Origin: Taeniopygia guttata
Lineage: Eukaryota
Length of the DNA stretch: 64,000 nucleotides
Direction of reading: 5' to 3'
NCBI RefSeq assembly: GCF_048771995.1
Contig: NC_133041.1
Coordinates: 4,727,324 to 4,791,323 of the forward strand
Shown here: positions 1 through 64,000 of the stretch, one piece after another
How positions within the stretch are numbered: position 1 is the stretch's first letter
Layout of the letters: every line of letters begins with the position of its first letter
Translations under genes and position numbers: made by a program
Notes under the pieces: generated by a model
Told to the model about the DNA's origin: nothing
Database searches by the model: none
Seen by the model: the letters and a program-made list of their open reading frames with translations, nothing else

Positions 1-949
1 CTCTTTTCCTCCCAATTTCCCCCTTTTTTCGTCCCAATTCCCTTCTTTTCCCTCAAATTCCCCCCTTTTGCCTCCTAATTCCTCCCTTTTCCCTCACAAT
101 TCTCCTTTTCCTCACAATTCCCTCTTTTTTCTCACAATTCCCCTTTTTCCTCACAATTTCCTCCTTTTTCTTTACAATTCCCCCCTTTTTCTTCCCAAAT
201 CCCTTTTTCTTCACAATTCCCTCTTTTTCCTCACAATTCCCTTTTTCCCCCCAAATTCCACCGTTTTTCCCTCACAATTCCCTCTTTTTTCCTCACAATT
301 CCCTCATTTTTCTTCCCAATTCCCTCCTTTTTCCTCACAATTTCCTCCTTTTTCTTTACAATTCCCCCCTTTTTCTTCCCAAATCCTTTTTTCTTTACAA
401 TTCCCTCTTTTTCCTCACAATTCCCTTTTTTCCCTCCAAATACCTCCCTTTTTCCCTCACAATTCCCTCTTTTTTCCTCACAATTCCCTCCTTTTTCTTT
501 ACAATTCCCCCCTTTTTCTTCCCAAACCCCTTTTTCTTCACATTCCCTCATTTTTCCTCAAATTCCCCCCTTTCTCCTCACAATTCCCTTTTTTCCCCCC
601 AAATTCCGCCCTTTCCCCCAATTCCCCCCTTTTTCCTCACAATTCCATTTTTCCCCTCAAACTCCCCCATTTTTCCTCTCAATCCCCTCATTTTTTCCTC
701 AAATCCCCTTTTTTTTTTTCAAATTCCCCCTTCTCCCTCACAATTCCCTCCTAATTCTCCCTAAACCCCCCATTTCTCACCCCACCTTCCTTATCCCCCC
801 CAAACCCCACTTTTTTCCCCTCCCCACTCCCCAAACTCAAATTTTTCCCCCCAATTTTTACCCTTTTCCCCCGAATTTTTTACTTTTCCCCCCTAAATTT
901 TTACTTTTCCCCCCAATTTTTACCTTTTTTCCCTCTTTTCCTCCCTCAG
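1..949. repeat. C/T-rich tandem repeat of about 20 bp (unit cctcacaattccctctttttt) filling an SGF29 intron
   Basis: Direct periodicity. Its G-rich complement, organised as a higher-order repeat of about 185 bp, fills the next intron (1306-2361). Confidence 0.9.
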
Positions 950-1014
950 CGTCCTCCGCCGAGCTCTGGATAAAATCGCCGAGATCAAATCGCTGCTGGA
1001 GGAGCGGCGCATCG
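950..1014 (+). CDS. SGF29: SGF29 (SAGA complex associated factor 29) internal exon, first exon present in the window; encodes ...VLRRALDKIAEIKSLLEERRI
   Basis: Acceptor cctcag at 949, donor gtacgt at 1015. The translation matches the human SGF29 region ILRKALDKIAEIKSLLEERRIAAK. The 5' exons lie upstream of the window. Confidence 0.85.
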
Positions 1015-1174
1015 GTACGTCCGCTAGAGGGCGCTGCCACGCTGCCCTCACGGCGGCCAAAAAAGGCGGGAAACGCCTCAAACCCTTTCAAACCCCTCAA
1101 AATTCCGCCCAAACCCCTCAAATTTTTTAAAAAATTGTGTTATTTATAAAATTTTTTAAATTTTTAAATTCCAG

Positions 1175-1304
1175 CGGCCAAAATCGCCGGGATTTACAGC
1201 GAGGCGGAGCCGCCCAGGAAGACGATGAGGAGGGGGGTGCTGATGACGCTGCTGCAGCAGTCGGCCATGACGCTGCCGCTGTGGATCGGGAAACCCGGGG
1301 AAAA
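1175..1304 (+). CDS. SGF29: SGF29 exon; encodes AAKIAGIYSEAEPPRKTMRRGVLMTLLQQSAMTLPLWIGKPGEK
   Basis: Acceptor ttccag, donor gtgagg at 1305. Reading phase continues from the previous exon. Near-identical to human SGF29. Confidence 0.9.
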
Positions 1305-1305
1305 G

Positions 1306-2361
1306 TGAGGGGAAATGGGGAAAAAAAAAGGGAATTTTGGGAAATAATGAGGATTTTGGGAGGGTAAAGAGGGATTTGGGGGGAAAAAGTGAAAATTTGG
1401 GGGGGGGAAATGGAAATTTGGAAGAATAAGAGGGGATTTGGGGGTGCTGTGGATTAAGAAATGGGGGGAAAGTGATGAAAATGGGGGCAAATGGGGGGAA
1501 AAAGGGAATTTTTGGGGAATAATGAGGATTTTGGGAGGGTAAAGAGAGATTTGGGGGGGGAAAGTGGGAAATTGAAGGAAAAAAAGGGAGATTTGGGGGA
1601 CTAAAAGAGGATTTGGGAGTGCTGAGGATGCTGCTGCTGTGGGTTGGGAAACCTGAGGAAAAGTGAGGGGAAAAGGGGAAAAAAATGGGAATTTTTGGGA
1701 AAAATGAGGATATTGGGAGGGTAAAGAAGGATTTGGGGGTGGGGGGGAAGTGGGAAAAAAAGGAAATTTGGGTGAATAAAAGGGGATCTGGGGGTGCTGA
1801 GGATGCTGCTGCTGTGGGTTGGGAAACCTGAGGAAAAGTGAGGGGAAATGGGAAAAAAAAATTGGGAATTTTGGGGAAAAATGAGGATTTGGGAAGGGTA
1901 AAGAGGGATTTGGGGGGGAAAAGTGAAAATTTGGGGGAGGGAAATGGAAATTTGGGGGAATAAAAGGGGATTTGCGGGTGCTGTGGATTAAGAAATGGGG
2001 GGGGAAATGGGAAAAAATGGGAATTTTGGGGAAATTGGGGGGAATAAAAGAGGATTTGGGGGTGCTGTGGATTAAGAAATGGGGGGGGAAATGGGGGGGA
2101 AAAGGGAATTTTTGGGAATAAGGAGGATTTTGGGAGGGTAAAGAGGGATTTGGTGGGGGAAAGTGGGAATTTGGGGGGAAAAAAATTTCCCCCCCAAAAA
2201 ATCCCATTTTCTCCCCAAAAAATCCCATTCTTTCTCCAATTTCACCCCATTTTTTGCCCTAAAAAAATCACGTTTTCCCCCCCAATTTTCCCCCAATTTT
2301 CCCCCATAAAAACCCCAATTTCCCCCCAATTTTTTTCCCAAAAATCCCATTTTTTCCCCAG
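1306..2361. repeat. G-rich higher-order repeat of about 185 bp (gaaaagtgaggggaaatgggg...gggagggtaaagagggatttgggg) in an SGF29 intron
   Basis: The unit recurs at about 1310, 1490, 1680 and 1860. Confidence 0.85.
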
Positions 2362-2508
2362 GCCCCCGCCGCTGTGCGGGGCGGTGCCGGCGGCGGGCGA
2401 CTACGTGGCCAAGCCGGGGGACAAAGTGGCGGCGCGGGTGAAGGCGCTGGAGGGGGACGAGCAGTGGATCCTGGCCGAGGTGGTCAGCTACAGCCACGCC
2501 GCCAACAA
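2362..2508 (+). CDS. SGF29: SGF29 exon; encodes PPPLCGAVPAAGDYVAKPGDKVAARVKALEGDEQWILAEVVSYSHAAN
   Basis: Acceptor ccccag, donor GTgagc at 2509. Matches the SGF29 tandem Tudor region. Confidence 0.9.
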
Positions 2509-2510
2509 GT

Positions 2511-4600
2511 GAGCCACTGACCCAAAATACCGCGGTTTCGGCCCAAAATTACCTGCTCTGCACACAAAATTCCACTTCTGGGACCAAAATTCCCTTTTAT
2601 AGACCCAAAATTCGATTTTTGGGACCAAAATTCCCTTCTCTGGACCCCAAATCCCGGTTTTTGCACCCAAAATTCCCTTCTCTGGACACAAAATTCCGTT
2701 TTTTGGGACCAAAATTCCCTGCTCTGCACACAAAATTCTGTTTTTTGGGACCAAAATTACCTTCTCTGGACACAAAATTCAATTTTTGGGACCAAAATTC
2801 CCTTGTATAGACCCAAAATTCGATTTTTTGGCTCCAAAAATCTGCCTTTTTGGGATTAAAATTCCCTTTTATAGACCCAAAATTCGATTTTTTTGCCCTC
2901 AAAATTTAATTTTTTTTGGGAACAAAATTTACTTTTATAGACCCAAAATTCGATTTTTTACACCCAAAATTTCATTTTTTAGACCCAAAATTCCCTTTTA
3001 CAGGCACAAAATCGGACTTTCTGGGCCCAAAATTCCCTTTTATAGACCCAAAATTCGATTTTTTACACCCAAAATTTCATTTTTTTAGACCCAAAATTCC
3101 CTTTTACAGGCACAAAATCGGACTTTCTGGGCCCAAAATTCCCTTTTATAGGCACAAAATTGGGATTTTTTACACCCAAACTTCCTTTCTCTGGACACAA
3201 AATTCCGATTTTTGGGACCAAAATTCCCTACTCTAGACACAAAATTCCACTTTTTGGGACCAAAATTCAATTTTTTGGGCCCAAAATTCCCTTTTCTGAA
3301 CACAAAATTCCATTTTTGGCTCCAAAATCTGACTTTTTGGGATTAAAATTCCCTTTTATAGACCCGAAATTCGATTTTTTAGCTCCAAAATCTGATTTTT
3401 TGGGATTAAAATTCCCTTTTATAGACACAAAATTCGACTTTTTGGCTCCAAAATCTGAATTTTTGGGATTAAAATTCCTCTTTTTGTGTCCAAAATTCCC
3501 TTTTATAGGCACAAAATTTGGATTTTTTGGACCAAAATTTGCTTTTATAGACCCAAAGTTTCATTTTTTGGGCCCAAAATTCCTTTTTATAGGCACAAAA
3601 TTGGATTTTTTGGGCTCAAAATTGGATTTTTTTCCCCAGGTACGAGGTGGACGACATCGACGAGGAAGGCAAAGAGTGAGCAATGAAAAACCCCAAAAAT
3701 TTCATTTAAAATGCCCCAAAACCCCCTCAAACCACCCCAAAAAACCCCAAAATTTGCCCATAAAAATCCCATTTTCCCCCAATTTTCCCCCATAAAAATC
3801 CCAATTTTCCTTCATTTCCCCCCAGATTTTCCAACATAAAAATCACATTTTTTCCTTCCAAAAAAAATCCCAATTTCCCCGCATTTTACCCCCAAAAATC
3901 CTAATTTTCCCCCAACTACCCGCCCAAAAATGCCAAATTTCCCCCATAAAAATCCCAATTTTTCCCCAGTTACCCCCAAAATATTCCTCAAATTTTCCCC
4001 ATAAAACCCCCAAATTTTCCCCATAAAACCCCCAAATTTTCCCAAATTACTCCCAAAATATTCCTCAAATTTTCCCCATAAAACCCCCAAATTTTCCCAA
4101 AAAAATCCCAAATTTTCACAAAAAAAATCAAATTTCCCATTTCCCACCAAATTTTCCCCCCAAAAAATCAAATTTCCCCCCATTTCCCACCAAATTTTCC
4201 CCCCAAAAAATCAAATTTTCCCATTTCCCCCCAAATGTTGCCCAAATTTTCCCAATAAAACCCTCCAAATTTTCCCCCCAACAAATCAAATTTTTCCCCT
4301 ATTCCCCCCGCAAATTTTCCCCAATTTTTCCCCATAAAACCCCCCAAATTTTCCCCCCAAAAATCAAATTTTCCCCCCAAATTTTCCATATTTTTTCCCC
4401 AAAAAAATCAAATTTTTCCCTCATTTCCCTGCAATTCCCCCCCACTTTTCCCCCATAAAAATCACAATTTCCCCCCCATTTTTCCCCATAAAACCCCCAT
4501 TTTCCCGCTGTTTCTCACCAAATTTTCTGCGTATTTTCCCTATAACCCCCAATTTCTCCCCGATTTTCCCAAACCCGCCGTTTTTCGCCCCAAACCGCAG
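2511..4600. repeat. Two short-unit satellites filling SGF29 introns: a roughly 22-bp unit acccaaaattcccttttatag (2511-3639) and ccccataaaacccccaaattttcc (3676-4600)
   Basis: Direct periodicity. Confidence 0.85.
3640..3675 (+). CDS. SGF29: SGF29 36-nt exon; encodes (K)YEVDDIDEEGKE
   Basis: Acceptor ccccag at 3638-3639, donor gtgagc at 3676. The phase links the two flanking exons exactly. Confidence 0.85.
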
Positions 4601-4763
4601 GCGCCACACGCTGAGCCGCCGCCGCATCATCCCCCTGCCCCAGTGGAAAACCAACCCCGAGACCGACCCCGAGGCGCTGTTCCACAAGGAGCAGCTGGTG
4701 CTGGCGCTCTACCCGCAGACCACCTGCTTCTACCGCGCCCTCATCCACGCCCCGCCCCAGCGC
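4601..4763 (+). CDS. SGF29: SGF29 exon; encodes RHTLSRRRIIPLPQWKTNPETDPEALFHKEQLVLALYPQTTCFYRALIHAPPQR
   Basis: Acceptor ccgcag, donor gtgagt at 4764. Near-identical to the human SGF29 C-terminal Tudor domain. Confidence 0.92.
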
Positions 4764-4879
4764 GTGAGTCCCCGGCCCCCGAAATCCCCGTTTTGGGGAG
4801 AAAACCCCGAAAAAATCGGAGATTTGGGGCAAAAATAGCGCGAAAAATGAGAAATCTGCGTGCGGAAATGGGGGCGGCC

Positions 4880-5625
4880 ACTAGGGGGCGTTGTGTTGCT
4901 AGGGGGCGTGGCTTGTTGCTAGGGAAGCTAATACCATATAAGGAGTTGCTAAGGGGCGTGGCTTGTTGCTAAGGAGAGTCATTGCCATATAAGGTGGTTG
5001 CTAAGGGGCGTGGCTTGTTGCTAAGGAGAGTCATTGCCATATAAGGCGGTTGCTAAGGGGCGTGGCTTGTTGCTATGGTGAGTAATTGCCATTTAAGGCA
5101 GTTGCTAAGGGGCGTGGCTTGTTGCTAAGGAGAGCCATTGCCATATAAGGGGGTTGCTAAGGGGTGTGGCTTGTTGCTAAGGAGAGTCGTTGCTATATAA
5201 GGGGTTGCTAAGGGGCGTGGCTTGTTGCTAGGGAAGTTATTAGCATATAAGGGGGTTGCTAAGGGGCGTGGCCTGTTGCTAGGGAAGTTATTAGCATATA
5301 AGGGGTTGCTAAGGGGCGTGGTTTGTTGCTAAGGAGAGTCATTGCAATATTAGGTTGTTGCTAAGGGGCGTGGCTTGTTGCTAAGGAGAGCCATTGCCAT
5401 AAAAGGGGGTTGCTAAGGGGCGTGGCTTGTTGCTATGGAGAGTCATTGCCATATAAGGGGGTTGCTAAGGGGCGTGGCTTGTTGCTAGGGAAGCTAATGC
5501 CATATAAGGGGGTTGCTAAGGGGCGTGGCTTGTTGCTAAGGGGGTTGCTAAGGGGCGTGGCTTGTTGCTAGGGAAGCTAATAGCATATAAGAGGGTTGCT
5601 AAGGGGCATGGCTCATTTCTAATCC
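4880..5625. repeat. 60-bp tandem repeat of about 12 copies (gttgctaaggggcgtggcttgttgctaaggagagtcattgccatataagg) in the last SGF29 intron. Each unit carries a GC box GGGGCGTGGC
   Basis: Perfectly periodic. Confidence 0.9.
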
Positions 5626-5667
5626 ATATTTTTCCCCAAATTTTCAATTTTTTTCCCCAAATTTCAG

Positions 5668-5784
5668 CCCCAGGACGATTATTCGGTGCTGTTCGAGGAC
5701 ACCTCCTACGCCGACGGTTACTCCCCGCCCCTCAACGTCGCCCAGCGCTACGTGGTGGCCTGCAAAGAAACCAAAAAAAAGTGA
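5668..5784 (+). CDS. SGF29: SGF29 terminal coding exon; encodes PQDDYSVLFEDTSYADGYSPPLNVAQRYVVACKETKKK*
   Basis: Acceptor atttcag. TGA stop at 5782-5784. An AATAAA lies about 105 nt downstream at about 5889. Matches the human SGF29 C-terminus. Confidence 0.92.
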   Translation, partial: PQDDYSVLFEDTSYADGYSPPLNVAQRYVVACKETKKK

Positions 5785-6550
5785 AATTTTGGGCAAAACC
5801 ACCCAAAATTTGGGAAAAAACACCCAAAATTTAAGAAGACCAACCTGGAATTAGGTAGGGAGGGAAAAAACGGGATTTGGAAAGGGGAAAATAAAGGAAA
5901 ATTTGATTTATTGGGGGGAAAAAATAAAAGGGATTTTAGCATGGAAAAAATGTGGGGAAAATTGATTTTTTGGAGGGAAACCTGGGATTTTTATTGGGAG
6001 AAATTGGGAATTTTATAAAGAGAAAATTGGGAATTTTTGGGGGTAAAACTGGCAAATTCATGCGGGAAAAAAAAGATGTTTTTATGGGGAAAAAAATGAA
6101 GTTTTTATAAGGGAGAATTGAGGATTTCTTTGGGGAATGATTGGGATTTATTTGAGGTGGGAAAATTTGGGATTTTTATGGGAAATAATTAAGAAATTTT
6201 AGGGGTAAACGTGGGATTTTTGTGGTGAAAATTGACAAAAAAAGTCTGAAAATCTGTGAAAAAATATCCCAAAATTTTTTTGGGAGGGGTTGGAGGATGG
6301 GAAGATCCCAAAAAATTATTTTTCGGGGGAAAAAAGTTGCAAAAAATGTAAAATAAGTTGAAAAAAATGGGGGGAAAAATGGGATTTTTGGCTCTCAAAA
6401 TGGCGGCCAAAAGTGGGAGGGGCAAAAAGGGAAATGACGTCATGGGGCGTGGCCAAAAGTCACACCCCTTTAGTTATAATTAAACAATTTATTAATTAAA
6501 AGTTATTTTATTGTAAATAAATAATTTAAAATGCAATTGCGGGTGTGGTT

Positions 6551-6668
6551 TCACGTGGGGGCGGAGCTTGGGATGATGACATCATCAGGCTCCGCCCACT
6601 CCTCTTCAGGCTCCGCCTCTCCCAAGCAGCGACGAATCAGATCGCCCCAGAGGAGGTGGGTGTGGCAC
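6551..6668 (-). CDS. SLX1: SLX1 structure-specific endonuclease subunit, terminal coding exon; encodes (G)CHTHLLWGDLIRRCLGEAEPEEEWAEPDDVIIPSSAPT*
   Basis: Minus-strand acceptor ccccag (plus 6669-6671). The TGA stop is the reverse complement of tca at 6551-6553. Matches the human SLX1 C-terminus CCEKSLLWGDLIWLC. Minus-strand AATAAA signals sit at plus 6507-6512 and 6488-6493. Confidence 0.85.
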
Positions 6669-6744
6669 CTGGGGGCGGGGTCAGAGTCAGGACACACCAT
6701 CTTTGGACAAGCCCCGCCCCCTGGCAGCCATATTGAATATTTCC

Positions 6745-7260
6745 TTTATTAAATAAATGCAAATTAAAACAAGCCCTGCCCCCTGGCAGCCATATTGAAT
6801 ATTTTTTTATAAGGGGAATGCAAATTAAAACAAGCCCCGCCCCCTGGCAGCCATATTGAATATTTTTTTATAAGGGGAATGCAAATTAAAACAAGCCCCG
6901 CCCCCTGGCAGCCATATTGGAACATTTCCTTAGAAGGGAAATGCAAATTAAAATAAGTCCCACCCCCTGGCAGCCATCTTGAAATTTTTCCTGATAAAAC
7001 AAATAGGAATTAAAACAAGCCCTGCCCCCGGCAGCCATATTGAAATATTTCTTTATAAGAGAAATGCAAATTAAAACAAGCCCCACCCCCTGGCAGCCAT
7101 ATTGAAACCTTTCCTGATAAAACAAATAGGAATTAAAACAAGCCCCACCCCCTGGCAGCCATCTTGGAACGTTCCCTCATAAGGTAAAGCTCCTTAAAAA
7201 ACAAGCCCCGCCCCCTGGCAGCCATCTTGGATCCTTTCCTTAAAAGGAAAACCGCTCTAA
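6745..7260. repeat. 60-bp tandem repeat of about 8 copies carrying an octamer (ATGCAAAT), an Sp1 GC box (CCCCGCCCCC) and a YY1-like core (GGCAGCCATATTG/ATCTTGG), inside an SLX1 intron
   Basis: Unit aaacaagccccgccccctggcagccatattgaatatttctttataaggggaatgcaaattaaa. Confidence 0.9.
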
Positions 7261-7305
7261 ACAACAAGCTCCGCCCCCCAGCATTAAGCCCCGCCCCTTT
7301 TTTAC

Positions 7306-7436
7306 CCGGGACAGTTTCCCCCCACGGGCAGCAGCTGCAGCGGCTCCGGGGCCAGGAAGAGCCGGGCCAGGCACGGGGCGTGGGCGGCCATCTTGCACTG
7401 GGGGCGGGGACAGCGCAGAAGGGGCGTGGCCTGTTC
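7306..7436 (-). CDS. SLX1: SLX1 exon, second half of the RING/PHD-type zinc finger; encodes EQATPLLRCPRPQCKMAAHAPCLARLFLAPEPLQLLPVGGNCP(G)
   Basis: Minus acceptor gttttgatgttttcag, donor gtaaaa. Aligns to human SLX1 [40 protein letters not shown]. Confidence 0.85.
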
Positions 7437-7639
7437 CTGAAAACATCAAAACGCTGAAATTCCTGCTTGAACCGCATAAATTTGCATAAATTATGCATTT
7501 CAATGTGATTTAACTAGTTTTTAACCTCACAGCGATTTATTAACAGCACATCAGGCCCCTGCCCACACCCCAAATTTCCATATATTTGCGTTTTCATGCT
7601 CCAAAATTCATCAAATTTGTATTTTGTTCTCTTTAGTGA

Positions 7640-9900
7640 AGGCCACGCCCCTTTTAGACCACGCCCAACATTAAAAATTCCCCACCATCCTAATTAAACC
7701 TATTTTAACCCCTCCTCTTTTAATTAAAGCCCCTCCCATATTTAAGTGATTATATAAACCACACCCACTTAAGCCACACCCACCTCATTAAACTCATTTA
7801 AATATAAGCCACTCCCACTTTAACCCCCAATTGAGCCCCGCCCACCTCATTAAACCCATTTCAACCCCTCCCCTTTTAATTTAAGCCCCTCCCATATTTA
7901 AATGACCATATAAACCACACTTACCTAAGACACACCCACCTAATTAAACTCACTTATATTCAAGCCCCTCCCACTTTAACCCTCAATTTAGCCACGCCCA
8001 CCTCATTAAACCCAGTTCAACCCCTCCCCTTTAAATTTAAGCCCCTCCCATATTTAAATGACCACATAAGCCACACCCACCTCATTAAACTCATTTAAAT
8101 CTAAGCCCCTCCCACTTTCAAACCCCAATTTATTAAGCCCCGCCCACCTCATTAAACCCATTTAAACCCCTCCCCTTTTAATTCAAACTCCTCCCATATT
8201 CAAATGAGCACTTAAGCCCCGCCCCTTACCTCCCCACACAAGCCACACCCACCTCATTAAACTCATTTAAATGTAAGCCCCTCCCACTTTCAAACCCCAA
8301 TTTATTAAGCCCCACCCACCTCATTAAACCCAGTTCAACCCCTCCCCTTTCAATTCAAGCCCCTCCCACATGCAAATGAGCACTTAAGCCCCGCCCCTTA
8401 CCTCATTACACAAGCCACACCCCCCGCCCGTTTCCGCCATTTGGCTCCGCCCCTTTTTCCTTTTCAGGCGCGGTGGCCCCGCCCCCTCCTCCTGCACCAC
8501 GTGATTGGGCGGGGCCAGCTCGAGGGCGGGGCCCGGGGGGCGGAGCCAGCGAATCCGCAGCGGGAGGCGGGACCAGGGCGGGGCCCAAAGGAGGCGGGGC
8601 AGCACGCGGAGGGCGAAGCTGATTGGCTGCTCCCGCGGGCGGCGGGGGGGCGGGGCCAGGAGGCGGCGGGAGGAGTTGGGGTGTTGCCACGCCCACTCGA
8701 ACTGGAAAAGGGGCGGGGCTTAAGTGCTCATTTACATATGAGAGGGGTTTAACATAAAAGGGGTGGGGCTTAAGTGCTCATTTAAATATGGGAGGGGCTT
8801 ATGATAAAGGGGGCGGGGCTTAAGTGCTCATTTAAATATGGGGGGGCTTTTTATAAAAGGGGCAGGGCTTAAGTGATCATTTAAATATGGGAGGGGCTTA
8901 CGATAAAAGGGGCGGGGCTTAAGTGCTCATTTAAATATGGGAGGGGTTTATGATAAAAGGGGCAGGGCTTAAGTGCTCATTTAAATATGGGAGGGATGAT
9001 AAAAGGGGCGGGGCTTAAGTGGTCATTTGAATATGGGAAAGGCTTAAATTTAAAGGGGAGGGATTTAAATGGGTTTAATGAGGTGGGCGTGGCTAAATTG
9101 GGGATTGAAGTGGGAGGGGCTTAGATTTAAATGAGTTTAATGAGGTGGGTGTGGCTAAAGTGGGTGTGGCTTAAATCATCATTTAAATATGGGAGGGGCT
9201 CAAATTAAAAGGGGAGGGGTTAAACTGGGTTTAATGAGGTGGGCGGGGCTTAATTTGGGATTAAAAGTGGGAGGGGTTTACATTTAAATAAGTTTAATGA
9301 GGTGGGTGTGGCTAAAGTGGGTGTGGCTTATTTGGTCATTTAAATATGGGAGGGGCTTAAATTAAAAGGGGAGGGGTTGAAATGGGTTTAATGAGGTGGG
9401 TGGGGCTTAACTTGGAATTAAAAGTGGGAGTGGCTTACATTTAAATGAGTTTAATGAGGTGGGTGTGGCTTAAGTGGGTGTGGCTGATATGGTCATTTAA
9501 ATATGGGAGGGGCTTAAATTAAAAGGGGAGGGATTTAAATGCGTTTAATGAGGTGGGCGGGGCTTAATTGGGCTTAAAAGTGTGTGGGGCTTATATTTAA
9601 ATGAGTTTAATGAGGTGGGTGGGGCTTATGTGGGCGGGGTTAAAGTGGGAGGGGCTTACATTCAAATCAGTTTAACAATGTGGATGTGGCTTATATGGTA
9701 ATTTAAATATGGGAGGGGCTTAAATTAAAATAGGGGTTAAATGTGGTTTAATGAGGTGGGCGGGGCTTAAGAAATTAAGGGTAAAACTAGGAGGGGCTTA
9801 CATGTAAATTAGTTTAATGAGGTGGGTGTGGTTTAAGTGGGTGGGGTTGAAACTGGGAGGGGCTTAAAATACAATGGGAGGGGTTGATTGTTATTTAATG
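7640..9900. repeat. Satellite of about 130 bp (...aagcccctcccatatttaaatgagcacttaagccccgcccacctcattaaac...) present as two inverted arms: C-rich orientation at 7640-8440 and G-rich reverse complement at 8700-9900. The arms flank SLX1 exon 3 (8402-8701)
   Basis: The reverse complement of 8700-8740 matches 8190-8230, and the exon lies exactly between the arms. Confidence 0.85.
8402..8701 (-). CDS. SLX1: SLX1 300-nt exon; encodes FEWAWQHPNSSRRL...LRVLPRLLWAPPWSRLPLRIRWLRP...ETGGGCGLCNE
   Basis: Minus acceptor cttttccag, donor gtaagg. The motifs FEWAWQHP, APPW-RLPL-RW-RP and the C-x2-C pair match human SLX1. The middle part is poorly conserved, so the boundaries rest on the splice sites. Confidence 0.75.
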
Positions 9901-9934
9901 AGGTGGGCGGGGCTTAAAAGGGGGCGGGGCTCAC

Positions 9935-9986
9935 CCTGAGGGCGGCGACGTCGGAGGGGAAGCCGTGGACGAAAAGTTCCATTTCC
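9935..9986 (-). CDS. SLX1: SLX1 52-nt exon; encodes (W)EMELFVHGFPSDVAALR
   Basis: Minus acceptor ...cccccgaaaag, donor gtgagc. Matches human WEMVLVVHGFPSSVAALR. The phase links exon 1 to the 8402-8701 exon. Confidence 0.8.
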
Positions 9987-10585
9987 CTTTTCGGGGGACA
10001 AAATTGGTAAAATAAATTGATTTTTAAAATAATTAATAATTATTTAATAAAATTAATCAGAATTCCACATCGAAACCCTTTAAAACCCCCCAAATCTTCC
10101 CCAAAAATTCCCCACATTTGACTTTAATTTTCTTGAATTCCCCCAAAATCTCCCAAATATTTTTCAAATATCCCCAAATTTTTCCTGAACCCATCGGAAT
10201 GCCCCCAAAATATATTTTAAATCCTTTTAAATTCCCCCAAATTCCCCAATTAACCCCTTCAATCCCCCAAAATCCCCTTTTAACCCCCCCAAAATCCCCA
10301 TTTAATCCCTTTAAAGACCCCGAATCCCCCAAAATCCGCTTCTAAACCCCCCCAAATCCCCATTTATCCCTTTAAACCCCCCAAATCCCCATTTAACCCC
10401 TTCGAACCCCCCAAAACCCCCCAAAATCCCCTTTAAACCACCCAAAATCCCCTTCGAACCCCCCCAAATCCCTATTAATCCCTTTAAACCCCCCAAATAC
10501 CAATTTAATCCCTTCAAAATCCCCCAAATCCCCATTTAACCCCTTCAAACCCCCCAAATCCCCCCAAATCCCCCCAAACCCTGAC

Positions 10586-10758
10586 CAGGGCCCCCTCCCG
10601 CTGGTCTTTTTGGCCCCTCCGCCCCTCCGTCCCGCGTTGTGCTGCCGCAGCCGCCGCCGCGGGTCCACCGTGAACCCCACGTAGGCCGCGGAACCTCCGC
10701 CACGGGGGCCGCGGGCCCGGGGGGATCCGCGGGAGCGCAGCAGGTACACGGCGCGCAT
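10586..10758 (-). CDS. SLX1: SLX1 first coding exon (GIY-YIG nuclease domain); encodes [57 protein letters not shown](W)
   Basis: Minus ATG at plus 10756-10758, donor gtcagg. GIY-YIG motifs match human SLX1 (VYLL, YVGFT, QHN, SGRGPW). An in-frame upstream ATG at plus 10842 would add 28 aa that read through the promoter motif array, so the start codon is uncertain. Confidence 0.75.
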
Positions 10759-10789
10759 GGCGCCCACAATGCACCGCGGCGGGCGCCAC

Positions 10790-11230
10790 TTCCGCCCGCG
10801 CTCAACATGGCGGCGGTACGGCCTTGTTATCCCACAATCCATTGCGGGATTGTAGCTCCGCCTCTTTAAAATGGCGGCGGTACGGCCTAGCTATCCCACA
10901 ATCCATTGCGGGATTGTAGCTCCGCCTCTTTAAAATGGCGTCGGTTGTGTGCCTCCTTACCCACAATGCACCGCGGCACCACTTCCGCCCCCGCTCAAAA
11001 TGGCGGCGTTACGGCCTCGTTATCCCACAATCCATTGCGGAATTGTAGTTCCGCCTCTTCAAGATGGCGGCGGTTCAGTGTCTCGTTACCCACAATGCAC
11101 TGCGGCAGAATTGTAGTTTTATCTTTTAAAGATGGCGGCGGTTTGTGCCTCGTTACCCACAATGCACTGCGGCAGAATTGTAGTTTTATCTTTTAAAGAT
11201 GGCGGCGGTTTGTGCCTCGTTACCCACAAT
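10790..11230. promoter_or_regulatory. SLX1/BOLA2 bidirectional promoter core: about 7 tandem units of roughly 60 bp, each carrying a YY1 core (AAGATGGCGGCGG) and a ZNF143/SBS motif (for example AACTACAATTCTGCCGCAGTGCATTGTGGGTAA, read on the minus strand)
   Basis: The array lies between the SLX1 start (about 10758, minus) and the BOLA2 start (11571, plus). The ACTACAATTCCC...TGCATTG SBS consensus is recognisable in every unit, and AAGATGGCGGC is the YY1 consensus. Confidence 0.6.
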
Positions 11231-11540
11231 GCACTGCGGGAGGAAAAAAAAAATTATATTTAATGATAAGCATTATGTAGCATTAATTAGCTTGTACTTG
11301 CGGTGAGTGGTTAATAGGCGTTAATTAGTGATGAATTTATTTTAATTGGTGCTTAATAACCGCCTCGCTTACCCACAATGCCGCGTTTCACTTCCGCCTC
11401 TTTACCCACAAACCTTTGCGCCTTTTACTGTCTTCGCCTCGCTTACCCACAATTCCCTGCCTTACTTCCGCCTCATTACCCACAATGCATCGCTCTCCCC
11501 GCCCGTCCCGCCTCGCTTTCCCATCGAGCCCCGCGCAGCG

Positions 11541-11549
11541 CCGGAAGTG
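11541..11549 (+). promoter_or_regulatory. ETS/GABPA-type motif CCGGAAGTG, 22 bp upstream of the BOLA2 ATG
   Basis: Consensus match seen in the sequence. Its position is typical of TATA-less housekeeping promoters. Confidence 0.4.
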
Positions 11550-11570
11550 ACGCAGGGCCCCTGACCGGAA

Positions 11571-11636
11571 ATGGAGCCGCCCACGGCGGAGGAGCTGCGG
11601 GAGCGGCTCCGGGAGCGGCTCCAGGCCGAGCACGTG
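11571..11636 (+). CDS. BOLA2: BOLA2 exon 1; encodes MEPPTAEELRERLRERLQAEHV
   Basis: ATG at 11571, donor gtgcgt. Matches human BOLA2 MELSAEYLREKLQRDLEAEHV. It is head-to-head with SLX1, as in human. Confidence 0.85.
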
Positions 11637-11649
11637 GTGCGTCATTAAT

Positions 11650-13690
11650 TCATTAATTAGCGGCTAATTAGCGACCCCCGCCGGGTCATTGGGCTGGGCA
11701 GGGCGGTAATTAGCTGGGAGGGCGGTTAATGAGCGGTTGGGGGGCGTTAATTGGGCGGGGGAGGGGTAATTAGCATTAATTAACCTTAATTAGCGTTAAT
11801 TAAGATGATAATTCGTTTCGGGAGGGGTTAATTTGGGTTAATTAGGATTCTAATTAGGCGGGGGAGGGGTAATTCGAGGTAATTAAGGTGGTAATTAGGT
11901 TTGAGAGGGGTTAATTAGCGTTAACTATGATTCTAATTAGGTTTGGGACTGGTTAATTAGCCTTAATTAGCGTTAATTTGGGTTATTTAGGGTGCCAGTT
12001 AGGCGAGGGAGGGTTTAATTAGCGTTAATTAGGTTTAGGAGGGGTTAATTAGGGTTAATTTAGTTGCTAATTATTTTTTTGAGGGGTTAATTAGGGAGGT
12101 AATTAGCCTTTCAGATATGTTAATTAGTGGTTAAATTATCATTAATCAACGTTAATTAGCTGTTAATAAACGCTAATAACCATTTAGTGGGTGCCAATTA
12201 ACATTTAACAAGTGCTAATTATCTTCTTATTAATTATTTTTATATTTAATTATAAGCATTATGTAGCATTAATTAGCTTATACTTGCAGCGAGCGGTTAA
12301 TGAGCATTAATTAGCGGTAATTAGCGATGAATTTATATTAATTGGTGTTTATTAACAACTAATTAGCCGTTAACGAGTGCTAATCACCCCTTAATTAAAA
12401 TATTGTTCCTCATTAGCATGGGCGGGGGGGCGGGACGTTAATTGTTGCTAATTAATCAGCGCTAATTGCAGGAGGTGCAGGACTCGCCCCAGCTCTGCCC
12501 CGGAAGTTTCCGCGTTCTCGTCGTTTCCGGAACGTTCCGCGGCCTCAAAACGCTCCAGAGGCACCGGTGGGGGCGGGGCCTAATTTGCATTTAATTATAA
12601 AAGGGGTGGGGCCTAATTTGGGTTTAATTATTAAAGGGGCGGGGCTTAATTTGGATTTTAAATATAAAAAGGGCAGGGCTTAATTTGGGTTTAATTAAAA
12701 AGAGGCGGGGCTTTAAATGGGATTTAAATTAGAAAGGGGCGGGGCTTAATTTTGGTTTAATTGGGAAAAGGGGCGTGGCTTAATTTGAGGTTAATTGGGG
12801 AAATGGGTGGGGCTTAAATTGGGTTTAATTGGGAAAAGGGGCGGGGCTTAATTTGGATTTAAATATAAAAGGGGTGGGGCTTAATTTGGGGTTAATTGGA
12901 AAAGGGGCGGGGCTTAAATTGGGTTTTAATATAAAAGGGGTGGGGCTTAAATTTGGGTTAATCGGGAAAGGGGCGGGGCTTAATTTTGGTTTAATTGGGG
13001 AAAAGGGCGGGGCTTAATTTTGGTTTAATTGGGAAAAGGGGCGGGGCTTAATTTGCATTTAATTGGGGAAGGGGCGGGGCTTAATTTGGGTTTAATTTGG
13101 GAAAGGGGCGGGGCTTAAATTGGGTTTAATTGGGGAAGGGGCGGGGCTTAATTTGGGTTTAATTGGGAAAAGGGGCGTGGCTTATTTTGCATTTAATTAG
13201 AAGAGGGGTGGGGCTTGATTTGGGTTTAATTGGGAAAGGGGCGGGGTTTAATTTAGGTTTAAATCAGAAAATTATCAAGGCTTAATTTGGATTTAATTAA
13301 AAAAGGGGTGGGGCTTTATTTGAGTTTAATTGGGGAAAAGGGCGGGGCTTAATTTGGGTTTAATTGGGAAAATGGGCGGGGCTTAATTTGAGTTTAATTG
13401 GGAAAGGGGTGGGGCTTAATTTGGGTTTAATTAGGAAAAGAGGCGGGGCTTAATTTGAGGTTAATTGGGGAAAGGGGCGGGGCTTATTTTGGGTTTAATT
13501 GGGAAAAGGGGCAGGGCTTAATTTGGGTTTTAATTAGGGAAAGGGGCGGGGCTTGAATTGGGTTTAAATGGGGAAATGGGCGGAGCTTAATTTAAATTTA
13601 ATTGGGAAAAGGGGTGGGGCTTAATTTAAATTTAATTGGGAAAAGGGGCGGGGCTTACATTTGTCTTATATGGGAAAAGGGGCGGGGATT
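11650..13690. repeat. BOLA2 intron repeats: AT-rich ttaattag-type units (11650-12460) and a roughly 40-bp repeat of about 28 copies, aaaggggcggggcttaatttgggtttaattggg (12570-13690)
   Basis: Direct periodicity. Confidence 0.85.
12472..12566 (+). CDS. BOLA2: BOLA2 exon 2; encodes EVQDSPQLCPGSFRVLVVSGTFRGLKTLQRH(R)
   Basis: Acceptor ttgcag, donor GTgggg at 12567. Matches human EVEDTTLNRCSCSFRVLVVSAKFEGKPLLQRHR. Confidence 0.85.
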
Positions 13691-13773
13691 GATTAATAAT
13701 TAATTACAGAAGGGGTTAACGAGGGGTTTTAAGGGCTGGTCTGGGGGTTAATTAGCATCTCATGAATATGCAG

Positions 13774-13879
13774 GCTGGTTAACGAGGCGCTGCAGGAGGA
13801 GCTGGGCCGCATCCACGCGCTGGAGCAGCGAACGCTGACGCCCGAGCAGTGGGAGGCGGAGCGTGGCTCATCTGCATAA
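13774..13879 (+). CDS. BOLA2: BOLA2 exon 3; encodes (R)LVNEALQEELGRIHALEQRTLTPEQWEAERGSSA*
   Basis: Acceptor atatgcag. TAA stop at 13877-13879. Matches human LVNACLAEELPHIHAFEQKTLTPDQWARERQK. An AATAAA lies at about 14045. Confidence 0.85.
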
Positions 13880-14135
13880 ATTTGCATACCGCCGCCTTTC
13901 CGCCTCCGCTTTGCCTATGCATGGATTTGCATAAATTAGCCCGGCCTGGCTCTGATTGGTTGAGGCCACGCCCCCTTTTCAGGCCTTAAATGGAGGGGGA
14001 AGGGCGTGGGTGTGGTGCTCATTTGCATAAATTTGCATTAAGGCAATAAACATTCCTCATTTGCATATTGCTGTGGTATTATTGGGTTGGGGCAGCTTTT
14101 GAAGGGGGTTTGGAGGGTGATTTGCATGAATTTGC
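13870..14135. promoter_or_regulatory. Dense cluster of at least 9 octamer motifs (ATTTGCAT/ATGCAAAT), several as tandem pairs ATTTGCATAAATTTGCAT, immediately 3' of the BOLA2 stop codon
   Basis: Strings seen directly include ctgcataaatttgcatacc, ggatttgcataaatt, tcatttgcataaatttgcattaagg, ctcatttgcatattg and gatttgcatgaatttgcataatttt. A smaller cluster is at 7455-7500. Confidence 0.5.
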
Positions 14136-14149
14136 ATAATTTTGGGGGA

Positions 14150-16730
14150 CAGGGAGGGGCTCCCAGTTTGATCCCAGTCCCCACCCCCCAAAATAGAACC
14201 AAAAATGACCCAAAATGCCCCAAAATTGCCCAAAAAAAGACCAAAAATGACCCAAAATGGAACCAAAATGGACCAAAAATGGTCCAAAAATGACTCAAAA
14301 GTGGCACAAAATGGCTCAAAAATGATCCAAAAAAGGTCGAAAAATGACCCAAAAATGAATCAAAAAAATGTCCAAAAATGGCCTAAAATGACCCCAAAAT
14401 GGCCCAAAATTGACTCCCAAAAATATCCAAAAATGAGCCCAAAATGGTCCCAAAAAGGGCCTAAAAATTACTCAAAAAATGTCCAAAAATGAGCCAAAAA
14501 TGCTCAAATATGTCACAAAATTGACTCCAAAAAATGCCCAAAAATGACCGAAAATGTCACAAAAAAGGTCCCAAAAATGGTCAAAAATTATTCAAAAATG
14601 GTCCCAAAAGTGTCCCAAAACTGACTCCTAAAAATATCCAAAAATGGTCCAAAAATGGCAAAAATTAGTCAAAAAAGTCCAAAAATAGCCCAAAATGATA
14701 CAAAAGTGACCTAAAATGACCCAAAAATGGTCCCTAAAATGGCCCAAAATTGACCCTAAAAAATGTCCCAAAAATGGCCCAAAATTGACCCTAAAAAATG
14801 TCCCAAAAAAAGGTCCCAAAACGACCCAAAATTGACCCCAAAGTGACCCAAAAAATTATCCGAAAAAAGTCCCAAAATGACCCAAAATGACCCAGAAATG
14901 ACAAATCCCCTCCCCCACCCCCGCGGGATTCGATGGGGGGGAGGGGCGGCCCCTCCCCCTCCCCTCCCCCACCCCCCGGCCCCGCCTCTGCCCGGGGTGG
15001 GGGAGGGGCCGATTTTGGGTCATTTTGGGACTTTTTCGGCCATTTTGGGGCCATTTCGGGACCTTTTTTTGGGTCATTTTTGGTCTTTTTTTGGGGCAAT
15101 TTTGGGGTTTTTTTTAATTATTTTTTTGGGGGGTGGGGAAAGGGATTTTTGGGGTGGGGGAGGGGCCGATTTTGGGGTGGCTTTGGGACATTTTGGGTCT
15201 TTTTTGGGGCCATTTTTGGGCCACTTTTGAGTCCATTTTGGGACCTTTTTTTGGGTCATTTTTGGGTCTTTTTTTTGGGGTCAATTTTGGGGCAATTTTT
15301 GGGCATTTTGGGTTTGGTTTGTTTTTTGGGGGGTGGGGGAGGGGCAATTCGGGGTCATTTTTTTGAGGGTGGGGGAGGGGCCGATTTTGGGGTCACTTTG
15401 GGACATTTTGGGTCTTTTTTGGGGTCAATTTTGGTCATTTTTTTGTCATTTGGGGGGTGGGGGAGGGGATTCGGGGGTGGGGGAGGGGCGGGGACAGGAC
15501 TTTGAGAGTGGGGGAGGGGCCTGAAGGGTGGGGGAGGGGATTTGGGGTGGGGGAGGGGCCGATTTTTGGGGTCACTTTGGGACTTTTTGGTCATTTTTGT
15601 CATTTCTGGGTCATTTTGGGTCATTTTTGAGCCATTTTTGGGTCATTTTGGGACATTTTTTGGAGGCAATTTTGGGACATTTTTGGGACCGTTTTTGGCT
15701 CATTTTTCAGCCATTTTTGGGTCATTTTTGGGACATTTTTTGTACATTTTTTGGTCATTTTTGTGTCATTTTTCGAGTCAATTTTGGGTCATTTTTGGAC
15801 ATTTTTAGAACCATTTTGGGTCATTTTTGGAGGGGATTTGAGGGTGGGGGAGGGGAAATTTGACGCCATTTTTGAGGGTGGGGGAGGGGCCGATTTTGGG
15901 GTGACTTTGGGACACTTTGAGTCTTTTTGGGACCTTTTTTTGGGTCACTTTTGGGTCTTTTTTTGGGGGTCAATTTTGGGGCAATTTTTGGGCATTTTGG
16001 GGCTTTTTTTTTGTTTCGTTCGAGGTGGGGGAGGGGATTTGGGGGTGGGGGAGGGGCTGGGAGAGGACTTTGAGAGTGGGGGAGGGGCTTGAAGGGTGGG
16101 GGAGGGGAAACTCGGGGTGGGGGAGGGGCAATTCGGGGTAATCATTGAGGGTGGGGGAGGGGCCGATTTTGGGGCCATTTTGGGTCTCTTTTGGGGTCAA
16201 TTTTGCGGAATTTTGGTCTTTTTTTAAAATTCTCATTTGGGGGTGGGGGAGGGGAAGTTTGGGGTGGGGGAGGGGAAATTTGGGGTGGATTTAAGGGTGG
16301 GGGAGGGGAACTGAGGCGGTTTTGAGGGTGGGGGAGGGGATTTTCGGGGTGGGGGAGGGGCAATTTGGGGTGGGGGAGGGGATTTGAGGGTGGGGGGAGG
16401 GGAAATTTGGGGTGGATTTAAGGGTGGGGGAGGGGAACTGGGGCGGTTTTGAGGGTGGGGGAGGGGATTTGGGGGTGGGGGAGGGGAAATTTGGGGTGGG
16501 GGAGGGGAACTGAGGCGGTTTTGAGGGTGGGGGAGGGGAAATTTGGGGTGGGGGAGGGGATTTAAGGGTGGGGGAGGGGAACTGAGGCGGTTTTGAGGGT
16601 GGGGGAGGGGATTTGGGGTGGGGGAGGGGTTGTGACGATGGGGGCGGGGCTCAGCGGTGGGGGAGGGGCTCCGGGAGGGGATTTAGGCGCCAAACGGGGG
16701 TGGGGGAGGGGAATTTTGGGGTGGGGGAGG
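14150..16730. repeat. Intergenic arrays upstream of SLC5A2: a roughly 20-bp gacccaaaatg-type repeat in mixed orientation (14150-15100), then about 1.6 kb of G-quadruplex-type repeats gggtgggggaggggatttg (15100-16730)
   Basis: Runs of GGG(N1-3)GGGGGAGGGG on the + strand continue without a break up to the SLC5A2 ATG. Confidence 0.85.
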
Positions 16731-16732
16731 GG

Positions 16733-16813
16733 ATGGCGGCGCCCGGAGCGGGGCCGTGGGACCTGGGGGTGGTCGCGGGGTATTTCCTGCTCGTCATGGC
16801 CGTGGGGATCTGG
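16733..16813 (+). CDS. SLC5A2: SLC5A2 (SGLT2) exon 1; encodes MAAPGAGPWDLGVVAGYFLLVMAVGIW
   Basis: ATG at 16733, donor gtaagg. Matches the start of SGLT2 TM1 (ADILVIAAYFLLVIGVGLW). The exon is embedded in G4-type repeats. Confidence 0.8.
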
Positions 16814-16839
16814 GTAAGGACAAAAAAATAACCCCAAAA

Positions 16840-19800
16840 TCCCAGAAATTCACCCCAAAAAAATCAACCAAAAAAAATCCCAAATTCCCAGAAATTTACC
16901 CCGAAAAAATCAACCAAAAAAAAAAATCCCAAATTCCCAGAAATTCACCCCAAAAAATCAAACAAAAAAATTCCCCAAAATTCCAAAAATTCACCCCGAA
17001 AAAATCCACCCTAAAAATCCCAAAATCCCAGAAATTCACCCCAAAAAAATCAACCAAAAAATTCCCCCAAAATCCCAGAAATTCACCCCAAAAAAATCCA
17101 CCCTAAAAATCCCAAAAACCTGAAATTTCTGCCCAAAAAATTCACCCTGAAAATCTCAAAATCCTGAAATATCACCCCGAAAAAATCAACCAAAAAATTC
17201 CCCAAAATCCCAGAAATTCACCCCAAAAAAATCAACCAAAAAATTCCCCAAAATTCAAAAAATTCACCCCCAAAAAATCAACCAAAAAAATCCCAAATTC
17301 CCAGAAATTCACCCCAAAAAAATCAACTAAAAAATTCCCCCAAAATCCCAGAAATTCATCCCGAAAAAATCAAACAAAAAATTCCCCAAAATCCCAGAAA
17401 TTCACCCCAAAAAATCAACCAAAAAAAAAAATCCCAAAATCCCGGAAATTCACCCCAAAAAAATCAACCAAAAAAATAACCCCAAAATCCCAGAAATTAA
17501 CCCCGAAAATATCCACCCTAAAAATCCCAAAAACCTGAAATTTCTGCCCAAAAAATCCACCCTGAAAATCTCAAAATCCCAAAAATTTGCCCCCAAAAAT
17601 CAACCAAAAGATTCCCCAAAATCCCAGAAATTCACCCAAAAAAAATCAACCCTGAAAATCCCAAATTCCCAGAAAATCACCCCTAAAAAAAAATCCACCC
17701 TAAAAATCCCAAAATCCTGAAAATTCACCCCAAAAAAATCCCCAAATTCCAAAAATTCACCCCAAAAAAATCAACCAAAAAAAAAATCCCAAAATCCTGG
17801 AAATTCACCCCAAAAAAATCAACCAAAAAATTCCCCAAATCCTGAAAATTCACCCAAAAAAATTCCCCAAATTCCAGGAAATCACCCCGAAAAAATCCAC
17901 CCTAAGAATCCCAAAAACCTGAAATTTCTGCCCAAAAAATTCACCCTGAAAATCTAAAAATTCCAAAAATTCACCCCCAAAAATCAACCACAAAATTCCC
18001 CAAAATCCCAGAAATTCACCCCAAAAAAATCAACCAAAAAATTCCCCAAATCCTGAAAATTCACCCCGAAAAAATCAAACAAAAAATTCCCCCAAATCCC
18101 AGAAATTCACCCCAAAAAAATCAACTAAAACAAAAGATCCCAAAATCCCAGAAATTCACCCCAAAAAAATCAACCAAAAAAACCCCAAATTCCCAGAAAA
18201 TCACCCCGAAAAAATTCCACCCTAAAAATCCCAAAAACCTGAAATTTCAGCCCAAAAATTTCAGCCTGAAAATCTCAAAATCCCAGAAATTCACCCTGAA
18301 AAAAATCAACTTTAAAAGTCCCAAAATGCCGGAAAATCAACCCAAAAATATCCATTTTTAAAATCCCCAAATCCTGAAAATTCACCCAGAAAAAAAATCC
18401 ACCCTAAAAATCACAAACTCTCAGAAATTCACCCTAAAAAATCAACTTCAGAAATCCCAAAATCCTGAAAATTCACCCCAAAAAAAATCCACCCTAAAAA
18501 CCCCCAAAATCTCAGAAATTCACCCCAAAATTCCGGAAATTCACCCTCAAAAAAATCCACCCTAAAAATCCCCAAATCCTGGAAAATCAACACAAAAAAT
18601 GTTGCCCGTACTGGTTTGTACTGGTTTGTACTGGTTTATACTGGTTTATACTGGTTTTTACTGGTTTATACTGGTTCATACTGGTTCATACTGGTTTTAC
18701 GGGTATATATTGGTTTTTACTGGTTTATACTGGTTTTTACTGGTTTTTACTGGTTTTTCCGGGTCTGTACTAGTTCATACTGGTTTATACTGGTTTGTAT
18801 CAATCCATACTGGTTCATACTGGTTTATACTGGTTTATACTGGTCCGTACTGGTCCATACTGGTTTATACTGGTTTCTATGGATTTCTACGGCGGTTTTT
18901 TGGGTCCATACTGGTTTATACTGGTTTATACTGGTTTGTATCAATCCCTACTGGTCTGTAGTGGTCCATACTGGTTTATACTGGTTCATACTGGTTTATA
19001 CTGGTTTCTATCAATCCATACTGGTCCTTACTGGTCCTTACTGGTTTTTACTGGTCCCAGTCCCTGCGCCGGCGCGGTGGGCGGAGCCTCTCCGGGTATT
19101 TCCTGGCCGGACGCAGCATGACCTGGGCCCCGGTGAGTTTTTATACTGGTTTGTACTGGTTTGTACTGGTTTGGACTGGTTTGGACTGGTTTGGACTGGT
19201 TTGGACTGGTTTTATACTGGTTTGGACTGGTTTGTACTGGTTTGTACTGGGAGGGACTCAGAGGGAACTGGTTTATACTGGGAATGGAGGGATCACCTTG
19301 GGGTCACTCATTGATCACTCAGGGGTCACTCAGGGTCACTCAGGGTCACTCAGGGTCACTCATTGGTCACTCATTGGTCACTCAGGGTCACTCAGGGGTC
19401 ACTCAGGGGTCACTCAGGGGTCACTCATTGGTCACTCATTGGTCACTCAGGGTCACTCAGGGGTCACTCATTGGTCACTCAGGGGTCACTCAAGGGTCAC
19501 TCATTGGTCACTCAGGGGTCACTCAGGGGTCACTCAGGGGTCACTCAGGGGTCACTCAGCGGTCACTCAGGGGTCACTCAGGGGTCACTCAGGGGTCACT
19601 CATTGGTCACTCAGGGGTCACTCAGGGTCACTCAGGGGTCACTCAGGGGTCACTCAGGGGTCACTCATTGGTCACTCAGGGGTCCCTCAGGGGTCACTCA
19701 GGGGTCACTCAGGGGTCACTCAGGGTCACTCAGGGTCACTCATTGGTCACTCAGGGGTCACTCATTGGTCACTCATTGAGGGTCACTCAGGGTCACTCAG

Positions 19801-20160
19801 GGGTCACTCAGGGTCACTCAGGGTCACTCATTGATCACTCATTGGTCACTCCGTTGGTCACTCAGGGTCACTCAGGGTCACTCAGGGTCACTCAGGGGTC
19901 ACTCAGGGGTCACTCGGGGTCACTCAGGGGTCACTCAGGGGTCACTCGGGGTCACTCAGGGGTCACTCATTGGTCACTCATTGGTCACTCAGGGGTCACT
20001 CAGGGGTCACTCAGGGGTCACTCAGGGGTCACTCATTGGTCACTCATTGGTCACTCAGGGGTCACTCAGGGGTCACTCAGGGTCACTCAGGGGTCACTCA
20101 GGGGTCACTCAGGGGTCACTCAGGGTCACTCAGGGGTCACTCAGGGTCACTCAGGGGTCA
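16840..20160. repeat. SLC5A2 intron 1 and intron 2 satellites: a roughly 44-bp unit aaaaatcaaccaaaaaattccccaaaatcccagaaattcacccc (16840-18600), a 10-bp ctggtttata satellite (18600-19060), and a 10/11-bp ggtcactcagg satellite (19290-20160)
   Basis: Direct periodicity. The ctggtttata family recurs throughout the window in both orientations. Confidence 0.9.
19061..19132 (+). CDS. SLC5A2: SLC5A2 exon 2; encodes [24 protein letters not shown]
   Basis: Acceptor cccag, donor gtgagt. Matches SGLT2 [24 protein letters not shown]. Confidence 0.85.
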
Positions 20161-20173
20161 CTCTCTGTCCCAG

Positions 20174-20278
20174 GTCGGGGCCTCTCTCTTCGCCAGCAAT
20201 ATCGGCTCCGGTCACTTCGTGGGTCTGGCCGGGACGGGCGCCGCGGGCGGCATCGCCGTGGGCGGCTTCGAGTGGAGC
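20174..20278 (+). CDS. SLC5A2: SLC5A2 exon 3; encodes [35 protein letters not shown]
   Basis: Acceptor ctgtcccag, donor gtgagt. This is the SLC5 (sodium:solute symporter) signature region and is near-identical to SGLT1 and SGLT2. Confidence 0.92.
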
Positions 20279-20282
20279 GTGA

Positions 20283-20470
20283 GTCGCGATATATGTCGCG
20301 ATATGCCGCGATATGTCGCGATATCTGCCGCGATATGTCGCGATATGCCGCGATAGGGCGCGATATGTCGCGGTACCGCGACATATCGCGCCCTATCGCG
20401 GCATATCGCGACATATCGCGGCCCCCCCGCTGCTTCTATCGCGAGATTTGCCGTCCTTAAACACGCCCTG
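20283..20470. repeat. Near-perfect palindrome of about 90 bp centred on GGTACC (about 20373-20378) in SLC5A2 intron 3. It is built from CpG-rich 9/10-bp units TGTCGCGATA, which equal the ZBED1/hDREF consensus TGTCG(C/T)GA(C/T)A
   Basis: The left arm gcgatatgccgcgatagggcgcgatatgtcgc is the exact reverse complement of the right arm gcgacatatcgcgccctatcgcggcatatcgc. More TATCGCGATA units follow at 20480-20590. Confidence 0.85.
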
Positions 20471-20600
20471 TTGGTTCTATCGCGATATATCGGCGCCATC
20501 TTGTGGCCGTTCCGCGGTATTGCCTCACCCGGGTTTGGCCACGCCCCTCTATCGCGATATTGGCCACGCCCCTATCGCGACATGGCCCCTCCCCCCACAG

Positions 20601-20660
20601 GGAATGTTCATTGTGCTGTTGCTGGGCTGGGTGTTCGTGCCGATCTACATGAGAGCGGGG
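20601..20660 (+). CDS. SLC5A2: SLC5A2 exon 4; encodes GMFIVLLLGWVFVPIYMRAG
   Basis: Acceptor ccccccacag, donor gtgaga. Matches SGLT2 [20 protein letters not shown]. Confidence 0.9.
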
Positions 20661-21339
20661 GTGAGACTGGTTTATACTGGTTTATACTGGGAGGGACTGG
20701 GAGGGACTGGGAGGGAACTGGGAGGGGACTGGGTTATACTGGTTTATACTGGGAGGGAGCTGGGAGGGAACTGGGTTATACTGGGAGGGACTGGGAGGGA
20801 ACTGGGTTATACTGGGAGGGACTGGGAGGGACTGGGAGGGGACTGGGAATGAACTGGGTTATACTGGTTTATACTGGGAGGGAGCTGGGAGGGAACTGGG
20901 TTATACTGGGAGGGACTGGGAGGGAACTGGTTTATACTGGGACGGACTGGGATGGACTGGGAATGGACTGGGTTATACTCGTTTATACTGGGAGGGACTG
21001 GGAGGGAACTGGGAGGGGACTGGGACAAACTGGGACAAACTGGGAGGGACTGGGAGGGGACTGGGAACGGAGTGGTTTATACTGGTTTATACTGGGAGGG
21101 ACTGGGAGGGAGCTGGGAGGGACTGGGACAAACTGGGACAAACTGGGAGGGACTGGGAATGGACTGGGTTATACTGGTTTTTACTGGGAGGGACTGGGAG
21201 GGGACTGGGACAAACTGGGAGGGACTGGGAATGAACTGAGTTATACTGGTTTATACTGGGAGGGACTGGGCGTGGCTTAGTGAGGGGTGGGCATGTCTCG
21301 GTCCCGGGTGGGCGTGGTCTGAGCGAGGGGCGTGGCCAG

Positions 21340-21599
21340 GTGAGCACCATGCCCGAGTACCTGGGGCGGGTGGGCGTGGTCTGATGGGGTGGGCGTGGTC
21401 TGAGCCCGGTGGGCGTGGCCAGGTGAGCACCATGCCCGAGTACCTGGGGCGGGTGGGCGTGGTCTGAGCCCGGTGGGCGTGGCCAGGTGAGCACCATGCC
21501 CGAGTACCTGGGGCGGGTGGGCGTGGCCCAGGGAAGGGTGGGCGTGGTCTGACCGGTGGGCGTGGCCAGGTGAGCACCATGCCCGAGTACCTGGGGCGG
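21340..21599 (+). other. Four decoy copies of the SLC5A2 exon 5 acceptor plus its first 30 nt (ggccag|GTGAGCACCATGCCCGAGTACCTGGGGCGG|gtgggc) at 21340-21369, 21423-21452, 21487-21516 and 21570-21599, inside a repeat of 60-90 bp immediately upstream of the real exon 5 (21671)
   Basis: Each copy has an AG acceptor, a 30-nt in-frame segment ([10 protein letters not shown]) and a downstream GT. Only the last copy continues into the real exon sequence (cgcttcggggg...). Confidence 0.85.
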
Positions 21600-21670
21600 G
21601 TGGGCGTGTCCTGGGGCGGTGGGCGTGGTCTGAGCGGGGTGGGCGTGGCCTGACCGAGGGGCGTGGCCAG

Positions 21671-21775
21671 GTGAGCACCATGCCCGAGTACCTGGGGCGG
21701 CGCTTCGGGGGCGGCCGGATCCGACTGTACCTGGCGGGGCTGTCCCTGATGCTCTACGTGTGCACCAAGATCTCG
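21671..21775 (+). CDS. SLC5A2: SLC5A2 exon 5; encodes [35 protein letters not shown]
   Basis: Acceptor ggccag, donor gtactg. Matches SGLT2 [35 protein letters not shown]. Four decoy copies of the first 30 nt of this exon lie just upstream (see findings). Confidence 0.9.
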
Positions 21776-23335
21776 GTACTGGGATATACTGGGAGGGACT
21801 GGGAGGGACTGGGAGGGACTGGGAGGGACTGGGAGGGACTGGGAACAAACTGGGTTATACTGGGAGGGACTGGGAATGGAGTGGGAGGGACTGGGAGGGA
21901 CTGGGAGGGACTGGGAATGAACTGGGAGGGACTGGGGGGGGACTGGGTTATACTGGGAGGGACTGGGAGGGACTGGGAATGAACTGGGTTATACTGGGAG
22001 GGACTGGGTTATACTGGGAGGGGACTTGGATAAACTGGGAGGGAATGGGATGTACTGGGAGGGCACTGGGAGGGACTGGGAGGGACTGGGTTATACTGGG
22101 AATGAACTGGGAGGGACTGGGAACAAACTGGGTTATACTGGGGGGGACTGGGAGGGACTGGGAGGGGATTGGAATGAACTGGGTTATACTGGGAGTGACT
22201 GGGAGGGACTGGGTTATACTGGGTTATACTGGGAGGGACTGGGAGGGAACTGGGAGGGACTGGGAGGGAACTGGGTTATACTGGGAGGGACTGGGAGGGA
22301 CTGGGAGGGAACTGGGAGTGGGGAGGAAACTCCAAATTCCACAGGGACCCCCCAGTTCCCTCCCAGTATAACCCAGTTTGTTCCCAGTCCCTCCCAGTTC
22401 CCTCCCAGTCCCTCCCAGTTTGTCCCAGTCAATTCCCAGTTCCCTCCCAGTCTGTTCCAGTGCCTCCCAGTCCATTCCCAGTTTGTCCCAGTTAATCCCA
22501 GTCCCTCTCAGTATAACCCAGTTTATTCCCAGTTCCCTCCCAGTCCCTCCCAGTCTGTCCCAGCATATCCCAGTCCCTCCCAGTTCCCTCCCAATCCATT
22601 CCCAGTTAATCCCAGTTAATCCCACTTCCCTCCCAGTCTCTCCCAGTTTATCCCAGTCCCTCCCAGTTCACTCCCATTTCCCTCCCAGTATAACCCAGTT
22701 TGTTCCCAGTCCTTCCCAGTCCCCTGCCAGCCCCTCCAGTACAAACCAGTATAACCCAGTTTGTTCCCAGTCCCTCCCAGTCTCTCCCAGTTTATCCCAG
22801 TCCCTCCCAGTTCACTCCCATTTCCCTCCCAGTATAACCCAGTTTATTCCCAGTTCCCTCCCAGTCCCTCCCAGTCCCTCCCAGTCCCTCTCAGTCACTC
22901 CCAGTACAAACCAGTCCATTCCCAGTTTATCCCAGTTCCCTCCCAGTCCTTCCCAGTTGCCTCCCAGTACAAACCAGTATAACCTAGTTTGTTCCCACTC
23001 CCTCCCAGTTCATCCCAGTCCCTCCCAGTTTATCCCAGTCAATTCCCCGTTCCCTCCCAGTCTGTTCCAGTGCCTCCCAGTCCATTCCCAGTTAATCCCA
23101 GTCTATCCCAGTCCCTCCCAGTCCCTCCCAGTCCATTCCCAGTATAACCCAGTTTATCCCAGTCTCTCCCAGTCCATTCCCAGTTCCCTCCCAGTCCCTC
23201 CCAGTTCCCTCCCAGTCCCTCCCAGTCCATTCCCAGTTTATCCCAGTCCCTCCCAGTCCATTCCCAGTTTATCCCAGTCTATCCCAGTGCCCCACAGCCC
23301 CTCCCAGTCCGTCCCAGTACAGACCAGTTTGGCAG

Positions 23336-23441
23336 GTGGACATGTACTCGGGGGCGCTGTTCATCCGCGAGGCGCTGGGCTGGGACCTGTACGGCTCCGT
23401 GGGGGCGCTGCTGGCCGTGACCGCGCTCTACACCGTCACTG
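23336..23441 (+). CDS. SLC5A2: SLC5A2 exon 6; encodes [35 protein letters not shown](G)
   Basis: Acceptor tttggcag, donor gtttgt. Matches SGLT2 [36 protein letters not shown]. Confidence 0.9.
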
Positions 23442-25014
23442 GTTTGTACTGGTTTATACTGGTTTGTACTGGTTTGGGCTGGGAGGGGCTGGGAGGGGTC
23501 TGGGAAGGGACTGGGTTGGACTGGGATAAACTGGGAGGGACTGGGAGGGGATGAAAGGGTTAAAAATGGGGAATGATCGGTGCTGGAGGGGATTTTTTGT
23601 ACTGGTTTGTACTGGTTTGTACTGGTTTGGGCAGGGAGGGACTGGGAGGGCTCTGGGAGGGACTGGGAGGGACTGGGAGGGAACTGGGAGGGACTGGGAT
23701 AAACTGGGAGGAAACAGGGAGGGAACTGGGAGGGACTGGGATAAACTGGAAATGGACTGGGAGGGAATTGGGACAAACTGGGAAGGAACTGGGATAAACT
23801 GGGAGGGAACTGGGATGGACTGGGAGGGACTGGGAGGGGATGAAAGGGTTAAAAATGGGGGATAATCGGTGCTGGAGGGGATTTTTTGTACTGGTTTGTA
23901 CTGGTTTTGTACTGGTTTGTACTGGTTTGGGCAGGGAGGGACTGGGATGGACTGGGATATACTGGGATGGACTGGGACAAACTGGGATGGACTGGGAGGG
24001 AACTGGGAGAAACTGGGAGGGAACTGGGAGGGACTGGGAGGGAACTGGGATGGACTGGGAGGGACTGGGAGGAACTGGGAGGGACTGGGAGGGACTGGGA
24101 ACAAACTGGGAAGGAACTGGGAGGGAACTGGGAGGGACTGGGAGGGACTGGGATAAACTGGAAATGGACTGGGAGGGAACTGGGACAAACTGGGAAGGAA
24201 CTGGGATAAACTGGGAGGGAACTGGGATGGACTGGGAGGGGTCTGGGGAGGGACTGGGATGGACTGGGAGGGACTGGGAGGGGATGAAAGGGTTAAAAAT
24301 GGGGGATAATCGGTGCTGGAGGGGATTTTTTTGTACTGGTTTGTACTGGTTTTGTACTGGTTTGTACTGGTTTGGGCAGGGAGGAACTGGGAGGGCTCTG
24401 GGAGGGGACTGGGAGGGCTCTGGGAGGGACTGGGAGGGAACTGGGACAAACTGGGAAGGAACTGGGATAAACTGGGAGGGAACTGGGATGGACTGGGACA
24501 AACTGGGAGGAAACTGGGAGGGAACTGGGAGAAACTGGGAGGGACTGGGAGGGAACTGGGACAAACTGGGAAGGAACTGGGAGGGAACTGGGAGGGACTG
24601 GGACAAACTGGGACAAACTGGGAATGGACTGGGAGCGAACTGGGAGGGACTGGGAAGGAACTGGGAGGAACTGGGACAAACTGGGAGGGAACTGGGATAA
24701 ACTTGGAGGGACTGGGACAAACTGGGTTATACTGGGAGGGAACTGGGAGGGACTGGTTTGGCACAGTGGGCGTGGCTTTATAGGGATGGGCGTGGCTTAA
24801 CTGGGTGTGGACGCTATATTTGCATAATGGGCGTGGCTTAACTGGGTGTGGATGCTGCATTTGCATAATGGGCGTGGCTTAACTGGGTATGGGCGCAATA
24901 TTTGCATAATGGGCGTGGCTTAACCGGGTGCGGACACGATTATTGCACGGTGGGCGTGGTTTAACTGGGTGTGGGCGTGGCCTGAGTGGGTGTGGTCATT
25001 GTGGGCGTGGCCAG

Positions 25015-25095
25015 GCGGGCTGACGGCGCTGATGTTCGCGGACCTGCTGCAGACCCTCATCATCCTCGTGGGCGCCTCCGTGCTGGCCGGCTACG
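25015..25095 (+). CDS. SLC5A2: SLC5A2 exon 7; encodes (G)GLTALMFADLLQTLIILVGASVLAGY
   Basis: Acceptor ggccag, donor GTgggg at 25096. Matches SGLT2 [26 protein letters not shown]. Confidence 0.88.
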
Positions 25096-26938
25096 GTGGG
25101 GGCACTGGTTTATACTGGTTTATACTGGTTATACTGGGTTATACTGGGTTATACTGGGTTATACTGGTTTATACTGGTTTATACTGGTTTATGCTGGGTT
25201 ATACTGGTTTATACTGGTTTATACTGGTTTATACTGGGTTATACTGGTTTATACTGGTTTATACTGGTTTATGCTGGGTTATACTGGTTTATACTGGTTT
25301 ATACTGGTTTATGCTGGGTTATACTGGTTTATACTGGTTTATACTGGTTTATACTGGGTTATACTGGTTTATACTGGGTTATACTGGGTTATACTGGTTC
25401 ATACTGGTTTATACTGGGTTATACTGGTTTATACTGGTTTATACTGGGTTATACTGGTTTATGCTGGGAGGGACTGGGAGGGACTGGGATGGAACTGGGA
25501 GGGAACTGGGAGGGACTGGGAGGGGACTGGGAGGGACTGGGAGGGACTGGGAACCACCACTGTGGTGCCTTACTGGTTTATACTGGGTTATACTGGTTTA
25601 TATTGGTTTATACTGGTCTATACTGGTTTATATTGGTTTTTACTGGTCTATACTGGGAGGGACTGGGAGGGACTGGAATGGAACTGGGAGGGGACTGGGA
25701 GGGACTGGGCAGTACCACTGTGGTGCCTTACTGGTTTATACTGGTCTATACTGGTCTATACTGGTTTATACTGGTTTATACTGGTTTATACTGGTTTATA
25801 TTGGTTCATACTGGTCTATACTGGTCTATACTGGTTTATACCGGTCCGTACTGGTCCCTGCCTACTGGGAGGACACAGTCCCCAAAACTACTGGGCCATA
25901 CTGGTCCATACTGGTCCATACCACTTTATACTGGTTTTTATTGGTTTATACTGGTTCATACTGGTTCATACTGGTCCATACTGGTTTATACTGGTCCATA
26001 CCACTTTATACTGTTTCATACTGGTTCATACTGGTCCATACTGGTTTATACTGGTCCATACTGGTCCAGGACCTTGTAGATAACAAACTGTGAGGAGTCA
26101 CAACCCACCCTCCAAACCCAGCCCAGCCTCCCATACTGGTTTATACTGGTCCATAGTGGTCCATATTAGTTTATACTGGTTCATACTGGTTTATACTGGT
26201 TTATACTGGTCCATACTGGTTTATACTGGTCCATACTGGTCCAGGACCTTGTAGATAACAAACTGGGAGGAGTCACAACCCACTTTCCAACCCTGTCCCT
26301 ATCTCCCATACTGGTTTATACTGGTCCATAGTGATCCATATTGGTTTATACGGTTCATACTGGTCCATACTGGTCCATACTGGTTTTTACTGGTTTATAA
26401 TGGTCCATACTGGTCCATACTGGTCCAGGACCTTGTAGATAACAAACTGGGAGGAGTCACAACCCACTCTCCAAACCCAGCCCAGCCTCCCATACTGGTT
26501 TATACTGGTCCATAGAGGTCCATATTAGTTTATACAGGTTCATACTGGTTCATACTGGTTTATACTGGTTTATAATGGTTTTTACTGGTCCATACTGGTC
26601 CGGGATCTTATAGAGAACTAACTGGGAGGAGTCACAACCCACTCTCCAAACCCAGGCCAGCCTCCCATACTGGTTTATACTGGTCCATAGTGGTCTATAT
26701 TAGTTTATACTGGTTCATACTGGTTCATACTGGTTTATAATGGTCCATACTGGTCCATACTGGTCCAGGACCTTGTAGATAACAAACTGGGAGGAGTCAC
26801 AACCCACCCTCCAAACCCATCCCTACCTCCCATACTGGTTTATACTGGTCCATACTGCTCTATACCACTTTATACTGGTTTTTATTGGTTCATACTGGTT
26901 CATACTGGTTCATACTGGTCCATACTGGTTTCCGGCAG

Positions 26939-27138
26939 CGCTGGGCGCCGTGGGGGGGTACCAGGGCCTGCAGGAGCGCTACCCCCTGGCCCTGGCACCC
27001 AACGCCTCGGGGCCCTGCGGGCGGCCCCGGCCCGACGCCTTCCACCTCCTGCGGCACCCGAGCGGGGGAGACCTGCCCTGGCCGGGACTGGTGCTGGGAC
27101 TGGGAATCATCTCGGGCTGGTACTGGTGCACCGACCAG
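26939..27138 (+). CDS. SLC5A2: SLC5A2 exon 8; encodes [67 protein letters not shown]
   Basis: Acceptor tccggcag, donor gtggga. Matches the SGLT2 extracellular loop and TM (...[41 protein letters not shown]). Three partial 3'-end copies carrying the donor lie in the intron downstream. Confidence 0.9.
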
Positions 27139-27307
27139 GTGGGACTGGGTTATACTGGGAGGGACTGGGAGGGACTGGGAGGGACTGGGAACAAACTGGG
27201 TTATACTGGGAGGGACTGGGAGGGACTGGGAGGGACTGGGAGGGGACTGGAGGGGACTGGGTTATACTGGGAGGGGACTGGGAGGGACTGGGAGGGACTG
27301 GGAGGGA

Positions 27308-28193
27308 CTGGGAATCATCTTGGGCTGGTACTGGTGCACTGACCAGGTGGGACTGGTTTATACTGGGAGGCACTGGGAGGGACTGGGAACAAACTGGGTT
27401 ATACTGGGAGGGACTGGGTTATACTGGGAGTGGACTGGGAGGCACTGGGAGGCACTGGGTTATACTGGAAGGGAACTGGGAAGGAGCACTGGGCTGTAAC
27501 TGGGAGCACTGGGAGTGACTGGGAGCACTGGGAGCACTGGGTTATACTGGGAGCACTGGGTTATACTGGGTTGTACTGGGTTGTACTGGGTTATACTGGG
27601 TTATACTGGGAGCACTGGGACCTGCCCTGGCCCGGGCTGGTGCTGGGACTGGGAATCATCTCGGGCTGGTACTGGTGCACCAACCAGGTGGGACTGGGTT
27701 ATACTGGGAGGCACTGGGAGGGACTGGGAACAAACTAGGTTGTACTGGGAGGGACTGGGAGGGGACTGGAGGGGACTGGGTTATACTGGGAGGGACTGGG
27801 AGGGACTGGGAGGGGACTGGGAGGGACTGGGAGGGACTGGGAGGGACTTGGAGGGGACTGGGAGGCAGTGGGTTATACTGGGTTATACTGGGTTATACTG
27901 GGAGTGGACTGGGAGGCACTGGGTTATACTGGGAGGGGACTGGGAGGCACTGGGTTATACTGGGAGGGGACTGGGAAGGAGCACTGGGCTGTAACTGGGA
28001 GCACTGGGGTGTAACTGGTCTGTAACTGGGAGCACTGGGAGTGACTGGGAGCACAGGGAGCACTGGGTTATACTGGGAGAGACTGGGAGCACTGGGTTAT
28101 ACTGGGTTATACTGGGAGCACTGGGACCTGCCCTGGCCCGGACTGGTGCTGGGGCTGGGAATCATCTCGGGCTGGTACTGGTGCACCGACCAG
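27308..28193 (+). other. Three partial copies of the SLC5A2 exon 8 3' end with an intact donor (…GGAATCATCTCGGGCTGGTACTGGTGCACCGACCAG|gtgggactgg) at about 27308-27346, 27619-27687 and 28125-28193, within intron 8
   Basis: The second and third copies also carry the upstream coding segment GACCTGCCCTGGCC. Confidence 0.85.
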
Positions 28194-30161
28194 GTGGGAC
28201 TGGGTTATACTGGGAGGGACTGGGAGGCACTGGGAGGGGACTGGGAGGGACTAGGAGGGGACTGGGAGGCACTGGGTTATACTGGGTTATACTGGGAGGG
28301 GACTGGGAGGGACTGGGATAGACTGGGAGGGGACTGGGAAGGAGCACTGGGCTGTAACTGGGAGCACTGGGAGTGACTGGGAGCACTGGGTTATACTGGG
28401 AGCACTGGGTTATACTGGGTTATACTGGGAGCACTGGGTTATACTGGGTTATACTGGGAGGGACTGGGAAGGAGCACTGGGCTGTAACTGGGAGCACTGG
28501 TCTCTAACTGGTCCCACCAGTCTCTAACTGGTCTCTAACTGGCCTCTAACTGGTCCCACCAGTGTCTAACTGGTCTCTAACTGGTCTCTAACTGGTCCCA
28601 CCAGTGTCTAACTGGTCTCTAACTGGTCTCTAACTGGTCCCACCTGCTCTAACTGGTCTCTAACTGGTCTCTAACTGGTCCCACCTGCTCTAACTGGTCT
28701 CTAACTGGTCCCACCAGTCTCTAACTGGTATCTAACTGGTCTCTAACTGGTCTCTAACTGGTCTCTAACTGGTCCCACCAGTCTCTAACTGGTTTCTAAC
28801 TGGTCCCTAACTGGTCTGTAACTGGTCCCACCAGTCTCTCACTGGTTTCTAACTGGTCTCTAACTGGTCCCACCAGTCTCTAACTGGTCTCTAACTGGTC
28901 CCACCAGTCCCTAACTGGTCTCTAACTGGTCCCTAACTGGTCTCTAACTGGTCCCTAACTGGTCTCTAACTGGTCCCACCAGTCTCTAACTGGTCTCTAA
29001 CTGGTCCCACCAGTCTCTAACTGGTCCCTAACTGGTCCCTAACTGGTCTCTGACTGGTCCCACCAGTCTCTAACTGGTTTCTAACTGGTTTCCCACCAGT
29101 CTCTAACTGGTCCCTAACTGGTCCCTAACTGGTCTCTGACTGGTCCCACCAGTCTCTAACTGGTCTCTAACTGGTCTCTAACTGGTCCCACCAGTCTCTA
29201 ACTGGTCTCTAACTGGTCTGTAACTGGTCCCACCAGTCTCTAACTGGTCTCTAACTGGTCCCACCAGTCTCTAACTGGTCTCTAACTGGTCTCTAACTGG
29301 TCCCACCAGTCTCTCACTGGTCTCTAACTGGTCCCTAACTGGTCTCTAACTGGTCCCACCAGTCTCTAACTGGTCTCTAACTGGTCCCACCAGTCCCTAA
29401 CTGGTCCCACCAGTCCCTAACTGGTTTCTAACTGGTTTCTAACTGGTCTCTAACTGGTCTGTAACTGGTCCCACCAGTCTCTAACTGGTCCCTAACTGGT
29501 TTCTAACTGGTCTCTAACTGGTCCCACCAGTCTCTAACTGGTCCCTAACTGGTCTGTAACTGGTCCCACCAGTCTCTAACTGGTCCCTAACTGGTTTCTA
29601 ACTGGTCTCTAACTGGTCCCACCAGTGTCTAACTGGTCTCTAACTGGTCTCTAACTGGTCTCTAACTGGTCCTACCAGTCTCTAACTGGTCTCTAACTGG
29701 TCTGTAACTGGTCCCACCAATCTCTAACTGGTCCCACCAGTCTCTAACTGGTCTCTAACTGGTCTGTAACTGGTCCCACCAGTCTCTAACTGGTCTCTAA
29801 CTGGTCTCTAACTGGTCCCACCAGTCCCTAACTGGTCCCTAACTGGTATGTAACTGGTCTGTAACTGGTCCCTAACTGGTCTCTAACTGGTCCCACCAGT
29901 CTCTAACTGGTCTCTAACTGGTCCCTAACTGGTCCCACCAGTCTCTAACTGGTCTCTAACTGGTCTGTAACTGGTCCCACCAGTCTCTAACTGGTCTCTA
30001 ACTGGTCCCACCAGTCTCTAACTGGTCCCACCAGTCTCTAACTGGTCTCTAACTGGTCCCACCAGTCCCTAACTGGTCCCTAACTGGTCTGTAACTGGTC
30101 CCACCAGTCCCTAACTGGTCTCTAACTGGTCCCTAACTGGTCTCTGACTGGTCCCTCCCAG

Positions 30162-30297
30162 GTGATCGTGCAGCGCTGCCTCGCCGGCCGCTCCCTCACG
30201 CACGTCCGCGCCGGCTGCGTCGTCTGCGGCTACCTCAAGGTGCTGCCCATGTTCCTGATGGTGCTGCCCGGCATGGCCGCCCGCGTCCTCTTCCCGG
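30162..30297 (+). CDS. SLC5A2: SLC5A2 exon 9; encodes [45 protein letters not shown]
   Basis: Acceptor tccctcccag, donor GTcaga at 30298. Matches SGLT2 [45 protein letters not shown]. Confidence 0.92.
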
Positions 30298-31243
30298 GTC
30301 AGACCCCTACTGGTTTATACTGGTTTATACTGGTTTATACTGGTTTAGAATGATTTATATTCGTTTAAGGCTCTTATTCAATATGGCGCCCAAAATGGCT
30401 GCCCAAAATGGCTGCCCAAAATGGCTGCCCAAAATGGCTGCCTCCATTGGTGTTTACAAGATGGCTGCCCAAAATGGCTGCCATAGACTGAATCTAAGAT
30501 GGCTGCCCAAGATGGCTCCCCATTGTGGCCACCCATTGGTGCATACTGGTTTTTACTGGTTTATACTGGTTTATACTGGTTTATTTTGAGTTTAAGACAC
30601 TTATTCAATATGGCGCTCAAAATGGCTGCCCAAAATGGCTGCCTCCACTGGTGTTTACAAGATGGCTGCCCAAAATGGCTCCCCACTGCGATCAGCCATT
30701 GGTGCATACTGGTTTTACTGGTTTATACTGGTTTATACTGGTTTATACTGGTTTATACTGGTTTATACTGGTTTATACTGGTTTATACTGGTTTTACTGG
30801 TCCATACTGGTCCATACTGGTTTGGACTGGTCTATACTGGTTTATACTGGTTTATACTGGTCCATACTGGTTTATACTGGTTTATGCTGGTCCGTACTGG
30901 TCCATACTGGTTTATACTAATTTTACTGGTCCATACTGGTTCATACTGGCCCATACTGGCCCATACTGGTCCATACTGGTTTATACTGGTTTATACTGGT
31001 TTTTCTCATCCATACTGGTCCATACTGGTCCATACTGGTCCATACTGGTCCATACTGGTTTATACTGGTTTATGCTGGTCCATACTGGTCCATACTGGTT
31101 TATACTGGTTTTTCTCATCCATACTGGTTTATACTGGTCCATACTGGTCCATACTGGTCCATACTGGTCCATACTGGTCCATACTGGTTTATACTGGTCC
31201 ATACCGGTTTATACTGGTTTATACTGGTTTTTACTGGTCCCAG

Positions 31244-31351
31244 AGGTCGTTGGCTGCGCTGACCCCCAGGGCTGTTCCCGGGCCTGCGGCTCCGCCCTCG
31301 GCTGCTCCAACGTGGCCTATCCCCGGCTGGTGCTCAGCCTGCTGCCCCCCG
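31244..31351 (+). CDS. SLC5A2: SLC5A2 exon 10; encodes EVVGCADPQGCSRACGSALGCSNVAYPRLVLSLLPP(G)
   Basis: Acceptor ggtcccag, donor gtaatt. Matches SGLT2 [37 protein letters not shown]. Three 3'-end-plus-donor copies lie in the downstream intron. Confidence 0.9.
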
Positions 31352-32830
31352 GTAATTAATGACCCCTAATTAGCGCTCATTAATTATTCATGAGCCATTA
31401 TTAGTGATTTATTAGTTATTATTAGCGATTATTAGCGATTATTAGCGATTATCAGTGATTATTAGTGATCCTTAGTACCGACCTATCCCCGGCTGGTGCT
31501 CAGCCTGCTGCCCCCCGGTAATTAATGACCCCTAATTAGCGCTCATTAATTATTCATGAGCCATTATTAGTGATTTATTCGTGATTATTAGCGATTATTA
31601 GTGATTATCAGCGATTATCGGTGATTATTAGTGATCATTAGTACCGACCTATCCCCGGCTGGTGCTCAGCCTGCTGCCCCCCGGTAATTAATTATGCATA
31701 ATTAGCTCTCATTAATTATTCATGAGCGATTATTTGTGATTTATTAGCGATTATTAGTGATTATTAGCAATTATTATTGATAATTAGTGATCATTAGTAC
31801 CGACCTATCCCCAGCTGGTGCTCAGCCTGCTGCCCCCCGGTAATTAATTACCCCTAATTAGTGCTCATTAATTATTCATGAGCGATTATTAGTGATTTAT
31901 TAGCTCCAATTAGCGATTATGAAGTACTATTAGCGGTTATTAGTTCATTAATAATGCTAATTAGTGATTTATTCGTGATTCTTCATTATTAGATCATAAT
32001 TAGTGATTATTAGCGATTAATTACTGATTATTAGCCATCAATAATTAATTTTTACGAATTATCTGTAATTATTACCTTATTTTTGAGGCTATTAATTCGA
32101 ATTTTGGGCTAATAAGGAGCAATTAAAACTAATAATTAATTAGTAATTCTAATTTGGGGGCTAATAACGCTAATTAGGGGCTAATTTGTGCATTATTAGG
32201 ACAATTAATTAGCTATTAATCCTAATTTGGGGTTAATAATTCAATTTTTGGGTCTAATAACTCCATTTTTTGGCCGATTTTCGCAGTTTTTTCACTAATT
32301 TTCACTGGGTTTTCGCCAATAATTAATATTAATTAATAATTAATAATTATTTCGGGCTAATAATTCAAATTTTGGTCCTAATAACTCCATTTTTGGTCCT
32401 AATAATTCGATTTTTGGGCTAATAACTCCATTTTTTGGCCGATTTTCGCCCTTTTTTTGCCGATTTTCGCCATTCTTTCACCATTATTTATTATTACTTA
32501 ATAATTAATTATTAATTTTGGGCTAATAACTCTAATTATGATCCTAATAACTCTAATTATGATCCTAATAATTCAATTTTTGGGTCTAATAATTCCACTT
32601 TTTGGCCGATTTTCGCCATTTTTTCACCAATTTTCACCATTCTTTCACCGCTAATTAATATTAATTACTAATTAATAATTATTTCGGGCTAATGATTCAA
32701 ATTTCAGTGCCAATAACTCCATTTTTGGCCCTAATAATCCCATTTTTGGGGCTAATAACTCCATTTTTTGGCTGATTTTCGCCGTTTTTTCGCCGATTTT
32801 CGCCATTTTTTTTGCTAATTAACGCTAATT
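31352..32830. repeat. SLC5A2 intron 10: a tandem repeat of about 160 bp that includes the exon 10 3' end and its donor (31352-32100), then an AT-rich higher-order repeat of about 190 bp (ggctaataactccattttttggccgattttcgcc..., 32100-32830)
   Basis: Direct periodicity. Confidence 0.85.
31479..31839 (+). other. Three copies of the SLC5A2 exon 10 3' end plus donor (CGACCTATCCCCGGCTGGTGCTCAGCCTGCTGCCCCCCG|gtaattaa) at about 31479-31517, 31643-31683 and 31801-31839, inside the 160-bp repeat of intron 10
   Basis: The real exon 10 ends at 31351 with the same 39 nt and donor. Confidence 0.85.
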
Positions 32831-32840
32831 AATTAATTAG

Positions 32841-32991
32841 GGCTGCGCGGGCTGATGCTGGCGGTGGTGCTGGCCGCGCTGATGTCGTCGCTGGCCTCCA
32901 TCTTCGCCAGCTCGGCCGCGCTCTTCACGCTCGACGTCTACCGGCGGCTGCGGCCGCGGGCGGGGCCACGACACCTCCTGGTGGCCGGCAG
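32841..32991 (+). CDS. SLC5A2: SLC5A2 exon 11; encodes (G)[49 protein letters not shown](R)
   Basis: Acceptor aattag, donor GTgggc at 32992. RLRPRAGPR matches the SGLT2-specific RLRPRAGDR, whereas SGLT1 has KVRKRASEK. Confidence 0.92.
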
Positions 32992-33868
32992 GTGGGCACG
33001 GCTGGGGGCACCTGGGGGCACCTGGGGGCACCTGGGATACACCTGGGCACACCTGGGATACACCTGGGCATGGTTAAACACACGTGGGCACACCTGAAAT
33101 ACACCTGAGATACACCTGGGGGCACCTGGGGGTACCTAAAATACACCTGGGCACACCTGAGATACACCTGAGATACACCTGGGCACAGCTGGGGGCACCT
33201 AAAATACACCTGGGCATGGCTGGGGGCACCTGGGATACACCTGGGCACACCTGGACACACCTGGGCACACCTGGGCATGGTTAAACACACCTGAGATACA
33301 CCTGGGCACACCTGGGATAGACCTGGGCACACCTGGGGCACACCTGGGCACACCTAAAACACACCTGGGCACACCTGGGCACAGCTGGGCACACCTGAGA
33401 CACACCTGGGATAGACCTGGGCACACCTGGGGGATATTTTGGGCACACCTGGGCGCACCTGGGCATGGCCAGGGGCACCTGGGGGCATGCCTGGGCACAC
33501 CTAAAATACACCTGGGCACACCTGGGCACGCCTGGGGCACACCTGGGCACGGCTGAGTGCACCTGGGGGTACATGGAGCACACCTGGGGCACACCTGGGC
33601 ACACCTGGGGCACACCTGGGCACACCTGGGCACACCTGGGGCACACCTGGGCACACCTGGGCACACCTGGGCATGGTTTAACACACCTGGGGCACACCTG
33701 GGCACACCTGGGATAGACCTGGGCATGGTTTAACACACCTGGGGCACACCTGGGACACACCTGGGCACACCTGGGGGATATTTTGGGCACACCTGGGCAC
33801 ACCTGGGGGATATTTTGGGCACACCTGGGCGCACCTGGGCACACAGGTGACCCCTCCCCTGCCCGCAG

Positions 33869-33940
33869 GCTGTGGGTGGTGGCCATGGTGGGGCTGAGCC
33901 TGGCCTGGCTGCCGGTGCTGCGGGCGGCGCGGGGGGCGCA
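33869..33940 (+). other. Truncated upstream duplicate of SLC5A2 exon 12 (acceptor plus the first about 72 nt: [23 protein letters not shown]) that runs straight into the acacctgggc satellite
   Basis: Identical to 34848-34919, including the cccctgcccgcag acceptor. No in-frame donor follows. Confidence 0.8.
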
Positions 33941-34847
33941 CCTGGGCACACCTGGGCACACCTGGGCACACCTACAATACACCTGGGCACACCTGGGCAC
34001 ACCTGGGCACACCTGGGCACACCTGGGCACACCTGGGCATGGCCGGGGGCACCTGGGGCACACCTGGGCATGGTTAAACACACCTGGGATACACCTGAGA
34101 TACACCTGGGCACAGCTGGGCACACAGGTGACCTCAGGTGGCCCCGGGTGATCTCAGGTGACCTCAAGGGACCCAAATTTGGGGTTCTCAGGTGTCCAAA
34201 AACCCAAAATTTGAGCTGCAGGTGACCTTGAAGGACTCAAATTTTTGGGTTCTGGAGGTCCTGGAGATCCCAAATTTTTTGGGGGTGATCCCGGCTGACC
34301 CCGGGTGACCCCAGGTGAGCTCAGGTGTCCAAGTGACCTTGAAGGACCCAAATTTGGGTCATTCCAAGTGTCCAAAAACCCCAAATTTGAGATCCTGGTG
34401 ACCAAATTTTGGGTTTTTGACCTCAAAATGACCCCGAATTTTTTGGGGGTGACCCCGGCTGACCCTGGTTGACGTCAGGTGACCCCGGCTGACCTCAGGT
34501 GTCCAAGTGACCTTGAAGGACCCAAAATTGGGTCATTCCAAGTGGCCAAAAACCCAAAATTTGAGCTGCAGGAGACCATGAAGGACCCAAATTTTGGGTT
34601 TTTGACCTCCAAACGACCCCGAATTTTTTGGGGGTGACCCCGGCTGACCCCGGGTGACCCCAGGTGACCTCGGGTATCCAAGTGACCTTGAAGGACCCAA
34701 ATTTGAGCTTCTCAAGTGTCCAAAAACCCCAAAATTTCAGCTCCGGGTGACCTCAAACTCCCCAAATTTTGGGTTTTTGACCTCAAAATGACCCCGAATT
34801 TTTTGGGGGTGACCCCGTCTGACCCCGCTGACCTCCCCTGCCCGCAG

Positions 34848-35016
34848 GCTGTGGGTGGTGGCCATGGTGGGGCTGAGCCTGGCCTGGCTGCCGGTGCTGC
34901 GGGCGGCGCGGGGGGCGCAGCTCTTCGATTACCTGCAGGCGCTGTCCTCCTACCTGGCCCCGCCCGTGGCCGCCGTCTTCTGCCTGGCCGTGCTCGTGCC
35001 CCGCGTCAACGAGCCC
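34848..35016 (+). CDS. SLC5A2: SLC5A2 exon 12; encodes (R)[56 protein letters not shown]
   Basis: Acceptor cccgcag, donor gtgagc. Matches SGLT2 [57 protein letters not shown] truncated upstream duplicate sits at 33869-33940. Confidence 0.9.
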
Positions 35017-36516
35017 GTGAGCGGCACACCTGGGCACACCTGGGCACACCTGGGGGCACCTGGGGGGGAGATTGGCACACCTGGGGTGCACCTGGGCACA
35101 CCTGGGGCACCTGGGGGCACACCTGGGCACACCTGGGCACACCTGGGCACACCTGGGGGGGAGATGGGCACACCTGGGGGGGTTTGGGAGGGGTTTAAAG
35201 GGGGTTTGGGGCACACCTGGGCACACCTGGGGCACCTGGAGGGGTTTAAAGCACAGCTGGGCACACCTCAGGGTGTTTAAAGAGGGTTTGAGGTTCACCT
35301 GGGGGCACCTGGGCACACCTGGGGGAGAGATGGGCACACCTGGGCACACCTGGAGGGGTTAAAACAGGTTTGGGAGGCACCTGGGGGCACCTGGGGGCAC
35401 CTGGGGGGGAGATTGGCACACCTGGGCACACCTGGGGGGGTTTGGGAGGGGTGTAAAGTGGGTTTGGGGCTCACCTGGGCACACCTGGGGGCACCTGGGC
35501 ACACCTGGGGCGCACCTGGGCACACCTGGGCACACCTGGGGGATATTTTGGGCACACCTGGGCACACCTGGGTACACCTGGGTACACCTGGGGGGGTTTA
35601 AAGGGGGTTTGGCGCACACCTGGGCACACCTGGGCACACCTGGGTGGGGTTAAAATCGGTTGGGGGGACACCTGGGGGCACCTGGGTAGGAGATTGGCAC
35701 ACCTGGGCCCACAGGGGGGCACCTGGAGGGGTTTAAAGGGGGTTTGGGGCACACCTGGGCACACCTGGGCACACCTGGGTGGGGTTTGGGAGGCACCTGG
35801 GGGCACCTGGGCACACCTGGGGGGCACTGGAACCCATCTGGGGGGTGGGGGAGGGGAAAAAAGGGGGTTTGGGAGGAGCAATTTGGGGCTCCAGGTGGCC
35901 CCAAAACCCCAAATTTTGACCCCAAAACCCCCAAATTTTGACCTAAAACCCCAAATTCTGTCCCCAAAACCCCCAAATTTCATCTCCACGTGACCCCAAA
36001 CCCCCAAATTTGGGGTTTGTGAACATCCACGTGACCCCAAAACCCCCAAATTTCAGCTCCAAATGAGCCCAAAACCCCCAAATTTTGACCCCAAAACTCT
36101 CAAATTTTCACCCAAAATGCCCCAAATTTCATCTCCAAGTGATCCCAAAACCCCAAATTTGGGGCTCCTGAACACCCAAGTGACCCCAAGAACCCCAAAT
36201 TTCACCTCCAAATGACCCCAAAACCCCCGAATTTCGGCTCTTTTCGCCCCCAAAACACCCAAATTTTGACCCAAAACCCCCAAATTTTGACCCAAGCCCC
36301 CCAAATTTCATCTCCACGTGACCCCAAAACACCAAATTTGGGGTTCCTGAGCATCCAGGTGACCTCAAATCCCTCCAGTTTCAGATCCAAATGGCCTCAG
36401 AACCCCCAAATTTTGAGGCAAAAATCCCGATTTTTGACCCAAAAACCCCAAATTTTGCCCCCAAAATCCCAAAATTTTTGGGTTTTTTTCCCAAATTTGT
36501 GTTTTTTCTCCCCGAG

Positions 36517-36586
36517 GGCGCGTTCTGGGGGCTGCTGGAGGGTCTGGGGCTGGGCCTGGCCCGGCTGATCCCCGAATTTGGGGCTC
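36517..36586 (+). other. Partial upstream duplicate of the SLC5A2 exon 13 5' end with its acceptor (ccccgag|GGCGCGTTCTGGGGGCTGCTGGAGGGTCTGGGGCTGGGCCTGGCCCGGCTGATCCCCGAATT)
   Basis: Compare with the real exon at 37151-37220. The copy diverges into satellite after CCCGAATTT. Confidence 0.8.
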
Positions 36587-37150
36587 CCGAACATCCCGGG
36601 GACCCCAAAACCCCCAAATTTCACCTTCAAATGACCCCAAAACCTCCAAATTTCGACTCTTTTGGCCCCCAAAACCCCCAAGTTTTGACCCAAAACCCCC
36701 CAAATTTTGACCCAAAATGCCCCAAATTTCATCTCCACATGACCCCAAAACCCCAAATTTGGGGTTCCTGAGCATCCAGGTGATCCCCCCCCAAAAAGAA
36801 TTCAGGTCCAAATGATCTCAGGACCCCCAAATTTTGACCCCAAAAACCCCAAATTTTGATCATAATCCATCAAATTTTGACCCCAAAACCCCAAATTTTG
36901 ACCCAAAAACCCCAAATTTTCACCCTAAATTCCCCAAATTTCATCTCCACGTGACCCCAAAACCCCAAATTTGGGGTTCCTGAGCATCCAGGTGACCCCA
37001 AAACCCCCAAATTTGTGCTCCAAATGACCTCAGAACCCTCAAAATTTGACGCAAAAATCACGAATTTTGACCCCAAAACGCCAAATTTTGCTCCCAAAAC
37101 CCCGAATTTTTGGGGTTTTTTTTCCCAAATTTGTGTTTTTTCTCCCCGAG

Positions 37151-37366
37151 GGCGCCTTCTGGGGGCTGCTGGGGGGTCTGGGGCTGGGCCTGGCCCGGCT
37201 GATCCCCGAATTCCTGCTGGGCTCCGGCTCCTGCGGCGCCCCCGGGCGCTGCCCGGCGCTGCTCTGCGGGATGCACTACCTGCACTTCGCCGCGCTGCTC
37301 TTCCTCCTCACCGCCGCCATCGTCATCGCCGTGTCCTGCTGCCACCCGCCCATCCCCGAGGTCCAC
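37151..37366 (+). CDS. SLC5A2: SLC5A2 exon 13; encodes [72 protein letters not shown]
   Basis: Acceptor tctccccgag, donor gtgagt. Matches SGLT2 [51 protein letters not shown]...PIPRKH. A partial 5' copy lies at 36517-36586, and three 3'-end-plus-donor copies lie downstream. Confidence 0.9.
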
Positions 37367-38110
37367 GTGAGTCTCGGGAGGTTTTTTGGGGGAAAACGGT
37401 GAAAAAATGGTGAAAAACGGTGAAAAAATGGCGAAAAACGGTGAAAAAACGGCCAAAAAACGGCCAAAAAACGGCCAAAAATGCGCTCAAAACGGGCTCA
37501 AAATGGGCACAAAAGTGGGACAAAAAAAGCCCAAAATGGGACAAAATGGGCCCAAAAATGGCCCAAAATGAGCCCAGAATGGGTCAAACTGAAATGAGAG
37601 ATTTTGGGAATTTTTGGGAATTTTTTTGGAATTTTTTTGGGGAAAAAATGGCGAAAAACGGTGAAAAAACGGCGAAAAAACAGCAAAAAAACGGCCAAAA
37701 ATGTGCTCGAAACGCGCTCAAAATGGCCCCAAAAGTGGGACAAAATGGGCCCAAAAATGGTCCCAAAAATGGCCCAAAAGGAGCCCAGAATGGGCCAAAA
37801 TGAAAGGTGTGAGTTTGGGAATTTTTGGGAATTTTTGGGAATTTTTTTGGGAAAAACCAGAAAAAATGACAAAAAAAGGTGAAAAAATGACGAAAAAATG
37901 GCGAAAAATGAGCCTAAAATGGCCCCAAAATGGGACAAAATGGCCCCAAAATCAGCCCAAAATGACCCAAAAATGGGACAAAATCGCCTCAAAATCAGCC
38001 CAAAATGAGCCCAAAATGAGCCAAAAATGACCTAAAATGGCCCCAGAATGACTAAAAACGCCCCAAAATAACCAAAATGGCCCAAAATTGCCCCAAATGG
38101 CGGCAGCGGA

Positions 38111-39308
38111 GCCGCGCTGCTCTTCCTCCTCACCGCCGCCATCGTCATCGCCGTGTCCTGCTGCCACCCGCCCATCCCCGAGGTCCACGTGAGTCTCGGG
38201 AAGTTTTTTGGGGAAAAAACGGTGAAAAAATGGTGAAAAACGGTGAAAAAATGGCCAAAAAATGGCCAAAAATGCGCTCGAAACGGGCTCAAAATGGGCA
38301 CAAAAGTGGGACAAAAAAAGCCCAAAATGGGACAAAATGGGCCCAAAAATGGCCCAAAAGGAGCCCAGAATGGGTCAAACTGAAATGTGAGAGCTTGGGA
38401 ATTTTTGGGAATTTTTGGGAATTTTTTTGGGAAAAACCAGAAAAAATGACAAAAAAAGGTGAAAAAATGACGAAAAAATGGCGAAAAATGAGCCCAAAAT
38501 GGCCCCAAAATCAGCCCAAAATGAGCCCAAAATGACCCAAAAATGGGACAAAATGGCCACAAAATCAGCCCAAAATCAGCCCAAAATGACCCCAAAATGA
38601 CCTAAAATGGCCCCAGATTGACTAAAAATGCCCCAAAATAACCAAAATGGCCCAAAATTGCCCCAAATGGTCGCAGCGGAGCCGCGCTGCTCTTCCTCCT
38701 CACCGCCGCCATCGTCATCGCCGTGTCCTGCTGCCACCCGCCCATCCCCGAGGTCCACGTGAGTCTCGGGAAGTTTTTTTGGGGAAAAACGGCGAAAAAA
38801 TGGTGAAAAACGGTGAAAAAACGGTGAAAAAAGGGCGAAAAAACGGCCAAAAATGCGCTCGAAATGAGCTCAAAATGGCCCCAAAATGGGACAAAATGGG
38901 CCCAAAAATGGCCCAAAAGGAGCCCAGAATGGGTCAAACTGAAATGAGAGATTTTGGGACTTTTTGGGAATTTTTGGGGGAAAAAACCAGAAAAAATGAC
39001 AAAAAAAGGTGAAAAAATGACGAAAAAATGGCAAAAAATGAGCCCAAAATGGCCCCAAAATCAGCCCAAAATGAGCCCCAAAATCAGCCCAAAATGAGCC
39101 AAAAATGGGACAAAATGGCCACAAATCAGCCCAAAATGACCCAAAAATGACCTAAAATGGCCCCAGAATGACTAAAAATGCCCCAAAATAACCAAAATGG
39201 CCCAAAATTGCCCCAAATGGTCGCAGCGGAGCCGCGCTGCTCTTCCTCCTCACCGCCGCCATCGTCATCGCCGTGTCCTGCTGCCACCCGCCCATCCCCG
39301 AGGTCCAC
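38111..39308 (+). other. Three copies of the SLC5A2 exon 13 3' end plus donor (GCCGCGCTGCTCTTCCTCCTCACCGCCGCCATCGTCATCGCCGTGTCCTGCTGCCACCCGCCCATCCCCGAGGTCCAC|gtgagtctcggg) at 38111-38188, 38681-38758 and 39231-39308
   Basis: Each copy terminates one tandem unit of about 560 bp. The real exon ends at 37366 with the identical sequence. Confidence 0.85.
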
Positions 39309-40695
39309 GTGAGTCTCGGGAAGTTTTTTTGGGGAAAAACGGCGAAAAAATGGTGAAAAACGGTGAAAAAACGGTGAAAAAAGGGCGAAAAAACGGCCAA
39401 AAATGCGCTCGAAATGAGCTCAAAATGGCCCCAAAATGGGACAAAATGACCCAAAAATGGGACAAAATGGCCCCAAAAATGGCACAAAAGGAGCCCAAAA
39501 TGGGTCAAACTTAAATGTGAGATTTTGGGACTTTTTGGGAATTTTTTTGGGATTTTTTTCCCAATTTTTGGGTGATTTTTGTGAATTTGAGGTGGATTTT
39601 GCCATTTTTGGGCAATTTTGGGTGGATTTTGATAAATTTTGGTTTAATTTTTGCCAAATTTTGGTTGGATTTCTGTTATTTTGGGGTGGATTTTTGACAT
39701 TTTTGGGGTGGATTTTGCCCAATTTTGGGTGGATTTGGCAGAATTTTGGGCAGATTTTGCCTTTTTTGGGTTGATATTTGTGGATTTTGGGTCAATTTTA
39801 GTGAATTTTGGGTGGATTTTGCCATTTTTGGGGTCAATTTTGCCATTTTTGGCTGGATTTTTGTGAATTTTGGATTTTGGCAAATTTTGGCTCAATTTTT
39901 CCAATTTTTGAGTGTTTTTTGTGAATTTTGGGTGTTTTTTTCTAAATTTTGAGTGTTTTTTGTTAATTTGGGGTCTATTTTTCCAACTTTTGAGTGATTT
40001 TTGTGAATTTTGGGTTGATTTTTCTGAATTTTGGGTGGATTTTGCAGAATTTCGGGTGGATTTTGCCAGTTTTGGGTCGATTTTTGTGAATTTTGGGTGG
40101 ATTTCGCCATTTTTTGGGTAATTTCGCCATTTTTGGGCTCGATTTTTGTGCATTTTGGGTCGATTTTGCCATTTTTGGTTGATTTTTGTGAATTTTGGGC
40201 GGATTTCCCCATTTTTGGGGTCGCTTTTGCCATTTTTGGGGTCGATTTTTGTGAATTTTGGTTGATTTTTGTGAATTTTGGGCGGATTTTGCCATTTTTG
40301 GGGTCGATTTTGCCATTTTTGGGGTCGATTTTGCCATTTCTGGGTCGATTTTTGTGCATTTTGGGTGGATTTTGCCATTTTTGGGGTCCATTTTGCCATT
40401 TTTTGGGTCGATTTTGCCATTTTTTGGTTGATTATTGTGAATTTTGGGTCGATTTTGCCGAATTTTGGGGTCGATATTGCCATTTTTGGGGTCAATTTTG
40501 TCATTTTTTGGTTGATTTTTGTGAATTTTGGGCGGATTTCGCCATTTTTGGGGTCGATTTTGCCATTTTTTGGTTGATTTTTGTGAATTTTGGGCGGATT
40601 TCGCCATTTTCGGGGTCGATTTTTCCATTTTCGGGGTCGATTTTGCCGAATTTTGGGTGGATTTTGGTGAATTTTGGGCGATTTCCCGATTCCAG

Positions 40696-40795
40696 CTGCA
40701 CAGGTTGGTGTTCAGCCTCCGGAACAGCCGCGAGCCCCGAATCGACCTCGACGCGCCCAAAGAGCCGCCCCAAAATTTGGGGGTCGAACTCGGGG
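40696..40795 (+). CDS. SLC5A2: SLC5A2 exon 14; encodes LHRLVFSLRNSREPRIDLDAPKEPPQNLGVELG
   Basis: Acceptor attccag, donor GTgaga at 40796. LHRLVFSLRNS(K/R)EERxDLDA matches SGLT2 exactly. The 3' boundary is the only in-phase donor before the exon 15 acceptor, so it is less certain. The predicted cytoplasmic loop is shorter than the human one. Confidence 0.7.
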
Positions 40796-41738
40796 GTGAG
40801 AGGGGGAAAAACCCAAATTTTGGAGGGTTTGGGACCAAATTTGGGATTTTTGGGATCCAAATTTGGGATTTTTGGTGCCTGGTGGAATCCGGGGTCCCAA
40901 ATTTTGAGGTTTTGGGATCAAAATTTCAAATTTTTGGCGTCTTGGGGACCCAAATTTTGGGGGTTTTGGGGAAGTTGGGAGCTCAAATTTTGGGGGTTTG
41001 TGATCCAAATTTGGGATTTTTGGGGATTTTTGGGGATTTTTGGGATTTGGAGTCTCAAATTTGGGATTTTTGGGGGTTTTGGGATCCAAATTTGGGTTTT
41101 TCGGGCATCACGGGAAATTTGGGGACCCAAATTTGGGATTTTTGGGGTTTTGGGGACCCGAATTTTGGGGGTCTGGGAGGGTTTGGGACCCAAATTTGGG
41201 ATTTTTGGGGGGTCTTGGAGATTTTTGGGTCCCGGATTTTGGAGTTTCAGGGACCCAAATTTGGGATTTTTGGGATTTGGGATCCGAATTTGGGATTTTG
41301 GGGCTTTTTGGGGAATTTGGAGCCCCAAATTCGGGATTTTGGGCAGCTTTGGGATCCAAATTTGGGATTTTTGGGGATTTTTGGGATTTGGAGTCTCAAA
41401 TTTGGGATTTTTGGGGTTTTTGGGATCCAAATTTGGGGTTTTGGGGATCCAAATTTGGGTTTTTCGGGCATCACGGGAAATTTGGGGACCCAAATTTGTG
41501 ATTTTGGGGCTCTTTGGGGATTGAAATTCGGCATTTTTGAGGTTCCCAGGTGTGGGGGTTTCCCAAATTTCGGAATTTTTCTGTCCAACAGTCCCAAAAT
41601 TGTCAAATTGGGGGGTTTTGGCCCAAAATTTGGCGTCTCAGGGGATTTTTGGGGGGTCCTGAAGACTTTTGGGGGGTTTGGAGCCTCAAATTTTTGGGAT
41701 TTTTGGGGTTTTTTTGACCCCAAATTTTTCAATTGCAG

Positions 41739-41911
41739 ATTTGGAAGCGGCGCCGGGGGCGGGGCCTGGAGCGGGGGGCGTGGCCTCGGAGGGGGGCGTG
41801 GCCTCGGCGGAAGCTCCGCCCCCCGAGGACCCCAAATGGAGCCGATTGGTCAATATCAACGCTCTGGTGCTGATGGGCGTGGCCTCCTTCCTGTGGGGAT
41901 ATTTTGCCTAA
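41739..41911 (+). CDS. SLC5A2: SLC5A2 terminal coding exon; encodes (D)[56 protein letters not shown]
   Basis: Acceptor caattgcag. TAA stop at 41909-41911. The C-terminal TM matches SGLT2 ([26 protein letters not shown]). An AATAAA lies at about 41922. Confidence 0.85.
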
Positions 41912-42629
41912 AAATCCCCAAAATAAACCCAAAATTATCCCGAATTCCTGAATTGCCTCGAATTTGTCCCAAAATTGCCCAAAAATGGTAAAAAAAAGGG
42001 ATGAAATCGCCCAAAAAATGAAAAAAATGGGTGAAAAATGCGTAAAAATGCCCCAAAATTGATAAAAAATTCACTCAAAATGACCCAAAATGTGTCAAAA
42101 TAGATCCAAAAATGTCAAAAATTGTGAAAAACAGGAAATGCCCCAAAATGGCCAAAAATTGACCCAAAAAATGCCCAAAATTGGTGGAAAATGGGATGGA
42201 AATGCCCCAAAAATCGATCTAAAAATGACCCAAAATCCATCCAAAGTGACCCAAAATGTCTCAAAATGGACCCAAAAAACTCCAAATATGAGAAAAAACG
42301 GAAATGCCCCAAAATGATTAAAAACGAGCCCAAAACCACCCAAAATTGGCCCAAATTGAAGCAAAATCTACTGAAAGGGACCCAAAATGTCTCAAAATGG
42401 ACCCAAAAAAGTCCAAAAATGAGAAAAAACGGAAATGCCCCAAAATGATTAAAAACGAGCCCAAAACCACCCAAAATTGGCCCAAATTGAACCAAAATCC
42501 ACTGAAAGGGACCCAAAATGTCTCCAAATGGACCCAAAATTTCCCCGAAATTTTCACTTTCAAAGCAAAAATTTAATTAAAAGGAAAAATTAATTGCGCT
42601 CATTAACGCCGTGAATAATAAACAGGACG

Positions 42630-43110
42630 CTGGTGACGTCATTGGCTCCGCCCACTTTGTGCTGATTCGCGTTAATTGCGGGGAATTAATTGGGGTTAAT
42701 TAATGGAAAAGGGGTCGGGGAGTCGTTAATTACCGCCGCCCTCATTAATTAAGCCGCTAATCATTAATAATTCGCCTCATTTCGCTTCAATTCCGCGTTG
42801 CCATGGCGACGGGGGCGTGGCTTAAGGCGGAAGCGTTGCTGGGGTGGGGGACGGCGCTGATTCGCTGCGGCGTTGCTAGGCGTGTTCTGATTGGCGGAAG
42901 CGTTGCTAGGCGTGCTCTCATTGGTCGCGCTGTCATATGCGCGCTCTGATTGGCTCCACCGCCTCTAGGCGTGCTCTGATTGGAGGAGGCGTGCCCAGGC
43001 GCGCTCTGATTGGCTGGAGGCGCCGCGTCGCTTCCGCTTCCGCCCCATGTGACCCGCGGCGCTCTTAAAGGGGCCGCGCCCGCCCGGGGCCTTTTTTGGG
43101 GCGATTTTGG
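42630..43110 (+). promoter_or_regulatory. CDIPT TATA-less promoter: a CRE TGACGTCA abutting an inverted CCAAT box and a GC box at about 42635-42660, followed by 5-6 tandem inverted CCAAT (NF-Y) boxes CTGATTGG/TCATTGG at about 42860-43015
   Basis: The motifs are visible directly, for example ggtgacgtcattggctccgcccac and the repeated gcgtgctctgattggc. They lie immediately upstream of the CDIPT ATG at 43177. Confidence 0.5.
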
Positions 43111-43176
43111 GGGATTTTGGGGCATTTTGGGGCATTTTGGGGCATTTTGGGGATTTTTGGGGGTCCCGGGGGGGCC

Positions 43177-43219
43177 ATGGGGGAGGAGAACGTGTTCCTG
43201 TTCGTGCCCAACCTCATCG
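43177..43219 (+). CDS. CDIPT: CDIPT (phosphatidylinositol synthase) exon 1; encodes MGEENVFLFVPNLI(G)
   Basis: ATG at 43177, donor GTgagc at 43220. Matches human MPDENIFLFVPNLIG. Confidence 0.9.
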
Positions 43220-45414
43220 GTGAGCGCAAACTGGGAGCACTGGTTTATACTGGGAGGGACTGGGGGGCACTGGTTTATACTGGGAGGGACTGGGGGGCAC
43301 TGGTTTATACTGGGAGGGGTTTGGGGGGCACTGGTTTATACTGGTTTATACTGGGAGGGGTTTGGGGGGCACTGGTTTATACTGGGAGGGGATTGGGGGG
43401 CACTGGTTTATACTGGGAGGGACTGGGGGGGCACTGGTTTATACTGGGAGGGGTTTGGGGGGCACTGGTTTATACTGGGAGGGGTTTGGGGGGCACTGGT
43501 TTATACTGGGAGGGGTTTGGGGGGCACTGGTTTATACTGGGAGGGGATTGGGGGGCACTGGTTTATACTGGGAGGGGTTTGGGGGGCACTGGTTTATACT
43601 GGGAGGGGTTTGGGGGGCACTGGTTTATACTGGGAGGGGTTTGGGGGGCACTGGTTTATACTGGGAAGGGATTATGGGGCACTGGTTTATACTGGGAGCA
43701 GTTTGGGGGGGCACTGGTTTATACTGGGAGGGCATTGGGGGGGCACTGGTTTATACTGGGAGGGGATTGGGGGGCACTGGTTTATACTGGGAAGGGTTTG
43801 AGGGGCACTGGTTTATACTGGGATGAACTGGGATGAACTGGGAGGGGTTTGGGGGCGCTCCAGATAGGGCTGGACTGGGATTGCTACTGGTTTGTACTGG
43901 TTTATACTGGTTTTACTGGTTTATACTGTTTTTTACTGGTTTGTACTGGTCTATACTGGTTTATACTGGTTTATACTGGTTTATACTGGTTTATACTGGT
44001 TTATACTGGTCCAAACTGGTCTTCCATCAATCTACATCACCCGGGGACCCATTTTAGGGCAGTTTTGGTGGCCAAAACTGGACTTTTACTGGTCCATACT
44101 GGTTTTTACTGGTATTACTGGTTTTTACTGGTTTATACTGGTTCATACTGGTTTATACTGGTTTATACTGGTCCAAACTGGTCGTCCCTCACTCTGCTTC
44201 ACTTGGGGACCCATTTCAGGGAGGTTTTGGTGGCCAAAACTGGACTTTTACTGGTCCATACTGGTTTATACTGGTTTGTACTGGTTTATACTGGTTTTTA
44301 CTGGTTTATACTGGTTTTTACTGGTCCATACTGGTTTATACTGGTTTATACTGGTCCAAACTGGTTGTCCATCACTCTGCATCACCTGGGGACCCATTTT
44401 AGGGACGTTTTGATGGTCAAAATTGTACTTTTACTGGTCCATACTGGTTTATACTGGTTTTACTGTTTTTTACTGGTTTATACTGGTTTATACTGGTCCA
44501 AACTGGTCCAAACTGGTCCAAACTGGTGCAAACTGGTCCAAACTGGTCGTCCCTCAATCTACATCACCCGGGGACCCATTTTAGGGAGGTTTTGATGGTC
44601 AAAATTGGACTTTTACTGGTCCATACTGGTTTGTACTGGTTTTACTGGTTTTTACTGGTTTATACTGGTCCATACTGGTTTATACTGGTTTATACTGGTT
44701 TATACTGGTCCAAACTGGTCGTCCATCAATCTGCATTACCTGGGGACCCATTTTACGGAGGTTTTGGGGATCAAAACTGGACTTTTATTGGTCCATATTG
44801 CATTATACTGGTTTATACTGGTTTATACTGGTCTATACTGGTTTATACTGGTTTGTACTGGTTTGTACTGGTTTATACTGGTCCAAACTGGTTTATACTG
44901 GTCCAAACTGGTCGTCCCTCACTCTGCATCACCCGGGGACCCATTTTAGGGAGATTTTGATGGCCAAAACTGGACTTTTACTGGTCCATACTGGTTTTAC
45001 CGGTCCATACTAATTTATACTGGTTCATACTGGTCTATACTGGTTTATACTGGTTCTTACTGGTTTATACTGGTCCAAACTGGTTGTCCATCACTCTACA
45101 TCACCCGTGGACCCATTTTAGGGCGGTTTTTGGTGGCCAAATTGGACTTTTACTGGTCCATACTGGTTTATACTGGTTTTACTGGTTTTTACTGGTTTGT
45201 ACTGGTTTATACTGGTCCAAACTGGTCCAAACTGGTCCAAACTGGTCCAAACTGGTCGTCCATCAATCTGCATCACCCGGGGACCCATTTCAGGGAGTTT
45301 TTGGTGGCCAAAATTGGACTTTTACTGGTCTATATTGCATTATACTTGTTTATACTGGTTTATACTGGTTTATACTGGTCCATACTGGTTTATACTGGTT
45401 TATACTGGTGCCAG

Positions 45415-45549
45415 GCTACGCCCGGATCCTGCTGGCCGCCGTCTCCTTCGGGCTGATGCCGACGCGGCCGTGGCCGGCGGCCGTTTGCTACGGGACGGCC
45501 GCGCTGCTGGACGCCGTCGACGGGCACGCGGCGCGGGCGCTGGGCCAGG
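45415..45549 (+). CDS. CDIPT: CDIPT exon 2; encodes (G)YARILLAAVSFGLMPTRPWPAAVCYGTAALLDAVDGHAARALGQ(G)
   Basis: Acceptor ggtgccag, donor GTactg at 45550. The CDP-alcohol phosphatidyltransferase motif D-G-x2-AR is present (LLDAVDGHAARAL). Confidence 0.9.
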
Positions 45550-48312
45550 GTACTGGTTATACTGGTTTATACTGGTTTGTACTGGGAGGGACTGGGAGGG
45601 ACTGGGTTTTAGTCATTTTACCTTTTTTTTGCATTTTTTACTGGTTTTGACTGGTTTTAACTGGTTTAAAACTAGTTTATAACTGGTTTTATACTGGTTT
45701 ATACTGGTTTTATACTGGTTTATACTGGTTTATACTGGTTTATACTGGTTTATACCAGTTAGGACTGGTTAGGATTGGTTTATAGTGGTTTTATTGGTTT
45801 TTAATATTTTTTACCTTTTTTTGTGGTTTTTACTGGTTTTGACTGGTTTAAAACTGGTTTATAACTGGGTTTATACTGGTTTTATACTGGTTTATACTGG
45901 TTTGTACTGGTTTATAGTGGTTTATACTGGTTAGGACTGGTTAGGACCAGTTAGGATTGGTTTTTACTGGTTTTACTGGTTTATAATATTTTTTACCATT
46001 TTTTGTGGTTTTTACTGGTTTTTATTGGTTTTGACTGGTTTAAAACTGGTTTATACCTGGTTTTATACTGGTTTATACTGGTTTATACTGGTTTATACTG
46101 GGAGGGACTGGGTTGTACCGGTTTTACTGGGTTTTAGTCATTCTTACCTTTTTTTTTGCATTTTTTACTGTTTTTTACTGGTTTTTATTGGTTTTGACTG
46201 GTTTAAAACTGGTTTAAAACTGGTTTTATACTGGTTTATACTGGTTTGTACTGGTTTATACTGGTTTATACCGGTTAGGACCGGTTACGATTGGTTTATA
46301 CCGGTTTTACTGGGTTTTAGTAATTTTTTTTGCATTTTTTACTGGTTTTTACGGTTTTGACTGGTTTTAACTGGTTTAAAACTGGTTTATACTGGGTTTA
46401 TACTGGTCTGTACTGGTTTATACCAGTTAGGACTGGTTAGGATTGGTTTATACTGGTTTTACTGGTTTTTAATATTTTTTATCTTTTTTTTTGTGGTTTT
46501 TACTGGTTTTGACTGGTTTAAAACTGGTTTATAACTGGGTTTATACTGGTTTATACTGGTTTGTAGTGGTTTTACTGGGTTTTAGTAATCTTTACTTTTT
46601 TTTTCATTTTTTACTGGTTTTTACTGGTTTTGACTGGTTTAAAACTGCTTTATAACTGGTTTTATACTGGTTTTTACTGGTTTATACTGGTTTATACTGG
46701 TTTATACTGGTTAGGACTGGGAGGGACTGGTTTGTACTGGTTTTACTGGTTTTTAGTCATTTTTGCCTTTTTTTTTTCATTTTTTACTAGTTTTTACTGG
46801 TTTTTACTGGTTTTGACTGGTTTAAAACTGGTTTATAACTGGGTTTATACTGGTTTGTACTGGTTTATACTGGTTTATACTGGGAAGGAGCCCCGCCCCC
46901 GCCGCCATCTTGGATTGACCTTTTTGAAACTTTTCCCTCCAAATTTTGGCCTTTTTTCCCCAAAATTTCGGGATTTTCCCCCAAATTTGGAGCTCCCAGT
47001 CCCAAACTGGGAATTTCCTAATTCCAAACTGGGAATGTCCCAGTTCCAAACTGGGAATGTCCCAATTCCAAACTGGGAAGATCCCAATTAGCCTCAGTCC
47101 TTTGCCGCCATCTTGGATTGACCTTTTTGATCTTTTCCTCCAAATTTTGACTTTTTTTTCCCCCAAATTTTGGTTTTTTGTCCCAAATTTTGAGGTTCCA
47201 GTTCCAAACCGGGAATTTCCCAATTCCAAACTGGGAATGTCCCAATTCCGAACTGGGAAGGTCCCAATTAGCACCAGTCCTCTGCCGCCATCTTGGATTG
47301 ACCTTTTTGACCTCTTTTCCCTCCAAATTTTGACCTTTTTTCCCCAAAATTTTGGTTTTTCGTCCCAAATTTTGAGGTTCCGGTTCCAAACTGGGAATGC
47401 CCCAGTCCCAAACTGGGAATTTCCCAGTTCCTAACTGGGAAGGTCCCAATTAGCCTCAGTCCTCCGCCGCCATCTTGGATTGACCTTTTTGACCTCTTCC
47501 CTCCAAATTTTGACCTTTTTTTTCCCAAAATTTGGGGTTTTTTCCCCAAAATTTTACCCCCACGCCCCACCCCAGTCCCTCCCAGTTTGGAACCGGTCTG
47601 ATCCCAGTCTGGAACTGGGAATGTTCCAGTTGGGCCCACCCTTCCACCATCTTGGATTGACCTTTTCGAGCTCTTCCCTCCAAATTTCAACATTTTTCCT
47701 CCGTAATTTCCCATTTTTTCACCAAAATTTTGACTTTTTGCCCCCAAATTTTTCCCCCACGCCCCACCCCAGTCCCTCCCAGTTTGAACCGGTCTGATCC
47801 CAGTTTGGAACTGGGAATGTTCCATTTGGCCCCGCCCCTTCCGCCATCTTGGATTGACCTTTTCGAGCTTTTCCCTCCAAATTTCGACTTTTTTTTCCCC
47901 AAAATTTCAGGATTTTCCCCCAAATTCAGAGCTCCCAGTCCCAAACTGGGAATTACCCAGTCCCAAACTGGGAATTTCCCAGTTCCAAACTGGGAAGGTC
48001 CCAGTTAGCCCCAGTCCTCCGCCGCCATCTTGGATTGACATTTTTGAGCTCGTCCCTCCAAATTTCAACCTTTTTTTCCCAAAATTTGGGGCTTTTCCCC
48101 CAAAATTTTTCCCCCACGCCCCACCCCAGTCCCTCCCACTTTGGAACCAGTCTGATCCCAGTTTGGAACTGGGAATGTCCCAGTTGACCCCACCCCTGCC
48201 GCCATCTTGGATTGACCTTTTCGAGTTTTCCCTCCAAACTTCAACATTTTTCCTCCGTAATTTCCCATTTTTTTACCAAAATTTCGCCTTTTTCCCCCAA
48301 ATTCTTCCCCAG

Positions 48313-48466
48313 GCTCGCGGCTGGGCGCCATGCTGGACATGCTGACGGACCGGCTGAGCTCCATGTGCCTCCTGCTGAACCTGGCGCTGCTCTACCCGCG
48401 TTGGGCGCCGCTCTTCCAGCTCAGCTCCGCCCTGGACCTGGCCAGCCATTGGCTGCACACGCACTG
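48313..48466 (+). CDS. CDIPT: CDIPT exon 3; encodes (G)SRLGAMLDMLTDRLSSMCLLLNLALLYPRWAPLFQLSSALDLASHWLHTH(C)
   Basis: Acceptor cttccccag, donor GTgggc at 48467. Matches human TRFGAMLDMLTDRCSTMCLLVNLALLYPGATLFFQISMSLDVASHWLHLHS. Confidence 0.88.
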
Positions 48467-50456
48467 GTGGGCGGGGCTTGGCGGGGCGGGGCCGGGGCAT
48501 GGTCGCCTGGGGGAGAAATGGGGAAAAAAACGGGAAAAAACGGGAAAATTAGGCAAAAAATGGGGGAAATATGGGGGGAAATGGGTGTTTGGGGGCGTGG
48601 TTTGAGTGGGAGGGGGCGTGGCTTATGTGGGTGGGGCTGGGCGTGGTCACCGGGGGGAGAAATGGGGAAAAAATGGGAAAAAACGGGAAAATTGGGGCAA
48701 AAAATGGGGGAAATATGGGAAAAAATGGGACTTTGGGGGCGTGGTTTGAGTGGGAGGGGGCGTGGCTTAGGTGGGTGGGGCTGGGCGTGGTCGCCGGGGG
48801 GAGAAATGGGGAAAAAACGGGAAAATTGAGGCCAAAAATTGAGGAAATATGAGGGGAAATGAAGTTTTGGGGGCGTGGTTAGAGTGGGAGGGGGCGGGGC
48901 TTGGCGGGGCGGGGCCGGGGCGTGGTCACCGGGGGGAGAAATGGGGAAAAAACGGGAAAAAAAGGGAAAAAAATGGGAAAATTGGGGCAAAAAATGGGGG
49001 AAATATGGAGGGAAATGAGGGTTTGGGGGCGTGGTTTGAGTGGGAGGGGGCGTGGCTTAGGTGGGTGGGGCTGGGCGTGGTCGCCGGGGGGAGAAATGGG
49101 GAAAAAACGGGAAAAAACGGGAAAATTGAGGCCAAAAATTGAGGAAATATGAGGGGAAATGGAGTTTTGGGGGCGTGGTTAGAGTGGGAGGGGGCGGGGC
49201 TTGGCGGGGCGGGGCCGGGGCGTGGTCACCGGGGGGAGAAATGGGGAAAAAACGGGAAAATTGGGGCAAAAATGGAGGAAATATGGGGGGAAATTGCGGT
49301 TTGGGGGCGTGGTTTGACTGTGGCAATGTGGGCGTGGCCACTGTGATATATATGCTAATGAGGGGCCTCACTCCATATATGATGATGTGGGCGTGGTCTT
49401 TGATCCATATATGCTAATTAGGGGTCCTCACTCCAAATATGGCTATGTGGGCGTGCCCTCTGATGAATATATGCTAATGAGGGTTACTCATTGCATATAT
49501 GGCAATGTGGGCGTGGTCTTTGTGCCATATATGCTAATGAGGGTCACTCTACATATGGCAATGTGGGCGTGGCCCTTGCGCTATATATGCTAATTAGATG
49601 TATGCCATATAGGGTGATGTGGGCGTGGTCTTTGTACCATATATGCTAATGAGGGGTCGTTACTCTATATATGGTGATGTGGGTGTGGTCACTGATCAAT
49701 ATATGCTAATGAGGGGTCCTCACTGCATATATGGCCATGTGGGCGTGGCCTTTGGTCTATATATGCTAATGAGGTTTACTCACTGCATATATGGCAATGT
49801 GGGCGTGGTCTTTGCCCCAAACATGCTAATGAGGGTTACTCACTGCATATATGGTGACGTGGGCGTGGTCTTTGTGCCATATATGCTAATGAGGGTCACT
49901 CAGTGCATATATGTTGATGTGGGCGTGGTCTTTGCACCATATATGCTAATGAGGGCTCCTCATTCCATATATGGCAATGTGGGCGTGGTCTTTGCACCAT
50001 ATATGCTAATGAGCATATATTTAGGCATGGCCACTGATCAATATATGCTAATGAGGGTTACTCCATATATGGCGATGTGGGTGTGGTCTTTGCTCCATAT
50101 ATGCTAATTAGGGGCCCTCACGCTATATATGGTGATGTGGGCGTGGTCTTTGCACCATATATGCTAATGAGGGACCCTCACTCCATATATGGCAATGTGG
50201 GCGTGGTCTTTGTCCCAAATATGCTAATGAGGGTCACTGCATGTATGGAAATGTGGGCGTGGTCTTTGCTTTATATATGCTAATGAGGGCTCCTCACTCC
50301 ATTTATGATGATAATATATGCTAATGAGGGCTCCTCACTCCATATATGGTGATGTGGGCGTAGTCTTTGCGCCATATATGCAAATGAGGGTTTCTATATA
50401 TGTCGATGTGGGCGTGTCCCGCCTGACCACGCCCCCTCTGGCCCCTCCCCCTTTAG

Positions 50457-50538
50457 CTCCGCCCTCCAGGGGGCGGCGTCGCACAAGGCCGTGGGGGGGG
50501 AGGGGCACCCCCTGCTGAGGCGCTACTACCAGTGCCGG
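50457..50538 (+). CDS. CDIPT: CDIPT exon 4; encodes (C)SALQGAASHKAVGGEGHPLLRRYYQCR
   Basis: Acceptor cccctttag, donor gtgaga at 50539. The length and the SHK...P-LR-YY-SR pattern match human SVVRGSESHKMIDLSGNPVLRIYYTSR. The alternative acceptor at 50469 breaks the reading frame. Confidence 0.75.
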
Positions 50539-51450
50539 GTGAGACTGGGAACTGGTTTGTACTGGGAGGGACTGGGGGGGACTGGGAGGGACTGGGAATG
50601 AACTGGGACAAACTGGGATGGCATTGGAACAAACTGGGAGGGACTGGGAGGGAACTGGGAGGGACTGGGACAAACTGGGATGGACTGGGAGGGACTGGGA
50701 AGGACTGGGAGGGAACTGGGAGGGACTGGGGGGGGCTGGGAGGGACTGGGAGGGACTGGGGGGGACTGGGAGGGACTGGGGGGGACTGGGAGGGACTGGG
50801 AGGGAACTGGGAGGGACTGGGAGGGAACTGGGAGGGACTGGGAGGGACTGGGAGGGAACTGGGAATGAACTGGGACAAACTGGGATGGCATTGGAACAAA
50901 CTGGGAGGGACTGGGAGGGACTGGGGGGTCCTGGGATAAACTGGGAGGGAACTGGGATGGGACTGGGACAAACTGGGAGGGAACTGGGGTGAACTGGGCC
51001 GGTACTGGGACGTACTCGGATGAACTGGGAGGGACTGGGAGGGAACTGGGAGGAACTGGGAGGGAACTGGGATGGACTGGGAGGAACTGGGAGGGAACTG
51101 GGAGGAACTGGAAGGGAACTGGGACATACTGGGATGAACTGGGCTGTACTGGGATGAACTGGGATGAACTGGGAAGGGTTTTGAAGGAACTGGGAGGAAA
51201 CTGGGACGTACTGGGATGAACTGGGCTGGTACTGGGATGTACTGGGACGAACTGGGAGGGAACTGGGATGGGACAGGGAGGTAACTGGAACGAACTGGGA
51301 CAAACTGGGAGCACTGGGACCATACTGGGACTATACTGGGAGCACTGGGGCCATACTGGGACCATACTGGGAACAACCCAGTGCCAAACTGGGAAGGGGG
51401 CGTGTCTCTCCCCCATTAACCCCGCCCCTTTTCCGTGGCCCCGCCCCCAG

Positions 51451-51532
51451 CCCCTCCTCTTCGCGCTCTGCGCAGCCAATGAGGGATTCCACTGCTGCCT
51501 CTACCTGCTGCACTGGGGGGAGGGGCCCGCAG
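51451..51532 (+). CDS. CDIPT: CDIPT exon 5; encodes PLLFALCAANEGFHCCLYLLHWGEGPA(V)
   Basis: Acceptor ccgcccccag, donor gtgagt. Matches human PALFTLCAGNELFYCLLYLFHFSEGPL. Confidence 0.88.
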
Positions 51533-54330
51533 GTGAGTCCCACTGGTTTGGACTGGTTTATACTGGTTTGTACTGGTTTGTACTGGTTTGTACTGGTTTG
51601 TACCCGTTTTACTGGGTTTTACTGGTTTTCGGTCATTTTTACCATTTTTTTGCATTTTTTACTGGTTTTGACTGGTTTTGACTGGTTTTAACTGGTTTAA
51701 AACTGGTTTAAAACCTGTTTATTACTGGTTTGTACTGGTTTGTACTGGTTTATACTGGTCTGTACTGGTCTGTACTGGTTTGTACCCGTTTTACTGGGTT
51801 TTACTGGTTTTCGGTCATTTTTACTGTTTTTTTCCATTTTTTTACTGGTTTTGACTGGTTTTGACTGGTTTTAACTGGTTTAAGACTGCTTTATAACTCA
51901 TTTTATACTGGTTTATACTGGTTTGTACTGGTTTGTACTGGTTTGGACCCGTTTTATTGGGTTTTACTGGTTTTCGGTCATTTTTACCCTTTTTTTCCAT
52001 TTTTTACTGGTTTTTACTGGTTTTGACTGGTTTAAACTGCTTTATAACTCATTTTATACTGGTTTATACTGGTTTTTACTGGCCCGGACTGGTTTGTACC
52101 CGTTTTACTGGGTTTTACTGGGTTTTAGTAATTTTTATGGGTTTTTTTGCATTTTTACTGGTTTTTAGTTGTTTTTACTGGTTTTAACTGGTTTAGAACT
52201 GCTTTATAACTGGTTTTATACTGGTTTATACTGGTTTGTACTGGTTTGTACTGGTTTGTACCCGTTTCACTGGGTTTTACTGGTTTTACGTCATTTTTAT
52301 GTGTTTTTTTGCATTTTTATTGGTTTTTACTGGTTTTGACTGGTTTTAACTGGTTTAAAACTGGTTTTATAACTGTTTTATACTGGTTTATACTGGTCCA
52401 TACTGGTTTGTACTGGTTTGTACCCGTTTTATTGGGTTTTACTGGGTTTTAGTAATTTTTATGGGGTTTTTTGCATTTTTACTGGTTTTTACTGATTTTT
52501 AGTGGTTTTTACTGGTTTTGACTGGCTTTAACTGGTTTAAAACTGGTTTATAACTGGTTTATAGTGGTTTATACTGGTTTGTACTGGTTTGTACCCGTTT
52601 TATTGGGTTTTACTGGTTTTTAGTCATTTTTATGGGTTTTTTTGCATTTTTACTGTTTTTTACTGATTTTTAGTTGTTTTTACTGGTTTTAACTGGTTTA
52701 AAACTGGTTTATAACTGGTTTATAACTGGTTTATAACTGGTCTGTACTGGTTTGTACTGGTTTGTACCCGTTTTACTGGGTTTTACTGGTTTTCAGTCAT
52801 TTTTATGTTTTTTTTTTGCATTTTTACTGGTTTTAAACTGGTTTTATCTGTATTTTTTACTGGTTTAAACCATTTTTTCCTGTTTTTTTCTGGATTTTTT
52901 TGTCCATACTGGTCCGTACTGGTCCATACTGGTCTGAACCGGTTCTAACCAGTTTGCACTGCTTCTATCTAGACTTTATTGTGGTTTTAACCATTTCAAA
53001 CTGGTTTTTATCCGGTTTTTAACGGGATTTTTGCTGGTTTAAACCATTTTTTCCTATTTTTTTCCGGATTGTTTTGGTTCATACTGGTCTGTACTGGTCC
53101 GTACTGGTCCGTACTGGTCTGAACCGGTTCTAACCAGTTTGTACTGCTTCTGACTGGTTTTTATTCTGGTTTTAACCGGTTTCAAACTGGTTTTTATCCG
53201 TTTTTTAACCGGATTTTTGCTGGTTTAAGCCGTTTTTTTCCGGATTTTTTGGTTCATACTGGTCCGTACTGGTCTGTACTGGTCCGAACCGGTTCTAACC
53301 AGTTTGTACTACTTCTGACTGGCTTTTAGTGTGGTTATAACCAGTTTCAAACTGGTTTTTAACCGGATTTTTGCTGGTTTAAGCCATTTTTTCTCTGTTT
53401 TTTTCCGTATTTTTTGGTTCATACTGGTTCATACTGGTCCGTACTGGTCTGTACTGGTCCGTACTGGTTCTAACTGGTTTGTACTGGTTCTATCTAGACT
53501 TTATTGTGGTTTTCACCCGTTTCAAACTGGTTTTTAACCGGATTTTTGCTGGTTTAAGCCGTTTTTTTCTCGTTTTTTCCTGGATTTTTTGGTCCGTACT
53601 GGTCCGTACTGGTCCGTACTGGTCCGAACCGTTTCTAACCAGTTTGTACTACTTCTGACTGGCTTTTAGTGTGGTTTAAACCAGTTTCAAACCGGTTCCA
53701 ACTGGTTTTAAACTGGTTTTATCTGGATTTTTTCTGGTTTAAGCTGTTTTTTTCTGGATTTTTATGTTCGTACTGGTCCGTACTGGTCCATACTGGTCTG
53801 AACCAGTTCTAACCAGTTTGTACTACTTCTGACTGGCTTTTAGTGTGGTTTTAGCCGGTTTCAAACTGGTTTTTAACCGGATTTTTGCTGGTTTAAGTCG
53901 TTTTTTTCTGGTTTTTTCCGGATTTTTTGGTTCATACTGGTCTGTACTGGTCCGTACTGGTCCGAACCAGTTTGTACTGCTTCTGACTGGTTTTTATTCT
54001 GGTTTTAACTGGTTTCAAACTGATTTTTATCCGGTTTTTAACCGGATTTTTGCTGGTTTAAGCCATTTTTTTCCGGATTTTTTGGTTCATACTGGTCCGT
54101 ACTGGTCCGTACTGGTCGGAACCGGTTCTCACCAGTTTGTACTGATTCTATCTAGACTTTATTGTGGTTTTAACCCGTTTCAAACTGGTTTTTAACCGGA
54201 TTTTTGCTGGTTTAAGCCGTTTTTTTCTCGTTTTTTCCCGGATTTTTTGGTCCGTACTGGTCCGTACTGGTCCGTACTGGTCCGTACTGGTCGGAACCGG
54301 TTCTGACCGGTTTCTCCTCTCCCCCCGCAG

Positions 54331-54485
54331 TGTTCCCGGGGGGTCCGGGGCTGTTCCGGTTGGTTCTGTGGCTCTCGGCCCCCCTGGCCGCCCTCAAATC
54401 CTTCCTGAACCTTCTGCAGCTGGGCGGGGCCCTGAGGGGCGTGGCCGCCCTGGACGCGGCCGAAAGGGCCCAAAAATCCTCCTGA
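54331..54485 (+). CDS. CDIPT: CDIPT terminal coding exon; encodes (V)FPGGPGLFRLVLWLSAPLAALKSFLNLLQLGGALRGVAALDAAERAQKSS*
   Basis: Acceptor ccccccgcag. TGA stop at 54483-54485. An AATAAA lies at 54658-54663. Matches human VGSVGLFRMGLWVTAPIALLKSLISVIHLITAARNMAALDAADRAKKK. Confidence 0.88.
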
Positions 54486-55663
54486 GCCCCTCCCCCACCC
54501 CCGCCCCTCCCCCACCGACCCCCCACCCCCACCAGGAACGGGGGAGGGGCAAAAATCCCCCCCCAAAACCCCCCAAAAATCCCCTCCCCCCACCCATGGG
54601 TGGGGTTTGGGGGCGTGGTCGTGTCAGGCCCCGCCCACTTTGGCACCGCCCACCGTGAATAAAGAGGATTTGGCCCCGCCCCCATCCCAAAGTGTGTGGA
54701 GTTTGTGGGGGGAGGGGCGGGTCCGCGGAAAATCCCGAAATTCCGACGGAAAATTCCAAAAATCGCACCGGAAAACCCCAAAATTCCGACAGAAAATCCC
54801 AAAATTCCGACAGAAAACCCCAAAATCCCAAATTCTTACAAAAACCCCAAAATTACAACAGAAATCCCAGATTCCAACCAAAATCCCAAAATTCCAAGGG
54901 AAAATCCCCAAATTCCAACAGAAAACCCAAAAATTCCGATGGAAAACCCCAAAATTCCAATCGAAAACCCCAAAATTCCACCTCAAAATTCCACCCCAAA
55001 AAATCCCAAATTCCAACAGAAAACCCCAAAATTCCGATGGAAAACCTCAAAATTTCAAGAGAAAATCCCCAAATTCCGCAAAAATCCCAAAATTCCGACG
55101 GAACTCCAAAATTGCACCGGAAAATACCAAAATTCCAACGGAAAATCCCAAAATTCCACCCCAAAATTCCACCCCAAAAAATCCCACAAATTCCAACAGA
55201 AAACCCCAAAATTCCACCCCAAAATCCCACATATTCCATCCCAAAACCCCAAAATTCCAACCAAAAAAGCCTCAAATTCCCGGAGTTTTTGGGGGTGAAA
55301 TTCCCAATTTTTTGGGCCAAGAATTCCCAGATTTTTTGCAGTAAAATCCCAAATTTTTTTGCATTCCCGGATTTTTTGCCATAAATTCCTGAATTTTTGG
55401 GGGAGAATTCCCGGATTTTTGTGGTAAATTCCCAAATTTTTGCTGTGATTTTCTGGATTTTTGGGGTGAAATCCCAGATATTTTTGCAGTAAAATCCCTT
55501 TTTTCCCCCCGTTTATTCCCCGGTTTTTTGCAATAAAATCCCGTATTTTTTGCAGTAAAATCCCAAATGTTTTTCCGTTTATTCCCGGATTTTTTGCCGT
55601 TCATTCCTGTATTTTTTGCCGTGAATTCCCGTATTTTTGGGGCGAATTCCCGGGATTTTGGGC

Positions 55664-55768
55664 TCACTCGCCCTCCTTGTCCTCGCCGTGGGTGATGACG
55701 TAACAAATGTTCTTGTAGTCGACGTTCCCGGCCACGTCCGGCGGGAAGGCGGCCCACATGTTCTTGAT
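55664..55768 (-). CDS. MYLPF: MYLPF (fast skeletal myosin regulatory light chain 2) terminal coding exon; encodes [34 protein letters not shown]
   Basis: Minus acceptor ttccag. The TGA stop is the reverse complement of plus 55664-55666. Minus-strand AATAAA signals (plus tttatt) sit at about 55578-55583 and 55512-55517. Identical to the chicken MLC2f C-terminus as I remember it. Confidence 0.92.
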
Positions 55769-56963
55769 CTGGAATTTCGGGAATTTCGGAAATTTTGGGA
55801 ATTTTGGGAGGAAATTCAGGGATTTTTAGGGATTTTTGGGGATTTTTGGGGGATTTTTTGGGGGATTTTTTAGGAATCTTGGGAGGATTTCTTTTAATTT
55901 TGGGGGGATTCTTGGGGCAAATTCACGCATTTGGGAGGATTTTTGGGGAATTTTGGGATTTTTGGGAAAATTTGGGAATTTTTGGGAGAAACTCCGAGAT
56001 TTTTGAGGGGTTTTTTGGAATTTTGGGGGATTTTTTTTTTTTGCAGATTTTGGAGAATTTGGGGAAATTTTGGGAATTCTTGGGGCGAGTTTGTGAATTT
56101 GGGAGGAATTTTGGGGAATTTTGGGATTTTTTGGGAAAATTTGGGAAAATTTGGGGTAATTCAGGGGTTTTTGAGGGATTTTTGGGACTTTTGGGGGATT
56201 TTTTTTTTATTTTTTGGGAATATTTTGGGGATTTTTTTTCTTTTTTATTTTGAAATTTTGGGAATTCTTGGGGCGAGTTTGTGAATTCGGGAGGATTTTT
56301 GGGATTTTTTGGGAAAATTTGGGGTAATTCAGGGGTTTTTGAGGGATTTTTGGGGAATTATGGGGGGATTTTTGGGATTTTGGGTTGATTTTGGGGTTTA
56401 TTAGTTGGAGGTATTTGGGGTGTATTTTGGGGCCGATTTTGGGGTTTTTTTGGGCCGATTTTGGGTTTTTTTGGGCCGATTTTGGGGTTTTTTGGTGGGA
56501 GTTTTTTGGGGGTTTTGGGGGGTCAAATTTGGGTGGTTTTAGGTGGATTTTGGGGCTGATTTGGGGGTTTTTTTTGGGCCGATTTTGGGTTTTTTTGGGT
56601 GAATTTTGGGGCCGATTTTGGGGATTTTTTGGGTGAATTTTGGGGCCAATTTTGGGGTTGTTTGGGCCGATTTTGGGGTTTTTTGATTGGAGTTTTTTGG
56701 GGTATTTTGGGGCCGATTTTGGGTATTTTTGGGTGAATTTTGTGGCCAATTTTTGGGGGTTTTTAGGTGGATTTTGTGGTCAATTTTGGGGCTTTTTAGG
56801 GTGGATTTTGGGGCGGATTTTGGGGATTTTGGGGCTGATTTTGGGGTTTTTTGGGCTGATTTTGGGGGTTTTTAGGTTGGAGTTTTTTGGGGTATTTTGG
56901 GCCGATTTTGGGGTTTTTTTGGGCTGATTTTGGGGTGGATTTTGGGGATTTTGGGGCTCTCAC

Positions 56964-57012
56964 CTCCTCGGGGGTGAAGCGGTCGCACTGCGTCGTCAGC
57001 AGCTCCTCCAGG
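56964..57012 (-). CDS. MYLPF: MYLPF exon 6; encodes (F)LEELLTTQCDRFTPEE
   Basis: Minus acceptor ccccccag, donor gtgaga. Phase is consistent with the flanking exons. Confidence 0.9.
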
Positions 57013-57859
57013 CTGGGGGGGGGAGGGGTCACCCCAAAATCTGCCCCTCCCCCACCCAAAATCCGCCCCCCCCCAATAAATTCCCTCCCCCACCCCCCAA
57101 AATCTGCCCCTCCCCCACCCCAATATTTTGGGGCAAATTTCAGGGATTTTGGGATATTTTGGGCAATATTTTGGGGTAAATTTTTGGAATTTATGGGAAT
57201 ATTTTGGGGTAAATTTCAGGGATTGTGGGGAAGATTTTGGGGAAGATTTTGGGAATATTTTGGGGTAAATTTTTGGAATTTTTGGGTAAAATTCAGGGAT
57301 TTTGGGGACAATATTGGGGAATATTTTCAGGCAATATTTTGGGGTAAATTTTTGGAATGTTGAGGAATATTTTGGGGTAAATTTCAGGGATTTTGGGGAA
57401 GATTTTGGGCAATATTTTGGGCAATATTGTGGTGTAAATTTTAGGGATTTTTGGGCAATATTTTGGTGTAAATTTTTGGAATTTTGGGGAATAATTTGGG
57501 GTAAATTCAGGGATTTTGGGGACAATATTGGGGAATATTTTCAGGCAATATTTTGGTGTAAATTTCAGGGATTTCGAGGAATATTTTGGGGTGAAATCCA
57601 GGGATTTTTGGGCAATATTTTGGGGTAAATTTTTGGAATTTTGGGGAATATTTTGGTGTAAATTTCAGGGATTTCAGGCAATATTTTGGGGTGAATTTCA
57701 GGAATTTTTGGGCAATATTTTGGGGTGAATTTCAGTGATTTCGGGCAATATTTTGGTGTAAATTTCAGGTATTTCGGGCAATATTTCTGGGATATTTCGG
57801 GGACTATTTTGGGGTGAATTTGGGATATTTGGGGTGCCCCCCGCCCCTCCCCCACTCAC

Positions 57860-57938
57860 AAACTCTTCTTGATCGATCCTTTCCCGTCCGGGTCCAGAAC
57901 CTTAAAGGCGCCCATGATGACGTCCTCGGGGTCCGCCC
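57860..57938 (-). CDS. MYLPF: MYLPF exon 5; encodes (G)ADPEDVIMGAFKVLDPDGKGSIKKS(F)
   Basis: Minus acceptor cattag, donor gtgagt. This is an EF-hand region of MLC2. Confidence 0.9.
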
Positions 57939-58533
57939 CTAATGGGCGGGGCCAGAAAGGGGGCGGGGTCAGAAAAAGGGGGCGGGGCCAAGGAGAGAGG
58001 GGATTTGGGGGGAATATTGGGGATTTTGGGGGGAATTTTGGGGATTTGGGGGAATATTGGGGATTTTGGGGGGAATTTTGGATATTTTGGGGGGAATATT
58101 GGAGATTTTGGGGATTTTTGGGAAAATTTGGGGGATTTTGGGGATTTTGAGGGCAATTTTGGGGGAATTTTGGAGATTTTGTGGGGGATTTTGGGAGAAT
58201 TTTGGGGGAAATTTGGACATTTTGGGGAGAATTTTGGGGACTTTGGGGTTAATTTTGGGGATTTTGGGGTGAATTTTGGGGACTTTGGGGGGAATTTTGG
58301 GGGGAATATTGGGGATTTTGGGGGGAATTTTAGGGATTTTGGGGGGAATTTAGGGATTTTGGGGGGATTTTGTGGGAATTTTGGGGATTTTGAGGTGAAT
58401 TTTGGGGATTTTTGGGGCCTTTTTTGCATCAAATTTTTAGTATTTCAGGGCGGATTTTCCCTCTGGATTTTTGGGTTGAATTTTGGGTATTTTGGGGGTG
58501 TTCAGGTCGGAATTTTGGGGGTTCCTCGCCCAC

Positions 58534-58638
58534 CCTTGAGCTTCTCCCCGAACATGGTGAGGAAGACGGTGAAGTTGATGGGCCCCGAGGCCTCTTTGAT
58601 CATCGCGTCCAACTCCTCGTTCTTCACGTTCAGCCGCC
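58534..58638 (-). CDS. MYLPF: MYLPF exon 4; encodes (G)[34 protein letters not shown](G)
   Basis: Minus acceptor ccccccag, donor gtgggc. Identical to vertebrate MLC2f. Confidence 0.92.
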
Positions 58639-59575
58639 CTGGGGGGGGCGGGGCCACATCGGGACACGCCCACCGGCCACACCCTCACAAGCCCCTCCCC
58701 CTCACTCAAAACCCCGCCCACTCCCGCCAATAAATTCACGCCACGCCCACTTTTGTGGCACCACACCCCTCTAAGCCACTCCCACCTCATTTAAATGCAC
58801 CACGCCCCTTCTTTAAGCCCCGCCCATTCACCCCACTAAGCCCCTCCCCTTTAAATTTAACCCTTTACGTCCTTCCCCTTCCTTTAACCCCTCTAAGCCC
58901 CTCCCCCTAAAAAGCTCCACCCATCTTTTAAGCCCCTCCCCTTTTCTTTAAGCCCCTCCCCTTTCCTTAAAGCCCCTCCCCTTTCCTTTAGGCCCCTCCC
59001 ATTTTCCTTTAAGCCCCTCCCCCTTCCTTTTAAGCCCCTCCCCTTTTATTTAAGCCCCTCCCCCTCATTAAATCCCCCTCATAACAAGCCCCGCCCATTT
59101 AACAAGCCCCTCCCCCTTTTTTGACCCCTCCAATTTAAGCCCCTCCCATTTTCCTTTAAGCCCCTCCCCTTTCCTTTAAGCCCCTCCCCCTTTATTTTAG
59201 GCCCCTCCCCTTTTATTTAAGCCCCTCCCCCTCATTAAATCCCCCTCATAACAAGCCCCTCCCCCTTTTTCAACCCCTCCCATTTAAGCCCCTCCCACTT
59301 TCATTTAAGCCCCTCCCCTTTCCTTTTAAGCCCCTCCCATTTCCTTTAAGCCCCTCCCACTTTCCTTTAGCCCCTCCCCTTTCCTTTAAGCCCCTCCCCT
59401 TCCCTTTAAGCCCCTCCCCTTTTCTTTAACCCCTTTCCTTTAAGCCCCGCCCCCTTTCCCATTCAAACCCCTCCCCTTAAGCCCCGCCCCTCATTTAGAA
59501 TGCAAATTTTCGGCCCCACGCCCACCCAAGCCACGCCCACCCGTGCCAGGCCCCGCCCCCTTTAGCCCCGCCCAC

Positions 59576-59651
59576 CCATGGCGGCGAAGGTCTCCCGCAG
59601 GTCATCCTTATCGATGATCCCGTCGCGGTTCTGATCGATCACCGTGAAGGC
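59576..59651 (-). CDS. MYLPF: MYLPF exon 3; encodes AFTVIDQNRDGIIDKDDLRETFAAM(G)
   Basis: Minus acceptor ccccccag, donor gtgggc. This is the Ca-binding EF-hand 1 (DQNRDGIIDKDD). Confidence 0.92.
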
Positions 59652-60764
59652 CTGGGGGGGTGGGGGAGGGGCGGGGGGCGTGGCCAAAGGGGGAGGGGCG
59701 TCAAGGCCACGCCCACCGCGAAATTTCGGTGAAAATTCCCAAAAAAACCCGGGAAAAATCGACGGAATTTTGGGGGTTTTGGGGGGTAAAATGCGCGAGG
59801 GAAGCTCCGCCCACTCCGCGCAAAGCTCCGCCCACTGAGTGCAAAGCTCCGCCCACTGAGCCCAAAGCTCCGCCCCCACCTCATTAAGCCCCTCCCCCAC
59901 CCATTTTTTCCCATTTTTCCGCCATTTTGGGGTCCGCGACCTTCGCCAATTTTGCCCCTCCCCCATTTTAAGCCCCTCCCCCACCTTTAGCCCCTCCCCT
60001 ACCTTTAGCCCATCCCCTTTTAGCCCCTCCCCCACCTCATTAAGCCCCTCCCCCACCTTTTATTTTCCCCATTTTTTCGCCATTTTGGGGTCCTCGACCT
60101 CCGCGATTTTTGCCCCTCCCCCATTTTAAGCCCCTCCCCCCTTTTAAGCCCCTCCCCCACATTAAGCCCCTCCCCTTTAAGCCCCTCCCCCACCTCATTA
60201 AGCCCCTCCCCCACCTTTTATTTTTCCCATTTTTTCGCCATTTTGGGGTCAGTGACCTCCACCATTTTTGCCCCTCCCCCATTTTAAGCCCCTCCCCCAT
60301 TTTAAGCCCCTCCCCCATTTTAAGCCCCTCCCCCACCTTCAGCCCCTCCCCCATTTTAGCCCCTCCCCCACCTTTTATTTTTCCCATTTTTCCGCCATTT
60401 TTGGGTCCTCGACCTTCGCCATTTTTGCCCCTCCCCCATTTTAAGCCCCTCCCCCATTTTAAGCCCCTCCCCCACCTTTAGCCCCTCCCCCATTTTAGCC
60501 CCTCCCCCACCTTTAATTTTTCCCATTTCTCCGCCATTTTGGGGTCCTCGACCTTCGCCATTTTTGCCCCTCCCCCCTTTTAGCCCCTCCCCCACCTCAT
60601 TAAGCCCCTCCCCCTCCCATTTTTTCCCATTTTTTTGCCATTTTGGGGTCCTCAACCGCCGCGTTTTTTGCCCCTCCCCCATTTTCAGCCCCTCCCCCAC
60701 CTCTGGCCCCTCCCCCCGCCCCTCCCCCACCCCCGCCCCTCCCCCACCCCCGCCCCTCCCCCAC

Positions 60765-60854
60765 CTCCTTGAACTCCTGGATCTGGGTCTGGTCGAACAT
60801 GGAGAAGACGTTGGAGCTGCCCTCGGCCGCGCGGCGCTTCGCCTTCTTGGGGGC
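60765..60854 (-). CDS. MYLPF: MYLPF exon 2; encodes [30 protein letters not shown]
   Basis: Minus acceptor gaatttcag, donor gtgggg. Contains the MLCK phosphorylation site ([11 protein letters not shown]). Confidence 0.92.
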
Positions 60855-62610
60855 CTGAAATTCGGGGGGGATTTGGGGCATTTTGGGGATTTTTGGGGAT
60901 TTTTGGGGAAATTTGGGGAATTCGGGAAATTTGGGGGATTTTTGGGGGGATAAAGGAAGATTTGGGGGGGATTTGGGGGGATTTTAGGGGGGATTTGGGG
61001 GGATTTTGGGGGAGATTTTGTGGCGGGGAAATTGGGGATTTTTGGAAGGATTTGGGGAATTTTTGGGGATTTTGGGAGGATTTTAGAGGATTTGGGATTA
61101 TTGGGGAATTTTGGGGGAATTTTGGATATTTTGGGGGATTTTTGGGAGGATAGGGGGATTTTGGGGAGATTTTGGGGATTTTGAGGGGATTTTGGGAGGA
61201 CTTTGGGGATTTTAGGGGGATTTAGGGGAAATTTGGGGGAATTTGGGGGAATTTGGGGGATTTTGGGGGATTTCGGGGGATTTAGGAAGATTTGACAGGG
61301 TTTTCGGGGAAATTTGGGGGATTTTAGGGGGATTTTGGGGGATTTTAGGGGATTTGGGGGGAATTTGGGGAATTTTATGGGGATTTTTGGAGGATTTTGG
61401 GGGATTTTTGAGGAATTTGAGGGAATTTTGGGAAGATTTTCGGGACTTTGAGGGGACTTAGGGGAATTTGGGGGAATTTTCAGGATTTTGGGGTATTTTG
61501 GGGGATTTGGGTTAATTTGGGGGGATTTAGGAAGATTTGAGGGGTTTTGGGGGGGATTTGGGGGATTTTTGTGGGGATTTTGGGAATTAGAGGGGATTTT
61601 GGGGATTTTGTGGTAATTTTGGGGGGATTTTGGGGGATTTGCAAAGATTTGAGGGATTAAAAATGGAAATTTTGTTGATTTTTTTGGGGCTATTTGGGCA
61701 TTTCTTTGGATTTTGGGGATTTTTTGGGGGGTCCTGCTTCAGATTTTTGGGATAAATTTCAGGGATTTTGGGGGATATTTTGGGGTGAATTTCAGGGATT
61801 TTGGGGAATATTTTGGGGTAAATTTCAGGTATTTTAGGGGAGATTTTTGGGGTCAATCCCGGGGATTTGGGGGAATATTTTGGGATAAATTTCTGTGATT
61901 TTTGGGGAATATTGTGGGGTAAATTTCAGGGATTTTCAGGGATATTTTTGGGGTAAATTTCAGGGATTTCGGGGATATTTTTGGGGTCAATCCCGCGGAT
62001 TTTGGGGGATATTTTTGGGGTCAATCCCGGGGATTTTGGGGTAAATTTCAGGGATTTCGGGGAATATTTTGGGGTAAATTTCCGGGATTTTGGGGGATAT
62101 TTTTGGGATAAATTTCCGGGATTTTAGGGAATATTTTTGGGGTCAATCCCGCGGATTTTGGGGAATATTTTTGGGGTCAATCCCGGGGATTTTGGGGGAT
62201 ATTTTTGGGGTCAATCCCGCGGATTTTGGGGAATATTTTGGGGTAAATTTCAGGTATTTTGGGGGATATTTTTGGGGTCAATCCCAGGGATTTTGGGGGA
62301 TATTTTGGGGTAAATTTCAGGGATTTCAGGGAATATTTTGGGGTAAATTTCCGGGATTTCGGGGAATATTTTGGGGTAAATTCCGGGGATTTTCAGGGAT
62401 ATTTTTGGGGTCAATCCCGCGGATTTTGGGGGATATTTTGGGGTAAATTTCCGGGATTTCGGGGAATATTTTGGGGTAAATTTCAGGGAATTTGGGGGAT
62501 ATTTTTGGGGTCAATCCCGCGGATTTTGGGGAATATTTTGGGGTCAATCCCGCGGATTTTGGGGGATATTTTTGGGGTCAATCCCGCGGATTTTGGGGTG
62601 CCCCCCTCAC

Positions 62611-62613
62611 CAT
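62611..62613 (-). CDS. MYLPF: MYLPF exon 1: the initiator ATG is the only coding triplet and is followed directly by the donor gtgagg. The 5'UTR probably runs to about plus 62655
   Basis: The minus strand reads ...gagagcggccATGgtgagggggg. The ATG-only first coding exon is the known MLC2 gene architecture. The exon 2 acceptor is in phase with it. Confidence 0.7.
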
Positions 62614-62870
62614 GGCCGCTCTCTCGTTCCTCTCCCGCCGCTTTCGGCTCCTCCCGGGGGGTTTCGGGGCCCCCGGGGGGATTTTTATGGCCCCGGGTGG
62701 GGGAGGGGCGGCCCCGAAATAGCCCCGGGACCCCCTCCCCCCCCGCCCCTCCCCCACCCCCCCAAAAAGGACCCCGGGGTTCCCTTAAAGGGGCAGAGGC
62801 CGAAAATAGAAACTCCCCCCGCCCCTCCCCCACCCTCCCCCCCAGCCCCTCCCCCACCCCGCAGCTGCCG
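62614..62870 (-). promoter_or_regulatory. MYLPF proximal promoter: TATA-like CATAAAAAT (plus 62681-62690), a CArG-like CCCTTTAAGGG (plus about 62783-62793) and an E-box CAGCTG (plus about 62857-62862)
   Basis: The motifs were read on the minus strand upstream of the ATG. The TATA-like box sits about 70 nt upstream of the ATG, which fits a TSS near 62655. The CArG and MEF2-like matches are imperfect. Confidence 0.4.
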
Positions 62871-64000
62871 CTGCCCCTCCCCCACCCCGGGGGGGTAAGG
62901 GGGGGGAGGGGAAAGGGGTGGGGGAGGGGAGGGGAGGCAGGAGCAGGGAACCAGTAAAACCAGTAAAAACCAGTAAAAACCAGTGAAAACCAGTAAAACC
63001 AGTTAAACCAGTAAAAATCAGTAAAAACCAGTAAAAAACATGGAAAACCAGTAAGAACTAGCAAAAACGTGTAAAATCCAGTAAAAACCATTAAAACCAG
63101 TAAAGGAAACCAGTAAAACCAGTAAAAACAATTAAAAATCAGTAAAAACCAGTAAAAACCAGTGAAAACCAGTAAAAACCAGTAAAAATCAGTAAAAACC
63201 AGTAAAAACCAGTAAAAACCAGTGAAAACCAGTGAAAATCAGTGAAACCAGTGAAAACCAGTAGAAAACACTAAAGGAAACCAGTAAAAATCAGTAAAAA
63301 TCAGTAAAAACCAGTGAAAACCAGTAAAACCAGTAAAAACCAGTGAAACCAGTAAAAACCAGTGAAAACCAGTAAAAACCACTAAAAACCAGTAAAAATC
63401 AGTGAAAACCAGTAAAAAACAGTAAAACCAGTAAAAACCAGTGAAAACCAGTAAAAACCAGTGAAAACCAGTAAAAACCAGTGAAACCAGTAAAAACCAG
63501 TGAAAACCAGTAAAAATCAGTAAAACCAGTAAAAACCAGTAAAAAACAGTGAAAACCAGTAAAAACCAGTAAAAACCAGTAAAACCAGTGAAAATCAGTA
63601 AAAACCAGTAAAAATCAGTAAAAACCAGTGAAAACCAGTAAAAAACAGTAAAAATCAGTGAAAACCAGTAAAAACCAGTGAAAACCAGTAAAAATTAGTA
63701 AAAACCAGTGAAAACCAGTGAAAACCAGTAAAATCAGTGAAAACCAGTAAAAACCAGTGAAAACCAGTAAAGGAAACCAGTAAAACCAGTAAAAACCAGT
63801 AAAAATCAGTAAAACCAGTAAAAAAAACTAAAGGAGACCAGTGAAACCAGTAAAAACCAGTGAAAACCAGTAAAAACCAGCCAAACCAGTAAAAACCAGT
63901 GAAAACCATTTAAACCAGTAAAGGAAACCAGTAAAACCAGTAAAAACCAGTAAAACCAGTAAAAAACACTAAAGGAAACCAGTAAAAACCAGTGAAACCT

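Follow-up and report, generated by a model that had tools for sequence, protein, structure and literature searches.

The window, a stretch of 64,000 nucleotides of zebra finch (Taeniopygia guttata) DNA on contig NC_133041.1, carries an SLC5A2-like (SGLT2) gene, whose features are collected in Table 1. The translation of our 15-exon model is identical to the RefSeq protein XP_072792561.1, named "sodium/glucose cotransporter 2-like [Taeniopygia guttata]", and the older zebra finch model XP_041575530.1 has 99% identity to the 620-aa translation. The exon search took its lead from a human SGLT2 sequence and the borders were set by eye and script; the conclusions rest on database proteins. The top database matches of the protein are all SGLT2 or SGLT2-like, with PF00474, and the translation of exon 5 matches human SGLT2 residues 122-156 (PDB 7vsi, E = 1.5e-9), which is its best PDB match. 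The coding sequence is GC-rich (GC 72%, GC3 92%) and runs through its 15 exons without interruption. A RUSF1-type (UVB_sens) gene adjoins the orthologous loci in birds and macaque, as it does in the human SLC5A2 neighbourhood. The gene is thus the SLC5A2 (SGLT2) orthologue: an SSF-family transporter, closest to SGLT2, with its synteny kept. A pseudogene reading was rejected, as the 620-aa ORF is intact, the splice sites are all GT-AG and the translation equals the RefSeq protein. In the flanks, a Pfam scan of the non-repetitive ORFs gave nothing beyond a sub-threshold SGF29 tudor match. Tandem repeats cover 81% of the window; within the gene, TRF coverage is 92% in introns versus 11% in exons.

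Table 1. Coordinates of the SLC5A2-like gene, of intron 4 with its repeats, and of the partial exon copies. Positions are those of the window; in splice sites, the slash marks the border between exon and intron.
Feature	Position	Strand	Description
SLC5A2-like (SGLT2) gene	16733..41911	+	15 exons, 620-aa ORF, every intron GT-AG
Exon 4	20601..20660	+	60 nt, ends ...IYMRAG, donor GGG/GTGAGA
Intron 4	20661..21670	+	1010 nt, tandem repeats cover 100% (TRF)
Intron 4, 5' part	20661..21267	+	10-bp ACTGGGAGGG/ACTGGTTTAT-type minisatellite
Intron 4, 3' part	21268..21670	+	GGGCGTG-anchored minisatellite, ~400 nt
Stutter copy 1	21328..21371	+	GGGCGTGGCCAG + exon 5 nt 1-30 (core 21340-21369) + GT
Stutter copy 2	21411..21454	+	core 21423-21452; inside exact 64-nt repeat
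Stutter copy 3	21475..21518	+	core 21487-21516
Stutter copy 4	21558..21601	+	core 21570-21599; branch-point-like CTGAC spaced as at real acceptor
Real acceptor context	21659-21670	+	GGGCGTGGCCAG, directly 5' of exon 5
Exon 5	21671-21775	+	105 nt, phase 0-0, 35 aa, donor TCG/GTACTG
Copies in intron 4			4 copies of exon 5 nt 1-30 (blastn)
Copies in intron 8	27304..28193	+	3 copies of exon 8 3' edge, 43-69 nt, each with donor
Copies in intron 10	31482..31839	+	3 copies of exon 10 last 36 nt, each with donor
Copy in intron 11	33869..33940	+	1 copy of exon 12 nt 1-72, full acceptor context
Copy in intron 12	36517..36578	+	1 copy of exon 13 nt 1-62, full acceptor context
Copies in intron 13	38111..39308	+	3 copies of exon 13 last 78 nt, each with donor

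Copies of the exon 5 start in intron 4

Intron 4 is occupied by two minisatellites. The 10-bp family of its 5' part fills most introns of the gene, and the GGGCGTG-anchored array of its 3' part holds 11 heterogeneous short units (18-21 nt) with a mean pairwise identity of 0.76, among which four identical long units of 44 nt are interleaved. Each long unit is made of the 12 nt GGGCGTGGCCAG, exon 5 nt 1-30 and GT. The 30-nt core, GTGAGCACCATGCCCGAGTACCTGGGGCGG, has five exact occurrences on the + strand, and the fifth of them (21671-21700) is the true start of exon 5. GGGCGTGGCCAG lies directly 5' of all five cores, and at copy 1 the upstream identity with the real site extends to 16 nt. On the other side, the four upstream copies share one junction, ...CTGGGGCGG/GTGGGCGTG (CGG/GTGGGCGTG), so that each core is followed directly by GTGGGC; the fifth core runs on into CGCTTCGGG as exon. 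The 12-mer GGGCGTGGCCAG was found 6 times versus 0.00 expected from dinucleotide-preserving shuffles, which excludes chance; the one occurrence outside these five sites belongs to the real acceptor of exon 7. TRF reports periods of 83, 147 and 64 over the array, and copies 2 and 3 belong to the stretch 21387-21526, where the 64-nt unit has a copy number of 2.2 and an identity of 100%.

The original prediction, that four copies precede the real exon 5, each with an AG, 30 in-frame nucleotides and a GT directly after, is borne out by the four exact upstream cores, where all of these elements can be read off directly. It had also placed five identical acceptors within 350 bp; the identity runs from -12 to +30, and the span is 331 bp. 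The position of the exon border was checked as well: 21671-21775 fits both the human SGLT2 match and the RefSeq-identical 15-exon model.

The intron itself is old. Eel, Xenopus, turtle and every bird examined have it; it is missing only in macaque, where the bird exons 4 and 5 are a single exon of 165 nt. The ancestral state is therefore its presence, and the mammalian lineage has lost it. The name "exon 5" is thus bird numbering, since primates have no intron at that place, and human SGLT2 exon 4 is likewise undivided. Intron 4 and exon 5 both start with GTGAG, and a duplication-type intron gain had looked possible; gain of intron 4 by tandem duplication was rejected on the strength of the wide distribution just described. 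A GGGCGTG(G/T)-type array sits at the same intron 4 position in Poecile, Haemorhous, Sylvia and Anomalospiza; in Cariama, ostrich and turtle it is absent, and ordinary pyrimidine-rich acceptors are found instead.

The exon 5 start is single-copy (at up to 5 mismatches) in Poecile, Haemorhous, Sylvia, Anomalospiza, Cariama, Struthio and turtle, and also at the macaque locus. Anomalospiza belongs to the Viduidae, the sister family of the Estrildidae. As the copies are missing from these eight other species, Viduidae included, they are recent and lineage specific, and the comparison shows that the four copies arose in the zebra finch lineage. The copied blocks have 0 differences amid short units that average 76% pairwise identity, which indicates that the copies are young, or that they are being homogenised against the exon. 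Youth aside, the blocks could also be kept identical by gene conversion that continues from the selected exon, or by selection.

Exon-edge copying in the gene and among species

The exon 5 start is one of several exon edges that have been copied in this gene. When each exon was compared with the window by blastn, 15 partial exon copies were found across six introns (Table 1); all 15 have one end exactly at an exon border and are placed in the intron that adjoins this border. Among the six copy families, the exon-5-start family alone forms complete in-frame AG...GT pseudo-exons. The view of the locus as a micro-exon amplification therefore gives way to another: the array is one of six families of exon-edge copies, which fall under a known chromosome-wide instability.

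Other passerines have copied other edges of the same gene. In house finch SLC5A2 there are six copies of the 3' edge of exon 5 and two of exon 6, plus others; in garden warbler the 3' part of exon 6 has four copies, chickadee has copies of exons 8 and 11, and white wagtail (Motacilla alba) has at least 4 copies (66 nt) of the 3' edge of exon 5. A protein-level screen, which misses very short copies, found no exon-edge copies in Cariama, ostrich, turtle, macaque, Xenopus and eel. Within one gene, exon-edge copying is thus recurrent and lineage specific across passerines.

These comparisons also bear on whether the array, or its copy number, comes from errors of assembly or consensus in DNA that is difficult to sequence. 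In the euchromatin of dot chromosomes, the zebra finch T2T paper and its companion describe a dropout of HiFi coverage, correlated with minisatellites and non-B DNA, and potential G-quadruplex motifs span three of the four GTGGGC sites. However, the same class of structure is found in independent assemblies of four other passerines, and the copies stand in differing spacer contexts, which is not expected of a simple duplication error. An array of ~400 bp is also far shorter than a long read, so that collapse or expansion would be unlikely; and for comparable chicken repeats, in the introns of PHF8, raw nanopore reads verified the general structure, and it was found to be polymorphic (PMC12954441). 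We consider an assembly artefact very unlikely.

Splice choice at intron 4

The copies pose a problem of splice choice, and we judged the sites by comparison with real sites of the same gene. The original prediction had called GTGGGC donor-like; this is credible, because the real donor of exon 11, CAG/GTGGGC, shares its intronic hexamer with the pseudo-donor CGG/GTGGGC, and exons 7 and 8 use the similar hexamers GTGGGG and GTGGGA. The real donor of exon 5, TCG/GTACTG, is no nearer to the consensus than the pseudo-donor. A pyrimidine tract is absent at the real exon 5 acceptor and at the pseudo-acceptors alike, and at about -18 the motif CTGAC is present at the real site and at copy 4, with CTGAG at copies 1-3. 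Since the hexamer of the pseudo-donor is in use in this gene and the real donor is no better, sequence alone does not guarantee that the copies are excluded. With five acceptors that are alike from -12 to +30, no pyrimidine tract and a weak true donor, the locus is a clean natural test of splice choice.

What would follow from a wrong choice can be predicted. Inclusion of one unit, which had been expected to add 10 amino acids in frame, is predicted to do so, giving an intact ORF for a protein of 630 aa with 10 aa duplicated. Use of an upstream acceptor with read-through to the real donor is predicted to lengthen the exon to 206-436 nt, and translation would end at a stop after 4-17 codons. 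The 10-aa duplication would fall in a hydrophilic stretch between two hydrophobic segments of SGLT2, inside the motif TMPEYL.(K/R)RFGG, which is kept from eel to human; an insertion there is therefore likely harmful.

The in-frame outcome raises the possibility that the units are functional alternative micro-exons, and that regulated inclusion of at least one 30-nt unit adds 10-aa repeats to this stretch of SGLT2. Each unit keeps the frame and stands between an AG and a GT, the ORF survives its inclusion, and GTGGGC-type donors are in use elsewhere in the gene. There is also an apparent parallel in Motacilla alba, where the RefSeq model strings together three analogous 66-nt copies of the exon 5 edge as exons; this model, however, predicts a chimera of SRCAP and SLC5A2, and the assembly beneath it has gaps. 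Conservation of the kind that such micro-exons would call for was not found, as the zebra finch array is unmatched in all eight other species. The 10-aa insert is absent from two independent zebra finch RefSeq models (XP_072792561.1 and XP_041575530.1), and a low-sensitivity search of a collection of 5.8 billion proteins, with 8 candidates, found no insert-bearing protein; its single match, from Anomalospiza, was without the insert. Together with the conserved motif at the insertion site, this makes a micro-exon function extremely improbable.

A different reading of the same signals is that they correct themselves. Each copy, like real exon 5, starts with a near-consensus donor, so that CAG/GTGAGC stands at all five sites, and GGTRAG in the introns of the gene is confined to the four copies and one site in intron 11. 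The original prediction had overlooked this donor at the copy starts. Because each copy joins an acceptor to a near-consensus donor (AG/GTGAGC), splicing to or between these sites could remove whole units and regenerate the junction, and two routes can be drawn: First, in a recursive route, exon 4 (...GGG) joined to any copy would give GGG/GTGAGC, near the original GGG/GTGAGA, and could re-splice onward. Second, in a nested route, splicing from the GTGAGC of one copy to the AG of a later copy within intron 4 would remove whole repeat units. Either route would give a normal mRNA, and the array would thus be tolerated.

This self-correction would have the architecture of a cryptic RS-exon, as described by Blazquez et al. 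(2018; PMC6224609), who found that numerous constitutive exons begin with a 5'ss-like motif, at which the EJC (exon junction complex) suppresses re-splicing. As in RS-exons, the AG of each copy adjoins a 5'ss-like GTGAGC, a second, weaker donor 30 nt downstream could define a short exon, and ligating the upstream exon to the copy would regenerate a 5'ss. Set against the recursive-site criterion (YnNCAG/GTRAGT), the copies show CAG/GTGAGC and, at +30, GTGGGC, without the upstream pyrimidine tract. Vertebrate recursive sites are known mainly from very long introns. Intron 4, unlike these, is not long (1 kb), it has no pyrimidine tract, the copies are not conserved, and the case for self-correction is one of sequence logic. 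Unlike in RS-exons, the GTGAGC at the start of each copy is an accident of the Val-Ser codons (GTG AGC) with which exon 5 begins. Real exon 5 would regenerate the same donor, and re-splicing there would skip the exon; moreover, the EJC repression of re-splicing reported in that paper (PMC6224609) would equally block the correction at the copies. We therefore regard recursive or nested self-correction as very unlikely. The same low probability attaches to the idea of a natural splice-choice experiment with built-in repair, in which every choice might be led back to the single correct mRNA by recursive or nested splicing.

The most probable outcome is that the copies are passed over. The productive mRNA would take the most 3' acceptor, which matches the RefSeq model, presumably because a normal-sized exon of 105 nt follows only there and enables exon definition. 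A 30-nt unit would be too short for efficient exon definition, and exons extended from an upstream acceptor would meet stops and be removed by nonsense-mediated decay. The copies may then act as neutral or slightly costly decoys.

Exon stuttering as the probable origin of the copies

The copying of exon edges into adjoining introns has a precedent in the exon stuttering, or sequence stuttering, of chicken dot chromosomes (Hron et al. 2026, Genome Biol Evol, PMC12954441). There, the introns of dot-chromosome genes are packed with locally expanded repeats, more than 90% of the stuttering source sequences lie at most 1 nt from an exon border, and the splice site is copied along; the stuttered part of the exon measures 20-187 nt (median 36), the copies number 1-44 (median 4), and intron lengths are polymorphic among chickens, which is one of the three main features of stuttering (PMC12954441). 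Chicken SLC5A2, on dot chromosome 38, is among the 115 genes of the supplementary list; the authors mention "potential alternatively spliced transcripts" without an analysis of splicing, and zebra finch was not screened (PMC12954441). For zebra finch, the T2T paper and its companion report that minisatellites, whose units come in multiples of 10-11 bp, make up more than 70% of dot-chromosome introns, and that G-quadruplexes are enriched on the coding strand of dot chromosomes. The record of our RefSeq protein measures 5.74 Mb, as compared with a zebra finch dot-chromosome size of 5.99 +/- 1.57 Mb.

The exon 5 copies agree with the description of chicken exon stuttering on each point examined. 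They start at the exon border and carry 12-16 nt of intron with its AG; their 30 nt fall within 20-187 nt; four copies is the chicken median; and they lie in the adjacent intron, within 331 nt. The host intron is filled with repeats (100% for intron 4), the coding exon is intact, and the gene, besides being rich in GC, shares synteny with a dot-chromosome gene. They differ in the species, in the exon edge (intron 4/exon 5) and in being lineage specific; unlike stuttering as described, each of them also forms a full AG...GT unit in frame, opening with a strong donor motif. Considering these likenesses, the four copies most probably came about as a side effect of local instability of tandem repeats ("exon stuttering") in a putative zebra finch dot-chromosome gene. 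The array is a fresh instance of known exon stuttering; it reveals neither a new kind of element nor a new function of SGLT2.

Two other systems share the general form of the array. Like tandem exon duplications and arrays of mutually exclusive exons, it holds exonic sequence and splice signals in tandem within a gene; in contrast to them, the finch copies are 30-nt fragments of an exon edge, their second boundary is a repeat junction, and there is no conservation. Cryptic or pathogenic human pseudo-exons are likewise intronic AG...GT units with possible inclusion or a decoy role, and their inclusion or extension usually leads to a frameshift or a premature termination codon. Human pseudo-exons arise by point mutation or from transposable elements, whereas the finch units are perfect copies of an authentic acceptor and exon start, present four times.

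From the structure of the units we infer how exon stuttering may have produced them. A G-rich, GGGCGTG-anchored minisatellite reaches the acceptor of intron 4, where a comparable array lies in the other passerines examined. An out-of-register event, for which replication slippage, template switching, unequal exchange or gene conversion are candidates, would then have fused position 30 of the exon (...CTGGGGCGG) with the start of a unit lying upstream (GT GGGCGTGG), and the G-rich microhomology GGGGCGG / GGGCGTGG may have been used at this founding junction. This event would have created the 44-nt block, with 12 nt from the intron (the AG among them), 30 nt from the exon and a GT; amplification would then have brought it to four copies amid the short units, which are older. 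The same junction in all four copies points to one founding junction followed by amplification, and the exact 64-nt duplication that contains copies 2 and 3 would be the latest step. The AG came along with the copied acceptor, and the GT is just the opening dinucleotide of the minisatellite unit that follows. We thus propose that the copies have no function of their own and that their in-frame length is incidental.

Exon stuttering, which has so far been analysed only in chicken, is hereby extended to a songbird. If self-correction by recursive or nested splicing held true more widely, exon edges that start with GTRAG would tolerate stuttering, tying this tolerance to the logic of recursive splicing. 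Exon-edge copies can also mislead gene prediction, as in the Motacilla alba RefSeq model, and they mark regions of probable copy-number variation between individuals.

Splice sites at exons 5 and 7

The SLC5A2 exon 5 start (bird exon numbering throughout) is marked by an acceptor that is not unique to it. The 12-mer GGGCGTGGCCAG, identical to the exon 5 acceptors, is also the real acceptor of exon 7 (25003-25014), upstream of which lies a GGGCGTGGCTTAAC-type repeat of about 50 nt (24760-25014) that is separate from that of exon 5; neither exon has a pyrimidine tract at its acceptor. The Ser codon that follows the exon 5 start differs by two bases among passerines (window 21671-21676 versus 5910 in the Poecile locus and 6721 in the Sylvia locus), being AGC in Taeniopygia, Haemorhous and Anomalospiza and TCC in Poecile and Sylvia, and only AGC creates the strong donor-like GTGAGC at this position. 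With a potential G-quadruplex taken as four runs of G3+ and loops of up to 12 nt, such motifs extend over the last part of the exon-derived sequence and over the GT of the pseudo-donor in copies 1, 3 and 4 of the exact repeats of exon 5 nucleotides 1-30 in intron 4.

Introns of SLC5A2 and flanking repeats

Intron 5 consists of an array followed by its own reverse complement. The stretch by the exon 5 donor (21778-21900) and that by the exon 6 acceptor (23206-23328) are 80% complementary across 123 nt; because of this, the intron ends could pair in the pre-mRNA, drawing the two splice sites close. The C-rich half of the same intron contains 78 acceptor-like Y5(N)CAG motifs, so that decoy acceptors characterise SLC5A2 in general.

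Repeats are also found in other parts of the gene and around its neighbours. In exon 15 (~41790-41830), GGVAS(E)/GGVAS(A) is duplicated in frame, based on GGGGGCGTGGCCTCGG x2; the GGGCGTGGCC motif of the intronic minisatellite also occurs here within coding sequence, and proteins of other passerines have similar sequence. Tandem repeats make up 70-85% of the flanks around an exon at 5623-5781 (+), a sub-threshold match to the SGF29 tudor domain, and around two minus-strand ORFs, which look like myosin regulatory light chain of the MYLPF type.

Intron 4 was compared between the window (20601-21775) and the loci of macaque (3945-4106), Xenopus (4690-4932) and eel (1850-3069). It separates ...AG from V(S/I)TMP in birds, turtle, eel and Xenopus, where it is 78 nt long, and macaque lacks it, a distribution that indicates loss in the mammalian lineage; human exon 4 thus equals bird exons 4 and 5.

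Repeat features and exon-edge copies in and around SLC5A2
Feature	Location	Strand	Description
Potential G-quadruplex motifs	21363-21389, 21510-21533, 21593-21616	coding	
Intron 3 minisatellite	20279-20600		palindromic, CpG-rich; ATATGTCGCG x8, then inverted CGCGACATAT x4
11-bp repeat	20000-20163		TCAGGGGTCAC, 15 copies, directly upstream of exon 3
Intron 5	21776-23335	+	ACTGGGAGGG-type array ~540 nt, then its reverse complement ~980 nt
Two ORFs	55667-55825, 58505-58684	-	MYLPF-type resemblance
Exon 5 3'-edge copies	Motacilla alba locus, 27331-28262		66 nt, at least 4, each in frame, AG/GT on either side
Exon-edge copies	Haemorhous locus, 12101-13041, 15022-15293		
Exon-edge copies	Sylvia locus, 9333-9945		
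Exon-edge copies	Poecile locus, 9335-10422, 16037-16836		

Exon-edge copies in other passerines

The sets of SLC5A2 exon-edge copies differ between Haemorhous, Sylvia and Poecile, both in the exons and in the edges involved; such copying thus arises repeatedly and independently among passerines. In Motacilla alba, the RefSeq model XP_037982407.1, predicted on a gapped assembly as a chimera of SRCAP and SLC5A2, chains three of the 66-nt copies as exons (HWERRLYLALLSLGLYVSTKIS x3). Gene prediction can thus be misled by exon stuttering, the copying of exon edges into adjacent repeat-filled introns on bird dot chromosomes (Hron et al. 2026, PMC12954441).

Follow-up and report, generated by a model that had tools for sequence, protein, structure and literature searches.

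The locus analysed here raises the question of why the introns of an intact avian gene carry pieces of that gene's own exons, and how these pieces came to be there. The window (the whole stretch of 64,000 nucleotides that was analysed) contains an SLC5A2 (SGLT2-like) gene, the exon coordinates of which (Table 1) were curated from the sequence itself and from tblastn alignments of avian SGLT2-like proteins. The first tblastn probe was a human SGLT2 sequence, and the exon map was later confirmed with database proteins. The reading frame was open across the joined exons 1-14, and GT-AG borders were present at 13 of 13 introns between them. The assembled protein matched Pfam PF00474 (SSF) at full length (431 bits, 1-406 of the 406 profile positions) and was 92% and 90% identical to the 'sodium/glucose cotransporter 2-like' proteins of Aphelocoma and Oenanthe, respectively. 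Avian proteins of this name were the top matches (84-93% identity), and SGLT1 matches reached about 51-56%. The in-frame CDS, the GT-AG introns and the complete SSF domain show that the real coding exons are undamaged despite the copies. Several avian SGLT2 gene models in the database records are partial or flagged as low quality. SLC5A2 is adjoined in the window by SGF29, a GIY-YIG (SLX1-like) gene and an MYLPF-like gene, the human counterparts of which lie at 16p11.2; in four orthologous loci, the 3' neighbour of the gene was a minus-strand UVB_sens_prot gene. In chicken, SLC5A2 is located on dot chromosome 38 (chr38:911984-951178; Hron et al. 2026, PMC12954441). The neighbours in the window and the chicken position point indirectly to a dot chromosome as the possible location of the window gene.

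Each SLC5A2 exon was searched against the whole window with blastn-short. The results showed 11 partial exon copies within 27140-39520, with one to three copies per edge, and four copies of the exon 5 edge upstream, giving 15 in total. All 15 significant exon-to-intron matches were on the same strand, in the adjacent intron and at zero distance from the exon border. Their scores were 60-155 bits, and all 15 exceeded every shuffle control (30 mononucleotide intron shuffles, maximum 24.3 bits; 30 shuffles preserving the 10-mer satellite units, maximum 50.1 bits); a chance origin of the copies is excluded. With the same search, no copies of exons 9 and 11 and no complete duplicate of any SLC5A2 exon were found in the window. 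The copies span 22-43% of the source exon with one splice site each, which falls short of the complete exon, with two splice sites and a compatible frame, by which tandem duplicated exons are recognised. A preliminary description of this DNA had named the gene, numbered its exons and counted 3, 3, 1, 1 and 3 copies for the exon 8, exon 10, exon 12, exon 13 5' and exon 13 3' edges, and the BLAST inventory, the SSF domain and the protein matches agree with it on every point. Its statement that the exon edges were copied with intact splice signals was likewise borne out, since no splice core differs from that of its real site: nine of nine donor copies match the real donor core from -3 to +10, and the acceptor copies are preceded by unchanged sequence, over 20 nt in the case of exon 12 and over 30 nt in that of exon 13.

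Table 1. Positions of the SLC5A2 gene, its exons and the exon-edge copies in the window
Feature	Position	Strand	Source	Description
SLC5A2 (SGLT2-like) gene	16733-41911	+		15 coding exons; in-frame CDS for exons 1-14, Pfam SSF, avian protein matches
Exons 1, 2, 3, 4	16733-16813, 19061-19132, 20174-20278, 20601-20660	+
Exons 5, 6, 7, 8	21671-21775, 23336-23441, 25015-25095, 26939-27138	+
Exons 9, 10, 11, 12	30162-30297, 31244-31351, 32841-32991, 34848-35016	+
Exons 13, 14, 15	37151-37366, 40696-40795, ~41795-41911	+		start of exon 15 approximate
Exon 5 acceptor copies	21340-21599	+		acceptor and first 30 nt, four copies (21340, 21423, 21487, 21570)
Exon 8 donor family	27070-28495	+		three collinear higher-order units: 27070-27618, 27619-28124, 28125-28495
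Exon 8 3'-end copy A	27304-27346	+	27096-27138	43 nt, 95%
Exon 8 3'-end copy B	27619-27687	+	27070-27138	69 nt, 96%
Exon 8 3'-end copy C	28125-28193	+	27070-27138	69 nt, 97%
Exon 10 donor family	31316-31960	+		three units (166, 166 and 156 bp) and after them a fourth without defined end
Exon 10 3'-end copies 1 and 2	31482-31517, 31648-31683	+	31316-31351	36 nt, 100% both
Exon 10 3'-end copy 3	31804-31839	+	31316-31351	36 nt, 97%
Exon 12 acceptor copy	33853-33940	+		16 nt polypyrimidine tract/AG and 72 nt exon; 100% identical to 34832-34919
Exon 12 5'-end copy	33869-33940	+	34848-34919	72 nt, 100%
Exon 13 acceptor copy	36300-36578	+		217 nt intron, acceptor and 62 nt exon; 91% identical to 36933-37212
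Exon 13 5'-end copy	36517-36578	+	37151-37212	62 nt, 97%
Exon 13 donor family	37289-39560	+		three units (822, 570 and 550 bp) and after them a truncated one (~330 bp)
Exon 13 3'-end copies	38111-38188, 38681-38758, 39231-39308	+	37289-37366	78/78 nt identical each

The exon copies are embedded in 160-980 bp repeat units of intronic minisatellites. According to TRF, tandem repeats covered 81% of the whole window and 61-100% of the introns (0.85-1.00 in the copy-bearing introns i4, i8, i10, i11, i12 and i13), and the satellites of the window have units of 10-11 bp. In the donor families of exons 8, 10 and 13, the repeated element is a whole unit, which comprises exon end, donor and satellite and could be aligned over its full length. 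The exon 8 unit consists of 69 nt of the exon 3' end, the donor CAG/gtgggactgg (slash, junction) and a stretch of 10-mer satellite (ACTGGG type, 300-480 nt), and the first such unit begins within the real exon 8 (27070). In the exon 10 family (TRF period 166, 3.6 copies, 91% matches), 36 nt of the exon end and the donor CCG/gtaattaat are followed by an AT-rich ATTAGTGATT-type satellite; in the exon 13 family, 78 nt of the exon end and the donor CAC/gtgagtctcggg are followed by an A-rich satellite (AAAATGGCCC, AAAACGGTGA). Whole units align collinearly, and the exon matches score above the shuffles; the matches are extended exon-derived blocks rather than short low-complexity similarities, as the preliminary description had held. 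Its further proposal of exon-seeded tandem duplication stood in part: local duplication does spread exon sequence into the intronic arrays, as the full-length unit alignments demonstrate, but a beginning inside the exons was not borne out, the duplicated units straddling the exon-intron border. Units in the exon 8 and exon 13 alignments carry internal indel differences. Within the repeat units, conservation was much higher in the exon-derived than in the intronic part, with differences at 0/78 versus 4-10% for exon 13, 0-1/36 versus 5-20% for exon 10 and 2-3/69 versus 15-17% for exon 8.

We consider that border-straddling local tandem duplication, or exon stuttering, explains the copies in the window, with a probability of roughly 0.85. 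The introns of this dot-chromosome-type gene would be almost entirely unstable minisatellite arrays, throughout which local tandem duplications of roughly 60-1000 bp would arise. Duplication of a unit straddling an exon-intron border would repeat the series of exon end, donor and intron, and the mirror image would be produced at an acceptor. Because the copy that adjoins the rest of the exon still completes it, the coding sequence would be left untouched and an extra partial copy would stay in the intron. Border-straddling units are the only exon-touching duplications that spare the coding sequence; presumably only border-flush copies are seen because exon-internal and whole-exon duplications alter the protein and are removed by selection. 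With two units in place, unequal exchange or slippage during replication could shift the copy number, which reaches 13 at exon 10 in another songbird.

Satellite-like motifs at some exon-internal breakpoints probably guide the misalignment. Junctions were located inside such motifs in exon 8 (GGGACTGGGA), exon 12 (GGGCGCA), exon 13 (CCCCGAATT) and exon 9 (GATGG(T)GCTGCCC). Copy A of exon 8, which lies in a nested duplication of ~200 bp (27096-27303 and 27304-~27485), starts within GGGACTGGGA, an exon motif identical in sequence to the satellite unit, and the 3' junction of the exon 13 acceptor copy, CCCCGAATT/TGGGG, runs on into CCCCAAATTTGGGG satellite. Satellite homology was not a general property of the breakpoints: a k-mer test showed a 7-mer occurring at least three times in the host intron at only 6 of 25 junctions (mean percentile 0.61 versus 0.5 expected), and homology at the exon 10 and exon 13 3' junctions was at most 3 nt. 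The idea of microhomology at every breakpoint was therefore only partly supported.

The exon 12 copy misfits one simple tandem duplication. It is surrounded by GGGCACACCTG satellite, its 3' junction (GGGCGCA/CCTGGGC) falls within a satellite-like exon motif, and an array of ~700 bp of GGTGACCCC found 5' of the real exon 12 is missing from the distal unit with the copy, so that a subsequent deletion or expansion, or else a template switch, has to be assumed. Some copies might instead be short pieces of exon and splice site copied into a pre-existing satellite array, through fork stalling and template switching, polymerase-theta-type end joining, or gene conversion primed on satellite-like exon motifs. 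The exon 12 copy would suit such an insertion, being 88 nt long and 100% identical with the same satellite on both sides and the array missing, as would the junctions in satellite-like motifs and a 12 nt non-satellite filler, GGCGGCAGCGGA, 5' of the exon 13 3' copies, which resembles those at templated-insertion junctions. However, the homology of the exon 8, exon 10, exon 13 3' and exon 13 5' copies stays in register through the whole unit, as tandem duplication predicts, and every copy is a direct one that lies on the same strand within the adjacent intron; we therefore regard insertion of this kind as unlikely.

The comparison covered the orthologous loci of three other passerines (Aphelocoma, Oenanthe and Zonotrichia), a duck (Anas acuta), a parrot and a kagu, together with a flycatcher locus. 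Four copies of the exon 13 3' end (96 nt) were found in Aphelocoma. The Oenanthe locus contained the exon 5 3' end five times, the exon 8 5' and 3' ends once each, the exon 9 3' end four times and the exon 13 3' end once (114 nt). In Zonotrichia, 3' ends were copied from exon 8 (four times), exon 9 (three times) and exon 10 (13 times), and the duck had three copies of the exon 9 3' end. Exon-edge copies were absent from the parrot and kagu loci and from the flycatcher locus, which covers part of the gene only. The copies resemble the exon of their own species, and the breakpoints vary between species. On lineage-specificity, which the preliminary description had proposed to judge from orthologs, the answer was divided: breakpoints and copy numbers differ, but the exon edges affected in the three passerines and the duck coincide in part. 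Recurrence at the same edges with lineage-specific breakpoints and copy numbers indicates a process that is long-lived and ongoing and not peculiar to chicken.

The exon 8 copies of the window retain synonymous states common to the exons of other birds; copy B keeps C15 and G18, both changed in the real exon. In Zonotrichia, five decayed exon 8 pieces with an older A state lie beside four fresh copies with a newer C state. Such layered copies with older synonymous states may provide a rough clock of array turnover. These differences also bear on mis-assembly, by which extra exon-end copies could have been produced in a region that is 81% tandem repeat, dot-chromosome sequence being known as hard to sequence. 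An artefact is nevertheless extremely improbable, because the copies can be told from one another and from the exon by specific sites, some with older states lost from the exon, internal indels distinguish the units, the phenomenon recurs in this gene in four further independent assemblies, and the chicken cases were verified with raw nanopore reads (PMC12954441).

To follow the consequences of splicing into the copies, the products were computed for all of them: any decoy site, if used, would lead to an in-frame premature stop, with a frameshift too in most cases. The spliceosome presumably chooses the donor-acceptor pair that defines an exon of normal size. From the sequence, we infer that the decoys go unused at the window locus, where any decoy use, like copy-number instability, would be a matter of prediction. 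Such loci could serve as natural experiments in splice-site choice, with up to four identical donors in series of which only the first leads to productive mRNA. The splice cores are perfectly conserved throughout, the exon-derived part of the unit is far better conserved than the rest, and the same exon edges are hit in several species, all of which could suggest that the copies are selected as alternative splice sites or cassette exons regulating SLC5A2, for example by unproductive splicing. This is very improbable, given that each copy offers a single splice site, any use of which leads to a premature stop, that number, breakpoints and affected exons vary by species with none in parrot and kagu, and that gene conversion from the selected exon, or noise from slippage and misalignment within the satellite part, could account for the conservation.

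Beyond exon stuttering itself, exon edges and splice-site regions might act as permanent seeds that re-found the intronic minisatellites, the exon-derived parts being homogenised by gene conversion with the selected exon. We hold this only tentatively and think it rather doubtful. If true, it would explain why bird orders of deep divergence, such as ducks and songbirds with an estimated split about 90-100 million years ago, share a satellite motif in the same intron, and it would likewise explain the far better conservation of exon-derived segments within repeat units and the coexistence of old decayed and fresh exon copies. The clearest case for it is the intron 9 13-mer CCAA(G/A)ATGGC(C/T)GC, which is present in five passerine loci (window included), the kagu and the duck, and the two variants of which match the two adjacent exon 9 segments ATGG(TG)CTGCCC and ATGGCCGCCC.

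Exon stuttering was described on chicken dot chromosomes in 115 genes, one of them SLC5A2, and in 236 introns (Hron et al., Genome Biol Evol 2026, PMC12954441; preprint 10.1101/2025.09.16.676548). It is recognised by a blastn-short match of at least 20 nt scoring above the shuffled-intron control (42.1 in PMC12954441), and more than 90% of chicken sources lie at most 1 base away from the border of the exon, splice sites included. The window locus is exon stuttering in this sense: a partial exon edge with its splice site stands in direct tandem within the adjacent intron, the source is flush with the border, the host introns are almost wholly tandem-repetitive, and the real exon is unchanged. 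As the pattern itself and its occurrence in the chicken ortholog have been published before, the value of the window locus lies in confirmation and modest extension, the small additions being recurrence across species, layered old and new copies, and better conserved exon-derived parts. Exon stuttering, until now documented in chicken, thus also occurs at the orthologous gene in songbirds and duck. The copies in the window are 30-78 nt long and number 1-4 per edge, compared with 20-187 bp (median 36) and 1-44 in chicken (PMC12954441). The passerine host has different copies, and 6/14 introns of the window gene carry them versus 3.4% of chicken dot-chromosome introns. Whereas the chicken expansions are called strictly local in PMC12954441, one ACTGG-core satellite family runs across many introns and intergenic DNA in the window. 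Intron length variation among individuals is one of three main features in the chicken study; the window represents one haplotype, and intron lengths and copy numbers differ strongly between species. Exon-edge copies of this kind are pitfalls for gene annotation and short-read mapping.

Zebra finch dot-chromosome introns have been reported, in a T2T genome preprint (10.1101/2025.10.14.682431) and its non-B DNA companion (10.1101/2025.10.17.683159), to consist of more than 70% tandem repeats whose unit lengths are multiples of 10-11 bp, in genes that are euchromatic and GC-rich. The window introns resemble these minisatellites in coverage and unit length, and exon-derived copies are not mentioned in the passages of these preprints that were examined. 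Tandem exon duplication (mutually exclusive or cassette exons) is similarly local and includes exon sequence and splice sites, but here the exon is partial with a single splice site, no copy is complete, and use would truncate the protein. As in HOR arrays and VNTRs evolving by unequal exchange, multi-hundred-bp head-to-tail units (80-96% identity) are built of 10-11 bp monomers, and copy number varies between species while landmarks are common; unlike them, the unit includes a functional exon piece and the array is anchored at one end in the exon. A literature search for the satellite unit strings returned nothing relevant.

In the neighbouring MYLPF-like gene, tblastn with a chicken MYLPF query revealed no exon copies, every exon being single-copy. 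A G-quadruplex trigger, which has been proposed, was rejected, because G4 motif coverage per intron fails to separate copy-bearing introns (0.00 in i10 and i13) from others (0.47-0.57 in the copy-free i2 and i6); the G4 enrichment noted for zebra finch minisatellites is thus not specific to copy-bearing introns in the window. An origin of each satellite from its own flanking exon was also rejected, as the exon-by-intron matrix of shared 8-mers had no clean diagonal, and the exon 8 motif GGGACTGGGA was abundant in introns 4-8.

Each SLC5A2 exon was searched against the window by blastn-short, and partial copies of exons 5, 8, 10, 12 and 13 were found; no copy of exons 9 and 11 was returned by this search. 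The preliminary description had listed copied ends of exons 8, 10, 12 and 13. All of them were recovered with exactly the counts described, under exon numbers that were the same as in the curated numbering, and the search with each exon gave no further copy within 27140-39520. In all 15 matches, the host intron adjoined the source exon and the source touched the exon border (distance 0). Furthermore, the published screen design was repeated with two nulls, namely mononucleotide shuffles of the introns and shuffles keeping the 10-mer satellite units. The real matches scored 60-155 bits, compared with shuffle maxima of 24.3 (mononucleotide) and 50.1 bits (10-mer units preserved), indicating that the similarity is not limited to short low-complexity matches. 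The splice signals, which had been described as intact, were indeed so: positions -3 to +10 were the same as in the real donor in 9/9 donor copies, and the acceptor copies had the last 20 (exon 12) or 30 (exon 13) intron bases in common with the real acceptor. The earlier interpretation, that local duplications spread exon-derived sequence into the satellite arrays, was essentially right.

Exon copies, satellites and neighbouring genes (window positions unless marked as Zonotrichia).
Feature	Position	Strand	Size or number	Remarks
SGF29 (Tudor domain, Pfam 63 bits)	~2.0-5.8 kb	+		neighbour gene
GIY-YIG SLX1-like gene	10396-10890	-		neighbour gene
ACTGG-core family, introns 1, 2, 4-9	16814-31243
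Satellite arrays starting ~0-10 nt from splice sites	20655-20690, 23436-23470, 25090-25120
Exon 5 acceptor + first 30 nt	21340-21599		4 tandem copies	spacing 64-101 bp
Exon 8 3' end copy	27304-27346		43 nt	blastn-short
Exon 8 3' end copy	27619-27687		69 nt	blastn-short
Exon 8 3' end copy	28125-28193		69 nt	blastn-short
ACTGGTCTCTA 11-mer array, 3' part of intron 8	28496-30153		~158 copies	ends 8 nt before exon 9 acceptor
Intron 9 satellite	30379-30685		13-mer	CCAA(G/A)ATGGC(C/T)GC
Exon 10 3' end copies	starts 31482, 31648, 31804		3 copies, 36 nt each	97-100%
Exon 12 5' end copy	33869-33940		1 copy, 72 nt	100%
Exon 13 5' end copy	36517-36578		1 copy, 62 nt	97%
Filler before exon 13 donor copies	38099-38110, 38669-38680, 39219-39230		12 nt	GG(C/T)(G/C)GCAGCGGA
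Exon 13 3' end copies	starts 38111, 38681, 39231		3 copies, 78 nt each	100%
ACTGG-core family beyond the gene	43.3-47 kb, 51.5-52.4 kb
MYLPF-like myosin light chain	55667-60854	-		neighbour gene
Zonotrichia (L003) exon 8 and its four fresh copies	22272, 22437, 22897, 23296, 23801
Zonotrichia (L003) exon 8 sequence, decayed	22541, 23011, 23401, 23727, 23906

Hron et al. (PMC12954441; preprint 10.1101/2025.09.16.676548, September 2025; Genome Biol Evol, February 2026) described "sequence stuttering" in the introns of chicken dot chromosomes and, as a subset of it, "exon stuttering", in which the edge of a coding exon, together with its neighbouring splice site, is repeated tandemly along the adjoining intron. 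In chicken, exon stuttering was reported for 115 genes and 236 introns, with sources within 1 base of the border in >90% and copies of 20-187 bp (median 36) numbering 1-44 (median 4); simple repeats fill the host introns, the exons remain intact, and intron length varies between individual chickens (PMC12954441). Chicken SLC5A2 (chr38:911984-951178) is in their supplementary list. Two zebra finch T2T papers (10.1101/2025.10.14.682431; 10.1101/2025.10.17.683159) cite sequence stuttering and report that tandem repeats make up >70% of dot-chromosome intron sequence, with units based on 10-11 bp. The window locus agreed with exon stuttering in all defining features compared, namely direct copies in the adjoining intron, border-flush sources with the splice site, match scores above the shuffle maxima, repeat-filled host introns and an intact coding exon. 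It is a case of the published phenomenon, which had already been reported for the chicken ortholog. New here are copies recurring at the same exon edges in further birds, shared array landmarks alongside lineage-specific exon copies, two copy generations, a conservation contrast within units, and a satellite motif conserved at orthologous introns.

The source gene is a complete SLC5A2-type gene on the + strand, as determined by tblastn and sequence reading. Exons were searched first with a human SGLT2 sequence and then with database proteins of Aphelocoma, Oenanthe and Grus, and their borders were placed by direct reading. The reading frame was continuous across exons 1-14, with GT-AG at all 13 introns between them. 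The assembled protein covered the full Pfam SSF profile (431 bits). Its closest database proteins were avian "sodium/glucose cotransporter 2-like" proteins (Zonotrichia 93%, Aphelocoma 92%, Oenanthe 90%), and its identity to SGLT1 proteins was lower (~51-56%). These matches place the origin of the window in a passerine. The SGF29, SLX1-like and MYLPF-like neighbours, together with a UVB_sens_prot gene that adjoins SLC5A2 in four orthologous loci, agree with the expected genomic neighbourhood; the gene content of the window fits human 16p11.2. No exon stuttering was found in the MYLPF-like neighbour, in which every exon was single-copy. Tandem repeats made up 81% of the window (TRF) and covered 61-100% of the SLC5A2 introns, in which arrays reach to a few bases from the splice sites.

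Orthologous loci from seven assemblies (Aphelocoma, Oenanthe, Zonotrichia, Anas acuta, Guaruba, kagu and Empidonax) were screened in the same way as the window. In Aphelocoma, the exon 13 3' end (96 nt) was copied four times, and the duck Anas acuta had three copies of the exon 9 3' end. In Zonotrichia, the 3' ends of exons 8, 9 and 10 were copied 4, 3 and 13 times, respectively. Oenanthe carried 3' end copies of exons 5 (five, 63 nt), 6 (one), 8 (one), 9 (four) and 13 (one, 114 nt), as well as single 5' end copies of exons 8 and 11. No exon copies were found in the parrot Guaruba, in the kagu, or in the Empidonax contig, which covers part of the gene only. Nearly all copies in the other birds were flush with the border, the sole exception being a 27 nt Oenanthe exon 5 piece that is 4 nt short. 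By a rough tally over the window and these loci, the longest copies reach no more than about 60% of their source exon. The copied end of exon 5 differed, being the 5' (acceptor) end in the window and the 3' end in Oenanthe, and breakpoints varied by species (78, 96 and 114 nt for the exon 13 3' end). At species-variable sites, the copies agreed with the exon of their own species. These results suggest that the events were lineage-specific or were homogenised after the split. The Guaruba and kagu (Rhynochetos) orthologs were far more compact (~13 kb vs ~25 kb), with certain introns of only 93-124 bp; compactness without exon copies in these two birds indicates that bird orders differ strongly in how far a single gene is affected by stuttering. 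The Guaruba satellites were unrelated, of the CTATGGGG and CCCCATTG types.

The age of the arrays and that of the copies were examined in intron 8. A 22 nt landmark (GGAGCACTGGGCTGTAACTGGG) occurs four times in the window intron and six times in that of Zonotrichia, and is absent from all remaining orthologous loci; the arrays themselves can be old. The three exon 8 copies are 95-97% identical to the exon, which itself carries two synonymous changes at 27084 and 27087 (CCC GGG to CCG GGA). The first 69 nt copy (27633/27636) has neither change and the other (28139) has the second only. The first site is C in the exons of all other birds and the second is G in most, and the match of the copies to these states (C15, G18) indicates that they retain older ones. 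In Zonotrichia, five decayed exon 8-derived pieces (CTGGGAATCATCTAAA) have the A state as in other passerines, and exon 8 and its four fresh copies have the C state. Zonotrichia intron 8 holds two generations of exon 8-derived sequence.

The copies lie in longer repeated units. The exon 8 donor family consists of three collinear units (549, 506 and 371 bp), each composed of the last 69 nt of the exon followed by the donor and ACTGGG-type satellite. The first of these units begins within the real exon, and the 43 nt copy is part of a nested ~200 bp duplication. The exon 10 donor family has a period of 166 bp (3.6 copies, 91% matches). The exon 13 donor units (822, 570 and 550 bp, then a truncated one of ~330 bp) contain the last 78 nt of the exon, then the donor and A-rich satellite. 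A 12 nt filler, which is neither satellite nor exon sequence upstream of the source, precedes each exon 13 donor copy and may have arisen by templated insertion when the junction first formed. The exon 13 acceptor copy forms the end of a 280 nt stretch, which shares 91% identity with the sequence that runs into the real exon. The exon 12 acceptor copy is an 88 nt patch of 100% identity (16 nt of acceptor region and 72 nt of exon) inside GGGCACACCTG satellite, and the ~700 bp GGTGACCCC array upstream of the real exon 12 is absent there. More than a single simple event is needed to explain this copy.

An in-frame stop was met whenever an exon was extended to any of the 9 decoy donors or begun at any of the 6 decoy acceptors, and the frame was also shifted in most decoy uses. 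Of the repeated donors only the first is productive, and of the repeated acceptors only the last; this pair bounds an exon of normal size. From this arrangement, we infer that the spliceosome would pick the productive pair through exon definition.

The simplest and most likely account has four steps. Local tandem duplication would be frequent within minisatellite introns, and a selective filter would let exon sequence be included without mRNA change only by units straddling an exon-intron border. Unequal exchange or slippage between units would then alter copy number, and old copies would decay as new ones appear. The anatomy behind the first and third steps was observed, as was evidence for the fourth; the selective filter is suggested by the 15/15 flush borders together with the intact gene. 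Satellite-like motifs occur at some exon breakpoints (exon 8, GGGACTGGGA; exon 12, GGGCGCA; exon 13, CCCCGAATT; exon 9, GATGG(T)GCTGCCC). In a k-mer test of 25 junctions, the mean percentile was 0.61, with six strong junctions and a weak overall signal. Satellite homology aids some junctions and is not required. Within units, the exon-derived parts differed less than the intronic parts (0/78 vs 4-10%; 0-1/36 vs 5-20%; 2-3/69 vs 15-17%), a contrast compatible with gene conversion from the exon under selection. It would also result from slippage and from noisy alignment of the satellite portion, and the data do not tell these two explanations apart.

The intron 9 satellite was common to five passerine loci (the window, Aphelocoma, Oenanthe, Zonotrichia and Empidonax), the kagu (51 times) and the duck (55 times), and among the loci compared was absent only from the parrot. 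Its two variants hold ATGGCCGCCC and ATGGCTGCCC, which match two adjoining segments of the exon 9 3' end (ATGGTGCTGCCCGGCATGGCCGCCC). This satellite looks exon-derived, and either very old or re-seeded repeatedly. Because the motif is conserved at orthologous introns, exon edges might keep re-seeding intronic arrays.

The ACTGG-core 10-mer family (ATACTGGTTT, ACTGGGAGGG, CATACTGGTC) fills most SLC5A2 introns, with intron 5 holding the reverse complement. Its presence across many introns and outside the gene indicates that expansions are not strictly local to one intron. Other passerines and the duck carry both ACTGGGAGGG and ATACTGGTTT in the orthologous introns, and the kagu carries ACTGGGAGGG. 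G4 motifs did not distinguish introns with exon copies from other SLC5A2 introns. The unit junctions of the ACTGGTCTCTA array read CTCTAAC, which is branch-point-like, suggesting that this array may have originated in the branch-point/polypyrimidine stretch of the exon 9 acceptor; the unit was also present in Oenanthe and Zonotrichia. The exon 6 donor (CACTG/gtttgtactggttt, with the slash at the border) was in register with the ATACTGGTTT unit.

What the first reader, a model, noticed from the sequence alone, without database searches (positions are those of the whole stretch)
46890..48300. Satellite carrying a perfect YY1 consensus (GCCGCCATCTTGGATTGACC) in CDIPT intron 2; YY1-like cores recur in four independent repeat families
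Eight units of about 180 bp each start with CCGCCATCTTGG, the reverse complement of AAGATGGCGG. Similar cores appear at 6745-7260 (GGCAGCCATATTG/ATCTTGG), 10790-11230 (AAGATGGCGGCGG) and 30350-30700 (CAAGATGGCTGCC, AAAATGGCTGCC). This may mean that these satellites seed or derive from promoter-like sequence, or act as intronic YY1 binding platforms.
Basis: partly seen in the sequence, partly recalled or inferred. Interest (0 to 1): 0.55.

Follow-up and report, generated by a model that had tools for sequence, protein, structure and literature searches.

The report
Conserved YY1-site minisatellite in songbird CDIPT intron
A 1.4-kb tandem repeat in intron 2 of the zebra finch CDIPT gene carries a textbook YY1 binding site next to a GC box in every unit; the same array sits in the same intron in two other songbird families, and the YY1 site is its best-conserved part, so it is probably a real but untested cluster of transcription-factor sites, not chance.

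Summary
Window 46890-48303 holds 7 full units plus 1 truncated unit (177-203 bp). Each unit carries CCGCCATCTTGG; one has CCACC. The array lies in CDIPT intron 2 (45550-48312) and ends 9 bp before exon 3. The window is zebra finch.

YY1-like cores are enriched even when each array counts once: 9 separate loci, against a maximum of 5 among 2000 column-permuted decoy motifs. The "four independent families" are not all independent. The SLX1 last-intron array (6707) and the CDIPT array share a GC-box-N5-GCCATCTTGGAT module. The 30350 element is a dispersed repeat. The 10807 array is the SLX1/BOLA2 CpG-island promoter.

The new result is cross-species. The CDIPT array is also present in intron 2 of Zonotrichia (15 units) and Camarhynchus (4 modules), and absent in parrot, crane and chicken. 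Units are 64-72% identical between species, yet CGCCATCTTGGAT is invariant in 26 of 27 units.

Best reading: a concertedly evolving intronic minisatellite whose constrained core is a composite GC-box/YY1 site. It resembles the clustered YY1 sites of Peg3 and the mouse L1 Tf monomers. Binding and function are untested, and the finch array is CpG-poor. It is a new member of a known kind, of moderate interest.

The parts
46890..48303 (+). Minisatellite in CDIPT intron 2. It has 7 full units plus 1 truncated unit of 177-203 bp. Subtype A units start at 46902, 47105, 47285 and 47841. Subtype B units start at 47467, 47644, 48022 and 48199 (partial).
46901..46912 (-). YY1 consensus CAAGATGGCGGC, read on the minus strand (antisense to CDIPT), unit 1. 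It abuts GC box GCCCCGCCCCC at 46890-46900.
47104..47115 (-). YY1 consensus CAAGATGGCGGC, unit 2 (subtype A; GC box decayed to AGCCTCAGTCC)
47284..47295 (-). YY1 consensus CAAGATGGCGGC, unit 3
47466..47477 (-). YY1 consensus CAAGATGGCGGC, unit 4
47643..47654 (-). Weakened core CAAGATGGTGGA (the motif CpG is mutated), unit 5
47840..47851 (-). CAAGATGGCGGA, unit 6. GC box CCCCGCCCC lies at 47830-47838.
48021..48032 (-). YY1 consensus CAAGATGGCGGC, unit 7
48198..48209 (-). YY1 consensus CAAGATGGCGGC, unit 8 (truncated unit that runs into the exon-3 polypyrimidine tract and acceptor)
45415..45549 (+). CDIPT exon 2 (upstream border of intron 2)
48313..48466 (+). CDIPT exon 3 (the array ends 9 bp upstream)
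6668..7302 (-). Last intron of SLX1, almost entirely filled by a related 62-bp array. Each unit has CCAAGATGGCTGCC or CAATATGGCTGCC, then GGGGGCGGGGCTTG. The core is in sense orientation to SLX1. The array shares the GC-box/GCCATCTTGGAT module with the CDIPT array.
10790..11241 (+). Tandem 64-67-bp units in the SLX1/BOLA2 bidirectional CpG-island promoter, each with (C/A/T)AA(N)ATGGCGGCGG. This family is separate from the CDIPT array.
30345..30700 (+). Two copies of a dispersed element rich in CAA(A/G)ATGGCTGCC 13-mers. It is embedded in (ACTGGTTTAT)n in an SLC5A2-like intron and is homologous to a sequence in sparrow CDIPT intron 2.
59866..60716 (-). A fifth family with YY1-like cores (CAAAATGGCGGA or CAAAATGGCGAA), in a MYLPF intron, with units of about 158 bp. 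It is unrelated to the other families beyond the core.

Best explanation
The feature is an inherited, concertedly evolving intronic minisatellite in a zebra finch region where 81% of the sequence is tandem repeat. This is the type described for avian dot chromosomes.

Each unit has two parts. One is a pyrimidine-rich spacer with A/T tracts phased at about 21 bp, which expands and contracts freely. The other is a complex module of about 35 bp: CCCAGTTTGGCCCCGCCCCC-GCCGCCATCTTGGATT. In it a GC box (Sp1/KLF type) directly abuts a consensus YY1 site, and the sparrow also has a CCAAT box 8 bp away.

Shown: the module sits in the orthologous intron of three passeroid families, copy number and spacing differ between them, and the YY1 core is the least variable part of the unit.

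Inferred: the core is kept because it is used. The array is most likely a cluster of YY1 (plus Sp1) docking sites that are occupied when the motif CpG is unmethylated. It would then act at the DNA level as a methylation-sensitive intragenic regulatory element: an antisense-oriented promoter-like or enhancer module, or a YY1 multimerisation or looping anchor. The mammalian analogues are the clustered YY1 sites of Peg3 intron 1 and Xist, and the YY1-bearing monomers of the mouse L1 Tf promoter. Slippage and unequal exchange generate and homogenise the units.
For: 1. Motif quality. The 12-mer is the YY1 consensus in 6 of 8 units (score 19.3 of a maximum 19.3). CGCCATCTT matches the literature pattern cgCCATntt. 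GCCGCCATCTTG closely resembles the proven sites GTCGCCATCTTG (L1 Tf) and GCCGCCATTTTG (Peg3/Xist) (PMC2665242, PMC11602158).

2. Orthology. Zonotrichia CDIPT intron 2 has 15 units and Camarhynchus has 4 modules, in the same orientation and also reaching the exon-3 acceptor. No hit at or above 14.3 occurs anywhere in the CDIPT loci of budgerigar, crane or chicken.

3. Constraint. Internal units are 83-85% identical within a species but only 64-72% identical between species. Even so, CGCCATCTTGGAT is 99.7% conserved over 27 units, against 77.6% for all columns. It is the top 13-mer window, and no column permutation reached it (0/20000), either over the whole unit or within the complex block.

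4. CpG retention. The motif CpG is kept in 26/27 units. The two GC-box CpGs are kept in 19/27 each, and the other CpGs in 10-11/27.

5. DNA-level feature. The same module is antisense to CDIPT but sense to SLX1. This argues for a DNA-level feature and against an RNA-level one.

6. Second example. The SLX1 intron array is also conserved in Agelaius and Anomalospiza.

7. Position of variation. In the three arrays where every periodic unit has a hit, variation falls at matrix positions 1, 4, 11 and 12, with one exception at position 9. These are mostly the low-information YY1 positions.
Against: - There are no binding, methylation or transcription data.
- The finch array is not CpG-island-like (GC 0.47, CpG o/e 0.44, the same as the window average).
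- Zebra finch dot chromosomes are reported to be heavily methylated (bioRxiv 10.1101/2025.10.14.682431), and CpG methylation lowers YY1 binding at least 8-fold (PMC11602158).
- Units are related by descent and homogenised, so permutation p-values overstate independence.
- The spacer is low-complexity and mutates faster by slippage, which inflates the contrast with the core.
- The YY1 matrix was recalled from memory.
- The SLX1 array has the CpG-less variant GGCTGC, and some of its units in other species have lost the core while keeping the GC box.
- Only three passeroid families were sampled for CDIPT.
Confidence: 0.5

Rival explanations
1. Neutral by-product. The array is an ordinary 'stuttering' minisatellite. 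Its founder unit happened to contain a GC box and a YY1-like word, which are common in this gene-dense, promoter-rich region. The word persists only through recent amplification and homogenisation. Nothing binds it, and it has no effect on the host.
For: 81% of the window is tandem arrays, 170 in all. Dot-chromosome introns are known to be filled with such repeats (PMC12954441; bioRxiv 10.1101/2025.10.17.683159). Copy number and spacing differ freely between species (8, 15 and 4 units, and tree-finch spacers of 150-780 bp). The finch array is CpG-poor. One unit has already lost the motif CpG, and subtype A units have lost the GC box.
Against: The core is invariant in 26/27 units even though units are only about 65-70% identical between species and the adjacent complex flank varies. 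The AT-rich half of the conserved block (ATCTTGGATT) cannot be preserved by GC-biased conversion. YY1-like cores occur at 9 loci, against no more than 5 for any of 2000 column-permuted decoys.
Confidence: 0.3
2. Selfish or structural maintenance. The GC-rich module is the place where breaks, fork stalling or conversion tracts start. Birds place recombination hotspots at CpG-island-like sequence. Units carrying the module would then be preferentially copied and homogenised. Conservation would reflect repeat dynamics (possibly via G4 or hairpin structure, or via YY1/Sp1-dependent open chromatin) and not a host function.
For: There is strong concerted evolution: 83-85% identity within species against 64-72% between species, and the edge units of sparrow and tree finch stay orthologous to each other at 78%. 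The minus strand of subtype B units is G-run rich. Intronic minisatellites of dot chromosomes have been proposed as recombination hotspots. Inverted repeats such as CCCAGTT..AACTGGG flank the module.
Against: A break-initiating allele is expected to be converted away, not preserved. The most invariant bases are the YY1 core itself and not the G-runs, which vary. No recombination data were available.
Confidence: 0.12
3. Exon-derived stutter or RNA-level element. The core would be a decayed copy of neighbouring coding sequence (ATG-GCN Met-Ala codons, such as GGCGCCATGCTGGAC at the start of exon 3), or it would act in the pre-mRNA as a splicing element.
For: Exon stuttering does occur in this window (SLC5A2 exon copies at 38100-39329) and in tree-finch CDIPT intron 2. 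The SLX1 exon begins with CAAGATGGCCGCC, against CAAGATGGCTGCC in the array unit (24/1000 shuffles reach the score). The array supplies the exon-3 polypyrimidine tract.
Against: Alignment of the unit to CDIPT exon 3 does not clearly exceed dinucleotide shuffles (13-75 of 300 reach the score, and other CDIPT exons used as controls score as well or better). The other exon comparisons give p of 0.02-0.05 uncorrected. The module has opposite orientations relative to transcription in CDIPT and SLX1. There are no Rfam or tRNA hits.
Confidence: 0.05

Closest known systems
Clustered YY1-binding sites conserved at homologous positions in mammals (Peg3 intron 1 / Peg3-DMR, Xist, and other 'ECM' loci; Kang, Chung & Kim 2009, PMC2665242)
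   Same: Multiple CGCCATnTT sites lie in tandem inside an intron within a few kb of the gene start. The clusters are kept in the homologous intron of several species. The number and spacing of sites differ, and the surrounding sequence is poorly conserved. The motif contains a CpG, so binding is expected to be methylation-sensitive.
   Different: This is a bird lineage, and birds have no known imprinting (from memory). The host is the housekeeping gene CDIPT. The sites are part of a regular minisatellite of about 180 bp, each fused to a GC box. No ChIP or methylation evidence exists here, whereas most of the mammalian loci were confirmed by ChIP.
Mouse LINE-1 Tf 5'UTR monomer arrays (PMC11602158)
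   Same: Both are head-to-tail units of about 200 bp, each with one YY1 site of nearly the same sequence (GTCGCCATCTTG against GCCGCCATCTTG). In L1 each monomer is a promoter unit, and YY1 is proposed to bridge monomers.
   Different: The finch array is not part of a retrotransposon. It lies 9 bp upstream of CDIPT exon 3 and is orthologous across species. No promoter activity has been shown, and the motif points antisense to the host gene.
'Sequence stuttering' minisatellites in introns of avian dot-chromosome genes (PMC12954441; zebra finch T2T and non-B DNA preprints 10.1101/2025.10.14.682431 and 10.1101/2025.10.17.683159)
   Same: The genomic context and anatomy match: imperfect tandem units of tens to hundreds of bp fill the introns, sub-periods are multiples of 10-11 bp, A-tracts are phased, and length differs between species.
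   Different: [quoted passage not shown] Here the same unit family is shared by three passeroid families, a specific 13-mer is invariant, and no exon origin was detectable. Those papers do not mention transcription-factor motifs.
YY1 motif as a downstream core-promoter element of vertebrate CpG-island promoters, often paired with Sp1 (from memory: Xie et al. 2005; Xi et al. 2007; Seto et al. 1993)
   Same: The sequence AAGATGGCGGC next to a GC box (and a CCAAT box in the sparrow) is the composition of a TATA-less housekeeping promoter. The 10790-11241 array is such a promoter.
   Different: The CDIPT array is intronic and CpG-poor in the finch, and no transcription start site has been mapped to it.

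Membership tests
Clustered YY1-binding sites of the ECM / Peg3-intron type (PMC2665242) | At least three cgCCATntt motifs within 500 bp | tested here: met
   Seven perfect CGCCATCTT sites lie between 46903 and 48200 at 177-203-bp spacing (one 374-bp gap spans the mutated unit at 47644), so three fall within 500 bp. The script's gap-chained version of the criterion (successive gaps of 250 bp or less) calls one cluster of 12 relaxed hits at 46903-48701.
Clustered YY1-binding sites of the ECM / Peg3-intron type (PMC2665242) | The cluster is present in the homologous region of three species, while number, spacing and flanks are not conserved | tested here: met
   Finch has 8 units, Zonotrichia 15 and Camarhynchus 4 modules, all in CDIPT intron 2. 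Between-species unit identity is 64-72%.
Clustered YY1-binding sites of the ECM / Peg3-intron type (PMC2665242) | Located within 5 kb of the gene's transcription start | tested here: inconclusive
   The array lies 3.7-5.1 kb downstream of the CDIPT ATG at 43177. The TSS itself is not mapped.
Clustered YY1-binding sites of the ECM / Peg3-intron type (PMC2665242) | In vivo occupancy by YY1 (ChIP) and methylation-dependent binding | not testable with these tools
Avian dot-chromosome 'stuttering' intronic minisatellite (PMC12954441) | The intron is largely covered by imperfect tandem repeats with units of tens to hundreds of bp | tested here: met
   81% of the window is in TRF arrays. Intron 2 consists of (ACTGGTTTAT)n-type arrays plus this array of about 180-bp units.
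Avian dot-chromosome 'stuttering' intronic minisatellite (PMC12954441) | Located on a dot microchromosome | not testable with these tools
   The chromosome of the window is not given. The gene content (SLX1, BOLA2, SLC5A2, CDIPT, MYLPF) and the repeat load fit, but they do not prove it.
Avian dot-chromosome 'stuttering' intronic minisatellite (PMC12954441) | Local origin: the unit is derived from the adjacent exon-intron border | tested here: not met
   The score of the unit against the exon-3 junction is reached by 13-75 of 300 shuffles, and other CDIPT exons used as controls score as well or better. A purely intronic local origin cannot be excluded.
Avian dot-chromosome 'stuttering' intronic minisatellite (PMC12954441) | Independent, species-specific expansion | tested here: inconclusive
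   Copy number, spacing and fixed variants are species-specific (GGATTGACC in finch, GGATTCATCCAATGG in sparrow). However, the unit family and its position are shared.
L1 Tf-type monomeric promoter (PMC11602158) | Tandem monomers of about 200 bp, each with one YY1 site | tested here: met
L1 Tf-type monomeric promoter (PMC11602158) | The monomers form the 5' end of a LINE-1 upstream of ORF1 | tested here: not met
   The array is bounded by (ACTGGTTTAT)n on one side and by CDIPT exon 3, 9 bp away, on the other. It is orthologous in three species.
CpG-island promoter | GC of about 0.5-0.55 or more and CpG o/e of 0.6 or more | tested here: not met
   The finch CDIPT array has GC 0.47 and CpG o/e 0.44. 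By contrast, the 10807 promoter array has 0.53 and 1.10, and the CDIPT promoter has 0.63 and 0.96.
YY1 binding site (sequence level) | Match to the consensus CAAGATGGCGGC with core GCCAT | tested here: met
   The match is 12/12 in 6 of 8 units, and the core GCCAT is present in 7 of 8 (the unit at 47644 reads ACCAT). The matrix used was recalled from memory, but the consensus agrees with the motifs quoted in PMC2665242 and PMC11602158.

The most novel reading that the evidence does not exclude
Songbirds may have evolved, and kept for tens of millions of years, concertedly evolving arrays of a composite GC-box/YY1 module inside genes of their minisatellite-filled dot chromosomes (CDIPT intron 2, the SLX1 last intron, and possibly many more). 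These arrays would work as methylation-sensitive YY1 docking platforms, a non-mammalian and non-imprinted counterpart of the Peg3-DMR and Xist YY1 clusters. They could anchor loops or keep host genes open amid repeat-induced silencing. The motif CpG would be protected from decay by occupancy in the germline.
Probability: 0.18. Interest if true: 0.7.

Novelty: new member of a known kind. Interest (0 to 1): 0.45.

Why it matters
The introns of avian dot-chromosome genes have only just been assembled. They are currently described as fast-turnover 'stuttered' minisatellites rich in non-B DNA, and the four avian genome papers read here make no link between YY1 and these repeats.

This case shows that at least some of the arrays are not random. 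A specific 13-mer, the YY1 core, stays invariant across three songbird families while the rest of the unit drifts to about 65-70% identity.

If the sites are occupied, these arrays would be the first bird examples of the clustered YY1-site elements known from mammalian imprinting centres, Xist and L1 promoters. They would also give a concrete handle on how genes stay regulated inside highly methylated, repeat-filled chromosomes.

The question can be tested directly with the methylation calls of the published zebra finch T2T assembly. If the sites are not occupied, the case still documents concerted evolution with an unusually sharp conservation footprint.

Tried and rejected
1. Exon-stutter origin of the core from CDIPT exon 3 (GGCGCCATGCTGGAC). 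Smith-Waterman scores of the unit against the exon-3 junction are reached by 13-75 of 300 dinucleotide shuffles, and other CDIPT exons used as controls score as well or better. Rejected.

2. Exon origin for the other families. The SLX1 exon start CAAGATGGCCGCC against the array unit is reached by 24/1000 shuffles. The SLC5A2 exon end against the 13-mer array is reached by 46/1000. The MYLPF exon gives only GC-box-like similarity. These are suggestive at best and do not survive multiple testing.

3. Known RNA genes. There are no Rfam families at gathering score and no tRNAs in the window.

4. Copies elsewhere. A metagenome scan for the 20-mer gave 7 single-copy hits in unrelated contigs and no bird satellite. 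The other public collections available hold no bird genomes, so a genome-wide census of the repeat was impossible.

5. Minus-strand host gene. The sparrow annotation shows a syntaxin model running over the whole locus. A tblastn with a syntaxin-1 sequence recalled from memory found no exon in the window or in L008. Unresolved.

6. CpG-island classification of the CDIPT array: not met in the finch.

7. Look-ups for CDIPT loci of Pseudopodoces, Aphelocoma and Chamaea returned nothing. The age of the CDIPT array beyond Passeroidea is therefore unknown.

8. Age of the SLX1 array. The ground tit has a 98-bp single-unit intron without the core, and a suboscine has no array. The tit genome is an old short-read assembly and the array may be collapsed.
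Full report
**What is there.**

Window 46890-48303 is a tandem array. CCGCCATCTTGG starts each unit at 46902, 47105, 47285, 47467, 47841, 48022 and 48199, and CCACCATCTTGG starts the unit at 47644. Spacings are 177-203 bp. TRF reports periods of 182 and 197 at 89-90% match.

Aligning the units shows two subtypes. Subtype A carries 22-bp TCCCAATTCCAAACTGGGAATG sub-repeats. Subtype B carries CCCCCACGCCCCACCCCAGTCCC. The last unit is cut to 105 bp. The first 45 bp or so of each unit (CCGCCATCTTGGATTGACCTTTT.GA..TCCCTCCAAA) is the best-kept block.

The rest of each unit is a pyrimidine-rich spacer with A- and T-tracts phased at 21-22 bp.

**Where it lies.**

A tblastn with human CDIPT recalled from memory located six exons. 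With AG/GT borders (43177-43219, 45415-45549, 48313-48466, 50457-50538, 51451-51532, 54331-54485) they translate to 216 residues that are 100% identical over 100% of their length to Taeniopygia guttata CDIPT. The window is therefore zebra finch. The array occupies the 3' half of intron 2 (45550-48312) and ends 9 bp before exon 3.

Other genes in the window were identified from exon translations, by my own recognition of the proteins; only SLX1 was also confirmed by a database search:
- SLX1 on the minus strand (exons near 10583-10760, 8423-8705, 7303-7397 and 6560-6667)
- BOLA2 on the plus strand (ATG at 11572)
- an SLC5A2-like gene on the plus strand (about 20.6-37.4 kb)
- MYLPF on the minus strand (about 56.9-60.9 kb)

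TRF arrays cover 81% of the window. This matches published descriptions of avian dot-chromosome introns (PMC12954441; bioRxiv 10.1101/2025.10.14.682431; 10.1101/2025.10.17.683159).

**Is the motif more than chance?**

I used a YY1 matrix recalled from memory (JASPAR MA0095.2-like, consensus CAAGATGGCGGC). The window has 131 hits at p<1e-4 against 12.8 expected. Six of the eight array cores score the matrix maximum.

Copies inside an array are not independent, so I collapsed hits into loci more than 1 kb apart:
- YY1 gives 9 loci at p<1e-5.
- 2000 column-permuted decoy matrices give a mean of 0.29 loci and a maximum of 5.
- Decoys that were also complemented reach 8 or more loci in 4 of 2000.
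- At stricter cut-offs, YY1 keeps 6 loci and then 4 loci, against decoy maxima of 2 and 1.

Perfect CGCCATNTT occurs 36 times, where I estimate about 2 expected. GC content is 48%, so it does not explain this. Many of the weaker hits are CAAAATGGC variants of the window's C-run/A-run/T-run theme.

**Are the families independent?**

Not all of them. Pairwise local alignments were compared with 500 dinucleotide shuffles each.
- The SLX1 array (6707-7229) and the CDIPT array are related on the same strand (z=8-11, 0/500). They share AGCCCCGCCCCC, then about 5 nt, then GCCATCTTGGAT.
- The 30345-30545 element is homologous to a sequence in sparrow CDIPT intron 2 (z=18), so it is a dispersed element riding in (ACTGGTTTAT)n.
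- The 10807 array matches the CDIPT unit only through the 14-mer CAAGATGGCGGCGG.
- The 59866 family, in a MYLPF intron, is unrelated beyond the core.

The 6707 array fills the last intron of SLX1. The single hit at 7384 is the first codons of an SLX1 coding exon and not a promoter. The 10790-11241 array lies between the SLX1 and BOLA2 start codons in a true CpG island with o/e 1.1-1.17. That family is therefore real promoter sequence that has been tandemly duplicated.

**Related sequences from other species.**

Protein hits gave access to annotated loci.
- Zonotrichia albicollis (Passerellidae). CDIPT intron 2 holds 15 units (L008 5226-7477, 126-187 bp) reading GGCCCCGCCCCCGCCGCCATCTTGGATTCATCCAATGG....
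- Camarhynchus parvulus. The intron holds four modules (L009 3118, 3267, 3907, 4690). They are separated by greatly expanded 21-bp sub-repeats and by a stuttered partial copy of exon 3.
- Budgerigar, crane and chicken. Their CDIPT loci have no hit at or above 14.3 anywhere.

Units within a species are 83-85% identical, while units from different species are 64-72% identical. The edge units of sparrow and tree finch are orthologous to each other (78%) and differ from the internal units. This is classic concerted evolution. Species-specific variants are fixed in nearly every unit: GGATTGACC in all finch units, and GGATTCATCCAATGG or close variants, which add a CCAAT box in most units, in all but the edge unit of the sparrow.

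**Conservation footprint.**

Across all 27 units, the most conserved 13-column window is exactly CGCCATCTTGGAT. It is 99.7% conserved against 77.6% for all consensus columns. No column permutation reached it (0/20000), whether over the whole unit or within the 51-column complex block.

Every periodic unit in finch and sparrow contains the anchor word I used to extract units, so ascertainment bias is small.

The CpG inside the motif is retained in 26/27 units. The two GC-box CpGs are retained in 19/27 each, and two spacer CpGs in 10-11/27. Finch subtype A units have lost the GC box (AGCCTCAGTCC) but kept the YY1 core.

The AT-rich half of the invariant block cannot be explained by GC-biased gene conversion (inference).

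**A second conserved example.**

The SLX1 last-intron array has a 62-63-bp unit: CCAAGATGGCTGCC, then AGGGGGCGGGGCTTG, then TTCCTTATAAGGAA.
- It is present in Agelaius phoeniceus (at least 10 units) and in Anomalospiza imberbis (Viduidae), with 3-4 units.
- It is absent in the suboscine Myiozetetes.
- In the ground tit (Paridae) the intron is 98 bp. It is a single GC-box plus CCTTATAAGG unit with no YY1-like core, although this is a short-read assembly.

YY1 arrays also sit in the SLX1/BOLA2 intergenic region of Agelaius and Anomalospiza.

**How it most likely works.**

Shown: each unit carries a perfect YY1 consensus fused to a GC box. The array is orthologous in three passeroid families. The core is the least variable part of the unit. 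The same module is antisense to CDIPT and sense to SLX1, which favours a DNA-level role.

From the literature:
- Clustered YY1 sites that persist in homologous introns despite changes in number and spacing were mostly confirmed as bound in mammals (PMC2665242).
- Mouse L1 Tf monomers of about 200 bp each need their YY1 site (GTCGCCATCTTG) for promoter activity.
- Methylation of the motif CpG lowers binding at least 8-fold (PMC11602158).

Inferred: the array is a cluster of YY1 (plus Sp1) docking sites that are used when unmethylated. It would act as an intragenic regulatory element or anchor, and slippage and unequal exchange would remodel the spacers.

Against this: the finch array is CpG-poor (o/e 0.44), dot chromosomes are heavily methylated, and no occupancy data exist. 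I put about 0.5 on the constrained binding-site reading, 0.3 on a purely neutral minisatellite, 0.12 on maintenance through repeat or recombination dynamics, and 0.05 on an exon-derived or RNA-level origin.

**What led nowhere.**

- An exon-3 origin of the core was not supported.
- Exon origins for the other families reached only p of 0.02-0.05 uncorrected.
- There are no Rfam or tRNA hits.
- The metagenome scan for the 20-mer returned seven unrelated single-copy hits.
- Three CDIPT look-ups found nothing.
- The search for a minus-strand syntaxin exon was negative.

**Comparison and verdict.**

The array meets the sequence-level criteria of the clustered YY1-site class: motif, density, and conservation in three species. 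Occupancy is untested. It has the anatomy of a dot-chromosome stuttering minisatellite but differs in being shared across families. It resembles L1 Tf monomers in layout but is not part of a retrotransposon. It is not a CpG island in the finch.

No paper in the searchable library links YY1 to zebra finch or microchromosome minisatellites. I rate it a new member of a known kind, with interest 0.45.

Noticed in passing
window 37250-39330: A coding exon of the SLC5A2-like gene (about 37250-37340, + strand) has three further partial copies at 38100-38212, 38670-38779 and 39221-39329, with a period of about 550-570 bp. Each copy carries the weak hit GACGATGGCGGC. This is a clear case of 'exon stuttering'.
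   Followed up: partly
window 10759-11571: The SLX1/BOLA2 bidirectional promoter is a CpG island (o/e 1.17) made of 6.7 tandem 64-67-bp units. Each unit has a YY1 consensus, CCCACAATGCACTGCG (ZNF143/SBS-like, from memory) and GGGATTGTAG. ETS-like CACTTCCGCC words lie in two variant units and in the adjacent 11360-11523 array. YY1 arrays also occur in the same intergenic region of Agelaius (L013 9419-9858) and Anomalospiza (L014 9135-9854).
   Followed up: partly
window 30345-30545 and 30570-30700; L008 4400-4500 and 4720-4830: An element of about 100-190 bp (TTATTCAATATGGCGCC, then CAAAATGGCTGCC repeats, then CCATTGGTGCATACTGG) is embedded in (ACTGGTTTAT)n. It lies in a finch SLC5A2 intron and, at z=18, in sparrow CDIPT intron 2. 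It is a dispersed repeat of unknown nature.
   Followed up: partly
window 4895-5541, 6707-7229, 24786-24974, 42876-42983, 49321-50307: Other arrays carry other transcription-factor-like words. The octamer ATGCAAAT/ATTTGCAT occurs in 6707-7229 and 24786-24974. CArG boxes occur as CCATATAAGG (4895-5541) and CCATATATGG (49321-50307). The CCAAT word GATTGGCT is tandemly repeated just upstream of CDIPT exon 1 (42876-42983). GGGGCGGGGCTT and GTGGGCGTGG occur in many arrays. Enrichment was not tested.
   Followed up: no
L009 4085-4204: Camarhynchus CDIPT intron 2 contains a partial duplicate of exon 3 (residues 60-94, 52% identity), flanked by the same minisatellite.
   Followed up: partly
window 18609-19007, 25104-26065, 30706-31238, 43934-45399, 45625-46883, 51542-52869, 62949-63997: The 10-mer ACTGGTTTAT and its relative ACTGGGAGGG form long arrays in the introns of several different genes and on both strands. 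They appear to be the commonest repeat theme of the region. They also occur in sparrow and tree-finch CDIPT introns.
   Followed up: no
window 46890-48303: A- and T-tracts in the spacer of the CDIPT array are phased at 21-22 bp (two helical turns), and the unit length of about 180 bp is close to a nucleosome repeat. The + strand is 65% pyrimidine.
   Followed up: partly
L008 1-16742: The sparrow annotation has a minus-strand syntaxin/SNARE gene model running over the whole CDIPT locus. No syntaxin exon was found in L008 or in the window. This is either a nested arrangement or an annotation artefact.
   Followed up: partly
L003 4078-4097, L007 1299-1318: Two metagenome contigs of unknown organisms contain the identical 20-mer GCCGCCATCTTGGATTGACC next to further YY1-like words (CCAAAATGGCGGCC, CCCAAGATGGCGCC).
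   Followed up: no
L016 5548-5645 versus window 6668-7302: In the ground tit the last SLX1 intron is a single 98-bp unit (GC box plus CCTTATAAGG) with no YY1-like core. The preceding exon starts TGCTCCATGGCC there, against TGCAAGATGGCC in the finch, with CAAGATGGCCGC also at the same exon start in Agelaius and Anomalospiza. This hints at sequence exchange between the exon start and the array.
   Followed up: partly
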